From NCBI GenBank assembly GCA_038744895.1, contig JBCDLV010000001.1, forward strand, positions 1 to 51,443: a stretch of 51,443 nucleotides of DNA, written 5' to 3'. The notes beneath the pieces were generated by a model. That model searched no databases and was not told the origin of the DNA. It worked only from the letters and a program-made list of their open reading frames with translations. This document shows, in pieces, positions 1 through 51,443 of the stretch (the stretch's first letter is position 1; every line of letters starts with the position of its first letter). The position numbers were made by a program, and so were the translations under genes. The stretch is from Bacteroidota bacterium (GTDB lineage Bacteria > Bacteroidota > Rhodothermia > Rhodothermales > Rubricoccaceae).

Positions 1-217
1 TCCGGTTGTCTCCGGGAGGCCGCCCTCGAACAGGCGCTCCACGAACGTCGGCGCCTCGCCCGCGAGCCCGGCCAACTCGTGCTGCGAGAGCGGGTGGAGC
101 CGGAGCACCTCCATCCGACCGGCGAGCGAGTCGGAGAGGTGGGGTACGAGGAGGACGTTGGCCGACCCCGTGAGCAGGAATCGCCCCGGGGTCCGGTCGC
201 GGTCGACGGCCGACTTC
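1..217 (-). pseudogene. Internal fragment of an AAA_14/DUF4143-type ATP-binding protein (5'-truncated, runs off the window edge)
   Basis: Manual minus-strand translation gives KSAVDRDRTPGRFLLTGSANVLLVPHLSDSLAGRMEVLRLHPLSQHEL, the typical 'GRFLLTGS...ESLAGR' segment of this family. No Walker A/B lies upstream in this frame; it abuts a T9SS remnant. Not in the ORF track. Confidence 0.75.
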
Positions 218-580
218 GCCTGGTCCGGGCCGGTCCAGCACACGCGCGGGTCGGTCAACCGGAACCAGACGTTCGCCGCACCCGGTGCCCGCGAGGCCGT
301 CGCCACCGAGGCGGCGCCGGTCGGGCTCGACTTATCCGTCTACCCGAACCCGGTGCGGGACCGGGCCACGGTCGCCGTCGACCTCCCCGAAGTGGCAGGC
401 GTCCGGGCCGAGGTGTTCGACGCGCTCGGGCGGCGCGTGGCCACCGTCGAGGCGGGCCGCCTCGGGGCCGGGTTCCAGTCGGTGCCGCTCGACCTGGGCG
501 CTGTGCCGGCGGGCCTCTACATCGTCCGCGTGACGGTGGGCGGTGAGGTCGCCACGCAGACGATTACGGTCGTCCGGTAG
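212..580 (+). pseudogene. 3' remnant of a T9SS type A sorting (Por C-terminal) domain protein
   Basis: LSVYPNPVRDRATVAVDLP...VFDALGRRVATV...VPAGLYIVRV...TQTITVVR* is a canonical T9SS CTD. There is no signal peptide, and upstream of ~212 the frame is the antisense of the ATPase fragment. Confidence 0.75.
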
Positions 581-1007
581 TCTCAGGGCATCGTCCTGCG
601 CAGTGGGAGGAGACCGTTTCAGCCGGCCACCGACGTTAGGGCGCGACGATCGCTCACAATCAACGAGGGGGGTACAGGACATCCACTGCTCAGCGCTGGG
701 GCGGTATTGCTAGTCCGCCTCTCAGGTGGTAGCCTCCGTAAACCTCGTCCAGACGGCGACCTTCGGATCTATCATCAAGAGCACGACGTGGACCCTCGCC
801 GGCCATGCCCGACGGCAAAAAGAAGAAGGCTACGTTACCTCTCTTCGGCGACGCTCCCTCCCGCTTGGATCCGCACCCCCCTCCGAGGGCGCGCCCTACC
901 GAGGCCGATGCCGCCGTGCCAGCCTTGGCCAAGGTCCCCCGAAAGCCTCTCGGCTCGAACCGACGCCGAGCAGAGGAGGGGGGGCGTCCACCCCGGACGT
1001 CGGTGTC

Positions 1008-1190
1008 ATGCCTGACCCTTATCACCAGGGCCACATCTGCTTCCGGTGGGCCTCTGGCGACCAAGTCGGGTACTCGGCCCACATCGATCCCGATGTCAGC
1101 TTCGCCCTCAAGGTGGCGGCGACCCTCGGTGAAGACTCCTGGGGTACCAACGTCAACCAAGCGCTCCGAGACCTGAGGTACGGCGACTGA
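1008..1190 (+). CDS. Small hypothetical protein (60 aa) or 3' gene remnant
   Basis: ATG at 1008, GC3-rich codons, MPDPYHQGHICFRWASGDQVGYSAH...; stop lies 4 bp before the next ATG (1195). Confidence 0.4.
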   Translation: MPDPYHQGHICFRWASGDQVGYSAHIDPDVSFALKVAATLGEDSWGTNVNQALRDLRYGD

Positions 1191-1194
1191 CGCC

Positions 1195-3504
1195 ATGGCG
1201 GACTACGACTTCCGGACGCTCTCGCCGATCGACTTCGAGCACCTCGTCCGGGACCTTCTCGCGGCGGAGTGGGACGCCCCCGTCGAGTCCTTCGCGCCCG
1301 GGCCGGACGGCGGCATCGACCTCCGCCACACCGACGCCGAGGGCGCCGTCACGATCGTCCAGTGCAAGCACTACGCGGGGTCCCGATTCGACCGGCTGCT
1401 CAGGGACGTCCGCGCGGAGGCCCCGAAGGTCGAGATCCTGGACCCCGACCGCTATGTCCTCGTAACGTCCAAAGACCTCACGCCTCCCAACAAGAAGGCG
1501 CTCGGAGACGCTCTCGGCCGCGAGGCGACGATCCTAGGCCGGGGCGACCTCAACGGCCTCCTCGTGCGGTACCCCGAGGTGGAGCGCCGCACGGTCAAGC
1601 TCTGGCTCGCGTCGAGCGCCGTGCTCGACCGTATCGTCCACTCCGACATCCTCGTCCGCTCTCAGACCACGGCCGACGCCCTCCGAAACACTCTCAGGCT
1701 CTACGTCCAGGGCCGATCCCATGCCAAGGCGCAGGCCATCCTCCGCGACCTCCACTACTGCGTCATCGCAGGCGCTCCGGGGATCGGGAAGACGACCCTC
1801 GCTCAGGTCCTTGTCGCTGACCACGTGGCCCGCGGGTACGAGCTGGTCCACGTCCGAGGGCACGTCGCGGAGGCCCTCCGTGTCCTCCGGCCCGAGCGCA
1901 GGCAAGTCGTCTACTACGACGACTTCCTCGGCCAGACCGCTCTCCGCTCCAAGCTGGAGAAGAACGAGGACGCCGACCTCTTGGATCTCATCGAGGCCGT
2001 CCGCCGCAGCGACTACACCCGGTTCCTCCTCACGACCCGCGAGTACATCCTCAACCAGGCGAAGCGCGACTTCGAGCGGCTCGCCACCTCGGAGTTCGAC
2101 TGGCGACGGTGCACCGTCGACCTCGCTAGCTACTCCCGCCTCCACCGCGCCGAGATCCTCTACAACCACCTCTACTTCGCCGACCTCCCCCAGGCGTACC
2201 GCGACGCCCTCCTCGCCGACCGCTCGTACCTCCGCATCATCGACCACCCCGGCTACAACCCCCGCATCATCAGCTGGATGACGACGCACCTCCGGACCGC
2301 GCGCGTCCCCGCCGAGGCCTACCCAGAGGAGTTCGTCGGGACGCTCGACGACCCCGACCGCCTCTGGCGGCATGCCTTCGAGCGCCAGATCTCGGACGCG
2401 GCCCGGTCCCTCCTCTGGACGCTGGTCACCCTCCCAGACCGCACGGACCTCGACGTCGCGAGCGCGGCCTTCGGCGCGCTCCACAAGGCCCGGGTCGGGC
2501 CGCAACCCTCCGGTCTCCTCTCGGCGTTCGACGACGCCCTCCGCGAGGTCGAGGGCACCTTCGCGCTCTCGACCCAGGGAGACGGCCGGCGCCCCGTGGT
2601 CTCCCTCCAATCCCCCTCTGTGCGCGACTTCCTCGAGGCCCGCCTCCGGGAGGCGCCCCGCCTGGCGTCCGAGCTCGCGGCGGCGGCCGTGTCGTTCGAG
2701 CAGGTCTCCTACCTCCACTCAAACGGGCTCGCGCCGCCGGACGCGACCTGGCCCGCGCTCGCCCGAACGTTCGACGGCCCCGCCCCCACACAGGGCGTCA
2801 CGTCGTTCGGCCCCGAACTCCTCGGGAGCACGACGCGGACCGGCGGGGTCGACCGCCCGGACCGACTGCGCTACATGGTCCTCGCCGCGTGCGAGGTGGG
2901 GGAAGGGCGCCTCTCGTCGGATGCCGAGGCCGCCCTCGAAGCGGCAGTGACGACGCTTCTCGGCGTCTCCTCGCCGCGGTCGGACACCCTCCACGAGCTG
3001 GTCCAGGCCGTCGCGGCCCGCCCGGCCATCGACCGCGTGCACGGCGACGCCCTCCGAGCCTTCGCGCACGCCCGCCTCGGTGACGACATCGACGAGCTCT
3101 CGGACGTCGACCGCTACCTCGCGTTCTACGACGCGTTCATGTGCGCGCCGAAGTACACGGACGCCTACTGGGACGCCCAGGACGTCTTTGAGTCCGTGCG
3201 TGATCGGTTCATCGCTGAAGTCGGCCCTGGCGTCGAGTGGATCGGAGACCACGGCGAGGAGACGACCCCCGAGGAGATCGAGGCGTACGACGAGGTGCTC
3301 CAGGAGACCGCCGGCCGCCTCGACGTCCCGATCCCGGGGACATGGTCGGTCGCGCTGGACCGGGGCCTCGAAACCGCGAAGGAGGCCGAGGAGAAGGCCT
3401 GGCACGACGCCGACGAGTACGGGGGACGCAGCCCATCGCCCCGCGCGACCCGTCCCGTCGGGGACGCTGTCATCCACGCCATGTTCGCATCCCTGCGAGC
3501 CTAG
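1195..3504 (+). CDS. Mrr-like restriction endonuclease fused to an nSTAND3-type STAND NTPase (candidate antiphage sensor-effector)
   Basis: N-terminus LSPIDFEHLVRDLL...GPDGGIDL...IVQCKHY (Mrr/PD-(D/E)XK); Walker A GAPGIGKT; Walker B VVYYDDFLG; FLLTTREYIL; YNPRII; acidic helical C-terminus. Confidence 0.85.
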   Translation: MADYDFRTLSPIDFEHLVRDLLAAEWDAPVESFAPGPDGGIDLRHTDAEGAVTIVQCKHYAGSRFDRLLRDVRAEAPKVEILDPDRYVLVTSKDLTPPNKKALGDALGREATILGRGDLNGLLVRYPEVERRTVKLWLASSAVLDRIVHSDILVRSQTTADALRNTLRLYVQGRSHAKAQAILRDLHYCVIAGAPGIGKTTLAQVLVADHVARGYELVHVRGHVAEALRVLRPERRQVVYYDDFLGQTALRSKLEKNEDADLLDLIEAVRRSDYTRFLLTTREYILNQAKRDFERLATSEFDWRRCTVDLASYSRLHRAEILYNHLYFADLPQAYRDALLADRSYLRIIDHPGYNPRIISWMTTHLRTARVPAEAYPEEFVGTLDDPDRLWRHAFERQISDAARSLLWTLVTLPDRTDLDVASAAFGALHKARVGPQPSGLLSAFDDALREVEGTFALSTQGDGRRPVVSLQSPSVRDFLEARLREAPRLASELAAAAVSFEQVSYLHSNGLAPPDATWPALARTFDGPAPTQGVTSFGPELLGSTTRTGGVDRPDRLRYMVLAACEVGEGRLSSDAEAALEAAVTTLLGVSSPRSDTLHELVQAVAARPAIDRVHGDALRAFAHARLGDDIDELSDVDRYLAFYDAFMCAPKYTDAYWDAQDVFESVRDRFIAEVGPGVEWIGDHGEETTPEEIEAYDEVLQETAGRLDVPIPGTWSVALDRGLETAKEAEEKAWHDADEYGGRSPSPRATRPVGDAVIHAMFASLRA

Positions 3505-3528
3505 CGCTCGCAGCGCGGCGGCCTGCAC

Positions 3529-5733
3529 TTAGTCCGCCTCGTCCGCGGTAGCCGCGTGGTCCGTCATCCGCTCTCGCTCGGCTGGGGCCAGGGCCGGAGA
3601 GGTTCGCGCCCTCTCATGGAGCGATGCCAGGCGGGACCGGGACACCTGGACCGGGACGCCGGCGAGGGCGGCGCAGTAGTACGTGTCCAGCGCCGCCGCA
3701 GGCAGCGCCTCCACCGCCTCGTCGAGGGAGCCGTACCGGGACGTCAGGAAGCCCTCGAAGTCCGCCACCGCCTCGGTGAGCGCGTCCGGCCCCGCGCCGC
3801 CAGGCGCGTCACACAAGACGTACTCGAAGTACACGGCCGAGTTCAGCAGCCACAGACGGAGCGGGTCCTCGGCGCGCAGGAGCCCCTTGGCCTTGTCGAG
3901 CTGGCTCCGGGCGTCGTTCTCGAACTTGTCCGTGGAGGGGCCGCCTGGCGAACGGCTCCGGATCGCGATCTCCGCCCGCGTCACTCGGTTGGCGGCCATC
4001 TCCACGGCGAGCCGGGCGTCGTCCTCGCGACCGGCATCGCGCAGGTTCGCCACGATCCTCGCTGCCCGGTCCAGCAGCCCCGGCTTGTACGTCTTCCGCT
4101 CGGCCACCGCAGACAGCAGGCTGGCCTCGGGGATGCGCGGGAGCGACGACTCCTCCGAGGCGGCGAAGGCGTGGTCGCAGTACGTACGGGCATTCGACCA
4201 TTGGCCACACGTCGCACACGCGAAGGCCGCCGCCAGGAACCGCTCGTACGCATCGTCTCCGGCTCCCGTCCCGTCGGCGTCGAGCGATTCCGTCAACGCA
4301 CGGATGCGGTCACTCACGTCCGACCACCGGACCGTCGAGCTCCCGCGGACGAACTCGTAGAGGTCTCGGCCCGGTCCCGCCCGCTCAAAGCGGAGCTCGT
4401 AGGGCACGCCCTGGTCCGTCCTCACCTCCTGATCGGAATCGAACAGCTGCTCCGTGCTCTCCGTCAGCAGGGACCCGCTGATCGCCAGCACGTCCACCCG
4501 CGTGCTCCACACCGACAGATCCACCGCCCGCTCGTGCCGCGAGAGGAAGCCGACCAGCTGCGACCGCAGCTCGCGGATCTCTCCCTTCTCGGGGGGCACC
4601 GCTCCCTGAGAGGCCTCGGCCTCCTTCGCCGCACTGTACTCCTCCCGGACCACGCTCATGGCGAAGTAGTCCGTCCACCGACTCCGCAGCTTGTCCGCCC
4701 GATCCTCGAGCCACCACTCCCGGACCCCCAGCGCACGCAGCGGCTCGTCGTGCGCGCGCGCGTCCTGGCCCGTGAGCGACCCGTAGGTCTGGCGGATCGA
4801 CTCGACGGTCTTCGCGAACTGCTTGAGGTCGTCCATGTGGCCCTTCCGGAGCGCCGCCGTCGCCATCGCGAACGCCCGGACGTGCACGACGGGGGGATGC
4901 GGGTGCTTCTTCGACTTGTGCAGCTTCCGCTCCGCCACGTCGACCATCGTCGTGCTCCGGGTGATCAGCGTCGCCGATGCGTACTTCGGCTTCAGCCGGA
5001 CCCGGTGGAGCAACTCGAGCGCGGCGCCGTCGCGCTGGGCGTTCCCCAGCCTGGCCCCACTCGAATCACGCTTGAGCAGGCGGAGGCGGTGGATCTCCTT
5101 CCCCAGCGCCCGCCGGAAGTCGACATCTGGCTGGCTGAGGTCGTCGGGGTCCACCCGGCTATGGAACGCCGCGACTCTAGAGTCGCGGAGCAACGAGCGC
5201 AGCCGCATCCAGGTCTCACGGTCCCACCCCGGGCGGAGCGCCCAAAGCACGTGGCTCGCCACCGGCTCCAGCTCTTCCCGCAACGACGACCAGCCGCCCT
5301 CCCGGCCTGCGGCCTCGAGCAACTCGTCGACCGCGCTCTCGGTCTCTTTGACACGCTGGGCGATCTCCTCCTGCTCACGCTTCCGTTCCACCCGGACGGT
5401 CGCCCCCATCACATGGTGGAGGTACCCCGTAAACTCCAGTTGGTGAGGCGGGAGGAGGGCCGGCTCGTAGTCGAACAGCTGGGCGAGGGTCCCGTACTGA
5501 GAGGCCCGCTCGATGTCGCCCGCCGCGTCGCCGAGCGCGTTGAAGTGCGCCGCGTCGGAATCGTCGAGCTCGATGAACGCCCGAACTTCGGAGAAGTCCA
5601 CGAAGAGGACGCTGGGCGGCCCGCTCTTCATGGCGCGTTTCGCGTACGCCCGTGCGTGGGCCACGTCGCGGCTCAACGAGTGGATGCTCGTCAGGAACCG
5701 TTGCTCGTCGATGGGCAGGGAGGAGGGGCTCAT
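3529..5733 (-). CDS. Hypothetical protein (734 aa), PIN-like N-terminal domain and helical/TPR-like C-terminus
   Basis: ATG at 5733 overlaps the upstream stop (ATGA). Motifs VLFVDFSEV, LLPPHQLEF, NAQRDGAALELL and ATLITRS resemble the PIN acidic pattern; Ala/Leu-rich helical C-terminal third. Confidence 0.7.
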   Translation of the reverse strand: MSPSSLPIDEQRFLTSIHSLSRDVAHARAYAKRAMKSGPPSVLFVDFSEVRAFIELDDSDAAHFNALGDAAGDIERASQYGTLAQLFDYEPALLPPHQLEFTGYLHHVMGATVRVERKREQEEIAQRVKETESAVDELLEAAGREGGWSSLREELEPVASHVLWALRPGWDRETWMRLRSLLRDSRVAAFHSRVDPDDLSQPDVDFRRALGKEIHRLRLLKRDSSGARLGNAQRDGAALELLHRVRLKPKYASATLITRSTTMVDVAERKLHKSKKHPHPPVVHVRAFAMATAALRKGHMDDLKQFAKTVESIRQTYGSLTGQDARAHDEPLRALGVREWWLEDRADKLRSRWTDYFAMSVVREEYSAAKEAEASQGAVPPEKGEIRELRSQLVGFLSRHERAVDLSVWSTRVDVLAISGSLLTESTEQLFDSDQEVRTDQGVPYELRFERAGPGRDLYEFVRGSSTVRWSDVSDRIRALTESLDADGTGAGDDAYERFLAAAFACATCGQWSNARTYCDHAFAASEESSLPRIPEASLLSAVAERKTYKPGLLDRAARIVANLRDAGREDDARLAVEMAANRVTRAEIAIRSRSPGGPSTDKFENDARSQLDKAKGLLRAEDPLRLWLLNSAVYFEYVLCDAPGGAGPDALTEAVADFEGFLTSRYGSLDEAVEALPAAALDTYYCAALAGVPVQVSRSRLASLHERARTSPALAPAERERMTDHAATADEAD

Positions 5734-6710
5734 GGCTCGGGGGCGCCGTCGTCCGGCGCAGAGTCCGTCCACCCCGGAGCCCCGGGGGGCGGCTCGTCGG
5801 GGAACACGAACGCCGTCATCGACTCCTCCAGGGTGGCCCCCACGCTCTCCGCGTTGACGGTCTCTGCCCGGTCCGCGGGGAGGCGGGCCGGGTACGACCG
5901 GTTCTCGCTGCTGATCCGGCTCTCGAGGAACCGCGTGAGCAGGAAGGTCTCGCCCGTGGCGTCGCCGCTGTACGGGAGGAGGCTGAAGACGCGCGTCGGA
6001 CCTTGGAAGAGGATCGCGTACACCGCCTCCCACAGGTCGTCATCGAGGCCCGCAAGGGACTCCGCCAGGACGGCCTCGCCCACGGCGACGGCCCACTCGT
6101 CGAAGTACGCCGGGCGGTGGGGCACCGCCCCACGCCGCACGTCGTGGAACAGTCGGGCCGACCAGAACGGCCACCACGTGGGCCTCGCACGGCACAGGAT
6201 GCGTGTCGTGAGGTAGGGGAAGCGCTCGTACGTCAGGTCGGCGTCGTACAGCCGAAGCGCGAGGCTCGGGGTCGGGTGGGTCCTGACCAGCGGCGCGATG
6301 GAGTCGAGGATCTCGCCGATCGAGGGGACGTGGAGCGCTCGCCGACGGAGGGGAGAGCATAACGTGACCACCGAGTCGACCAGGGGCCGGAGGGCCTCGA
6401 CGCAGTGGACCTCGGCGGCCACGTACGCCAGTCGCTCTAGCCCGCGCTCCACGCCGGGGCGCTCCAGCGTCTCCGAGGCGATCGCGAGGCTCAACGCCCG
6501 CTCGAACCTGAACTGCCCCTCGACGCTCAGGTCCGGGTGCTCGTACGCCGCCCGGTACGCCTCGGCCGCCCCGTGCCACGCCGGCGTCCACCGACCGTCG
6601 ACCGAGATCGGGCTGAACACGTCCTCGAACGCGAACCGTTTGAGGAACACGAGCAGCTCGTCCGGGCTCGACGCCTCCAGGATCTCGTGGTTTCGAATCG
6701 GGAGTGCCAT
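5730..6710 (-). CDS. Hypothetical, predominantly alpha-helical protein (326 aa)
   Basis: ATG at 6710 (MALPIRNHEIL...), 4 bp after the upstream stop; coding-like codon bias; no catalytic motif recognised. Confidence 0.75.
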   Translation of the reverse strand: MALPIRNHEILEASSPDELLVFLKRFAFEDVFSPISVDGRWTPAWHGAAEAYRAAYEHPDLSVEGQFRFERALSLAIASETLERPGVERGLERLAYVAAEVHCVEALRPLVDSVVTLCSPLRRRALHVPSIGEILDSIAPLVRTHPTPSLALRLYDADLTYERFPYLTTRILCRARPTWWPFWSARLFHDVRRGAVPHRPAYFDEWAVAVGEAVLAESLAGLDDDLWEAVYAILFQGPTRVFSLLPYSGDATGETFLLTRFLESRISSENRSYPARLPADRAETVNAESVGATLEESMTAFVFPDEPPPGAPGWTDSAPDDGAPEP

Positions 6711-6714
6711 GGGA

Positions 6715-7617
6715 TCAGGGGGCGAGGAGGGCGACCACCCGGTCGGTGTGGTGGGTCGTCCAGGTCGACCGGTAGGCACGCGGGAAGTCGCCGTCCAGCC
6801 GGAGCAGGTTCTCATGGAGGATGCCGATCGGCCGCCACCGGAACCGCTCCGTGAACGGGATCGGGGCGTGTACGAACTCCACCCCGCCGTGGGTGCACGT
6901 CGGGACGTGGAGCGCGTGGGTGCACTCCTCGTCGCCCTCCACGCACAGGCACCCCGCCAGCCCCCCGTCCAGGCTCGTCGGCTGGTGCGTGTCCCCTTCG
7001 TCTACCTCCCCGGCCGGGTACTCGATCGCGATCGCCATCCACCCAGGCTGAAAATGAGCCAGTCCCAGACGGCCGCACACCGCCCGCGCGCTCGACGAGG
7101 CCGCGGCGACCTCCCCCTTGTGCGTCGCGAACACCACCGGCCGCGGCGCCGTCAGCTCCGCCTCCTCACGGAGGTCGCCCGCCGCGACGCGCCCCCCCGT
7201 CCGCAGGTAGCGCCGGGCGATCAGATCGGTCAGGTCGTGCCGGTCGCGTCCCCGCCCCTTCCCGGCACTGAACCGGATGAGGTGCTTGTTGACGTCGTCC
7301 CCCGACGAGACGCGGGCGACGCCGTCGGAGAGGGGGTGGGGGTGACCCAGGCGCGCGAAGTGGAACGGGTCCGAGGCGTCGTTGTCCACCTGCTCCAGCG
7401 CCTTGTCGAAGGCCTCGGCCGCCCATGCCGGGTGCGGGTCGTCCCGGGTCAACCATACCCGCACGGCCTCGCCGAACGCCCGTTCCAGCACCTCGTCCGT
7501 CGGGCGCGTGAACCGGTCGTGGTCCACGTCGAACGCGAGGTCGTTCAGACGTCGAGGCCCCCCCTCGCTCAGGAGGAAGAGCTCGAGGTACTCGGAAACG
7601 ACGTCGGGTGGATACAC
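6715..7617 (-). CDS. Hypothetical protein (300 aa), possible divergent ADP-ribosyltransferase/NADase-like fold
   Basis: Probable GTG start at 7617 (MYPPDVVSEYLELF...). Motif string ARVS...VVFAT...RLGLAHF...IEYP...PTSLDGG...GGVEFVHAPIP. The fold assignment is inference. Confidence 0.65.
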   Translation of the reverse strand: MYPPDVVSEYLELFLLSEGGPRRLNDLAFDVDHDRFTRPTDEVLERAFGEAVRVWLTRDDPHPAWAAEAFDKALEQVDNDASDPFHFARLGHPHPLSDGVARVSSGDDVNKHLIRFSAGKGRGRDRHDLTDLIARRYLRTGGRVAAGDLREEAELTAPRPVVFATHKGEVAAASSSARAVCGRLGLAHFQPGWMAIAIEYPAGEVDEGDTHQPTSLDGGLAGCLCVEGDEECTHALHVPTCTHGGVEFVHAPIPFTERFRWRPIGILHENLLRLDGDFPRAYRSTWTTHHTDRVVALLAP

Positions 7618-7948
7618 GACGGGAGTGCAGGTCGCGGGGTGCAAGGGTACGACTCCGAAGGGATACAAGCACGCGGCAACGTCTGTCTTTTTCTGAGCAA
7701 CGCAATCCCTGGCGCCTCGGCTGGCGGCACGACGCGTCAGGACAGCGCCCACCGGGGGGGAGACGGCCCACGACAACCAACACCTCGTGCTCCTGGCCGC
7801 AAGGCCGTCGGGCCGCGTCGCGGCCCTCGCACGCGCCCGCCGAGGCGGGCGGCCTGGCCCCCGGTCCGCGCGGCGTGGGCGTCGCAAGCGTGCGCCGTCG
7901 GCGCTCCCCCGGCTCGGCCGGTGGCCCCGTTCCCTTCCGCGTCTCGCC

Positions 7949-8176
7949 ATGCTCCACCCGTTCCTCTCCGGCCCCGTCGTCCAGCGTCTCCTCACCGTTT
8001 CCGGTCCTCTCGCGCTCTACACGCCTCTCGCCGGTCTCCTCGCGTGGGGCTCCGTCTCGCTCGGTCGGCACTCCCCGGGCGGGGTCGTCTGCGGCTTGTT
8101 GGCGGTGCTCGTCGGCGTCATCGTCGCCCACGAGATTCGCTACCTCGTCACGGGTCGCTGGCCTCGGCGCCCATGA
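7949..8176 (+). CDS. Small membrane protein (75 aa, two hydrophobic segments)
   Basis: MLHPFLSGPVVQRLLTVSGPLALYTPLAGLLAWG...GVVCGLLAVLVGVIVAHEIRYLV; ATG follows a pyrimidine-rich spacer. Confidence 0.55.
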   Translation: MLHPFLSGPVVQRLLTVSGPLALYTPLAGLLAWGSVSLGRHSPGGVVCGLLAVLVGVIVAHEIRYLVTGRWPRRP

Positions 8177-8573
8177 TGGCCGTTCGGGGCTGTTCGCGTT
8201 TCCCGATAAGCGTGTCCGCAGCAGGCCGCTCGCCGCGACGCCAACCCGTGGGAAGCAGGGCATCCTGGCCGAATCAGGTCCGGGCATGAGGTCACGCCGA
8301 CGATGGGCCACGACACGGCCGGGTGAGCCGAGCACGCGTTGTCCCGCGACTCGGACAGCGGCCAACGGTGGCGTGCGGCGGCACCCGGGATCGGGGCGAT
8401 AAGACACTCGGGCACGGCTCGGGTCTCGCAAGGGACGCCGGGCCTGCGCGCGTGTCCGCGCGCGGACGGCACGGCTCCGTCCTCGCCATGCTCCGGCCGT
8501 CGGCTCCGCCTCGGCCCTGCGCGTGGCTCCGGGCGGCCCGTGCGCTTCCCCTGCGCCGCGCCTCGGAGGTCGG

Positions 8574-8627
8574 CGTCGCCCCCGCTCCGGGGCGCCTCCG
8601 TCGCCCCCGCTCCGGGGCGCCTCCGTC
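8574..8627. repeat. Tandem direct repeat, 2 x 25 bp plus 4 bp
   Basis: CGTCGCCCCCGCTCCGGGGCGCCTC at 8574-8598 and 8599-8623, followed by CGTC. Confidence 0.9.
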
Positions 8628-8645
8628 TCCACCCGCCTCGCCCGC

Positions 8646-9200
8646 ATGCCCGTCCACGCTGTCGCCCCGTCTCCTGCCGTCTCCGCCGTCGCTCGGCTCC
8701 TCCGTTCCGCCCCCGTCGTCGGCGTCTCCGGCAGCCGCGCCCCCGGCGGGGGCTGCGTTCGGGCCGTCACCTGGGCCGTCGGCCAGCTCGCTCCCGGGGT
8801 CTCCGTCGTCACCGGCTGCGCGTCGGGCATCGATCGGGTGGCCCGCGGGCTCGTCCCCTCGGCGTTCGTGCTCCGGGCATGCCGCTACGGGCGGGGTCGC
8901 GGCAGCTTCGCGCGGCGGTCCACCGCCGTCGTCCGGCGCGTGGCCGCGTCGGGGCCGGGCGCGTTGTGGATCTCGGCTCCGGGGCGGGCCTGTCCCCACG
9001 GCCTCTTGCCCTCGGCCTCCTCGTCGGCCTGCTTCGCGGGCTTCGGCTCGGGGTCGTGGGCGTCGCTCGCGCTGGCGCTCGGGCTCGGGCTCGGCGTGCG
9101 CACCCTCGTGTGGCTCCCGTCGGGCATTGCGCCTCCGGCGGGGTGGGGGCTCTCGCCCCTCTGTGCCGGGCAGTCTGGGGCCTGGTGGTCGTCCTTGTGA
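8646..9200 (+). CDS. SLOG/DprA-like Rossmannoid protein (184 aa)
   Basis: VVGVSGSR...VVTGCASGIDRVAR...FARRS...GSGSWASLALA matches the SLOG/DprA GSR, G.A.G.D and SG(S/T) motifs. Confidence 0.7.
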   Translation: MPVHAVAPSPAVSAVARLLRSAPVVGVSGSRAPGGGCVRAVTWAVGQLAPGVSVVTGCASGIDRVARGLVPSAFVLRACRYGRGRGSFARRSTAVVRRVAASGPGALWISAPGRACPHGLLPSASSSACFAGFGSGSWASLALALGLGLGVRTLVWLPSGIAPPAGWGLSPLCAGQSGAWWSSL

Positions 9201-9279
9201 GCACACACTCCTCCCTCAAAGGCAGCGGTCTGTGGACAGGGCGGCCTCTGGCGACGCCCTCCCACACACCTCTGCCTCC

Positions 9280-10278
9280 ATGCGTGCCTCCTCGATGCCG
9301 TCGACCACCTCCAGCGTGTCGCTTGCCCGGGCCGTCGAGCGGGCCGTCGCCGCGGGGGCAGCCATCTCGTCCGCGGACCTCTTCGCGCTCGCTGCCGACG
9401 GCTTCGGCGGCACCCTCGCCGAGGGCGCCTTCTCGCCGCGCGACGCCCACGACGCCGCCGAGCTCGGCCTCCACCTCCACCTGCTCGGCCTCGGGGTGCC
9501 GCTCGGGGACGACCCCGTGGGCGCGCTCGCCGAGGTCGAGTGGCTCTCGTCGCTCCTGCCCAGCCAGACGCGCCGGACGACCGAGCAGAACGACTACCAG
9601 CAGTTCTCGACGCCCGCCGCCTACGCGGCCCTCTGCGCCTGGATCGGTGGGGTAGGAGAGGGGCACCGGGTCTTGGAGCCCTCGGCCGGGACCAGCGCGC
9701 TCTGCACGTTCGCCCTCATCGCCGGCGCCACGGTTCACGCCAACGAACTGTGCCCACGCCGGGCCGACCTCCTCGCGGTGCTCCTCGCCGAGGCCGGTCA
9801 GGACCCCGAGGGGACCCCCCGCGGCACCCTCACGCGCGAGAACGCCAACCACCTCGACGCCATCCTGCCCCCCGAGCTGCGCGCCGACGTCGTGCTCATG
9901 AATCCGCCGTTCTCGCAGACCGCCGGACGGCTCGGCCACCGCCGCGTCCCCACCGTCGGAACCGACCACGTGCTCCAGGCGCTCCGCCGTCTCGATTCTG
10001 GTGGCCGACTCGTCGCCGTCCTCAGCGCGGGCGTCCACCGGAGCAAGCCCACGTACCGGCCCTTCTTCGAGGCCCTCGACGCCGCCCCCCTCCGTCTCCG
10101 GGCCGACATCGAGCTCTCGGGGGCCGTGTACCGCCCCTACGGGACCTCCGTCCACACGCGGCTCCTCGTCGTGGACAACCACGGCGCTGGGGGTAACACA
10201 GCGCGCGTGGACGGTGCAGTGGAGACCGCGGAGAGCGCCCTCGACCTCCTCTCCGTGTGTCGGCGCGAACGGTCTTGA
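9280..10278 (+). CDS. N6-adenine DNA methyltransferase of the type found N-terminal to strawberry-notch helicases
   Basis: SQTRRTTEQNDYQQFSTP; motif I VLEPSAGT; motif IV VVLMNPPFS; GGRLVAVL. Start is ATG 9280 or 9295. Confidence 0.85.
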   Translation: MRASSMPSTTSSVSLARAVERAVAAGAAISSADLFALAADGFGGTLAEGAFSPRDAHDAAELGLHLHLLGLGVPLGDDPVGALAEVEWLSSLLPSQTRRTTEQNDYQQFSTPAAYAALCAWIGGVGEGHRVLEPSAGTSALCTFALIAGATVHANELCPRRADLLAVLLAEAGQDPEGTPRGTLTRENANHLDAILPPELRADVVLMNPPFSQTAGRLGHRRVPTVGTDHVLQALRRLDSGGRLVAVLSAGVHRSKPTYRPFFEALDAAPLRLRADIELSGAVYRPYGTSVHTRLLVVDNHGAGGNTARVDGAVETAESALDLLSVCRRERS

Positions 10279-10333
10279 GCCGCGGTCTCTCGCACCGCAA
10301 ACGGTTCGCGACGCGACAGGTCCGCTGCGCCTC

Positions 10334-10810
10334 CTACCCGTCCGGGGGGCGAGGCGTCGCCAGCCCGGCCAGTCGCGCCCGCACTCGCTGCACCAGCGCC
10401 CCGGGTCCCACCACCTCGACCGCCGGGTCCCCCGGCCGGTAGTCCCGCGCGTTGAACGTCACCAGCAGCGGGCACCCCGCCTCGATCGCGGCCACTAGGA
10501 GCGGGAGGTCCTTCGCGTCGGCTTTCCCGTCGTGCGCGTCGACTCGGGCAGGGGAGGGGGCCTCCACGACCTCCACGTCTGCCGCGGCCACCAGCCGCCG
10601 GAACACGCCCACCGCCGCGGGGACCTTCGCCTCCAGGTTCCGCTCGCACTCCCGGACTGCCTGGCGGCTCGTGACCGCCTCGATCACCGTCGCCTCGGCC
10701 AGCCGGAGCACGACCTGGCTCGCGCTCTGGGCGTTCGCCGTCGCGGCCCCCGCGAACAGCACGTCGGCGTCGAGGAACACGCGGAGCCGACCGCCTGACG
10801 CCTCACCCAT
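10334..10810 (-). CDS. PIN-domain (VapC-like) toxin
   Basis: LRVFLDADVLFAG...AVRECERNL...DAKDLPLLVAA...LLVTFNARDY; overlaps the upstream AbrB-type gene. Confidence 0.85.
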   Translation of the reverse strand: MGEASGGRLRVFLDADVLFAGAATANAQSASQVVLRLAEATVIEAVTSRQAVRECERNLEAKVPAAVGVFRRLVAAADVEVVEAPSPARVDAHDGKADAKDLPLLVAAIEAGCPLLVTFNARDYRPGDPAVEVVGPGALVQRVRARLAGLATPRPPDG

Positions 10811-11144
10811 CCGCCTCGCCCGACCGCTCCTGCGCCGACCGCTCCCGCTCGGCGCGTAGGCTCTCCAGCAGTTCTTCGGTCGTGTACCCGGCCTCCACGC
10901 GGAGCCGCTCGATTTCGGCCGCCAGCTCGGGTACCACGGCCCCCTTCGGGCTCAGCACGAACACCCCGTCGAGGTCGAGGAAGCTCATCGCGTCGCCGGC
11001 CCCAAGCCCATACCGATCGCGGACGGCCTTCGGGATGGTCACCACGCCCCGCTCGCGGAGCTGGACCGTCGGCGCGAACGCCCGGCCCGCCCGCGCCCGG
11101 CGGCGCGAGGCGATTCCGGCCCGCTTGGTGTTGGAGGTCGCCAT
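10803..11144 (-). CDS. AbrB/MazE/SpoVT-family antitoxin
   Basis: VQLRERGVVTIPKAVRDRYGLGAGDAMSF is the swapped-hairpin signature; ATG at 11144. Confidence 0.85.
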   Translation of the reverse strand: MATSNTKRAGIASRRRARAGRAFAPTVQLRERGVVTIPKAVRDRYGLGAGDAMSFLDLDGVFVLSPKGAVVPELAAEIERLRVEAGYTTEELLESLRAERERSAQERSGEADG

Positions 11145-11150
11145 CGGATA

Positions 11151-11174
11151 ATGCAGAAATTCTGCATCAGTATA
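11151..11174 (-). promoter_or_regulatory. TA operon operator palindrome and -10 box
   Basis: Perfect inverted repeat ATGCAGAA-A-TTCTGCAT (11151-11167), 6 bp upstream of the antitoxin ATG; minus-strand TATACT at 11174-11169. Confidence 0.65.
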
Positions 11175-11190
11175 CAAATAGACGTCCGGT

Positions 11191-11301
11191 GGTCGTCTTG
11201 CCGCACTGGCGCGGCCCGTGGACGAGGACGACCGGGGTGTCGGCGAGGGCCTCCTCGGGGAGGGGCCGGACGAGGCGGCGGTAGTGGGGAGGCTCGGCTA
11301 T
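11191..11301 (-). pseudogene. N-terminal fragment of an AAA_14/DUF4143-type ATPase
   Basis: (ATA)AEPPHYRRLVRPLPEEALADTPVVLVHGPRQCGKTT. Walker A is present, the start appears as ATA, and family-like sequence ends immediately after GKTT. Confidence 0.7.
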
Positions 11302-11321
11302 GTGGAGAAAGAAGGGCCGGG

Positions 11322-11354
11322 GCGAATCGAAAAGTCGGAGTGTGCGAATCGAAA
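11322..11354. repeat. Direct repeat GCGAATCGAAA x2 with 22-bp periodicity (putative operator)
   Basis: Copies at 11322-11332 and 11344-11354, directly upstream of the ATPase fragment. Confidence 0.6.
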
Positions 11355-11515
11355 GGTTAGAGGCTGCGATCTGGGAGAGTCGAGGCGTAGGAGAGGCCGA
11401 GAGCGACCGCGGCCCGTCGCGATGCCGGGCCGGTGGACGAGCCCGCCACCGCGGCGGGCCGGAGCCCGCTGGGAAGGTCCGGGGGCTCCGCACCTCCAGG
11501 CCAACCGGAATCCCC

Positions 11516-14500
11516 GTGGCTCCCTCCGCTCACCCCGCCGCCTCTGGCGCGGCATCGCCCGAGGTCGAACAGCTCGACCTCTTCGCCCTCCTCACGTCGC
11601 CGCCGCCGGCGACTCCCCGCGTCGCCACCCTCGGCGCTCATCTGCCTCGCACCCGGCCGACGGTGACCCCAGGGCCGTCGTCTCGATCCGCCTGGCCGTT
11701 CGCAGACGCTCGGCCGCTGGCGGTCGAGGCCGCCGGGGAGGTCGAGACCTCTGGCGCGCTCACGGCGAGCGTGTTCGACGCCTACCGCCCGAGCGTCCGC
11801 GTGCCGGGCTCGTGCCCTCATCCGACGACGCTTGTCGAGTCGGCCGCGATGGCGGCGGCCACCGCTCCGTCCTGCGACTACCGCCCGACGCTCCCCGAGC
11901 ACCTCGTGACGGAGGGCCATCTCTCCGACGCCCAGCTCGAGACCATCGTCCGCGCCGGGGCTGCCCATTCGGAGCACCTTCCGGGAACCGGCGACGAGGC
12001 CGGACCGCGCCAGGGGTACTTCATCGGCGACGCGACCGGAGTGGGGAAGGGGCGCACGAGTGCGGGTCTCCTCCTCGACAACGTCCTTCAGGGCCGCCGC
12101 CGGGCGCTCTGGGTGAGTGAGAACCGGAGCCTCCTCCGCGACGCCGTCCGCGATTGGACCGCGCTCGGCGGCCCGGCCGAGTTCGTCTTCGACCTCGGCG
12201 CGTGCAAGGGACCCATCATGCGGGCCGAGGGCGTCTGCTTCGCGAGCTACGACACGCTCAAGGGCAAGCAGCGGGAGAAAGACGGCGTGGAGACCGGGAT
12301 CGACCGTCTGGAGCAGGTCGTCGCCTGGCTAGCGGCCGGTGGCGACGATTCCGAGTTCGACGGCGTGATCGTCTTCGACGAGAGCCACAACATGGCCTCC
12401 GCTCTCGACCGCCAGGGCAGCCGGGGCGCGCAGAGGGCGTCTCAGCGAGCACTGGTAGGGGTCGAGCTTCAGGCCCGCCTTCCCGACGCTCGCGTCGTCT
12501 ACGCCAGCGCGACGGGCGCCACCGAGGTCGCGAACCTCGCCTACGCCGCTCGGCTCGGCCTCTGGGGCCGGGGCACCCCGTTCCCCACCGTCGAGGCGTT
12601 CGTCGAGAAGGTCTCAGCAGGAGGCATCGCCGCGATGGAGCTCGTAGCGAAGGACCTCAAGGCGATGGGGCTCTACCTCGCACGCAGCGTGTCCTACGAC
12701 GGCGTCGACTACCGGACGCTCGTCCACGAGCTGGAGCCGCACCAGGCGGCGACCTACGACCGGTGCGCCGAGGCGTGGCAGGTCGTGCTCCGCAACCTCC
12801 AGGCGGCCCTCGAAGTGACGAAGGCGGACAAGTGCGGGAGGGCCAGGGCCGCGGCCTACAGCCAGTTCTGGGGGGCGCACCAGCGGTTCTTTCTGCACCT
12901 GCTGGTCGCGATGTCGGCGCCGAGCCTCATCCGCGACATGGAGGACCGCCTCGGGGCCGGTGAGTCTTGTGTCGTGCAACTGGTCTCGACGATGGAGGCC
13001 GCCACCGAGCGCGCGTACGCGAAGGCCGTCGCGAACGGCGACGACCTCCGGGACCTCGATGTCACGCCTCGCGACCAGCTCCTGCAGTTCGTCGAAGCCT
13101 CGTTCCCGACGACGCTCTATGAGGAGTACAAAGACGACGACGGCCGCGTGCGGAGTCGCCCCGTGAAGAACGCCGCCGGCGACTTCGTGCAGTCGCCCGA
13201 GGCCGTCGCGGCCCGGGACCGTCTGATGTTGGAGGTGGGGGCGGTGAGCGTGCCGCACGGCGTGCTCGACCAGGTCGTCGCCCACTTCGGCCCCGACGCC
13301 GTGGCCGAGATCACGGGCCGCAGCCGCCGGTTCGTGACCAGGGCCGTCGACGGCATCGAACAGGTCGTGGAAGAGCGCCGGACGCGCCGCCGGTGCGACG
13401 CCGAGGCCGACGAGTTCATGGCGGGCAAGCGCCGGGTGCTCGTGTTCAGCCAGGCCGGCGGTACCGGCCGGAGCTACCACGCCGACCTCGCGGCCGAAAA
13501 CCAGGAGCGCCGGGTCCTCTACTGCGTCGAGCCCGGCTGGAGCAGCGCGCGGTGCGTCCAGGGGATGGGCCGGGTCCACCGGGCCAATCAGGCGTGCCCG
13601 CCCGAGCTCGTGCTCGTGACCACGAACCTCAAGGCCCAACGACGCTTCCTGTCCACCATCGCGCGGCGGCTCGACCAGCTCGGAGCCCTCACTAAGGGCC
13701 AGCGCCAGACCGCCAGCCAGGGCCTTCTCTCGTCCGAGTTCAACCTGGAGACCCCGCTCTCCCGCGCCAGCCTGCACAACTGGTTCGTCGACCTCTACCG
13801 GGCCAATGGGCGCGCAGCCGCCGCGGGCGTCACGCCGGCGCTCGTTGAGGAGCAGATGGGGATCCGCGTCCTGGACCAGAATGGCCAACTCAATGTCGGC
13901 GCGGTCCCTGAGGTCCCGAAGTTCCTCAACCGGCTCCTCTCGCTCCGCACGAGCGACATGGACGCCGTCTTCGACTCGTGGTACGGCTACCTCGAAGAGG
14001 CCACCGAGGCGGCGCGCGAGGCGGGCACGCTCGACGTGGGCGTCGAGACGATCCAGGCGGAGCGGACCGTCAAGACCGGCGAGCGACTCGTCTACACGCA
14101 CCCCCGCTCCGGTGCGACGACGCAGGTGGTGACGCTCGAGCTCACGCGCCGGACGGAGATCACGCCGTGGGAGGACATCTGGCTCCTCGCGAAGAAGGCG
14201 CAGCAACTCAGCCAGTGGGCGGGGTTCGTCGTCAACCGCCGGAGCGGGCAGCCCTACGCACTCTTTCGGGCGGGGAGCCGGACGACCGAGACCGGCCGCG
14301 TCGTGGCCCGCCTGCGGCGCATCGGCGTCCGCTCGAACCGCCTCATGGATGAGACGGACCTGAACCCGAGAGGAGGGGAGGAAGGCCACCAGCCCATCCC
14401 AACGGACGAGGCCAAGCGGCTCTGGACCGATGGCGTCGCTGCAGCCCCCGAGTTTTACACCGAGCCGGTCCACCTCGTCACGGGCACGATCCTCCCGATC

Positions 14501-14941
14501 TGGGACCGGATCGCCGGTCACCCGAGGATCTACCGCGCCCAGACCGACAGCGGAGAGCGCATGATCGGCCGCGCGGTCATGCCCGAGCACCTGGGTGCCA
14601 CGCTCAAGGCTCTGGGAGCCTCGGGCGACCGGGTCGAGATCACGCCCGAGGCGCTGGTGGAGCGCCTCCTGGTAGGCGCCGAGGCCGACCTCGCCAACGG
14701 CTGGCGGCTCCGGCGGCGGCGCGTCGCGAACGAGTGGCGGATCGAACTCGCAGGTCCCGATCTGGCCGCCCTCCGCGAGCTGGAGGCCGACGGCGTGTTC
14801 GCTGAGGTCCACAACTGGCAGACCCGGTTCTTCGTCCCGACCGGCGACCGGGCGGCGGGCGTCCTGCGGGCCGTGACGGAGCACCGTCCCGTCGTCGAGA
14901 TCCGAGGAGGCTCGGAGGACGGCTATCGCCGAGCTGCCTGA
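11516..14941 (+). CDS. Strawberry-notch family SF2 helicase-like protein (AAA_34 plus Helicase_C_4)
   Basis: HPTTLVESAAMA, LSDAQLET, GDATGVGKGR, VFDESH, YASATGA, AEITGR, AGGTGRSYHAD, QGMGRVHRANQ. Start uncertain: GTG 11516 preferred, frame open from 11300. Confidence 0.92.
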   Translation: MAPSAHPAASGAASPEVEQLDLFALLTSPPPATPRVATLGAHLPRTRPTVTPGPSSRSAWPFADARPLAVEAAGEVETSGALTASVFDAYRPSVRVPGSCPHPTTLVESAAMAAATAPSCDYRPTLPEHLVTEGHLSDAQLETIVRAGAAHSEHLPGTGDEAGPRQGYFIGDATGVGKGRTSAGLLLDNVLQGRRRALWVSENRSLLRDAVRDWTALGGPAEFVFDLGACKGPIMRAEGVCFASYDTLKGKQREKDGVETGIDRLEQVVAWLAAGGDDSEFDGVIVFDESHNMASALDRQGSRGAQRASQRALVGVELQARLPDARVVYASATGATEVANLAYAARLGLWGRGTPFPTVEAFVEKVSAGGIAAMELVAKDLKAMGLYLARSVSYDGVDYRTLVHELEPHQAATYDRCAEAWQVVLRNLQAALEVTKADKCGRARAAAYSQFWGAHQRFFLHLLVAMSAPSLIRDMEDRLGAGESCVVQLVSTMEAATERAYAKAVANGDDLRDLDVTPRDQLLQFVEASFPTTLYEEYKDDDGRVRSRPVKNAAGDFVQSPEAVAARDRLMLEVGAVSVPHGVLDQVVAHFGPDAVAEITGRSRRFVTRAVDGIEQVVEERRTRRRCDAEADEFMAGKRRVLVFSQAGGTGRSYHADLAAENQERRVLYCVEPGWSSARCVQGMGRVHRANQACPPELVLVTTNLKAQRRFLSTIARRLDQLGALTKGQRQTASQGLLSSEFNLETPLSRASLHNWFVDLYRANGRAAAAGVTPALVEEQMGIRVLDQNGQLNVGAVPEVPKFLNRLLSLRTSDMDAVFDSWYGYLEEATEAAREAGTLDVGVETIQAERTVKTGERLVYTHPRSGATTQVVTLELTRRTEITPWEDIWLLAKKAQQLSQWAGFVVNRRSGQPYALFRAGSRTTETGRVVARLRRIGVRSNRLMDETDLNPRGGEEGHQPIPTDEAKRLWTDGVAAAPEFYTEPVHLVTGTILPIWDRIAGHPRIYRAQTDSGERMIGRAVMPEHLGATLKALGASGDRVEITPEALVERLLVGAEADLANGWRLRRRRVANEWRIELAGPDLAALRELEADGVFAEVHNWQTRFFVPTGDRAAGVLRAVTEHRPVVEIRGGSEDGYRRAA

Positions 14942-15047
14942 GGGCGGAGAGGTTCAAGAGGCCCGTGCCGGGGCCGCTCTGCAGGCGCAAAGAGCGGCCC
15001 CGGCAGCCGGCCGGAGGTCGCGCGAGACCCCCTGCCCTCCGAGATCC

Positions 15048-15560
15048 ATGTCCATGCCCGGACCCGGCGACTTCTGCCACGGCTGCAACCGGCTCCTCTG
15101 CCGCTGCCTCCCCGAACCCGACCCTGAGATGTTCTACGAGGAGGCGTACCAGGCGGGCTACGAGGCCTGCCTCGCCGACGGCTACTCCGAGCGCCCGATG
15201 ACGGAGTGGATCTACGTCACGGGCCAGCGGGCCACGTGGGACGCCGAGGCGAGGGGCTTCCGCTACGTCATGACCCCGCTCCGGTTCGCAGAACTCACCT
15301 GGCGTCACCGCTTCACGAGCGCGGGGGCCTATGCCCAGTGGTTCGAGCGCCAGGTCGGGCACGACCTGGAGGCCTACCTCGCGGGCTTCGACGACGCCGG
15401 CGCGGGGCTCCCATCCGAGGTCACCGACCCCGAGCACCACGCGAGGTGCGAGGACGCGCTCGACGGCTACGGCCCGCTTCCTGAGACTCCAGAGCCGTCC
15501 CCGGATCTCGCTGACCCGGCGTGTGCGGTGGTCCACGACGACGATTGGCTGCCGTTCTAG
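15048..15560 (+). CDS. Hypothetical protein (170 aa) with N-terminal Cys cluster
   Basis: CHGCNRLLCRC; acidic; ends DDDWLPF; coding-like codon bias. Confidence 0.65.
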   Translation: MSMPGPGDFCHGCNRLLCRCLPEPDPEMFYEEAYQAGYEACLADGYSERPMTEWIYVTGQRATWDAEARGFRYVMTPLRFAELTWRHRFTSAGAYAQWFERQVGHDLEAYLAGFDDAGAGLPSEVTDPEHHARCEDALDGYGPLPETPEPSPDLADPACAVVHDDDWLPF

Positions 15561-15883
15561 CCCGTATCAGGGACAGTGGCGAGAAGGGGAAGGGGTGTCG
15601 GCAGCGGTTCTCCCAGTCTAGGCGACGGCCGGACAGCGTCAAGGTCGTTCGCCCCGTGCTCGCGCTGCGACGGCGCACGCGCCGACGGTCGCTCCGCGCG
15701 GGGGCGCTCCACCGCGGGCCGCACGCGGCCCTTTGACTCGAAACGCGCGGGCCGGTCGCGTGCGCGACCAACGCCGCGCTGTCCAGCCTTACGCCTGCCA
15801 AGGGGGTGGCCGCTGGCTGGCGGGGACCACTCGGGTCCCCGGGCACGGCGGTCTCTCATCAGCCCCTCGTCCGAGGTCCCGCT

Positions 15884-16567
15884 ATGCCCCGCTCGTATTC
15901 CCGCCCGCACTACGCCCAGGCCCGCACGTGGTACCGGTTCGCCTGTTGGCTCCGGCGCTCGTCGTGCCCCCAGTTCCACCCGCACCTCATGAAGGAGGAC
16001 GCCCTCCGCGAGAGCTTCCGCTTGCGGAGCCGGTCGCTCGTCCTGCTCTCCCAGGTCCAGCACGTCGTGCCCGCCGGTCGCTCCCGCCTGGCCGCCCGGG
16101 TCGCGGGCGGGGACGCGTACCCCGAGCTCGTCGCCCGGGTCGCCGTCGTCGATCCCGAGGACCCGACCTCGGACGAGGTCCACCTCTTCCTCGAAGAGGC
16201 CGACAGGACGGGGACGCACACCCGGTGGCACCCGCTCGGACAGCTCCCGCCGGAGCACGCCCTCTGGGTCGCGCCCCTCATCCGGCTCGAGTCCAACGCC
16301 TACGGGACCGGCCCGCTCCTCCGGTACCACGTGACCGGTGGCTCCGGTACGGAGGTCCACGTCGTAATCAGCCGGGCGCACGAGGCGGCCAAGGCGTGGC
16401 TCGACTGGGCCGACGACCGGAAGGCGTGGGCCGAGGCCCGGGCCGTCGCCGAAGAGAGCCCCTACGCCTACCGCGCGAGCTACCGCGATACCGTGGCCCT
16501 CGGAACCCCCTACGGGAGTCTCCTCTACGCGACCGACGCCTACGTGGAGACCGACGAGGCCGAGTAG
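15884..16567 (+). CDS. Hypothetical protein (227 aa)
   Basis: ATG 15884 after a structured leader; strong GC3 bias; no motif recognised. Confidence 0.7.
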   Translation: MPRSYSRPHYAQARTWYRFACWLRRSSCPQFHPHLMKEDALRESFRLRSRSLVLLSQVQHVVPAGRSRLAARVAGGDAYPELVARVAVVDPEDPTSDEVHLFLEEADRTGTHTRWHPLGQLPPEHALWVAPLIRLESNAYGTGPLLRYHVTGGSGTEVHVVISRAHEAAKAWLDWADDRKAWAEARAVAEESPYAYRASYRDTVALGTPYGSLLYATDAYVETDEAE

Positions 16568-16748
16568 CTCCTCCGAGACTGCGCCTCTCAGCCCGGCGGC
16601 CCACGAGGTCGCCGGGCTCGTGCCTGCGACGGTGGGCGGGCCGTCAGCCGATGGGCGGGCGCCGCCGTCGGCCGCGAACACGCGTCGGCCGACGACGGCG
16701 CTCCCACCGCAGCCGACCGTGCCCCAGTGGAGCGACGCCCGTGTTCCG

Positions 16749-17561
16749 ATGGCATCCCCTACGTCCGAGATCCTTTGCCTCGCTCCGAAGGGCAGGCTGA
16801 CCGCCCTGAACCTCCGCGTGCTCCGAGACATCGAGGCGAGGATGCCGGGCAGCGGCGACCGCTACGGCGGGGTCCCCGTCGTCCTCCAGTCCGTCCTGAC
16901 CCGCCGCGAGCGGTACCACGCCCGGCGGCTCGCCGCCCGTGGCCAGCTCCGGCGCCTAGAGACCGACGCCCCGTGGTTCGCACGGCGGACCGTCCTCTAC
17001 GGCCCCGTCGCCGCGCGCGCCGCGCCCACACCCTCGACAGACGACCCCCCGTCCGTCGTCCGAGAGCCCGCTGCCGTCGGCCGGGCGGACCTCCACGGCG
17101 CCCTGTTCTCCGGCGTCCCGCTCTACACCACTCGCCTCGTGCGTGAGCGGACGTTCACGTTCCCGACGCGCGACCAGGTTCGCTCGCCGTCCGCCGCGGC
17201 CGTCGTCCTCGGCGAGTACTTCTCCGACCGCGACCGCGAGGAGTTCGTCGTCGCCTTCCTCGACACGGCCAGCACGCTCACCGGCCTTCATGTCGCGTCC
17301 GTCGGCGGACTGGCGGCCTCGATCGTCGAGCCGAGGCAGGTGTTCAAAGCGGCGGTCCTCGCCAACGCAGCGGCGGTCCTCCTCGCCCACAACCACCCCT
17401 CCGGCAATCCCGAGCCGAGCCGGGAGGACGTCGCCATCACCCGCCAGCTCGTCGAGGCGGGCAAGGTCATGGGCATCCCCGTCCACGACCACCTCATCCT
17501 CACCGACCACGACGGCGGCAAGCCGACCTACACCAGCCTGGCCGAGAGGGGACTGCTGTAG
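16749..17561 (+). CDS. radC: RadC-like JAB domain protein with N-terminal extension
   Basis: DREEFVVAFLD...VEPRQVFKAAVLANAAAVLLAHNHPSGNPEPSREDVAIT...VHDHLI. Confidence 0.9.
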   Translation: MASPTSEILCLAPKGRLTALNLRVLRDIEARMPGSGDRYGGVPVVLQSVLTRRERYHARRLAARGQLRRLETDAPWFARRTVLYGPVAARAAPTPSTDDPPSVVREPAAVGRADLHGALFSGVPLYTTRLVRERTFTFPTRDQVRSPSAAAVVLGEYFSDRDREEFVVAFLDTASTLTGLHVASVGGLAASIVEPRQVFKAAVLANAAAVLLAHNHPSGNPEPSREDVAITRQLVEAGKVMGIPVHDHLILTDHDGGKPTYTSLAERGLL

Positions 17562-17657
17562 ATCCTCAAGGCGATCCCGCAAGGGACGGGCGCGGGCGAT
17601 GCCTAGGGCGCGCTCTGCACTCGTCCTCCTGACCTCACCGCCGCCTGCCGATGATTG

Positions 17658-19643
17658 CTATTGGCGGATCCTCTGGGCAATGTTGACGAAACTGAAGCCG
17701 ACTCCCCAATACTCGTTCGCACCCGACCCATCCCCACGGGAGGTGAGCGGGAACCCGCCTGTGATGATCAGCGCGCCATCAAAGAGGGTGAGGAGACCGC
17801 CGACGGCAATGTCAAACGTCGAGTCTTCCACGACCGAGAAGACCACCTGGGCATCTTGACCCTCGTCTGGATTCCCAGGCGTGAACGTGCGATCGGTTTC
17901 CAACTTCCCAAACTGAGGAAAGGACACGTTGACCCCGAACCCCGGCTGGAGGAACCGGAAGGGCTCCGTGTACCACGGGCCGCCAGGTCTAGGCCGGAAC
18001 GTCCAACTGAGGGTGACCCCCGGAGCGGGCTCGAAGTCGACGTCCCGGGGCGTCGTGAGGCTGGCGTCCAGATCGGCGACCGACCCGCTCCCCAGGTCCT
18101 CTTCGAGTTCGGCGATCGTCGCCCCGTCGCGGCGGAGGAAGAGGAACGAGTCGGCCACTTCACGGACGAGCCCGAACTCACGGACGGTGAGGCGGAGGAC
18201 GAGGGATCGCGGGACAGTCCCAGCGCGAGCCTCGTTCTGAATGGTGAGGACGATCACGTCGCCCGGTCGGGCATCGCTCTGCCGGACGAGCACAGACGTG
18301 TCAACCAGATTGTAGATGAGGCGGGACCTCATGCGCGCAGGTCCGCTATCGCCGAAGGCATCGAAGGCGTCCCGGAACGCAGCGAGCCCGTCGAACACAG
18401 CCCGGAGAGATGAGGCCGCCTGGTCGTACTGGGCCGGGGTCGACGCGTCCGTAAGGGGTTGCCGTTCAAGCCCGTCGATGGCACGGGTCAGGCTGGCCGC
18501 GAGGTCTCGGAGCTGAAGTGCGTTTCGTTGGGAGAGGTCCGCGTAATCACCGACGACCCCGACGTTCGCCGGAGCGGCGATCGTGTTGAGGACGGACGCG
18601 AGCCTGGCGCGCTGCGCGAGGAGCTGACGACGAAGGCTGGAGACGACCTCGCGGTTGATGGCAGCCGCGTCAGCTCGTTCCTCGCGCGCTTGCCGCTCCG
18701 CGTTCTGGACGACCGCCAGGGTATTCCGTAGCGCATCCAGTTCTTGCTCCTTCTGTACCACTTCCGCGTTCGCACGCTCTGCCGCTCGTGATGCATCACG
18801 GATCTGAGCCACGAGCTGTCGAAGAGCGAGTTCGCTTTCGAAGCCTCGCGCCGAGAGCCTGCCCAGGCCAGACTCCGGATCAATCGGGGGCTCCGAGATG
18901 GCGGCATCGGTGGACTGGCTTTCGGCGGGGCCACTCTGGAGGAGGCCCACGACGTCGGTCTGAAATTGAAAGAGGTCGGTCTCCGAGACGAACCCATAGG
19001 ACTCGAGGAGCCGGGTAATCGTCCGCCGCTCGCTCTCAGCTCGCGCCCTCGCCTCAGAGAGCTCACTCCGGAGTCGTTCCAGTTCTGGGGTCTCGGTCGC
19101 CGAATCGACAGGGGCCGGAATCTCGTAGTCGATGGACCGGAGGTCGTCGAGGTCTGACCCCGCCCCTAGAGAGCGCCGCACAGCGTCGACGTCGCGGAAA
19201 GCGGTGATGACCTCGCGGCCAGATTGGACACGGGCGACCGCGGTCTTGGCTTCTTCGCCGACGACCGAGTAGCCCGGAATCTCGAGCGCACGGTCTCCGA
19301 TCCGGCCGGTGATCGTTACTGCGGCCTCGAAAGCACCGACGCCGCGTGTGGTGAGTTCGGAGTCGACCTCAAGGAGCCGCTCACGGTCAAACGTGATGAG
19401 GATGCGGCTGTCGATGTCGACCTCGGCATTCACGTATTCGACGCCGTCTGGGACTGAAATCGGTCGCGGAGAGGGGCAGCCGTCTCTCGAGCTCGGACAC
19501 TCTTGCACGCTCACGAACGCGCGGGGGTGGAAGGGGTCTGACCTCCCCTGCTCTCCTTGTCCATTTGACGTCGTCGTCTGTGCGACCGACGGGACCGCTA
19601 GGACGAGCACGGAAAGGATTGAGAGCAGCGGTGTGCGGGTCAT
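17658..19643 (-). CDS. Secreted hypothetical protein (661 aa) with central coiled coil and beta-rich C-terminus
   Basis: Signal peptide MTRTPLLSILSVLVLAVPSVA/Q; heptad-rich middle; amphipathic strands near the end (EYWGVGFSFV). Confidence 0.75.
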   Translation of the reverse strand: MTRTPLLSILSVLVLAVPSVAQTTTSNGQGEQGRSDPFHPRAFVSVQECPSSRDGCPSPRPISVPDGVEYVNAEVDIDSRILITFDRERLLEVDSELTTRGVGAFEAAVTITGRIGDRALEIPGYSVVGEEAKTAVARVQSGREVITAFRDVDAVRRSLGAGSDLDDLRSIDYEIPAPVDSATETPELERLRSELSEARARAESERRTITRLLESYGFVSETDLFQFQTDVVGLLQSGPAESQSTDAAISEPPIDPESGLGRLSARGFESELALRQLVAQIRDASRAAERANAEVVQKEQELDALRNTLAVVQNAERQAREERADAAAINREVVSSLRRQLLAQRARLASVLNTIAAPANVGVVGDYADLSQRNALQLRDLAASLTRAIDGLERQPLTDASTPAQYDQAASSLRAVFDGLAAFRDAFDAFGDSGPARMRSRLIYNLVDTSVLVRQSDARPGDVIVLTIQNEARAGTVPRSLVLRLTVREFGLVREVADSFLFLRRDGATIAELEEDLGSGSVADLDASLTTPRDVDFEPAPGVTLSWTFRPRPGGPWYTEPFRFLQPGFGVNVSFPQFGKLETDRTFTPGNPDEGQDAQVVFSVVEDSTFDIAVGGLLTLFDGALIITGGFPLTSRGDGSGANEYWGVGFSFVNIAQRIRQ

Positions 19644-19906
19644 AGGGTTGTGTGTTCGATGGTCGATTGCGTCGTGCGTGTGGCGGGAGATAGAACATAT
19701 AGATCGGGACCCGATAATCGTCCTGGCGGTCCAGCTAGAGGGCGTCTCTTGGCTGGGTAGAAGCGCGTGGAGCAGGACACCCCAAAAATGGCTGCTCCCT
19801 GTGCCAAAGGCGGCGCGAGCCATGAGAACCCACCGCGAGGGGCGCGGCTCGCGGCGAGCGCCCCCCACGGTGGGGGGTGCCGAGTCACCAGTCCCTGTCT
19901 CTCGCC

Positions 19907-20887
19907 ATGCCACTCACCGCTCTCCGCCCCGCGACCTCGCCTCGGTGGATATCCCTGGACCCCGCCGTTGCCGACACCCTCACGGCCCAGGCCGCCCGCT
20001 GGGCCGACTACGTCCTGAACGACGGTACGCTCCCACCCGCGTACGTCGCCCGCAAAGCCCTCGACGCCGTCGCGTTCTCGTTCCGCCACGGCCTCCGCAC
20101 CCTCGCCGTCCCGACCAAGCTCGTCGGCGTCGAGGCCCACCAGCACGCCGTCGAGGCCCTTTCGCTGTATGAGCAGCGGCCGGACCGCCATCGGCCCCGC
20201 CTCGCCGTCACCGCCGGGCCGAGGGGCGCCCTCCACGTCTCCGCCGTCCGCTCCGACGGCTCGCTCCAGCCCGTCGGGCGCCTCCAGCCCAAGCACACTG
20301 GTTGGGCGACCCCGCTCCTCGGTGATGGCCACCACGCGGGCCTCACGGTCCACCTCCACGCCGTCACCGGCCTCGACCGCCGCGCGCGCGGGCTCCCCGT
20401 GACCCTTGGCGTCAACGTCCGGCTCTCGGGCTTCGACGACGCCCTCGGCGTTCCGCCCGCTCCGGCGCCGCCGGGTCCGCCACTCCGTGCGGTCGCCGAA
20501 CCGTCAGGTCGGCGCAGCCAATCTCTCGTCGCTTACCACACCCGCGGTGAGAGCGCACGCGCACAGGAGCCCGCCGCCACGCTCGCCGTCCGCCTCTGGC
20601 GCGACGGCGATGGCGTCGCCCGCATGACGTGCCCCCACGTCGTCCGGCACTCGCCGACCGGTCCCGAATGGGGCTACGGCGGCAGCGGCCCCGCCGACTG
20701 CGCCCGGTCTGTCCTCCTCGCTCTCACGGATGAGGCTACGGCCGACGCCCACTACCAGGACTTCAAGCGCGAGGTCATCGCCGAGCTCCCGGAGCACGGA
20801 GCCGTCATCCAGCGCACGAGCGTCCTCGCTTGGATGGCGGGCCACGACAAGGCACCCGGTGAGGCTGCCACGGGGGGCGCCGCCTGA
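19907..20887 (+). CDS. HIRAN-like plus DUF6166 fusion protein
   Basis: C-terminal HVVRHSPTGPEWGYGGSGPADCARSVL...YQDFK is the DUF6166 signature; the middle VGRLQPKH..WATPLL...HAVTG...LGVNVRL resembles HIRAN. Confidence 0.7.
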   Translation: MPLTALRPATSPRWISLDPAVADTLTAQAARWADYVLNDGTLPPAYVARKALDAVAFSFRHGLRTLAVPTKLVGVEAHQHAVEALSLYEQRPDRHRPRLAVTAGPRGALHVSAVRSDGSLQPVGRLQPKHTGWATPLLGDGHHAGLTVHLHAVTGLDRRARGLPVTLGVNVRLSGFDDALGVPPAPAPPGPPLRAVAEPSGRRSQSLVAYHTRGESARAQEPAATLAVRLWRDGDGVARMTCPHVVRHSPTGPEWGYGGSGPADCARSVLLALTDEATADAHYQDFKREVIAELPEHGAVIQRTSVLAWMAGHDKAPGEAATGGAA

Positions 20888-20981
20888 TGCCTGTGCTCGG
20901 TGGATCGAGGGCTCGCGACCGCACGGCGAGACAGCATCAGACAACGGCTTGAGACAGAGCATTCGGGTAGGGGGAAGTATT

Positions 20982-21009
20982 TCGGCCCGGCGTGTACACG
21001 CCGGGCCGA
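20982..21009. repeat. Perfect 28-bp palindrome
   Basis: TCGGCCCGGCGTGTACACGCCGGGCCGA equals its own reverse complement. Confidence 0.95.
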
Positions 21010-21109
21010 CGTAACTCTTTCTTCACACGCCCCACGCCCCCCGCCCCCCGCCCTCCGCCGCCCCGCCATTCTCGAACCACCCCGCGCCCACTGTTCGCGC
21101 CTTCGTGCC

Positions 21110-21730
21110 ATGCCGAACCGTACTCCTGACTGCTCGCCCCCGCCGCCGCCATCCCGAACCGGCGTCGGCCCGTACACGGAGCCTCAACTCCGTCTTCACC
21201 TGGCCGACGTTTACGACCGGTACCGAGAGCCCCTTTTGAAGTACGCGGAAACGCTCTTTGACACCCGAGATATCGCCCACACCCACGAGGACGTGGTCCA
21301 CGACGCCTACGAGGCGGCCTGGAACCGCGCCCTCGCCCTCGCCAGCCCGGCCCCGCTCGCGTATCCCTACCTCAGGGAGATCGTGCGCAACCGTGTCCCG
21401 GCGCTGAAGAAACGGGCGACGCCCGTGCCTTCGTTCGCTCACCTCCCGGCCGAGCCGGACGCGGAGGCGGACCGTAACCGCTCCGCCCTCGACCGCCGGG
21501 ACTTCGAGGTCCTCTTCGCCGCGGTCCAGCGCGAGGTCGAAGCCCTCTCGGGTCACCAGCGAACAGCGATGGAGGGTGCCCTGGCGGATCGGTCTCACAC
21601 CGACGTCGTCGCGGACAGCTCGATCGCGTCCGTCGAGTCCGCACGGACCCACCTCTCTCGCGCCCGACGAAAGATCCGGGTCGGCATCGCGCGCTTCCTC
21701 CGCGAGCACTTCCCAAGCGAGAACGACTAG
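21110..21730 (+). CDS. ECF-like sigma-70 family RNA polymerase sigma factor
   Basis: Region 2: VYDRYREPLLKYA...HEDVVHDAYEAAW...YLREIVRNR. Region 4: LSGHQRTAM...SVESARTHLSRARRKIR. Confidence 0.75.
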   Translation: MPNRTPDCSPPPPPSRTGVGPYTEPQLRLHLADVYDRYREPLLKYAETLFDTRDIAHTHEDVVHDAYEAAWNRALALASPAPLAYPYLREIVRNRVPALKKRATPVPSFAHLPAEPDAEADRNRSALDRRDFEVLFAAVQREVEALSGHQRTAMEGALADRSHTDVVADSSIASVESARTHLSRARRKIRVGIARFLREHFPSEND

Positions 21731-21843
21731 CTCACGGCACGGGCGCGGCGACCTCACGCTGCGCCCGTGCCATATCGCCCACCCTGGTCCGGGCACAGCC
21801 TCACCCCACCCGGACCAACCTTAACCGACCAGACCCTATTCCC

Positions 21844-22200
21844 ATGCCGTACGACACTTCGGACCCCACGCGCCGCGCCCCCCGAACCGGGAGCGCCGAT
21901 CGCGACGGGGCCTTCGTCGAGGCCGCTGCTCCCCCCCGGGGCGGCTCCCCGTCGCTCCGCCCCCCCCTCCTCGACACCGTTCGTGGGTTCTTCCACGCGG
22001 ACCCCCCGTGCGAGGTCGCTGACGCCCGTACCTCCCCGCCCGGCCATGTACCCCCCGACCAGCCCGAGGACGCCCCGTCCTCTCGCCCCGTCCGCCCCCT
22101 CCTCGATGCCTTCGCCGCGCTGCATGACGCGGGCGCGTCGCTCGATGCGTACGACCGTGTCCAGCGCGCCTACTACGGTGACGACAATCCGGACGGCTAG
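21844..22200 (+). CDS. Small hypothetical protein (118 aa), Pro-rich with a helical C-terminus
   Basis: ATG 21844, GC3 bias, followed by a terminator-like hairpin. Confidence 0.55.
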   Translation: MPYDTSDPTRRAPRTGSADRDGAFVEAAAPPRGGSPSLRPPLLDTVRGFFHADPPCEVADARTSPPGHVPPDQPEDAPSSRPVRPLLDAFAALHDAGASLDAYDRVQRAYYGDDNPDG

Positions 22201-22250
22201 CCGTCGCTGTTCGACCCTCCGATCCCGGCCGGAAGTGCCGGGCGAGGAAC

Positions 22251-22294
22251 AAGGGGGCGAGCCGGGGTCCACGACCCGCCGGCTCGCCCCTTTT
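22251..22294 (+). terminator. Rho-independent terminator-like hairpin
   Basis: GGGGCGAGCCGG (22254-22265) pairs with CCGGCTCGCCCC (22279-22290), followed by TTTT. Confidence 0.7.
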
Positions 22295-22321
22295 GTCATG
22301 GCCTCTTCCCCCGCGACCGCT

Positions 22322-23272
22322 ATGACTCCCTTCGACCACGTTTGGACCCACGTTCGTGCCTCGGGCGCCGCCGCGATCCCGAGCCCCCTCCCGGCCGATG
22401 CCTGGAGCCACCTCTACACTGCGCTCGACGTGCTCGCCGACGAACTCCGCGGCGACGACGCGCTGGCGGCCGAGTTCGACGCTGCCGCCCGAGCGTGGCA
22501 GGGCGAGTCTGGACTCCGGGACCATTACTCCGGCTACTTCACCCCGTACTACCGCGACCGCGTCGGGCAGACCGACAAGGACCAGAAAACGATCTTCCAG
22601 CTCTGCCAGCCCTACTACGCCTACGTCTACCGGCGTTTCCCCCATCTCGTCCAGGTACCCGCGTTCCGCGCCCTGCTCCAGGGGACCCAGGCCGCGCTCT
22701 CGGCCTGCGAGCGCGATCTCACCGCCCTCGTCGAGTCGCTCAGCGTGGTCTCCCCGGAGCTCGCGGATCGGCTTGTCCACGACAGCCCCGTCCGACCGAC
22801 GGCGCTCCGTCTCCTCAGCTACGTCAGCGACGATCACTTCTTCACCAACCCCCACGTCGACAAGAGCGCGGTCACGGTCATCCTCCACACCGACGACCCC
22901 ACGGATGACCCCTGTCTCGTCGTCGCCGGCCCGAGCGGCCGGACGCTCCGTCTCAGCGACTTCTACGCACCGGAGCGCGCCCCCGACGAGTCCCTCGTCT
23001 TCTTCGGAGCTGCGGCCCAGCGTGTCGCTCCTGAACTGACGGCGACCCCGCACGGCGTACGCCCACCCGCGACCCCCCGGAGGCGCCACAGCGCCGTCTT
23101 CTTCTGGCTTCTCCCAGGCGTCGATCTCGCCCCCTTCAAGACCGACATCGACTACTGCGACGACCTCGGTACGGCACGCCCTGGACATGGGCGCCCCCGC
23201 GCCTCGTGCCGCTCATGCAAAGCTCGAACGACCGCCTCGTCTCCATCGCGAGGCTGTACCTCCACCATGTGA
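22322..23272 (+). CDS. 2OG-Fe(II) oxygenase (isopenicillin N synthase-like superfamily)
   Basis: LRLLSY...PHVDKSAVTV (HxD)...ATPHGV (H)...RHSAVFF (RxS). Start is ATG 22322 or 22298; the last ~30 aa look like read-through. Confidence 0.8.
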   Translation: MTPFDHVWTHVRASGAAAIPSPLPADAWSHLYTALDVLADELRGDDALAAEFDAAARAWQGESGLRDHYSGYFTPYYRDRVGQTDKDQKTIFQLCQPYYAYVYRRFPHLVQVPAFRALLQGTQAALSACERDLTALVESLSVVSPELADRLVHDSPVRPTALRLLSYVSDDHFFTNPHVDKSAVTVILHTDDPTDDPCLVVAGPSGRTLRLSDFYAPERAPDESLVFFGAAAQRVAPELTATPHGVRPPATPRRRHSAVFFWLLPGVDLAPFKTDIDYCDDLGTARPGHGRPRASCRSCKARTTASSPSRGCTSTM

Positions 23273-23286
23273 CCTGAGTAGATGAC

Positions 23287-23330
23287 GAGACGCCCTTCCT
23301 CAAACCACGGGGGAGGGCGTCTCTGTGTTT
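23287..23330 (+). terminator. Terminator-like hairpin
   Basis: GAGACGCCCT (23287-23296) pairs with AGGGCGTCTC (23314-23323), followed by TGTGTTT. Confidence 0.65.
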
Positions 23331-23486
23331 GTTGCGTTCACCGCCCGGTGAAGTGCCTACTGGGAGTGGGGAGAGAGGCTCCTGTCAACGCGCTCGTCAG
23401 ACTCCCAGTCGCGCGTGCTTGGCCGTCGTGACAGACCCCGCGCGGAAGCGGCGTGATCCTCCTGACTGGTCCTTATGGGCAGCGAT

Positions 23487-25436
23487 TCAGGCCCTCTCTC
23501 GAAGCAGCATCTTGCCGTCCGTACTGCTGAGCGACAGCATGACGAACGGGTCAATCTCGGGGACAGTTCTACGGGTGGTCAGAATGAGTTGCCATGGCAT
23601 CTCCTCGGGATCGCCATCCGGGTCTTGTAGTCCGGCCACGTATCGGAGGAGTTGCGCGTAACTGACCTCGTTCAGATCGCCTACGGCTGGAGAGTCGATG
23701 ACGAGCGTCCTCGGCATATAGGCGGGAGCCTCACGTGCAAGGCCCCACATCGCCATGTAATAGCCGAAAGCGATCAAGCCCTTGTAGGCGAGCCCGAATG
23801 ACTCGTACGCCATCCCGTTCACGGTGGGCATGAGCGTCTGTCGGGAGATCCGGCACTGCTCGTAGGCAGGGAATTGCACACCCCGGAGGACATGATCGAG
23901 GTGCTGCTCCAAGAGATTGAGCCGCCCTTCCCGAATCGCCGACACAGCCCGACGTTCGGCATCGAGCGCCTGCATTACTTCGAAGAGCCGGTCTACGTCG
24001 TCCCGGCGGTCGCTCAAGCTGGCAGCCTCTGAGGCGAGGGCTTCCGCCTGAAGAAGTTCCTTCTCACGCTCTGCGATGGTCCGACTTACATCGATAAGAC
24101 GATCTACCGAGGGGGCCACGAATCCTTGGACCGCCCGGTCCAGCTCTGCCGCTAAATCAGTCTCGGCTCTGCGGATCGCGGCGAGGGTCGCCTCGCTCGT
24201 CGCGATCTCCTCCCCAACGGAGCGGAGAATCTCCCGAACCTCTTCGAGTTGGGCTTCGATATCCGCCACATTCGGGGCCTGTATCGGGACGTCGTCAGAT
24301 GTTGAGCCGAGCGGCCGGGCGCACAGTGCGCAGTGCCCATGATCCTCACGGGCCTCCATCTCGCTCGTGACCGGCTGGAGGCAACGGGGGCACGACGAGA
24401 ACGCGACAGTACTGAGGATGAGCGATGAGGAACGGAGACGCTCGATCCGACCGAGGTCTTGGATCAAGGAGTTTTCCAACTCCTGAAGCCGCTCTCGCTC
24501 TTCCGTCCGACCGGTTAGGTCCTCTTCGGCCGCCGCCCTCTCCTCTTTGAGGCGGAGCAGGTCCACACGTACACCCTCCACCTGACCCTGGATGTCCGCC
24601 GCTGCGTCAGACTCCCGCCGGATCGCCTCCCGCACGTCCCACTCGTCCGAGAGAGCGGCTTCCAGGGCCGCCTGGCGCTCGTCGACCCGGGCTTGGGCCT
24701 CCAGCGCCGTCGGTACCCCGCGGGAGGCGAGGTAGCGACTGATCGAGTCGAGGTCATTCCGGGCGTCGTAGTAGGCGCGCTGTGCCTGCGCGAGCTCGAC
24801 CTCGACGGCGTGCCGACGGTCGGGGATGATCCCCGTGAGAAACCCGACGATGTCGGTCTTCCGCCGCTCCGGGTCCACCCGCTGGAGGATCGCCCCGAAG
24901 CTGTACTCCTGGTGAAGGAGAAACACCCGTGAGAGCAACGGGAACGAAAGCGGGGTCAGGTCCCCCTCCCTCGTCTTGACGGACACGAGCGGGATGCCGA
25001 GCCTGGACAAGAGCCAGTCCGACAGCTCATCGACCGAAAGCGTGGATCCTCCTGTGAGGTGCGTTTCCGGATGGTACCGGCCGCGACGTACGAGAACGGC
25101 TGCTGAGGTCTGCTGGAGCGACCGCTCAATCACGTATGTCTCGTCACCGAGGTCGATTTCGAGAAACAGTGAGTCGAGCCGGTGAGCGACTTCTGCGAAG
25201 TGGAACTTCCGCTTGCTCTTGATGCGGCGGCCCAGTCCGTAGCGAATGAGTTCGACGAGGCCTGTCTTCCCGGCTCGGTTCGAGGCCGTGGGGTCGGACC
25301 CCTCCGATTCAGATTCCACCACATTCAGTCCGCGTGAGAACGACACGTCGCACCCGAGTTCGCCAGTCACGACGACGCGGCGGATGATGAGGTCGCGGGA
25401 CCCTACGAGTTGAGGCGGGGGGATGGGTTCACTCAT
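23487..25436 (-). CDS. lmuB: Lamassu/ABC-three-component SMC-like ATPase
   Basis: FSRGLNVV, Walker A SNRAGKT, Q-loop LLHQE, coiled coils with CPRC and CALC hook, Walker B LVIDSP, WQLILT. Confidence 0.85.
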   Translation of the reverse strand: MSEPIPPPQLVGSRDLIIRRVVVTGELGCDVSFSRGLNVVESESEGSDPTASNRAGKTGLVELIRYGLGRRIKSKRKFHFAEVAHRLDSLFLEIDLGDETYVIERSLQQTSAAVLVRRGRYHPETHLTGGSTLSVDELSDWLLSRLGIPLVSVKTREGDLTPLSFPLLSRVFLLHQEYSFGAILQRVDPERRKTDIVGFLTGIIPDRRHAVEVELAQAQRAYYDARNDLDSISRYLASRGVPTALEAQARVDERQAALEAALSDEWDVREAIRRESDAAADIQGQVEGVRVDLLRLKEERAAAEEDLTGRTEERERLQELENSLIQDLGRIERLRSSSLILSTVAFSSCPRCLQPVTSEMEAREDHGHCALCARPLGSTSDDVPIQAPNVADIEAQLEEVREILRSVGEEIATSEATLAAIRRAETDLAAELDRAVQGFVAPSVDRLIDVSRTIAEREKELLQAEALASEAASLSDRRDDVDRLFEVMQALDAERRAVSAIREGRLNLLEQHLDHVLRGVQFPAYEQCRISRQTLMPTVNGMAYESFGLAYKGLIAFGYYMAMWGLAREAPAYMPRTLVIDSPAVGDLNEVSYAQLLRYVAGLQDPDGDPEEMPWQLILTTRRTVPEIDPFVMLSLSSTDGKMLLRERA

Positions 25437-25996
25437 ATCGGCTCGTCATAGTCCCGGGCGACGACCTCCGGGAATCGTTCGTAGATGTACGCCTTCAGTC
25501 GGCTGCCGGTGAACGTTCCGAACACGCTCCGCACTGCGTCCGCCCGGTGCGCTATCCCGGCGTATGCGCCGTCGTCGGCGAGTTCAGAAGCCACTGCCCG
25601 ACCCTCCTCCGTCACGCGGAACACCTCGGTTCGGCCCTCGATGTCCACCTCGACGAGGCCCTTCCCGATCAGGTACGCGAGGACGACGTAGTAGGCATGG
25701 TCCCACGGACCGTATTTGTAGCGAACCATCGGGGCCTCCACCGTCGGAGCGGGATCGCTCAGCGCGTCGAGCGTCGCCGCCGCTGCTCGAGTCCTCGGCT
25801 CCGCCATCCGCGCGGCCCGTACCAGGTACGTCGGATACCGAAGAAAGAAATCGAGCTTTGCAAGGAGTGTACGCCCTTTGATGCCGGGCGGCTTCGCGCC
25901 AGACCTTGGCCTGCCACATCGGTCGATGAGTAGCAGCAGCCGCGCCGCGTGGTAAGCGACGCTTTCGGTGTCAAAAGCTGGGGTGCGCTTCGCCAT
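25433..25996 (-). CDS. lmuC: Lamassu/ABC-3C middle component (wHTH-like)
   Basis: HAARLLLLI...LAKLDFFLRYP...MVRYKYGPWD..YY; lies between nuclease and SMC with an ATGA overlap. Confidence 0.8.
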   Translation of the reverse strand: MAKRTPAFDTESVAYHAARLLLLIDRCGRPRSGAKPPGIKGRTLLAKLDFFLRYPTYLVRAARMAEPRTRAAAATLDALSDPAPTVEAPMVRYKYGPWDHAYYVVLAYLIGKGLVEVDIEGRTEVFRVTEEGRAVASELADDGAYAGIAHRADAVRSVFGTFTGSRLKAYIYERFPEVVARDYDEPI

Positions 25997-25999
25997 CCG

Positions 26000-27187
26000 C
26001 TATGCCGCAGTAGGCGGAACGTCCCAGCGCACGTGACACCGCTGCGTTTCTTCCCAGAGGATGCCTTCTCCGAGGCTCTGGCGCTGGCGCTCGGGGACGC
26101 GCGTCCCGAACGCGCGCTCCACGGCGGGACCCAGTTCTGGTTTTACGAGACGGAGGGCTTCGGGGCCGGGTGCACCCACGCCGCCGACCTCTTCGAGTCG
26201 CGCCGCTTGGCGCTCGCTCAACTCCGACGCGAGCCACTCAGCGTCCTCCGTCAGACCAACGGCGGTAAGTCTCCGCAACGTTCCCGCCGCAAGAAGGCGC
26301 TGGCGGGAGAAGTTCTGGACTCGAACACGGTCGAAGCCACCAGCTAAGCATTTCCGCTCCAAGAGCGTCCCTCCCGGCATGGCGTCCCACTCGTTCCCGG
26401 CTCTGTCCTGAAGACACGCTTCGACATCGGTGCGTAGGATCCTCCTCTCCGCAGGGGTCGAGCCGTTGATGACTCGCCGGACCACCAGGAGGGCGATGGC
26501 TTCCCAGATCGATTTCAGCTCTGGTAACCGGCGCTCCCGCTCGGGGTCGAGCTCGCTCAGCGTCTGGTGGAGTTCGTCGGGCCAGTTGAACTCGCGGAGG
26601 CGGGGATCTTCGGTCTCGATTCGAGTCCGCAGGAGAAGGTCCAGCGCCTCGGCCACGTCCAGTGCCTCCCCGTGGTCCTCTCGCATTCTGCGGGCGATCT
26701 CTGGGCAGAGAGCGGCCTTAAACGCGGCGAGCTCTCCGGATTCCTCGGATGTCAACGCCCCATCCAACCGACGCAGAAGGAGGTCTTTGAGCCGGTACAG
26801 CGGACCGCACCCGAGACCCCGTGGGCGACTCGTTGGGTCCGCCGCCCGGTTCGACACGAAGTGGAACGTGCAACCTGGGCTGAAATGGTCGCGCACCGCG
26901 TACTGCTTGCACAGCACAGCCATGACCTCCGGGAAGCGCCACGCCCCGCGGCTCTCGTCTCGCGTCTTTATCTGACGGAGTTCGTGGATGCCCCCACGTT
27001 CGACCACGAGGTCGTCTCCGTATTCGGAGTATATCGCTACGATGTCAGAGTCCGTCCGCAGCATCCGAACGCAATAGGCCACGGTGTACTGGACCTGTGC
27101 GAAGTAGCGACGGAGCGTGTCGGATCCCGTGTCGTCGAGTTCACGGGATATCGAGAGGAGGAGGCGCTGGTCTCGTGCCTTGAGCAT
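26000..27187 (-). CDS. lmuA: Lamassu effector: Cap4-type (DUF4297) dsDNA endonuclease plus ABC-3C C-terminal domain
   Basis: DTGSDTLRRY..Q...EYGDDLVV...RQIKTR (PD-(D/E)XK variant), FHFVSN, C-terminal GILWEETQRCHVRW. Confidence 0.85.
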   Translation of the reverse strand: MLKARDQRLLLSISRELDDTGSDTLRRYFAQVQYTVAYCVRMLRTDSDIVAIYSEYGDDLVVERGGIHELRQIKTRDESRGAWRFPEVMAVLCKQYAVRDHFSPGCTFHFVSNRAADPTSRPRGLGCGPLYRLKDLLLRRLDGALTSEESGELAAFKAALCPEIARRMREDHGEALDVAEALDLLLRTRIETEDPRLREFNWPDELHQTLSELDPERERRLPELKSIWEAIALLVVRRVINGSTPAERRILRTDVEACLQDRAGNEWDAMPGGTLLERKCLAGGFDRVRVQNFSRQRLLAAGTLRRLTAVGLTEDAEWLASELSERQAARLEEVGGVGAPGPEALRLVKPELGPAVERAFGTRVPERQRQSLGEGILWEETQRCHVRWDVPPTAA

Positions 27188-27242
27188 TGTCAGGGGCGGC
27201 GCTTGCTAGCCGACGGGCCTGTCGTGGTTCCAGGGATGCGCC

Positions 27243-28670
27243 TCATGTCGGCTCACCGAACAGCGCGTCGACCGGCACGTGCACCGCTTCGCCCCCCTCG
27301 ACCCGCGCCGCCGCCCGGTCGTCCAGCCCGCCCCCCGTGAACAGCACTGGCGTCACGGCCTCGACGCCCCCCGCCTCGGCGGCCACGAGCGCCCCCCGGC
27401 GGAGCAGCGTGTCCAGGTCGCGCCCGTCCGCCCGGCCCCACTTGCACTCGCCGACCAGCAGGCCCCCCTCGCCGTCGAGCGCCACGACGTCCACCTCCTC
27501 GCGGCCGTCGCCGGTCCACCAGCTCCCCACCTGGATCGGCCGGAACGTGAGCCGCGGCGACCCGCCGCGCGCCACCCACTGGCGACACACGGCCTCAAAC
27601 ACGCCAGCCACGTGCGCCTCGTCCAGGCGCGGCTCCACGACCCGCTCCCAGAGCGCCTCGGGCTCGACGAGCGAGGCCAGCCCCCGCCCCTTGACGTCGG
27701 CCACGAACCGGTGCCAGAACGCGAGGTACGGGTCCGAGAGCCGGTACTGCACCCGCTTCGGGTTCGGGCGGGGGTACTCCGTCACCGGCGCCACGCGCTC
27801 GACGACCTCCATGCCGAGGAGCCAGTCGAGCGGGCGTTTGAGCGCGCTCGTCTGCTTGCCCACCCGGCTCGTGATCCGGCTCCACCGCCGCTCGCCCGAC
27901 GCGATCGCCTCGACGACCGAGTAGTGCACGGCCGCGTCCGCCAGGAAGGCGTCGAAGACGTGGGCGGCCTCGTCGTAGAGCCGCCCCGAGGCGTCCAGCA
28001 CGTGCCGCGCCACGTTCTCGCCCAGCGACCTCTCGGGGTCCACGAGCGCGAGGTGCCCCGGCAGGCCGCCGAACACGGCGTAGAGCCGGACGCGGTCCCG
28101 CGCGCTCCACGCGGGCACGAAACGCGCCGCGTCGACGGCGTCGAACGGCCGGACGTCCAGGCGCGCCGTCCGCCGCCCGTACAGCGGCTGGTCGGCGCCG
28201 ACCAGCCGCTTCATCGCCGTCACGTGGCTCCCGCTCAGCACGAGCGTCACGCGCGTGTCCCTGAGGCGGTGGTCCCACCACGACTGCACGATCGACGGGA
28301 GCGCGGGCGCCGCCTCGGCCAGGTAGGGGAACTCGTCGAGCACGAACGCGAACGGCGCGCCCGCCGCCCGCTCGACCACGTACGCCAGCACGTCGTCCCA
28401 GTCGGGCAGCGCCACACGCTTCAGCGCCGCGTCGCCGAACCGCTCGCCCAGCGCCCGGCTCACGTCGAGGAGCTGCTCCCGCTCCGTCTTCCGCGTCGCC
28501 TGGACGTACACGCCGCCCACGGCCTCGACGAATCGCGTCAGCAGGAAGCTCTTGCCCGCCCTGCGGCGGCCCACGACGAGCACGAGTCCCGGCCCCGGCT
28601 CCTCGACGGCGCGGGCGAGATGCGACCACTCGCGGTCGCGGTCCAAGACGTCGGGGGGCTTCGGAGGCAT
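27243..28670 (-). CDS. AAA+ ATPase (archaeal-ATPase type) with wHTH and C-terminal DUF234/PD-(D/E)XK domain
   Basis: GRRRAGKS, VLDEFPYL, LSGS, LYGRRT, FGGLP, DPYLAFWHRFV, EEVDVVA...GECKW; ATG at 28670. Confidence 0.9.
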   Translation of the reverse strand: MPPKPPDVLDRDREWSHLARAVEEPGPGLVLVVGRRRAGKSFLLTRFVEAVGGVYVQATRKTEREQLLDVSRALGERFGDAALKRVALPDWDDVLAYVVERAAGAPFAFVLDEFPYLAEAAPALPSIVQSWWDHRLRDTRVTLVLSGSHVTAMKRLVGADQPLYGRRTARLDVRPFDAVDAARFVPAWSARDRVRLYAVFGGLPGHLALVDPERSLGENVARHVLDASGRLYDEAAHVFDAFLADAAVHYSVVEAIASGERRWSRITSRVGKQTSALKRPLDWLLGMEVVERVAPVTEYPRPNPKRVQYRLSDPYLAFWHRFVADVKGRGLASLVEPEALWERVVEPRLDEAHVAGVFEAVCRQWVARGGSPRLTFRPIQVGSWWTGDGREEVDVVALDGEGGLLVGECKWGRADGRDLDTLLRRGALVAAEAGGVEAVTPVLFTGGGLDDRAAARVEGGEAVHVPVDALFGEPT

Positions 28671-28697
28671 GGGCGGACAGGCAGGCCGCAAGGTAAC

Positions 28698-28726
28698 TTC
28701 CGCCGTTGTTACTAACACGAGCGGAA
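28698..28726. promoter_or_regulatory. Dyad TTCCGC-N3-TGTTA-C-TAACA-N3-GCGGAA, putative operator of the ATPase gene
   Basis: Symmetric about 28712, in a locally AT-rich patch 28 bp upstream of ATG 28670. Confidence 0.55.
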
Positions 28727-28831
28727 TAATCTTCGAACCGGGCTGCCTCCGCGGCCTTTCCAAGGCCGGCTCCTGAACCGACGTCCTGATCCTGCTCGCC
28801 CGCGCGATCCGCGGGACGGGCAAACGCGCGA

Positions 28832-28889
28832 GGGGCCGGCGGACTGTCCGCCGGCCCCCCTGATCTCCCAGAGGTACCACCCTCTGGGA
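28832..28889. repeat. Two adjacent inverted repeats (13-bp arms; 9-bp arms)
   Basis: GGGGCCGGCGGAC-T-GTCCGCCGGCCCC (28832-28858) and TCCCAGAGG-N6-CCTCTGGGA (28866-28889). Confidence 0.85.
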
Positions 28890-29163
28890 ACACACACATG
28901 CTGCTCCGCGGCCGCGAGGGGTCGCGGAGGACGCGCACTCCCATGGTAGGGGAACGCCGCGTCGTCGACCGCCCCGATGTCACGGATTGGACCGATGTCG
29001 TCACCAGTCCGCCGTCCTCAGGCATAGAGCAACTCCGCCGACCAGACGCAGGCGGCTCGCGCCACCGGGCCGGGTGGCCCCGTGCGCGCTCGAATGGAGA
29101 GGGGAGAGGCCGACACCCCGCCCCGCCGCGCGGAGGACCGCACGGCGCCCCACCGCGCCAGGG

Positions 29164-31002
29164 TCAGAGCTGGGGCCTGACGCGGAGCGACGGCAGCGGG
29201 CGCGGCGACCGCTCCTCGAAGCTCTCCTCACTCGTCGCCATCGCGTCCGCCACGCGCATCAACTCCTCCGTCCGGTCCCGCGCGTACTCCGCCTGGCCCT
29301 TCCGCGCCCACCCGTAGACGGGCCTCTCCACCGGAAGGCTCTCCACCATCTCTCGGACCGACGCCTCGCCCGTCCCCTTCGCGTCGTACCCGCCCCGGAG
29401 CGCCAGCAGCGCCCGCTCGAGGAGCGTCATGAACGTCCGGTACCGCGTCCACCGGTGCCCGCCCCACGTCGCCTCGGGAGCTCCCGGCAGCGCGTCGTCC
29501 CCTTGGCCGGGCTCGAACTTCGCCATCAGCGCCTGCGCCGCCGCCTCGCCCCGTTTGGCAAGACGCTCGATGACCGGGGCCGGCATGTCGAGGTTCAGGC
29601 CGCCCTCGTCGGTCCCCACGCGGACGTGCGCGATCCGGTCGCGGTAGCCCGGGAGCCGCATCATCGTCGTGTCGTTCCAGTTGCGGGCCGACCGGAACAG
29701 GGCGCCGACGAACCCGCCCAGCCCCTCGACCGGCGTCCAGGCATCGAGGCGGCCGTCCCTCCCAGTCGCGGGCACGTAGACGTTCTGGCGCTCGTCGCCC
29801 GACCGCGACCGCCCGAGCGGGAACGGCCGCAGGTTCATCGCGAACGTCGGCTCCAGGGGGATCGGGTCGTCGAACAGGTGGATCGGGAAGTTGCTGCTCA
29901 GGCCCCCGTCCGAGAACCAGCACCGATTGCGATACCCCTTGATCGTCCGGTCGGGGTGTGCCCGGTTCGCCTGGTAAAGCGGTACCGCGGCGATCAGGCC
30001 GGGAAAGCTCAGGCTCATCCGCGCCGCCACCACGACGGGCAGGTCGGCCGCCTCGGGGAGCACCCGGAGCGCCTCGTCGTTCGGCGCCCGCTTCTCCGGG
30101 TCCTCCGAGTGGCTCACCAACCACTCCACCACCGACGACGGGAAGTACCGCCGCATCTCGCGCGGGCTGAACCAGAACGCCTCGTCGCTGTCCCGCATGA
30201 ACGGGAGCTGGTAGGGCCGCCCGTGCGTGAGGTTCGTCGTGATCATCGTGAGCTCGATGGCCTCCGGACCGCCCGGCGAGTCTCCGCCCCACAGGTCGCG
30301 GAACGTCAGCGGGCCGTCCCCGGCCGCCTGGCCCGCCAGCCGGTCGATGAGCGAGGTCAGCCACGGCGTGAGGGCCTCGCCCGGACCGTCGCCCGGCATC
30401 CCGTAGCACATCCCGTACCCCTGCTCCGGCAGCACCCGGAGCGCCCGGCGCACCAGCGAGACGGCCGCGAGCACCAGCCCGACGACGAGTCCCACGACGC
30501 CGCCCGCCACCAAGCCGGCCGTCGTCCCACCGCTCAGCCACCCCCCAAGCCCGACGCCGCCCCCGACGCCGACGGCCACCGCGAGTGGGGCCGCTAGGAC
30601 CAAGGCGAGGGCGGCGCCCCACCCGCTCGGCCGGGCCATCACGGCCCGCGCGAACCGCATCAGGGGCCGGGCCTTCGGCGTCGGCTGGAACAGCGCCGAG
30701 AGCGTCGTCCGCGAGCCCCACCCGCCTCGGATCGTCGCCCCGAGGGTCTCGGGCAAGTCGCCGACTTCCGCGAACGGACGGTGGTCCGACGCGACCTCGC
30801 CACGCTCGGCGCGGTCCCGCCCGAGCTGGGCCGCCGCCGCGGTCACGGCCGCGATCGCGCCGGCCGACGTCCCGCCGATCCGCCGCAGCCGGTACCGCTG
30901 CGCGAACGCCACCACCGCGCGCGGGTACACCACGCCGCTGGCGATGCCGCCCTTCATGACGAGGTTGCACAGGGGGCGGGGCGCAGCGGGGGGCGACGGC
31001 AT
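29164..31002 (-). CDS. Patatin-like phospholipase with internal transmembrane segments
   Basis: LVMKGGIASG (Gly loop), GGTSAGA (GxSxG), ARMSLSFP, FSDGGLSSNFP (DGG); ATG at 31002. Confidence 0.9.
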   Translation of the reverse strand: MPSPPAAPRPLCNLVMKGGIASGVVYPRAVVAFAQRYRLRRIGGTSAGAIAAVTAAAAQLGRDRAERGEVASDHRPFAEVGDLPETLGATIRGGWGSRTTLSALFQPTPKARPLMRFARAVMARPSGWGAALALVLAAPLAVAVGVGGGVGLGGWLSGGTTAGLVAGGVVGLVVGLVLAAVSLVRRALRVLPEQGYGMCYGMPGDGPGEALTPWLTSLIDRLAGQAAGDGPLTFRDLWGGDSPGGPEAIELTMITTNLTHGRPYQLPFMRDSDEAFWFSPREMRRYFPSSVVEWLVSHSEDPEKRAPNDEALRVLPEAADLPVVVAARMSLSFPGLIAAVPLYQANRAHPDRTIKGYRNRCWFSDGGLSSNFPIHLFDDPIPLEPTFAMNLRPFPLGRSRSGDERQNVYVPATGRDGRLDAWTPVEGLGGFVGALFRSARNWNDTTMMRLPGYRDRIAHVRVGTDEGGLNLDMPAPVIERLAKRGEAAAQALMAKFEPGQGDDALPGAPEATWGGHRWTRYRTFMTLLERALLALRGGYDAKGTGEASVREMVESLPVERPVYGWARKGQAEYARDRTEELMRVADAMATSEESFEERSPRPLPSLRVRPQL

Positions 31003-31393
31003 GGGACAACAGGAGGACGGCGAGGACAGGCGCGCTCTAGCCCGGGACGAAGACGCTCCTCGTTCAGACGAACGACGCGCGGCCAAGCATACCGAACCCG
31101 GCGCGATCTCCGTGCGCAGGAATGGGCATCCCGTAAGCGCCGGCATTCGGGAGGGAATCTCTGGTGTGCTCCCACGTGCTCTCTGGGCGACACTCGCTCC
31201 CGTGACCCCACGAAGCGGTTCTTCGACGGTGATGGCGCGGACGCCCTCTCCGTCGGGAGCGTCGTCGATCCCTGTGTGACCTCCGCACTCACCTCATGCC
31301 ACCGGCGGATCGGGCGGCACGAGGGAAACCGAGGCGGTTCCCGAGATCGACTCCCGGCTCGCGCTCACCGTCAGCAAGTCCCGGGGGCTGAGG

Positions 31394-31879
31394 TCAGCCG
31401 GCGGCCTCGATCCACCGCACCGACATCTCCGCGAGCGTCTCGCCGCCCGGCCCCTGGAGCGGGATCACGTCAGGTTTCACGACCCCGCCGACCTCGGACA
31501 GCCGGACCCGGTAGCGCGCCACCACGTCGTCCTCGGCGAGGTCGTCGTCCAGGACCTCCACCCACAGCACGTCCTCCATCTCGGCTCGGACGCCGTTCAA
31601 CGCCCACCGTAGCGGGTACTGACTCGGGACGGCGTCGCGCACCGTCTCGCCTCGGAAGAGCACCCCGCCGTCGGCATCGCGGACCACCACGTATGGGTCG
31701 GCCGCCCCGCTCCGATCCCACGCCCCGCCGCCGGGCTTCGACGGGGGGAGCGTGCGCAGGGTGATCGCGTCCACCTCGCCGCCCGCGTACGTCGGGAGGG
31801 CGGCGTCGATGGCGTCGACGAGGCCCGCACAGCCCGCGAGGGGCAACAAGAGAACGAACAGGGTGGAGCGGATCGACAT
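31394..31879 (-). CDS. Lipoprotein with a C2-like beta-sandwich domain
   Basis: Lipobox LLLPLAG/C; WDRSGAADPYVVV and VEVLDDDLAEDDVV resemble the C2 Ca-binding loops. Confidence 0.7.
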   Translation of the reverse strand: MSIRSTLFVLLLPLAGCAGLVDAIDAALPTYAGGEVDAITLRTLPPSKPGGGAWDRSGAADPYVVVRDADGGVLFRGETVRDAVPSQYPLRWALNGVRAEMEDVLWVEVLDDDLAEDDVVARYRVRLSEVGGVVKPDVIPLQGPGGETLAEMSVRWIEAAG

Positions 31880-32022
31880 GAGGCAGAGGGTGGGGACCGT
31901 AGAATCGGCCATTCTGCACTCGGTTCAAGCGTTCGCGTGGTGGGGGACAGACCGATGACGCGCGGGTGGCATCCAACTGCCGTATTTCCTAGACCCTCCA
32001 TCGACGGCCTTTTTTCGTGCCG

Positions 32023-34026
32023 ATGTCCGACCCCGATGCCCCCGTGGCCCAGGCGCTCCGCTGTGCCGCCGCCCTCGTCCTCGACCAGGGGGCTCATCCA
32101 TTCGAGCCCGACGAGACGTCTGACTCGGCCCTCGCGCCCGCTCTCGACGCCGGGCGGCTGTCTCTCCAGGGCGACGGCGTCGCGTTCACCGATGCCCAGG
32201 ACCTCGAGGCCCTCGTCGTCCGCGAGACCGCGGACCGAACGTCCGCGGCCTGGCCCGACCTCGACGCCGCCCACGCCGTCCTCGGACGGTTCGAGAGACT
32301 CGTTCATCGCCTCGACCTCCCCGATACCGCTTGGCCGGCGCTCTTCGAAGCGCTCGAGACGGACCACGGCCTGAGCCCCTTCGAGATCCTCCGTGTGGCG
32401 GCCGAGACGCCCGCAGGCGACCGTGCGCACCGGGCCGTCTGGACCCTCTACCCGCCCCTCGCCGACGCCCTCGCCCAGCTCGACCCCGACCCGGAGCACC
32501 TCGCGGCCACCCTCTCGCCGGTCATCGACGCGGTCTCCGGCGACGGGATGAACAGGCTAATGCACAACGGCGTCCGGCGCCTCGCCTCCACCTCGCCCGA
32601 GCGCGCCCATGCGCTCGCGTCTGCGTTCGCCGCGAATCCCGGACGGTCGGCCGTCCAGCTAACGGCCAACGCCCTCCTCGGACTCGCCGAGCACGACCCC
32701 GAGGCGGCTCACCGCCGCGCACTCGACCTCTCGCGCGACCCAGCCCCCGGACGTCGCTACGCCGGCGTCGCGGCCCTCGGGTGGCTCGGCGACGCGGGCG
32801 ACCCGGTCCGCCTCGGGGCGACGGTGGAGCGCCTCCGCGGGCTCATCGCTCAACCCGTGGTGCCCGAAGACCTCCCGGTCCTCGCGCACGCCCTCGGAGC
32901 GCTGGCGGACACGCCGGACCCCGCGCCGCCCCACCTCGAGGCCCGCCGTACGCTCGTCGAGGTGGCCCGCGACCAGTTCGACGCCGTCTGCGGGGTCGTC
33001 GCTCGCGTCGCCTCCCGCGTCGCGGGCTCCACCCCCGACGCCGACTGGCTCCACGAGCTCCTGGACGTCCTCTCCCGGACGCCGACCACCTTCGCAGGCG
33101 TCCTCCAGAACCTCGACCACGCGCTCGTCCAGATCCTGAAGGCCGATCCGTCCTGGGTCGTCGGGTACCTCCGGTCCCTCGTCCTCCACCGGCCGCCCTC
33201 CGAGTCAGAGGGCACCGACCGGTTCCCCGACCTCGTGTCGATGACGATGTCGAGCCTCCTCCGGGACCACCTCCCGGCGCTCGAAGCCGAAGTCACGCGC
33301 TGGCTCGCCTCGGGCGACCCGCGCCTCCAAGACGCCGCCTGCGAGGTCATCGCGCACGGGCACGTTCCCGATGGCGGCACCACCCCGTTCCGCATCGCAC
33401 CGGCCGTCCTCGCCTCGCGCTCGGAGGCCGAACTGGAGCGGGTCGTCTTCGCACTCCTGGGCCACACGCACGCCGGGCAGCACCTCGCCCCCCTCCTCGT
33501 CTCGGTCGTCTGGGGGCCGTGGGCCACGCCACGCATCCAGGGCCTCACCGCCAGCGCCCTCGCCGACTCCGCCCTCTACGACTTCCCCGGATCGGCCACC
33601 CGTTACCTCACCCGCCTCGCCGTCCGCGAGGACACCCCGCCCGAGTCGTGGCCGGTCATTGCCCAGGCCCTCGCCCGATCGTCGGAGTACTTCCGCGCCC
33701 TCGACGACCGTCCCAGGCTTAAGGAGCTCGCCCCGCCGGACCACCGCATCCGCCGCCACCTCGCGCTCCTCCAGGACCAGCGGCGAGACATGCAGAAGCG
33801 GGCACACCAGGAGTCGGAGATCCTCAGCCTGTTCACCACGGTGCCGCTCAAGCACGGCCGCGCGTGGTTCTCCGAGCAGGACGGCACGTTCGAGCCCCCC
33901 CGCGAGCTCCAGACCTCGACCTACGAGGTCGAAGTCTGCCGGTCGCTCTTCCACGACCCCCTCGGCTACCTCATGAACAAGCACCACTGGCGCGACCGCG
34001 CCGCCGCACCCCTCCCCACGCCATGA
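32023..34026 (+). CDS. Hypothetical helical-repeat (HEAT-like) protein, 667 aa
   Basis: Long GC3-biased ORF of Ala/Leu-rich helices; ATGA overlap with the downstream nuclease-like gene. Confidence 0.75.
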   Translation: MSDPDAPVAQALRCAAALVLDQGAHPFEPDETSDSALAPALDAGRLSLQGDGVAFTDAQDLEALVVRETADRTSAAWPDLDAAHAVLGRFERLVHRLDLPDTAWPALFEALETDHGLSPFEILRVAAETPAGDRAHRAVWTLYPPLADALAQLDPDPEHLAATLSPVIDAVSGDGMNRLMHNGVRRLASTSPERAHALASAFAANPGRSAVQLTANALLGLAEHDPEAAHRRALDLSRDPAPGRRYAGVAALGWLGDAGDPVRLGATVERLRGLIAQPVVPEDLPVLAHALGALADTPDPAPPHLEARRTLVEVARDQFDAVCGVVARVASRVAGSTPDADWLHELLDVLSRTPTTFAGVLQNLDHALVQILKADPSWVVGYLRSLVLHRPPSESEGTDRFPDLVSMTMSSLLRDHLPALEAEVTRWLASGDPRLQDAACEVIAHGHVPDGGTTPFRIAPAVLASRSEAELERVVFALLGHTHAGQHLAPLLVSVVWGPWATPRIQGLTASALADSALYDFPGSATRYLTRLAVREDTPPESWPVIAQALARSSEYFRALDDRPRLKELAPPDHRIRRHLALLQDQRRDMQKRAHQESEILSLFTTVPLKHGRAWFSEQDGTFEPPRELQTSTYEVEVCRSLFHDPLGYLMNKHHWRDRAAAPLPTP

Positions 34027-34744
34027 GGCTCCTCCTCCGCGAGTACGTCGCCCTCCTCCGCGAGTCCGGCGAGCTCGACGTGCTCGTCCCCGACTTCTTC
34101 CTCTCGATGGGCCTGGAGCCCCTCGCCAAGGCCCAGGTCGGCGTCGGCCAGCACGGCGTCGACGCCTCGGCGGTCGGGACGGACCCCGAGACCGGCGAGC
34201 GGACGCTCTTCCTCGCCACCATCAAGCCGGGCGACGTCTCGCGCGCAAACTGGGACGCGGGGAAGACCGGCGTTCGGGCCTCGCTCAACGAGATCCTCGA
34301 CGTCTACCACCAGCGCCGCCTCCCGACGGCCCACGGGGACCTCCCGGTCCGCATCCTCCTCGTCTGCGGGGGCGACCTCAAGCAGAATGCCGAGGACAAC
34401 TGGAACGGCTTCGTCTCGCGCAACGCCGCGCCCGGTGTCGCCTTCGACTTCTGGGGGGGCGACCGCCTGTCCCTCCTCATCGAGGAGCACCTCCTCGACG
34501 AGCACCTGTTTCCCCCCGACGCCCAGGGCCTCATGCGCAAGGCCCTCGCGCTCCTCGACCAGAACGAGGAGGCCCCGGTCTTCTTCTACCAGCTCGTCGC
34601 CCAGATCCTCACGGACGACCCCTCCTTCTCCGGCGACACGGGCGGTGCGCCGGCCCGCCGCGTCCGCGCGCTCCGCCTCCTCGCCCTCTGCCTGGGCGTG
34701 GTCGTCCGCTGGGCCTCGGACGCCGAGAACACCCGCTCGGCCGC
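34023..34744 (+). pseudogene. PD-(D/E)XK nuclease-like protein, 3'-truncated
   Basis: MRLLLREYV..LRESGELD...GVGQHGVDASAVG...LATIKPGD...SLNEILDVY. After ...WASDAENTRSAA the frame becomes the antisense of the convergent gene and reads through to 35018. Confidence 0.7.
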
Positions 34745-35740
34745 GTCAGCCTCGCCCAGCTTGCCCCCGCGGATGTACTCGTTCATCAGGCGCTCGCCGA
34801 CGAACGCTCGGGCCTTATCGTGGCGGTACCTCGCTGCGTCGTCCTTGATCTTGAGTGCTCGCGCGACCGACGGTCGGTCGATGTCGTCAGGCACTCCCGT
34901 CAGGTTGGGCGGGTCCTCGACGAACATTCGCGTCGCGATCTCGCGCTCGAGCGGGTCCGGGATCTGGGCGATGAGCCCGTCGAGCACTCGGCGGCCCCAG
35001 CGCTCCAAGTCCTCGTAGGCGAGCCGCTCTTCCAGATCCTCGCGGTCTCGGTACCACGCCAGCAGATCGAGAAGGCTGCGCTCGATCTGCCATTCCAGAT
35101 CCTTCCCGTCCTCGTTGGAGCCATTGTTGTCCGCGATCTCCGGCTCGGGAGGAGGCGTGTCCGCGCCGTTCGACGTGGACGGGTGCGAATCAGAAGTGCC
35201 GAGCCCGTCGTCTCGAGTCGCGTCGTCCGACGGCGGATCCAGAAGAATCGCCAGCGCTGAGGGGGAGGGTCCGAGATCAGCCGCACGGTCCTGGTCGCCG
35301 GCGCGGTACAACGCCTTGTCCCACTTGGCGCGTGTTCCGCGGTACCCGTTTAGATCCGGGGACGCCTTCGCGTCGCGGAACCGGCCGTAGCGGAACGACG
35401 ACCAGTTCAGCGCCGAGCGTTGCCCGTTCTCTAACCCCTCCATCATCTTGAGTTGGGTCTCAACGAACAGGCTGTCCTCGCCAAACCCGTTGTGCCCACT
35501 CCGCGCCCACTTGCGCGCGAGGCCACGCACGATGCCCATGTACCCGTGGCTCTCGACAACAAGGTGATGGATCAGCTTTCGCGCGAGGTCAGGGTGACCG
35601 CGCTCCTGAAGGTCGAGGATTGCCTGAACGATCGTTCTCGCGGGGACGGTGTCCGGGCGGGCGGAGGAGATCGTCGCGACGATCTCCGTGAGATCGTCAG
35701 GGAGGTCGTCGTCGGGGGGCACGGCGAGAGGGAGAGACAT
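34586..35740 (-). CDS. Divergent sigma-70-like / HTH protein; native 3' end probably lost near 34744
   Basis: ATG 35740; region-2-like IVRGLARKW...EDSLFVETQLKMM; region-4-like IPDPLEREIATRMF...SVARALKIKDDAARYRHDKAR. The last ~50 aa are antisense of the neighbour. Confidence 0.55.
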   Translation of the reverse strand: MSLPLAVPPDDDLPDDLTEIVATISSARPDTVPARTIVQAILDLQERGHPDLARKLIHHLVVESHGYMGIVRGLARKWARSGHNGFGEDSLFVETQLKMMEGLENGQRSALNWSSFRYGRFRDAKASPDLNGYRGTRAKWDKALYRAGDQDRAADLGPSPSALAILLDPPSDDATRDDGLGTSDSHPSTSNGADTPPPEPEIADNNGSNEDGKDLEWQIERSLLDLLAWYRDREDLEERLAYEDLERWGRRVLDGLIAQIPDPLEREIATRMFVEDPPNLTGVPDDIDRPSVARALKIKDDAARYRHDKARAFVGERLMNEYIRGGKLGEADAAERVFSASEAQRTTTPRQRARRRSARTRRAGAPPVSPEKEGSSVRIWATSW

Positions 35741-35929
35741 CGGAGATGGGAGCAGACGGGTTCGGCGCTGGACGAAGCCACGGGAAGTTGGACTCTCGGG
35801 TAGACGGAGCTTGCCGCGCGCCGATGAGAATCCACCATCGTTTTTTGCTCTCCGTCGCCCCGGCAGTGGGATGTGGCAGCGAGTTGGACGAGCAAATGCT
35901 ACCATCAGTGGTGGTCCCGTAGTGGGGCA

Positions 35930-36280
35930 CCGAATGCGCTCGCCCATGGGCATGATCGAGCAGTGCCCTGTCCGCCTCAGGCCGTCAGCCCGGTAGCTCG
36001 TGACCCAGCACTCCTCCAGGATCGAGCAGGAGCACACGTCGAGCTCGATGCGGTCGAGTGCCCCCGGGACCGCATTGGCCGTCGCTCCGAGCGGCATGAC
36101 ACGAGGGTCTCCTCAGCGAGGATCGCCCGGTCCACGACCGTAGTCAGGAGGGGGGCGTCCCTGGCACACGGACGAGGAAGAGGGGGACCCGCCCCAGACG
36201 TGTCTAGGGCGTCCACGGAGGAAAAGCTAGCGGGCCGCGTCGGGATCGTCTTCGGCGATCAGGAGGCGGAGCGTGGACAT
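35930..36280 (-). pseudogene. Degenerate receiver-domain-like gene remnant
   Basis: MSTLRLLIAEDDPDAAR then an in-frame TAG; protein-like pieces continue in other frames. Left boundary approximate. Confidence 0.35.
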
Positions 36281-36486
36281 AGCGCGTCCTGGAAGGACGA
36301 GCCGTCCGCTCTCCCGATGCTTCCCAGACCCTTCGGATTCGGGTTCGGATTCCGCCCTCCCGCCCTCACGGAACCCTAAGCTCCCTCGCCCCCCTCGTGC
36401 CGACGGTGCGCCGAGGCGGTCGGTGCGAGCCCCCATCCGTCCTCAAGGGGTTACACTCCTCATCGGACGCTGATGGCACCTACATC

Positions 36487-37623
36487 GTGCTCTTCCTCCC
36501 AGACGCATCGACACACGACTCGACGACTCCGTTTCGGACCTGGATCGGTCTCGTCCTCGCTGTCTTGCTCGGGGCTGGGCCTCCAGTGACAATGACGGGT
36601 TGTGCGCCGTCCGCACGTATGTCGGAATACCGCGATTACCTCGTGCCCCGCGATCTCCGGGCAGAAGCCGTGTCGCGCCCGGACAGCGGGGCCGTGCGGG
36701 TCACGTACCTCGGAACGAGCACCCTGCTGTTCGACGACGGCGCGAGCCGCCTGATGATCGACGGGTTCATCACCCGGCCCGGCTGGTGGACCGTCTTGGG
36801 CCGAGAGCTCCGCACGGACGAGTCCCTCGTCGATCGGACGCTCGCCCAGGTCGGAGCGGAGCGCCTGGACGCCGTCTTCGTCGTCCACTCGCACTACGAC
36901 CACGCTCTCGACGCCGCGTACGTAGCGCGCAGCACGGGGGCCACCCTCTACGGATCGCACTCCACGCTGAACGTGGGGCGGGGCGGGGGGCTCGCCGAAA
37001 GCGAACTGCGAGCGGTCATCCCGGGCAGTGAGTACACCGTCGGCCGGTTCCATGTGACCGCCATCGGATCCCGTCACCTCCAAAACCGCAACCCAGTGAT
37101 TCGGCCCGTGCTGGAATGGGCGCTCGGGGGCGAGATCGAGGACCCGCTCGTCCAGCCCGCACACAGCACGGCTTACAACGAGGGCGGAGTCCTCGATCTC
37201 ATGATCCGCCACGGCGACCTCCGCGTCTTGGTCAAGGCGACCGCCGACTTCGTGCCCGGGGCGCTCCGCGGCCGGTCCGCCGACATCGTCTTTCTCGGGA
37301 TCGGGGGGCTTGGAAAGGCGAGCCCGGAGCACCGAGACGCCCTCTACGACGAGGTCGTTTGCACGCTCGCCCCACGGTGGATCATCCCCATCCACTGGGA
37401 CGACTTCGCGCGCCCGCTTTTCGAGCCGCTCCGGGCGATGCCAAGGCTGATGGACGACACGGCGGCGAGTCTCGACTATCTGATCGGGCAGGCGGACGCC
37501 GATCGCTCCCTGACGCTCCACCTGCTCGACACCTTCCAGAGTGCGACGCTCCCGGAGGCCCGTGCCGAAGAGTCGCCGGCGTCCGCGTGGTGCGCAGGGC
37601 GAGAGGCGCTGCGCGATCCATAA
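36487..37623 (+). CDS. MBL-fold metallo-hydrolase, probably an exported lipoprotein
   Basis: VTYLGTSTLLFDDG, IDGFITRP, HSHYDHALD (HxHxDH), IPIHWDDF; hydrophobic N-terminus then TGC. Start uncertain. Confidence 0.85.
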   Translation: MLFLPDASTHDSTTPFRTWIGLVLAVLLGAGPPVTMTGCAPSARMSEYRDYLVPRDLRAEAVSRPDSGAVRVTYLGTSTLLFDDGASRLMIDGFITRPGWWTVLGRELRTDESLVDRTLAQVGAERLDAVFVVHSHYDHALDAAYVARSTGATLYGSHSTLNVGRGGGLAESELRAVIPGSEYTVGRFHVTAIGSRHLQNRNPVIRPVLEWALGGEIEDPLVQPAHSTAYNEGGVLDLMIRHGDLRVLVKATADFVPGALRGRSADIVFLGIGGLGKASPEHRDALYDEVVCTLAPRWIIPIHWDDFARPLFEPLRAMPRLMDDTAASLDYLIGQADADRSLTLHLLDTFQSATLPEARAEESPASAWCAGREALRDP

Positions 37624-37638
37624 TGACGGTCCGCTCGC

Positions 37639-40600
37639 TCACCACACGAGACCGAAGCCCAGCGTCACGCCATGTGTCCGTGAGTACCGGGTTGGGAACG
37701 CGGGGTCACCACCCGTTCGGGGTCCGTCGAAGGAGGTGTAGCCCAGTCTCACGCGGTTGACGACCCCGTACCACTGGTTGTCGAGGGAGGGGAACGACAG
37801 GGTGAGACTCGGTTCGTAGGCGACGGTGCCGATCCTCGACCCGGTCCGAATCGGGGTCGCGTAGTAGACGTCCATGCCGGGACGGACCTCGACGTGGTCG
37901 CCGAACGGGACGGCCAAGCCCGCGGAGGGGCCGATGTGGTAGCCGGGTGCCCACGTCCCGGCTTCGAGGCGGTCCAACCGGAACGGGGCTGCCGTCACAC
38001 CGAGCCGTACGGGGCCGAGCTTGACGAGAACCTTGATGTCGGTAGCGTAACTGGACGCGCCCGGTCCGACCGACGCCCCGAGGTCGAACTCCACCCGCGA
38101 ATCGATGTCCCCTAGTCGAGAGCCGCCCTCGCTTCGCCAGAGTCGGTGGACGTAGTACATGAGGCCACCCAGGTCATGGATGCCGATTGTGGGATAGGCG
38201 CGCGTCCGGTACTCGACGCCACGGTCGCCCTCGGTCCAGGTTCCGGTCCCGTACACCCATTCGGCCCCCACGCTCACGACGTGCGCGATGTCGAGGGAAA
38301 GGGCGACGCCGGTCCCGTACCCTTCTTCAAAGGCAGCGTAGGGCCGCTGATACGTGCTGATCATCGAGAATCCGACGTACGGGGTGGCGAACTCCAGCCC
38401 GGCCCCGAGCCCCAGGCCCGCGATCCTGTTCTGCGTCCGACCGCCCTCGAACAGGTCTTCCGTGACGTCCGAGCGGTAGGGCGCGATGAGAGTGCGGAGC
38501 CGGAAACAACCGGGTTTCACACACCCAAGGTTGATGGACGGCGTCCAGCCCACGTACTGCGGCCCCGACGAGACGACCGCACGCGATGGCACCACGTTCC
38601 GGAGCAAGGCCCGAGCCCGCCGATGCTGGAGCATGTACGACCCCTCTTCGTAGATCCCATCCCGGTAGTATGGGATCATGCTCCGACTCCATCGGAGACC
38701 CGGGCGCTTGCGCACGCTCTCCGCGTTGAGGACCGCCATCGATAGGCCAGCGAGGGTGCGCCACCGGGCACGGGGCTCGTAGACCGTCCGGTAGTTCAGC
38801 ACCTCGGACAGGGCGCCGGTGGTCCAGGAGTCCGGATCTCGCAGGTAACTCGGCACATGGGGGGCCGTGGGGCACTTCAAGCCGGGATGCTCCTCGTCCT
38901 TTTCCTCGCAGGTCCTTGACCATCCGGCAATCGTATCCCGGGTCTCGCGATTGGATTGGAGCGATTCGACGACTGTGTCCAGGAACCCCGGTCGGTCGAG
39001 TTCGCCCGCCTCGTTACGAAGCTGGCGCTGCTCGTACTGGGCCTCAGAATTCTCCGTGGGGCACAGGCCATCTCCATCACCACGCAAGCACGCAGCGAGC
39101 TTAGCATATCTGGCACGCAGCGGAGCGAGTTCACTCTCGAAGACCCGCTCGCTGTCTCGGTGCGTCTTGGCGGCGTTGAGCATCTCGGTGAGGACCGCTT
39201 CCCACCCCGCTGATCCAGGGGGCACGGTGGGGGTGCCAATGCCCCCAGCATGCCTCGGGAACTCCAAGTCGTACAGCCCCGAGAACACGAGCCCGGCGAG
39301 AGGGTCCCTCGTCTCGAGGCCACGTGAGTGGTACAGATCCGCGATGACGGATGGGAGGTAGTCCTCGTCGGGAGGCTCGCGCGTGAGCCTTCTGGCCGCG
39401 TACACGTACCCGTCGTAGATCCCAGCGTAGAAGTCGTAGACGCGGAAAGGGCGCGCGAGAAACGCCGCGAACGCTCCCAGGTCCGCCCCGACGATCTCGG
39501 GCGCGCGGTCGGTCGGTCGGATCCAGTCCCGGGCTTCGATGGCGTGTCGCGTCGTCGTCTCCAGCTCGTACTGCCGACCGGACTCGACGAACGTAGACGC
39601 CAGATTGAGCACGCCATCGATGCCGTAGAGGGTTTCCACGTCACCGGGATCTACGAGGTCGTCCTCGGTCTCCGCGCCCCGCCGGACGTCCGGGTCCGTA
39701 AAGAACATGACGGGGGCGCCCCAGTTCAGACGTGACGCCCCTCCGACCTCTTCCTCCTCGGTTCGGCGGACGTGCTCGTAGATCTCGAGGGCCAGTCCGA
39801 GTGGGTTGTTGTCGAACACCCCACCGTCGATGAACGCGAGCGACTCCGTCAGGTCGGTTCGGGGGAAGAGAGTCCCGTGGTCCAGACTATCCGTGAACGT
39901 CACACGGACGGGCGCCCAAGCGTACGGAAACGCGGCCGACGCCAGCGCCACTGTACGGATCGTGTTCTCATTGCCGACCACGGTGCTCCCGGCAGCGACG
40001 GACTCGTACCGGTCAGGGTCTGCCGAAACGTCACCGAGAAACGCGTGGTCTCCTGTGTGAAGGTCCCTCGCGAGAGGCTTGAGCAGCGGAAAGATCATCT
40101 CTCCAAAGGCGCGGAGCGAGTCTGTACGCACCGTCCCGCTGTTGTCGGAGAGCAGGTCCCGGTTGAATCGGAACGGCTCGAATGCCAACCCGTCGCTTCG
40201 CACGCCCCCTGCTCCTGAAGCGCCGGCCACGCGGAGTGAAGCCGTCTGAAACACGGTCGCCATTCTCTGCCGCTCCAATCCGAGCGAGCCGTCGGCGGGG
40301 CGTGGGGTCTGGCTCGTCATCGTAATGCCCGTTGGGATCGGGCGGGACAGGCGGAGGGACGCGCGACCCAGAGATTTCTGGACGAGGCCATCGAAGACGA
40401 GCGTTTCGAGGGGCTTGCGGCTGAGCACCGCGTCCACATCGCGCCGCGCTCGGTCTTCCGAAGCGTCCCTGTATTCGGGGAGCAACTCGTTGATGCCGAT
40501 GCCCGTCCACACCTGCCAGAAGAGGCTGCTGCTCGGCCCCATCCGGGAGTGGGCTTCGTCCTCCGCCCACTCGATCGTCGCGAGGATCGAGTTGACGTTC

Positions 40601-40923
40601 CCGGCCGACGCGCCCGTCGTGGCCACCAACTCGTACTCGTGAAGAAGATCGTTGAGCTCCGACGAGTCGCTCTCGCGAGTCCCGCGGAGGAGGTCCAGCA
40701 CGGCCCAGTTAACGCCCGCCTGGTAAGCACCCTTGCTGATCCCCCCGCTCGACACCATGACGAAGGGGCGCGGTCGGTCGTCGACCGGCACCTCCACGTC
40801 CAGGCTCGCTTGGCGGCCCACCTCGGGAGCAGGGCGTTCTTCCTCAGGGTCCGCGGTCTGCCCCAGAACGGGGCCGACACTCAGCAGCAGTGCCAGGATG
40901 AGACCAGGGGAGCGTGCCGGCAT
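37639..40923 (-). CDS. Exported patatin-like phospholipase with a C-terminal outer-membrane beta-barrel-like region (1094 aa)
   Basis: Signal peptide; SSGGISKGAYQAG, TGASAG, ASAAFP, DGGVFDNNP; amphipathic strands ending VTLGFGLVW. Confidence 0.85.
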   Translation of the reverse strand: MPARSPGLILALLLSVGPVLGQTADPEEERPAPEVGRQASLDVEVPVDDRPRPFVMVSSGGISKGAYQAGVNWAVLDLLRGTRESDSSELNDLLHEYELVATTGASAGNVNSILATIEWAEDEAHSRMGPSSSLFWQVWTGIGINELLPEYRDASEDRARRDVDAVLSRKPLETLVFDGLVQKSLGRASLRLSRPIPTGITMTSQTPRPADGSLGLERQRMATVFQTASLRVAGASGAGGVRSDGLAFEPFRFNRDLLSDNSGTVRTDSLRAFGEMIFPLLKPLARDLHTGDHAFLGDVSADPDRYESVAAGSTVVGNENTIRTVALASAAFPYAWAPVRVTFTDSLDHGTLFPRTDLTESLAFIDGGVFDNNPLGLALEIYEHVRRTEEEEVGGASRLNWGAPVMFFTDPDVRRGAETEDDLVDPGDVETLYGIDGVLNLASTFVESGRQYELETTTRHAIEARDWIRPTDRAPEIVGADLGAFAAFLARPFRVYDFYAGIYDGYVYAARRLTREPPDEDYLPSVIADLYHSRGLETRDPLAGLVFSGLYDLEFPRHAGGIGTPTVPPGSAGWEAVLTEMLNAAKTHRDSERVFESELAPLRARYAKLAACLRGDGDGLCPTENSEAQYEQRQLRNEAGELDRPGFLDTVVESLQSNRETRDTIAGWSRTCEEKDEEHPGLKCPTAPHVPSYLRDPDSWTTGALSEVLNYRTVYEPRARWRTLAGLSMAVLNAESVRKRPGLRWSRSMIPYYRDGIYEEGSYMLQHRRARALLRNVVPSRAVVSSGPQYVGWTPSINLGCVKPGCFRLRTLIAPYRSDVTEDLFEGGRTQNRIAGLGLGAGLEFATPYVGFSMISTYQRPYAAFEEGYGTGVALSLDIAHVVSVGAEWVYGTGTWTEGDRGVEYRTRAYPTIGIHDLGGLMYYVHRLWRSEGGSRLGDIDSRVEFDLGASVGPGASSYATDIKVLVKLGPVRLGVTAAPFRLDRLEAGTWAPGYHIGPSAGLAVPFGDHVEVRPGMDVYYATPIRTGSRIGTVAYEPSLTLSFPSLDNQWYGVVNRVRLGYTSFDGPRTGGDPAFPTRYSRTHGVTLGFGLVW

Positions 40924-41110
40924 AGCTGGAGAGGGGGATCCTGTCTGAACCTACCTCTCTGGTATCATACATGCCCGCATTGGTGGTAGGAATAGTGTCC
41001 CGGCGCAGAGTTGGTGCACACGAGACGCTCACAGCTCGTCACTTGCCGTCGCTAGGGTCCGTCGGTACTCGCCAGGCCACGCGGGACTGGGCGAGTTCGT
41101 GAGAGGGCGT

Positions 41111-42193
41111 CTAGAGCCCGATTCCCTCGCTGGCGTTCTCGTCGAAGAGCCGGCCCTCGCGGACGTACTCGGCGAGCATGGCCGCCGACTTGTGCCGGGT
41201 CTGTTTCTGGATGGCCCGGTCGGGCTTGCCCGCGCGCGCGGCCGTCGTCGCGAACCCCGCCCGCAGGCTGTGCCCGGCGTACAGCGAGGGGTCGAGCCCG
41301 GCCGCCTCGGCGTACTGCTTGACTACGTTGGCGACCGTCCGCCCGGTGATGGCCCTCCGCCCGAGCCGGCCCCAGCGGTCCACCGAACGGAACACCGGTC
41401 CCGAGAGGGGGGAGGGGCGGCCTTGGTCCGCCAGCTCGCGGCTGGCGGCGGCGAGGTACGACCGCACGGCCCGCACCGGGCACGTCCCGGCGCGCTCGCC
41501 GTAGGCCACGCCGACCACCTGCCCGGCGCCCTCCTGGTCCGACTTCGACCTCGGAATCAGCAGCCGGAGCCCGTCGGGCGAGAACGAGAGGTTGCCCGTC
41601 TCGACTGCCGCCAACTCGCTCCTCCGCAGCGCCGCCGCGAACCCCAGGAGCAGCATCGCCTTGTCGCGCCTCGCCCGAAGCGCTGTCCCGGGAGGGGCCT
41701 CCTCCGCTCCCTCCCCGAGGCGGGCCGCCGCGTCGCACGCCGCCGCCATCGCCACCACGTCGGACGCGAGCGCGGGCGCCACCTTCTCCCGCGCCGCCCC
41801 CAGCGTCCGCACCACGCCCGCCCAGACGGAGTGGAGCGGCTCCCGGCTCCGCAGCGCCGGGCTCTCGACGCCCGCCAGCTTGTGCGCCTGGCTGATCGCG
41901 GCCAGCCGACGCTCCAGGGTTGCCACTTTCAGCGGCGCCGTCGGCCGCCCGCGCTCATCGTCCGGCCCGGCCTCCGCGCGGCTCGCTATATATAAGGCGA
42001 CTGTCTCGGGCGTCGCGGGCATGGCCGCCAGCCCTCGGTCGTCGCACCACGCCGTGAAGTCGGCCCAGTCGCTCCGGTACGCCCGCAGCGTCGCGTCGCT
42101 TCTCGCCGCCTCAGCGAAGCGCCGGGCGGACTCGGCGTCCGCCTCGACGGGCGCGAGGGGCGCGGACGAACGGGCGGGGAGGTGATCGGTCAT
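41111..42193 (-). CDS. Cre-like tyrosine recombinase / site-specific integrase
   Basis: TLRAYRSDW, RDKAMLLLGFAAALRRSEL (R), RSKSDQ (K), GHSLRAG (HxxR), QTRH, AEYVR (Y). Confidence 0.92.
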   Translation of the reverse strand: MTDHLPARSSAPLAPVEADAESARRFAEAARSDATLRAYRSDWADFTAWCDDRGLAAMPATPETVALYIASRAEAGPDDERGRPTAPLKVATLERRLAAISQAHKLAGVESPALRSREPLHSVWAGVVRTLGAAREKVAPALASDVVAMAAACDAAARLGEGAEEAPPGTALRARRDKAMLLLGFAAALRRSELAAVETGNLSFSPDGLRLLIPRSKSDQEGAGQVVGVAYGERAGTCPVRAVRSYLAAASRELADQGRPSPLSGPVFRSVDRWGRLGRRAITGRTVANVVKQYAEAAGLDPSLYAGHSLRAGFATTAARAGKPDRAIQKQTRHKSAAMLAEYVREGRLFDENASEGIGL

Positions 42194-44565
42194 GGAGCGA
42201 GGGGGAGGGGAGGGTAAAACGAATCGTGGCCGCTGACGAGCTGGGCGCGAATTGCCGCGATGCGCGCTCTCGAATCGGCCGGGATGAGTCCGTCCCACCC
42301 GTCCCACAGCCCGTCCGGGGACTTCGCTCGCTGATGAACGTGTAACGGAAGGTCAACCGGCCCGCCGCCTGTTACGACCGCCACCAGCTCGTCGGTGTCC
42401 CGGAGCTTGCCCCACTCCCAACGGTCGGGGTCTACGGTCCCCGCGTACAGCGACGCGAGCACCAGCCCGTCCGGCAGGTCTGGATTCATCCTCACGTCAT
42501 CGACCTTCCCCAGCGCTCGCTGCAGCGCATACCCGAGGGGGTCTCCTTCCACGAAGGCCATCGCGAGCGTGCCGTACCCCCTCACGAGCCCGGTCATGCC
42601 TCCCGCCAGCCCGATGGCAACCGCGACGCCGTCGCGAAGCGCGTCGGGGTCAGTCGGTCCGAGCAGTCCCCGCCCGTCAGCCTTCCGACGGGGCGACGAT
42701 CGGAGCGCGCTCGCCGCCATCGTCAGCACACCCATCGCGATCGCCCGACGGGCGCGTTCGCAAGCATCCACCACCAGGATCTGCTCGCGTGACAGCGCCT
42801 GCGCGGTGGCCGACTCGCCGCCTTCGGCGGTGGCCGCGTGGCGCAGCGCTTCCGCCTTGGTGAACCCTGGGTTCCTGGAGAACTCGGAGAGGGCACCGAC
42901 GAGGTCCCGGTACCGCCCCCAGTCCAGCCGGGCATACGCGGCGTTCAGAAGACGGAGCCATCCCCCCGCCACCGGCGCGATCAACTCCGCTCGCCGAGCG
43001 AGGTCGTCGGCCGTCTTCGCCCGTTGGAGCTCGGACTCGAGGCCCTGAACGCACTGAAGAAACGCGGCCACGTACACGTCGCCGACGTCGGGTTTCGAGC
43101 CGAACCGTTGCCAGGCCGTCCGTACGAGCGCGTCGAGCAGCCGCCCCGCGACCACTGCGTCCCCGCACGCCAGCGCCTCCCGCACCGTGTCGCGCCAAAC
43201 TCGGGTCGTACTCCCCACAAACCCTCTCTCCACAGATTCCCGGTCGAGCATGGACCACAGGTGCTCCAACTCGCCCGCGAGCTGCTCCACCACCGTCCCA
43301 TCGGCGTCGAGGGCGCCCAGCTCCTCCCGCGTCTGATCGTACGCCTGGCGAGATTGGAGGAGGGACGTGAACGCTGTGCCCAGGTGGTCCACCGCCTCCT
43401 GGAGCGCGTCGGCGTCGCGCTCACGGACGGCGGCGGTCGCAGCCCGGCGCACGCTCCGCAGTGCGTCCAAGTGCCGGCGCTCGGGGTGCGGGCCGAGCGC
43501 GACCCACCGCCGTCGCCGGTCGCGCCAGCTCAGGGTGCGCCCGAGTCCAGCCACCCACCCGTCGCCTGCAGGCACGACCGCCCCCGGCCACAACACCTCG
43601 ACAGCCACTCCGCCCTGTGTCCCCTCGCCGCGCAGCGCCCGGAGCTGCACGTCCACGACCGATCGGTCGGCCGTCCTCGGGCGCACCCACACGCCCCCCG
43701 TCCCGGGGTCCTCCGGCGCCTCGTGGCGGGAGCGAAGGCCGCCTCCCTCTCGCCCGAGCGCGAGGCGCATGTCGAAGAGGAGACGCTCGGCCTCGACCGC
43801 CCGGTCGACGAACCGGGCCACCTCGTCGTCCAGGATCCGTTCCATGGAGCCGGGAGAGAGGGCCTCCAGGGTCCGTTTCACGCTGCGCCCGACCGCTCCC
43901 AATGCCACCACCGCCGTCAGCGCTCCTGCGGACCCGAGCACGACCAGCACGAAGGACGCGGGCGCCGTACTGATCCCGGCCTCCGCCAGCGTGAACGCGC
44001 CCCCGTTGACCAGGAGGGTGGCCAGCCCCCAGAACAGCGCCGTCGGGCTCCGGGTCTCGCGGAGCACCGCGGCGTACGAGGCGGCCCCCGAGGCGGCCCC
44101 CCGCTCGGCCCGTGCTGCCTCTACAACGACGAACACGAACACGAACACCACGCCGAGCGCGCTCGCGCACGCCCCGAGCAGCGTGCCCGCGTATGACGCG
44201 ACGGTCCCCGTCAGAGGCGGCGCCTCCGCGCGACCGAGGAGCAAGGCGACACCCGTCGATACGAGGGCTACGCCCAGAACGAACCCCGCGAGCCCGCCCC
44301 AGTCGCGCCACGCCCTCACCGTCCAGGCGGCCCACGCGTGCCGACGCACGAACGGGACCCACCACGCGCCCGTCGCCTCCTCGCTCAGCCACTTCGCGCT
44401 TGTATCTCCAGAGCGACGTGATGGCGCGCTCGCGGCTGAGGCGGTCTCCCTAGACGGGGTTGTTGCCACGATCACGCCCAGCCAGAACACCGCGCTCCCC
44501 GCGAGGAGGACCCCGACGACGAGAAGGTAGACAAGGGCGAGGAGAGCGAAGGGGGCAAGTGACAC
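42190..44565 (-). CDS. Hypothetical membrane protein (791 aa): about five N-terminal TM helices and a large helical soluble domain
   Basis: GTG 44565; several hydrophobic segments in the first ~230 aa; stop overlaps the recombinase ATG (ATGA). Confidence 0.7.
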   Translation of the reverse strand: MSLAPFALLALVYLLVVGVLLAGSAVFWLGVIVATTPSRETASAASAPSRRSGDTSAKWLSEEATGAWWVPFVRRHAWAAWTVRAWRDWGGLAGFVLGVALVSTGVALLLGRAEAPPLTGTVASYAGTLLGACASALGVVFVFVFVVVEAARAERGAASGAASYAAVLRETRSPTALFWGLATLLVNGGAFTLAEAGISTAPASFVLVVLGSAGALTAVVALGAVGRSVKRTLEALSPGSMERILDDEVARFVDRAVEAERLLFDMRLALGREGGGLRSRHEAPEDPGTGGVWVRPRTADRSVVDVQLRALRGEGTQGGVAVEVLWPGAVVPAGDGWVAGLGRTLSWRDRRRRWVALGPHPERRHLDALRSVRRAATAAVRERDADALQEAVDHLGTAFTSLLQSRQAYDQTREELGALDADGTVVEQLAGELEHLWSMLDRESVERGFVGSTTRVWRDTVREALACGDAVVAGRLLDALVRTAWQRFGSKPDVGDVYVAAFLQCVQGLESELQRAKTADDLARRAELIAPVAGGWLRLLNAAYARLDWGRYRDLVGALSEFSRNPGFTKAEALRHAATAEGGESATAQALSREQILVVDACERARRAIAMGVLTMAASALRSSPRRKADGRGLLGPTDPDALRDGVAVAIGLAGGMTGLVRGYGTLAMAFVEGDPLGYALQRALGKVDDVRMNPDLPDGLVLASLYAGTVDPDRWEWGKLRDTDELVAVVTGGGPVDLPLHVHQRAKSPDGLWDGWDGLIPADSRARIAAIRAQLVSGHDSFYPPLPLAP

Positions 44566-44646
44566 CCGTTATTGCAAAAATAAACCTTCTGAATGGATAC
44601 AGGTCTCCCTGACGGTGACCGGAGTATAGCTCGTACAAGCTCATCC

Positions 44647-44675
44647 ATTTCCGATAATGTCCCTTTATCGGAAGT
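44647..44675. other. loxP/dif-like tyrosine recombinase core site (putative)
   Basis: ATTTCCGATAA-TGTCCCT-TTATCGGAAGT: 11-bp arms (10/11 complementary) around an asymmetric 7-bp spacer, upstream of the recombinase operon. Confidence 0.7.
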
Positions 44676-44771
44676 CATGCTGTCAAGCCCTTGGCGGCTC
44701 TCTCGTCGCAACTCTACGCCTCGCTGCTGTGACCCATGTTAAGGTACCTGAAATTGCAATAATGGCTATTA

Positions 44772-45780
44772 CAGCACTACTCGGTAGGAATGGGTACGTA
44801 GCCCGCGTGGCGTAGCCATCCCGCTGCGTCCTCCCACGTCAGCGCTCGCACTGCTACGCGGAGAGCCTCACTCAGCGCCGTCTCGGTATCGGCCCGAGCC
44901 CGCCGGACGAGGCGCTTCACCTTCGACCACATTTCCTCGCAGGCATTGAACTCTGGCGAGTAGCGTGGCTGCCATACGAGGTCGGCTCCCCGCGCCCGGA
45001 TCAGCTCGCGCAGGTTCGGTCGCTTGTGGATGGAGTGGTTGTCCCAGACCACGAGGTCGCTCTCACGGAGCCTCGGGCTCAGGTGCTCGCGGACGAACCG
45101 CTCGAAGAGATCGCCGTCCACGCTTCCCTCGACAGCGACGACCCCGCCTCGGTCGAGGCCCACCCACCCGATCAGGCTCCGCCTCCGGCCCTTCCGGTAC
45201 GGCGCGTGCTCTTCGCATCGCTGGCCCCGAGGTGCATAGCCGTGGCGGACGCGGCCCCCGGCGACGATCCCGCTCTCATCCACGCAGATGATCCGCGCAC
45301 CGTCTACCGCCCCCTGCCACTTTGCGAACGCCTCGCGCTCGGCTACGATGTCGTCGCGGAGTCGCTGGACGGCTCGGAAGGACATTTTTTGAGCGTCAGC
45401 GCCATCCGAGCGAGCGTCCGCCCAACGGCCTGCTGGCTCACCGCGGGCTGCCCAGCGTCCGTCAGTCGTGCCGCCAACTCGCGCTGCGGTACGGACGGGT
45501 CCTCATCGAGCCACTCCCGCAGGAGCGCTTCGCCCTCGGCCGTGACCCGTCGCGGGTTGCCACCGGCACGGGGAGCGCGCTCGACGGAACCGGTGGTGCG
45601 CTTGAGCCGGAGCCAGCGGTCGAGCGACGAGGAGCCGACGGAGAAGCGGTCGGCCACGGCCTGGATGGAGCCCTCGCCGCGCTCGTATGCCTCAACGGCA
45701 CGGCGGCGGAGGTCGGAAGAGATCGCCATTGGTAGGGGGGAGCGGCGAAGCTACCGCCCCACTTATACCGAGTCACGCTG
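44772..45780 (-). mobile_element. IS630-family insertion sequence
   Basis: TA at both flanks (44770-71, 45781-82); imperfect terminal IRs CAGCACTACTCGGTA / CAGCGTGACTCGGTA; contains the transposase. Confidence 0.9.
44777..45729 (-). CDS. IS630 transposase in two ORFs joined by a -1 frameshift
   Basis: orfA (45343-45729) is an HTH, MAISSDLRRRAV; slippery CTC AAA AAA TG near 45385-45390; orfB is the DDE domain, CVDESG, VWDNHSIH, PRYSPEFNACEEMW. Confidence 0.9.
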
Positions 45781-45926
45781 TACGGCCCTACCTGAGACAA
45801 CACGGCTAGCAGCTCACTCGAGGCCTGAGGCAATCTCAGCCGCCTCGTTGTTTCGGATCTCACCCACGTTCACAACGGAAACCACGACTCCAGGATTCGT
45901 CGGCAGCTTCACGGCCATCGGCAGAG

Positions 45927-47081
45927 CTACTCCAGTACGGTCACCATGTCGAACATCGGCAGGTAGATCGCGACGAGCACCCCGCCGACGACGAGACCCA
46001 GCACCACGATCAGGGCCGGCTCGATCACCGATGTCAGCACATCGACGGCCCCGTCGACCTCCTGCTCGAAGTGGTCTGCCGTCCGTTTCATCACCGACGC
46101 CAGCTCGCCCGTCTCCTCACCCACCGTCGCCATCTGCACGAGGAGCGGCGGGACGAACCGCGAGGCCGCGAGCTGCGGGGCGAGCGATCCGCCTCGAGCA
46201 ACAGCTCGGCGGGCGCCTTTGAGCACGCCTCGGAGCACGCGGTTGCCGGAGGCCCCGGCCGCGACCCCCAACGTGTCGACGAGCGGGACCCCGCTCCCGA
46301 GAAGCGTTGCGAGCGTCCGCGCCAGCCGGGCTGCGTGGCCCTTGACGGCAAGTGACCCGAGGATCGGTAGCCGGAGCCGAACGGCGTCCCAGGCGCGAGC
46401 GCCTGCCTCGGTGGCAAGCCCCGCGCGAAGCCCGAGCCCCCCGCCGAGGACGCCGAGCCCGATCAGGAGCGCGTGGTCGCGGAGCCCGTCCGAGAGCAGG
46501 AGGACGAGGCGGGTCGGAGCCGGGAGCGGGGCGTCGACGTCGGCGAAGAGTTCGGCGAACGTCGGGACCACGAACGCGAGCAGGAACGCGACCGCGCCCA
46601 CGGCCACGACGACGACGAGGGCCGGGTAGACGAGGGCGAGGGCCACCTTGCGCCGGAGCGCCGCCGTCTTTTCGAGGTCGTCGGCGACGCGGGCGAGCGC
46701 TTCCCCGAGCGTCCCCGACGTCTCGCCGACCCGGACCACCTCGGGGAGGACCGGCCCGAACGCGCTGGGGTGCCGGGCGAGGGCATCGGAGAGCGCGCCC
46801 CCCCGGCGAACGAGCCGCGCCGCATCCGAGAGCGCGTCCCGGAGAGGGCGTGACGACGCCTGCCGGGCTGCCCCATCGAGCGCGTCGACGAGCGGGAGCC
46901 GAGCGCCCACCATAACGGCGAGTGCACGGGTGGACTCAGCGAGCGCACGGGCGGGGACGCGCCGAGCGAGCCCGAGCGACGCAAGCGGTCGCGCAGCACT
47001 CTGAGCAGGACGCCGCCTCGTCGCCGTCGTCGTGCGCTTCGCCGTTCGGCGTGGCCTGGCCGGGGCAAGGGGACGTCTCAT
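45927..47081 (-). CDS. Type II secretion system F family / PilC platform protein
   Basis: Two repeats with GETSGTL and GEETGEL, ALVYPAL, IEPALIV, YLPMFDM; ATG 47081 overlaps the upstream stop. Confidence 0.92.
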   Translation of the reverse strand: MRRPLAPARPRRTAKRTTTATRRRPAQSAARPLASLGLARRVPARALAESTRALAVMVGARLPLVDALDGAARQASSRPLRDALSDAARLVRRGGALSDALARHPSAFGPVLPEVVRVGETSGTLGEALARVADDLEKTAALRRKVALALVYPALVVVVAVGAVAFLLAFVVPTFAELFADVDAPLPAPTRLVLLLSDGLRDHALLIGLGVLGGGLGLRAGLATEAGARAWDAVRLRLPILGSLAVKGHAARLARTLATLLGSGVPLVDTLGVAAGASGNRVLRGVLKGARRAVARGGSLAPQLAASRFVPPLLVQMATVGEETGELASVMKRTADHFEQEVDGAVDVLTSVIEPALIVVLGLVVGGVLVAIYLPMFDMVTVLE

Positions 47082-47617
47082 CCGCCGGGCGGGCTCTCGT
47101 ACTCGACGCCACGGTAGCGGAGGGTCACGAGCGACGGGGACACGGTGAGGACCTCGACCTCGCCGGCCCGCTCGCCGGCCCCGACGACCGCGCTTCCGCC
47201 GCCGTCGAGTTCCAGGATCGCCTTCTCCCCCACAACCCCGACGACGTAGACCGGAGGAACGGCCGGGGGCGGCGGCTCGGGCTCGACGTAGGGCTCCGAG
47301 TACGCGAGGGCGTCGTCGAAGGACATGGCGTCCTCGAACGGGTCGGACGCGGCCGGCGAGGTGGGCTGGGACGTACCGGACCGGACGAGACCAGGTGGCG
47401 GCTCGAACGGGTCCTGGACGCTCCCGAGGTAGGGTGCCGGAAGCCCCGGCGCGACGCCCCCTCCCCCGCTCGCGTCTGCGACCACGATCGGGTCGAGGTC
47501 GTCGGCCGGTCCTGAGAGCGCGCTCGTGACGCGCCACGCCACCGCCGCCCAGACGGCGAGGGCCACGGCCACGAGGGCCACGACGACACCCCTCCGGTCT
47601 CGCCACGTGCCCGTCAT
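47078..47617 (-). CDS. PilP/GspC-like membrane-anchored protein
   Basis: N-terminal TM helix, QDPF motif, Pro-rich linker, VVGVVGEKAIL...VVGAGE beta-domain; operon position. Confidence 0.6.
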   Translation of the reverse strand: MTGTWRDRRGVVVALVAVALAVWAAVAWRVTSALSGPADDLDPIVVADASGGGGVAPGLPAPYLGSVQDPFEPPPGLVRSGTSQPTSPAASDPFEDAMSFDDALAYSEPYVEPEPPPPAVPPVYVVGVVGEKAILELDGGGSAVVGAGERAGEVEVLTVSPSLVTLRYRGVEYESPPGG

Positions 47618-48186
47618 GGTCTGTCCCTCGACGCGCGGCGCTGGAGGGCGTCGACCTCGACCGTCGCCGTCACCGGCCCAGGCTCGAGGCCAGACCCCGC
47701 CAGCGAGAGCGAACGAACGCGGAGCGGGGAGCGCGCCCGCTCGACCGCGCTCACGAATCGGCCGACGGCTACAGTCGGCCCTCGGACCACGAGACGGACC
47801 GGAAGCACCTCGTAGCCCGCCTCGGCGACGGGCACGCCGGGCTCGACCTCGACGAGCGCCGCGCCGGCCGAGTCGGCCCAGGCGCCAAGCGCGCCGAGGA
47901 CGACGGAAAGCTCCCCGGACTCGGGCAGCTCGCCTGTCGTGCGGCCTGCACGCGCACGGAGCGCCCGGCGCTCGGCGTCGAGACGGGCCTGCTCGGCCGC
48001 CAGGTCGTCGCCCCCGAGGCGGCCGGCCTCGGCCCTCCACGCCGAGGCGAGGGCCGCGGCGTCGAGGCCCCTTGGGACAACCTCGACGACGAGCACGAGC
48101 GCTCCCAGCCCGGCGACGACAGCCGCAAGGAGCGGCCAGCGCGTGGCAGAGGGCCTCCGAGGAGACGGGGGGACGGCGAGCGGCAC
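47614..48186 (-). CDS. PilO/GspM-like protein
   Basis: TM helix, coiled coil, LPESGELSVVL...YEVLPVRLVVRG...VGRFVSAVE. Confidence 0.75.
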   Translation of the reverse strand: MPLAVPPSPRRPSATRWPLLAAVVAGLGALVLVVEVVPRGLDAAALASAWRAEAGRLGGDDLAAEQARLDAERRALRARAGRTTGELPESGELSVVLGALGAWADSAGAALVEVEPGVPVAEAGYEVLPVRLVVRGPTVAVGRFVSAVERARSPLRVRSLSLAGSGLEPGPVTATVEVDALQRRASRDRP

Positions 48187-48189
48187 GGG

Positions 48190-48801
48190 CTAGAGCAGTT
48201 CAGGCGAGGAGTCAGAGCGCGTGGGCCACCGCTCGGGCGTCCGCCAGGCGTGCGTGAGGGTCCGGTCGACCGTCCGGGACCGCCCCTGGAGCGCGAACCG
48301 AACCTGCACCGAGGGGGACGTCCGGTCGAGGTCCGTCTCGTCTGTGACAAAGACGGTCTCTCGACGAGCGCCGTCGACCTCGTCCGAAGGGGCGAGACGA
48401 GCCTCGAACGCGGTGGCGCGGACCTCGGGGCCGTGGACCCGCACCGTGTCGCGGTAGAGGACGCTGTCCCGGACAGCCCAGGCGATGCGGTCGGATTCTT
48501 CCAGGCCTGTTCGACCGGTTACAAGGACGAGGGAGTCCGGCCCCGCGTGAGTAGCGGTCTCCGCGCGACGGAGGTCACGAGCCAGGGCCGCCTCGGCGAG
48601 GTGGACGTCGGCGTCGAGGGCGAGGTCGCGTTCCCACCGCGTCATGGCCCGAGCTCCGAGGAGGTAAGCGGCCGTGGCGACGACGACGACGAGCCCCGTC
48701 ACAACCGTCGCGACGGTCACCTCGACGAGCGTGAAGCCCGCCTCGGGGTGACTCGCCTCTGGTAGGCGCTCGCGCCGGCCGGGGATCTGGAAGCTGCTCA
48801 C
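48190..48801 (-). CDS. Minor (pseudo)pilin with prepilin N-terminal cleavage/methylation motif
   Basis: EAG/FTLVEVTVATVV; GTG 48801 overlaps the upstream stop. Confidence 0.8.
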   Translation of the reverse strand: MSSFQIPGRRERLPEASHPEAGFTLVEVTVATVVTGLVVVVATAAYLLGARAMTRWERDLALDADVHLAEAALARDLRRAETATHAGPDSLVLVTGRTGLEESDRIAWAVRDSVLYRDTVRVHGPEVRATAFEARLAPSDEVDGARRETVFVTDETDLDRTSPSVQVRFALQGRSRTVDRTLTHAWRTPERWPTRSDSSPELL

Positions 48802-49202
48802 GGGACCTCGGCTGGGAGCGGCTCCGCATCCACCGGCACGAGGCGAGCAGCCTCCAGCGTCACGAGCGGGCCACGGTCCAAGCGGTAGACCTCCACCCGG
48901 AGGCCCAGCGCGCCTTCCACGGACTCGACCGAGCGCGCGATGCGCCACGGCCCCTCCTCGATGTCGGCCGTGCGGAGCGTGTCGGGGTCGGCGGCGAGGG
49001 CCGCCTCGACGTGGAAGCGCGCGAGGGCGAGGGCCTCCGAGCGGTGGCGAACGACGGGCGTGCGCGTAAGGGCGACGACGGCGAGGACCGTTGGCACGAA
49101 GACGGCAACGAGGAGCGCGAGCGCGACCGACGTCTCGACGAGCGTGTACCCGTCCTCGTCACGGAGGGAGGTGGCAAGCCGGCCGGGGCGAGGACCGATC
49201 AT
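48798..49202 (-). CDS. Minor (pseudo)pilin
   Basis: EDG/YTLVETSVALALL; ATG 49202. Confidence 0.8.
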   Translation of the reverse strand: MIGPRPGRLATSLRDEDGYTLVETSVALALLVAVFVPTVLAVVALTRTPVVRHRSEALALARFHVEAALAADPDTLRTADIEEGPWRIARSVESVEGALGLRVEVYRLDRGPLVTLEAARLVPVDAEPLPAEVP

Positions 49203-49705
49203 CCAGAAGCGAAAACGCCCCAAACGAGGAGCGCGTCCCAGACCTGGGCGAAGGGGACGGCCCAGAGCGCCAGGGCTACGCCGGCAGCGATGAACGGCGC
49301 GAAGGGGACTCGCTGACGCCGCGCGAGACGGCCGGTCGCCCGCCCTGCGAGGCCGACGACAGCGGCCACGGTCGCAGCGAGGTAGAGCGCCCACAGAACG
49401 GGCCACCCGACGAGAAGGGCGAGCGCGCCCCCGAGCTTGACGTCGCCCATCCCGAGTCCCGGCTGCCCGAAGGCGACGTGGCCGAGCGCCCGGACCCCGA
49501 GGAGCACGGCGCTCGTGACGAGCGCGGCCCCGAGGCGGACGAGAACGGTACCCGAAAGCACCGCCAGAGCCAGACCGACGGCGGCCGAGGCGGCGACGAG
49601 CGCGTTCGGGACCACGCCCCGCCGGAGATCCGTCCCGGCCGCAATCGCTGCGACGACGCACGCCACGACAACCCCGGCGGTGTCTACAGAGACGACCACT
49701 CCCAT
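49199..49705 (-). CDS. A24 prepilin peptidase (short form without the N-terminal Zn domain)
   Basis: TDLRRGVVPN, GLGMGDVKL (GxGD), VPFAPFI; multiple TM helices. Confidence 0.85.
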   Translation of the reverse strand: MGVVVSVDTAGVVVACVVAAIAAGTDLRRGVVPNALVAASAAVGLALAVLSGTVLVRLGAALVTSAVLLGVRALGHVAFGQPGLGMGDVKLGGALALLVGWPVLWALYLAATVAAVVGLAGRATGRLARRQRVPFAPFIAAGVALALWAVPFAQVWDALLVWGVFASG

Positions 49706-50172
49706 CAGTCTGGGGTGCGGTTCGTGATCTGCCCCGTCTCGTCGACCGTCCACTCGTCGAACGTCCCGTCTCCGTCGAAGTCGACGACGGCGCGGGCGAC
49801 GGCAACGTATCGGGCCGGCTCGGCCGTCTCGATCGTCACCAGGTAGCGGGCCGTGCCCCCTGCCTCGACCGTCGGCTCCTGCTCGAACCCCAGGACCGCC
49901 AGGTCCTCGCCGAACCGGTCGAACTCGAACCGGTGGGCGCGCTGGAGCGTGTGGACGTTGCGGAGCGCGAGCTTGGCCTCGGTCTGCTTGGCACGCGTCG
50001 CGACCGAGAGGAAGCGCGGGAGCGCCAGGAGCGCCAGGATGCCGATGATGACGACGACGATCAGGAGCTCCGTGAGCGAGAACCCCGCCGTCTCGCGAGC
50101 CGCCCTGCCTCCCCGCCGGAGCCACGAGGACAGTCGCTTTCGGGCCTCGGATCGGTGAGTACGTCGGTGCAT
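49705..50172 (-). CDS. Type IV pilin (major-pilin-like)
   Basis: AG/FSLTELLIVVVIIGILALLALPRF...AKQTEAK...DFDGDGTFDEWTVDE. Start is ATG 50172 or GTG 50184. Confidence 0.88.
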   Translation of the reverse strand: MHRRTHRSEARKRLSSWLRRGGRAARETAGFSLTELLIVVVIIGILALLALPRFLSVATRAKQTEAKLALRNVHTLQRAHRFEFDRFGEDLAVLGFEQEPTVEAGGTARYLVTIETAEPARYVAVARAVVDFDGDGTFDEWTVDETGQITNRTPD

Positions 50173-50200
50173 GGGGTCTATCACGTTCTTGTGTTGCTAG

Positions 50201-51443
50201 CTACGGCTGGGCTGGCGCCGAGTCAAGACGGATCGGGCCTCCAGAGACCCTCGGGACGGACCCACCCGCCACGGGGGCAACACGCCGGACGGAGGCGCGC
50301 TGCTGCACGACCTCGAACGATGGCTCACGCCCGAGACCCACCGGCACGTAAAACGGATCGGGGCGCGCCTCGCGGTCCACCGTGGCGTCGACGAGCCACC
50401 CGACGTAGACCGCCGGTGAGTCGAAGAGATAGAGGCCCCGCGCGAGGAGCGTCCCCTCGACCAGACCCCGCACTTCCGCCCGCCGAGCCGCGTAGACCAC
50501 GCCGCGGAGGACCGCCTCGGGGCTGGCGACGAGCCTTGCCGCCTCGCGCCCGCCTGCTTCCACCGGCAGGCCCTCACCCGCGGCATAGATGACGGACCCC
50601 TCGACGACGGCGTCCTCGATCTCCAGCCGGTCGTCGCGCGCGAGCGCAGCCCCCGAGGTGGACGGCCCGGCGACGTAGAGCACAGACGGGAAGGAGAAAC
50701 GAGATCCTCCACCCACAGTGAGCGCACGGCGGGCAAGCACTTGCCCTTGGAGCGAGACGTCTCCCTCAACCCGCACGCGGTCGGCAGTGAGGAGGACCCC
50801 CTCGCCCTCGACCGACTCTGTCACGTCGAGGCGGCCTCGAGCCGCGACCTGAGTACCCGTCGGCAAACGAAGCGGCCCGTCGAGGCGGAGGTCCCCCGCG
50901 CAGAGGACGACGACACGGCCCACCTCGGGGAGGGCACGGACGTCGAGGGCCGTGAGCACGGCACCGGGGGCCGCCATGAAAACTGACACCGAGTCGGCGT
51001 ACGGCCCCTCCCCTGCCGTCACCTCGGGGACTGCGGCCGGCACGAGGACTCTCGCCTCGGGGACCGGCGCGGCGTCGAGGTATGCCCCGAGGCGGTCCAG
51101 GGTCTCCTGGAAGGTCGAGGCGTCCAGGGCCGGGAGCGGGTCGCCACGCATGGCCGTCGAGGGGCCGTCGACGCCACCTCGGAACGGTCGCCGGGTGAGG
51201 GTCCCGGTCGTCCAGCCACGGGGGCCGGTCACAACCTCGCCGGTGACTGTCGTCCCGCCGCCGAGGGTGAGCGGCGAGAGCGTGTCGCCCCAGACGACGG
51301 CCGCGCGGAGCGCCTCGGGGGGCCGCTGCGCCACCTGGGCCGTCACCGTCGCCTCGGCGCGACCTCGGCGCGCGACGGAGGCCACCTCGACGTACCCGCC
51401 CAGCGCTCGGAGGTAGACCTGGGGAGGAGTGTCCGTTTCCCGA
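50201..51443 (-). CDS. PilX/GspK-like protein with a beta-solenoid region (5'-partial)
   Basis: Frame is open to the window edge; repeated G-hydrophobic beta motifs (SVEGEGVLL, SLQGQVLA, VVEGSVIY, VLRGVVYA); position in the pilin operon. Confidence 0.6.
   Translation of the reverse strand, partial: RETDTPPQVYLRALGGYVEVASVARRGRAEATVTAQVAQRPPEALRAAVVWGDTLSPLTLGGGTTVTGEVVTGPRGWTTGTLTRRPFRGGVDGPSTAMRGDPLPALDASTFQETLDRLGAYLDAAPVPEARVLVPAAVPEVTAGEGPYADSVSVFMAAPGAVLTALDVRALPEVGRVVVLCAGDLRLDGPLRLPTGTQVAARGRLDVTESVEGEGVLLTADRVRVEGDVSLQGQVLARRALTVGGGSRFSFPSVLYVAGPSTSGAALARDDRLEIEDAVVEGSVIYAAGEGLPVEAGGREAARLVASPEAVLRGVVYAARRAEVRGLVEGTLLARGLYLFDSPAVYVGWLVDATVDREARPDPFYVPVGLGREPSFEVVQQRASVRRVAPVAGGSVPRVSGGPIRLDSAPAQP

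What the first reader, a model, noticed from the sequence alone, without database searches (positions are those of the whole stretch)
3529..7617. Unannotated coupled three-gene operon (ART/NADase-like + helical + PIN-like/TPR-like): candidate new defence system
Seen: three intact minus-strand ORFs of 300, 326 and 734 aa, separated by 4 bp and an ATGA overlap, convergent on a STAND nuclease inside a defence-rich island. I recognise none as a named family and know no described system with this architecture. Inference: two potential toxic enzyme domains (NAD-acting and RNase-like) flank a non-catalytic helical protein, suggesting a sensor/adaptor-controlled dual effector, or an enzyme that modifies and restrains its partner until infection. 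Best novelty candidate in the window.
Basis: inference. Interest (0 to 1): 0.82.

Follow-up and report, generated by a model that had tools for sequence, protein, structure and literature searches.

The report
Unnamed ART–helical–PIN/TPR defence triad
Three tightly linked genes that match no catalogued family recur together, in the same order, in distantly related bacteria; they are predicted to encode an NAD-using enzyme, a helical scaffold and an RNase-like/TPR protein, and likely form an undescribed anti-phage system.

Summary
The three minus-strand ORFs are real (300, 326 and 734 aa; 4-bp gap; ATGA overlap). None has a meaningful Pfam, NCBIfam, PADLOC or PHROGs match.

The order A-B-C is conserved on five other contigs (L004, L005, L007, L009, L017) at only 10-45% identity. 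Four more contigs end within or just after B, and one is a divergent candidate. It is rare: gene A occurs in 3 of 285 genomes of the host's order and 0 of 20 of its genus. In an Acidobacteriota sample of 401, C occurred only in the genome known to carry A.

Defence is inferred from domain content, patchy distribution and defence neighbours at three loci, not from any test. Five literature searches found no such system. Verdict: a real, undescribed three-gene system, likely an abortive-infection module, with its wiring unresolved.

The parts
6715..7617 (-). Gene A, 300 aa: N-terminal helical bundle (about residues 1-85) plus a predicted ART/NADase-fold domain (about 95-270) with conserved R102, T165, E247 and LGLxH / YP / PTxxDG motifs
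6808..7335 (-). Predicted ART-fold domain of A (residues about 95-270)
   Evidence: model strands 100-105, 162-166, 242-250; VIA rows spanning about 91-270
5730..6710 (-). Gene B, 326 aa: predicted alpha-solenoid (HEAT-like) protein, the fastest-evolving of the three, with no invariant residue; predicted non-catalytic scaffold or inhibitor
3529..5733 (-). Gene C, 734 aa: N-terminal PIN-like domain with a long helical insert, low-confidence helical middle, C-terminal TPR superhelix
4864..5616 (-). PIN-like region of C (residues about 40-290): D46, E49, E100, R218, D235, S260 invariant in 7 of 7 homologues; the fourth PIN aspartate position holds Ser; fold not confirmed
3532..4401 (-). TPR superhelix of C (residues about 445-734), candidate sensor or binding platform
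1195..3504 (+). Context only, not part of the conserved triad: convergent Mrr-nSTAND3 gene (PADLOC PDC-S73); not seen beside the triad in any other locus read

Best explanation
Three genes that travel together as one unit likely form an abortive-infection defence system, in which A is predicted to be an NAD+-using toxic enzyme that B and C would hold inactive until C's TPR region would detect infection. Shown: the three ORFs, their conserved order and tight coupling, and their rare, patchy distribution. Predicted from models: A's ART/NADase fold with an R-T-E triad, C's TPR half and B's helical solenoid. Inferred: (1) the role is anti-phage; (2) C's TPRs bind a phage product or a disturbed host target; (3) the signal passes through B and frees A, which destroys NAD+ or ADP-ribosylates an essential target so the cell stops before phage matures; (4) C's PIN-like domain is a second, RNA-cutting arm. 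My odds: about 0.7 that it is a defence system at all, and about 0.5 that A is its main toxic output.
Confidence: 0.5

Rival explanations
1. A is the switch and C is the killer. A would use NAD+ to make an ADP-ribose-derived signal or to mark C (or would simply bind NAD+/ADP-ribose as a sensor), and this would turn C's PIN-like RNase on or off, with B as the adaptor. The logic resembles Thoeris, but with an ART generator and an RNase effector.
For: C's N-terminal acidic residues are invariant in 7 of 7 homologues at 16-45% identity, while A's Glu is lost in 2 of 26. In P0024 the Glu-less A domain sits C-terminal to an NTPase, the place where STAND proteins carry sensors (STAND layout from passages of 10.64898/2026.10.19.760177).
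Against: The PIN fold is not confirmed and the fourth acidic position is Ser. No dedicated nucleotide-binding domain (SLOG, Macro, CARF) was detected in B or C. A keeps its R-T-E triad in most members.
Confidence: 0.22
2. A tripartite toxin-antitoxin (addiction) module that stabilises the mobile region it rides on, with no anti-phage role. B would neutralise A, and C would be a second toxin or a regulator.
For: The window holds mobile-element genes (integrase, DDE transposase, Strawberry-notch helicase, a PIN/AbrB pair). The triad is translationally coupled and patchily distributed.
Against: There is no DNA-binding autoregulator in the triad. A 734-aa TPR protein is costly for simple addiction. 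Several homologous loci lie among ordinary chromosomal genes.
Confidence: 0.13
3. A non-defence regulatory or stress circuit, in which A ADP-ribosylates a host or partner protein and C's TPRs read a peptide or metabolite, as in Rap/NprR-type regulators.
For: C's best TPR matches are peptide-sensing regulators (Rap, NprR, MalT domain III). Some neighbours are regulatory (SpoIIE-type phosphatase in L004, Crp-type regulator in L006).
Against: TPR matches of this size are generic (tool note). The rarity and rapid divergence fit conflict systems better than housekeeping.
Confidence: 0.1
4. Chance neighbours, or mis-called ORFs in high-GC DNA.
For: Many long shadow ORFs overlap the region.
Against: Codon-position bias, homologues across phyla, and conserved order on 6 contigs.
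Confidence: 0.01

Closest known systems
ART-superfamily NADases and toxins of the R-S-E clade (SPN of Streptococcus pyogenes, Tne2, Rhs1-CT, TreTu, Scabin)
   Same: A's model matches these folds, and A keeps R, T and E on three strands in the clade's order (clade definition from passages of PMC9503650).
   Different: There is no sequence-level match. A has its own N-terminal helical bundle, no secretion or Rhs stalk was detected, and it is followed by two large partner genes rather than a small immunity gene.
DarTG (DNA ADP-ribosyltransferase toxin with Macro/NADAR antitoxin; anti-phage)
   Different: No DarT, Macro or NADAR profile hit. B is an alpha-solenoid, and there is a third, 734-aa PIN-like/TPR gene.
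CmdTAC (tripartite mRNA ADP-ribosyltransferase / antitoxin / SecB-like chaperone; recalled, no call)
   Same: Three coupled genes with an ART effector held off until infection: the closest 'works like' model for the best explanation.
   Different: Neither B nor C matches a SecB-like chaperone in Pfam, and the third gene is a large PIN-like/TPR protein.
TPR-GreA/B-C-PIN conflict systems (Kaur et al. 2021, PMC8195603; Pfam PF20698)
   Same: They combine TPRs and a divergent PIN with variable NAD+-targeting effectors (passages). The Atlas feature search lists such clusters as weak look-alikes of C (0.75-0.76, lead only).
   Different: Those are mostly single genes with the PIN at the C-terminus and a GreA/B-C domain. 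Here the PIN-like part is N-terminal, no PF20698 hit was found, and the NAD-acting enzyme is a separate ART-fold gene.
Thoeris (NAD+-derived signal from one gene activates an effector in another)
   Same: Model for the first rival: an NAD+-using enzyme controlling a partner effector (passage of PMC9503650).
   Different: No TIR, SLOG, Macro or Sir2 domain in the triad.

Membership tests
ART superfamily, R-S-E clade (gene A) | ART split beta-sheet fold | tested here: met
ART superfamily, R-S-E clade (gene A) | Arg on strand 1, Ser/Thr on strand 2, catalytic Glu on strand 5 | tested here: met
   R102 in 21 of 26 rows (3 T, 2 gaps), T165 in 25 of 26, E247 in 24 of 26, on model strands 100-105, 162-166 and 242-250. 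Equivalence is inferred from strand order, not from superposition.
ART superfamily, R-S-E clade (gene A) | NAD+ cleavage or ADP-ribose transfer | not testable with these tools
   needs an enzyme assay
PIN-domain RNases (gene C, N-terminal part) | Three to four acidic active-site residues in the order D(strand 1), E, D, T/S-x-D | tested here: inconclusive
   D46, E49, E100 and D235 are invariant in 7 of 7. The last motif reads T/S-R/H-S, with Ser where the fourth Asp is expected.
PIN-domain RNases (gene C, N-terminal part) | PIN fold or profile match | tested here: inconclusive
   No Pfam PIN hit. hhalign of 6 C rows against 7 PIN_8 sequences gave E 0.33. The PDB profile search gave nothing under E 0.3. 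The fold search of the whole model was filled by the TPR half and the domain was not folded alone. Strand/helix order in the model fits a PIN with a helical insert.
TPR proteins (gene C, C-terminal part) | TPR-type helical superhelix | tested here: met
Any PADLOC-DB 2.0 system | Profile match of the component genes | tested here: not met
   0 of 3 window proteins, 0 of 17 A-family rows, and none of 23 further A, B and C homologues better than E 0.047.
Any DefenseFinder system | Model match | not testable with these tools
DarTG | DarT toxin plus Macro or NADAR antitoxin | tested here: not met
   no such profile hit in A, B or their homologues
TPR-GreA/B-C-PIN systems | Single protein with TPR, GreA/B-C and C-terminal PIN (PF20698) | tested here: not met
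   no PF20698 hit in 7 C-family rows; TPR half is C-terminal
CmdTAC (recalled) | SecB-like chaperone as third component | tested here: not met
   no SecB-type Pfam or NCBIfam hit in B or C families
Anti-phage defence systems in general | Protection against phage | not testable with these tools
   needs plaque assays

The most novel reading that the evidence does not exclude
An immune circuit of a new kind, in which a new ART family writes or senses an ADP-ribose mark that gates a PIN-like RNase. The same ART domain, in versions lacking its catalytic Glu, serves as an NAD+/ADP-ribose sensor or decoy, including as the sensor end of a STAND NTPase (P0024). That would join NAD+ chemistry to RNA cleavage in one bacterial defence switch.
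Probability: 0.18. Interest if true: 0.9.

Novelty: new variant of a known kind. Interest (0 to 1): 0.72.

Why it matters
All three proteins belong to families absent from Pfam, NCBIfam, PADLOC and PHROGs, yet they stay coupled across phyla at around 20% identity, which points to an obligate three-part machine. If it is defensive, it adds a new ART family to the small set of ADP-ribosylating or NAD-depleting immune effectors. It would be an architecture pairing such an enzyme with a PIN-like/TPR protein that my searches did not find in print. It is directly testable: a 4.1-kb operon with named candidate catalytic residues in two genes, so single loss-of-function mutants would separate effector from switch.

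Tried and rejected
Searches that found no homologue or family:
- Single-sequence searches for A found only itself (0 of 60 relatives). G044, missed, was found later with the profile.
- The two-sequence C profile found 0 of 400 genomes in the host phylum.
- Viral contigs, plasmids and PHROGs (0 of 8 proteins) gave nothing. The INPHARED phage collection was not searched.
- PDB sequence and profile searches for A, B and C's N-terminal part gave nothing significant.

Structure and binding:
- Foldseek on both models gave no row at E 0.001 or better.
- The complex prediction for A with B returned 'no answer', score 0.00; it is not counted for or against binding.
- Profile comparison of C with PIN_8 was null, on shallow alignments.

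Rows dropped before counting:
- P0009, a repeat protein.
- G476/L014 (E 5e-5), which falls in a GroEL-like gene (name recalled).
- G955/L034-L035 (E 4e-4), which falls in a peptidase-like gene with no A or B nearby (name recalled).
- L011 is kept only as a divergent candidate: its A scores E 3e-14, but the following ORFs score 2.9 and 5.3 bits.

Other nulls:
- No sigma-70 promoter or intrinsic terminator was found at 3300-8600.
- Three look-ups in earlier findings returned nothing.
- Atlas hits for B (DUF6138, DUF6339, EH_Signature, 0.84-0.87) are under the tool's 0.9 mark and were not used.
- The convergent STAND gene was rejected as a fourth component, since it does not recur in other loci.

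Full report
Observation. The three ORFs are as described: A 7617-6715 (300 aa), B 6710-5730 (326 aa) and C 5733-3529 (734 aa), with a 4-bp gap and an ATGA overlap. Their codon-position GC matches real genes of this DNA (GC3 0.90-0.93, against 0.74-0.75 for the long shadow frames). They converge on an Mrr-nSTAND3 gene matching PADLOC PDC-S73. The window also holds a Lamassu-type operon, patatin genes, an integrase, a transposase and a Strawberry-notch helicase. A Por-secretion tail gene in the window suggests a Bacteroidota-type host (inference). None of the three proteins has a meaningful hit in Pfam, PADLOC, NCBIfam or PHROGs (only a sub-threshold DUF4774 hit in A), and neither do their homologues.

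Gene B. The Atlas model resembles HEAT/ARM solenoids (TM 0.4-0.56). The window's B is clearly homologous to B in L017 (27%, E 7e-14). It is only weakly linked to the wider B family (hhalign E 0.004, probability 9%; leave-one-out 14.5 bits against a background of 14.8). Seven of the 10 B rows pass the leave-one-out test (28-119 bits). No column is invariant, which fits a non-catalytic role.

Conservation of the triad. Scans with the A family gave 1 genome locus and 8 metagenome loci, and genome searches gave two more. All 10 non-window loci with DNA downstream of A carry a closely following same-strand ORF; for L006 the B-like start was judged by eye only. A, B and C stand on one contig in the window, L004, L005 (C cut by the contig end), L007, L009 and L017 (A cut at the contig start). 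Gaps run from -38 to +72 bp and most pairwise identities are 10-35%. Pairwise identities of A and C rise and fall together (Spearman 0.80 over 15 non-independent pairs), as expected if they are inherited as a block; this is not proof of co-evolution. L006, L008, L010 and L018 end in or just after B, and L011 is a divergent candidate. Gene A was found in 3 of 285 genomes of the host's order and 0 of 20 of its genus; C was found in 2 of those 3 and, after one spurious row was dropped, in no other. G044 has A and the start of B, but no C was found. Among 401 Acidobacteriota genomes, both profiles had a true hit only in G451, which was the centre chosen for carrying A. Its C lies on a separate contig behind a weakly B-like tail. 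No copies were found in viral contigs or plasmids.

Is it defence? The evidence is circumstantial. In favour are predicted conflict-type domains, rarity and fast divergence, a STAND fusion, and defence-type neighbours in the window, L009 (TPR-S protein directly upstream) and L004 (PDC-S01 match). Against: the other loci are short or sit among ordinary genes, so enrichment near defence genes is not shown. I put defence at about 0.7.

Mechanism. I commit to an abortive-infection reading (0.5). C's TPRs would sense infection, B would hold or relay to A, A would consume NAD+ or ADP-ribosylate an essential target, and C's PIN-like domain would be a second arm. The main rival (0.22) reverses the roles: A as switch or sensor and C as the killing RNase. 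It is favoured by the invariant acidic residues of C and the occasional loss of A's Glu. An addiction module (0.13) and a non-defence regulator (0.1) are less likely. All wiring steps are inferred.

Comparison with what is known. It would work like ART-toxin defence modules (DarTG; CmdTAC, recalled) or, in the rival reading, like Thoeris. It fails the membership tests for each, and for TPR-GreA/B-C-PIN systems (see Membership tests). Five full-text searches (listings with the start of each abstract) found no paper describing an ART plus helical plus PIN/TPR operon. I read keyword passages only, not whole texts, of 10.64898/2026.10.19.760177, 10.1101/2025.01.08.631726, PMC8195603, PMC9503650 and PMC13069673; none of those passages describes it. 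I read no supplements. Large candidate catalogues in supplements (for example the 39,848 candidate operons of PMC13069673, or domain-architecture source data of PMC8195603) could list this triad, and subscription-only papers are outside the library.

Verdict. A real, conserved, uncatalogued three-gene system; likely defensive; mechanism open between two testable wirings. Interest 0.72.

Noticed in passing
window 1-339 (-) and 11170-11529 (-): Two pieces of an AAA_14-type ATPase gene (model positions 81-128, E 3e-8, and 2-20, E 0.004) flank the 10.8-kb stretch holding the STAND gene, the triad, a DprA-like ORF, a methyltransferase-like ORF and a PIN/AbrB pair. That stretch may be an insertion that split the gene. 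Positions 21-80 were not found, and no intact copy exists elsewhere in the assembly.
   Followed up: partly
protein P0024 (553 aa): A-family domain fused C-terminal to an NB-ARC-like/winged-helix region, with the putative catalytic Glu replaced; a possible ART-derived sensor on a STAND protein. Its locus was not retrieved.
   Followed up: partly
window 23487-27187 (-): Three-gene Lamassu-type operon with a Cap4-nuclease effector (PADLOC LmuA/B/C).
   Followed up: partly
window 1195-3504 (+): Mrr-type nuclease fused to nSTAND3, matching PADLOC candidate PDC-S73 (E 4e-141).
   Followed up: partly
L009:5162-7810 (+): 882-aa open frame with TPR-S and MAP3K-TRAF-binding-like Pfam hits and a PADLOC TIR-effector hit, directly upstream of that triad and on the same strand.
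   Followed up: partly
window 31996-35018 (+): A 676-aa helical-repeat-like ORF followed by an ORF whose start looks like a restriction-endonuclease-type domain (by eye); no Pfam match. Possibly another unannotated defence gene pair.
   Followed up: partly
window 29164-31146 (-) and 37639-40923 (-): Two patatin-like phospholipase genes in the same island.
   Followed up: no
window 8523-14941: DprA-like ORF, methyltransferase-like ORF, PIN/AbrB toxin-antitoxin pair and Strawberry-notch helicase: a set typical of mobile-element cargo (inference).
   Followed up: no
L011:2083-4709 (+): A divergent A homologue followed by two coupled ORFs of B-like and C-like position. The third begins with a more canonical PIN-type first strand (by eye), but neither matches the B or C profile significantly.
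   Followed up: partly
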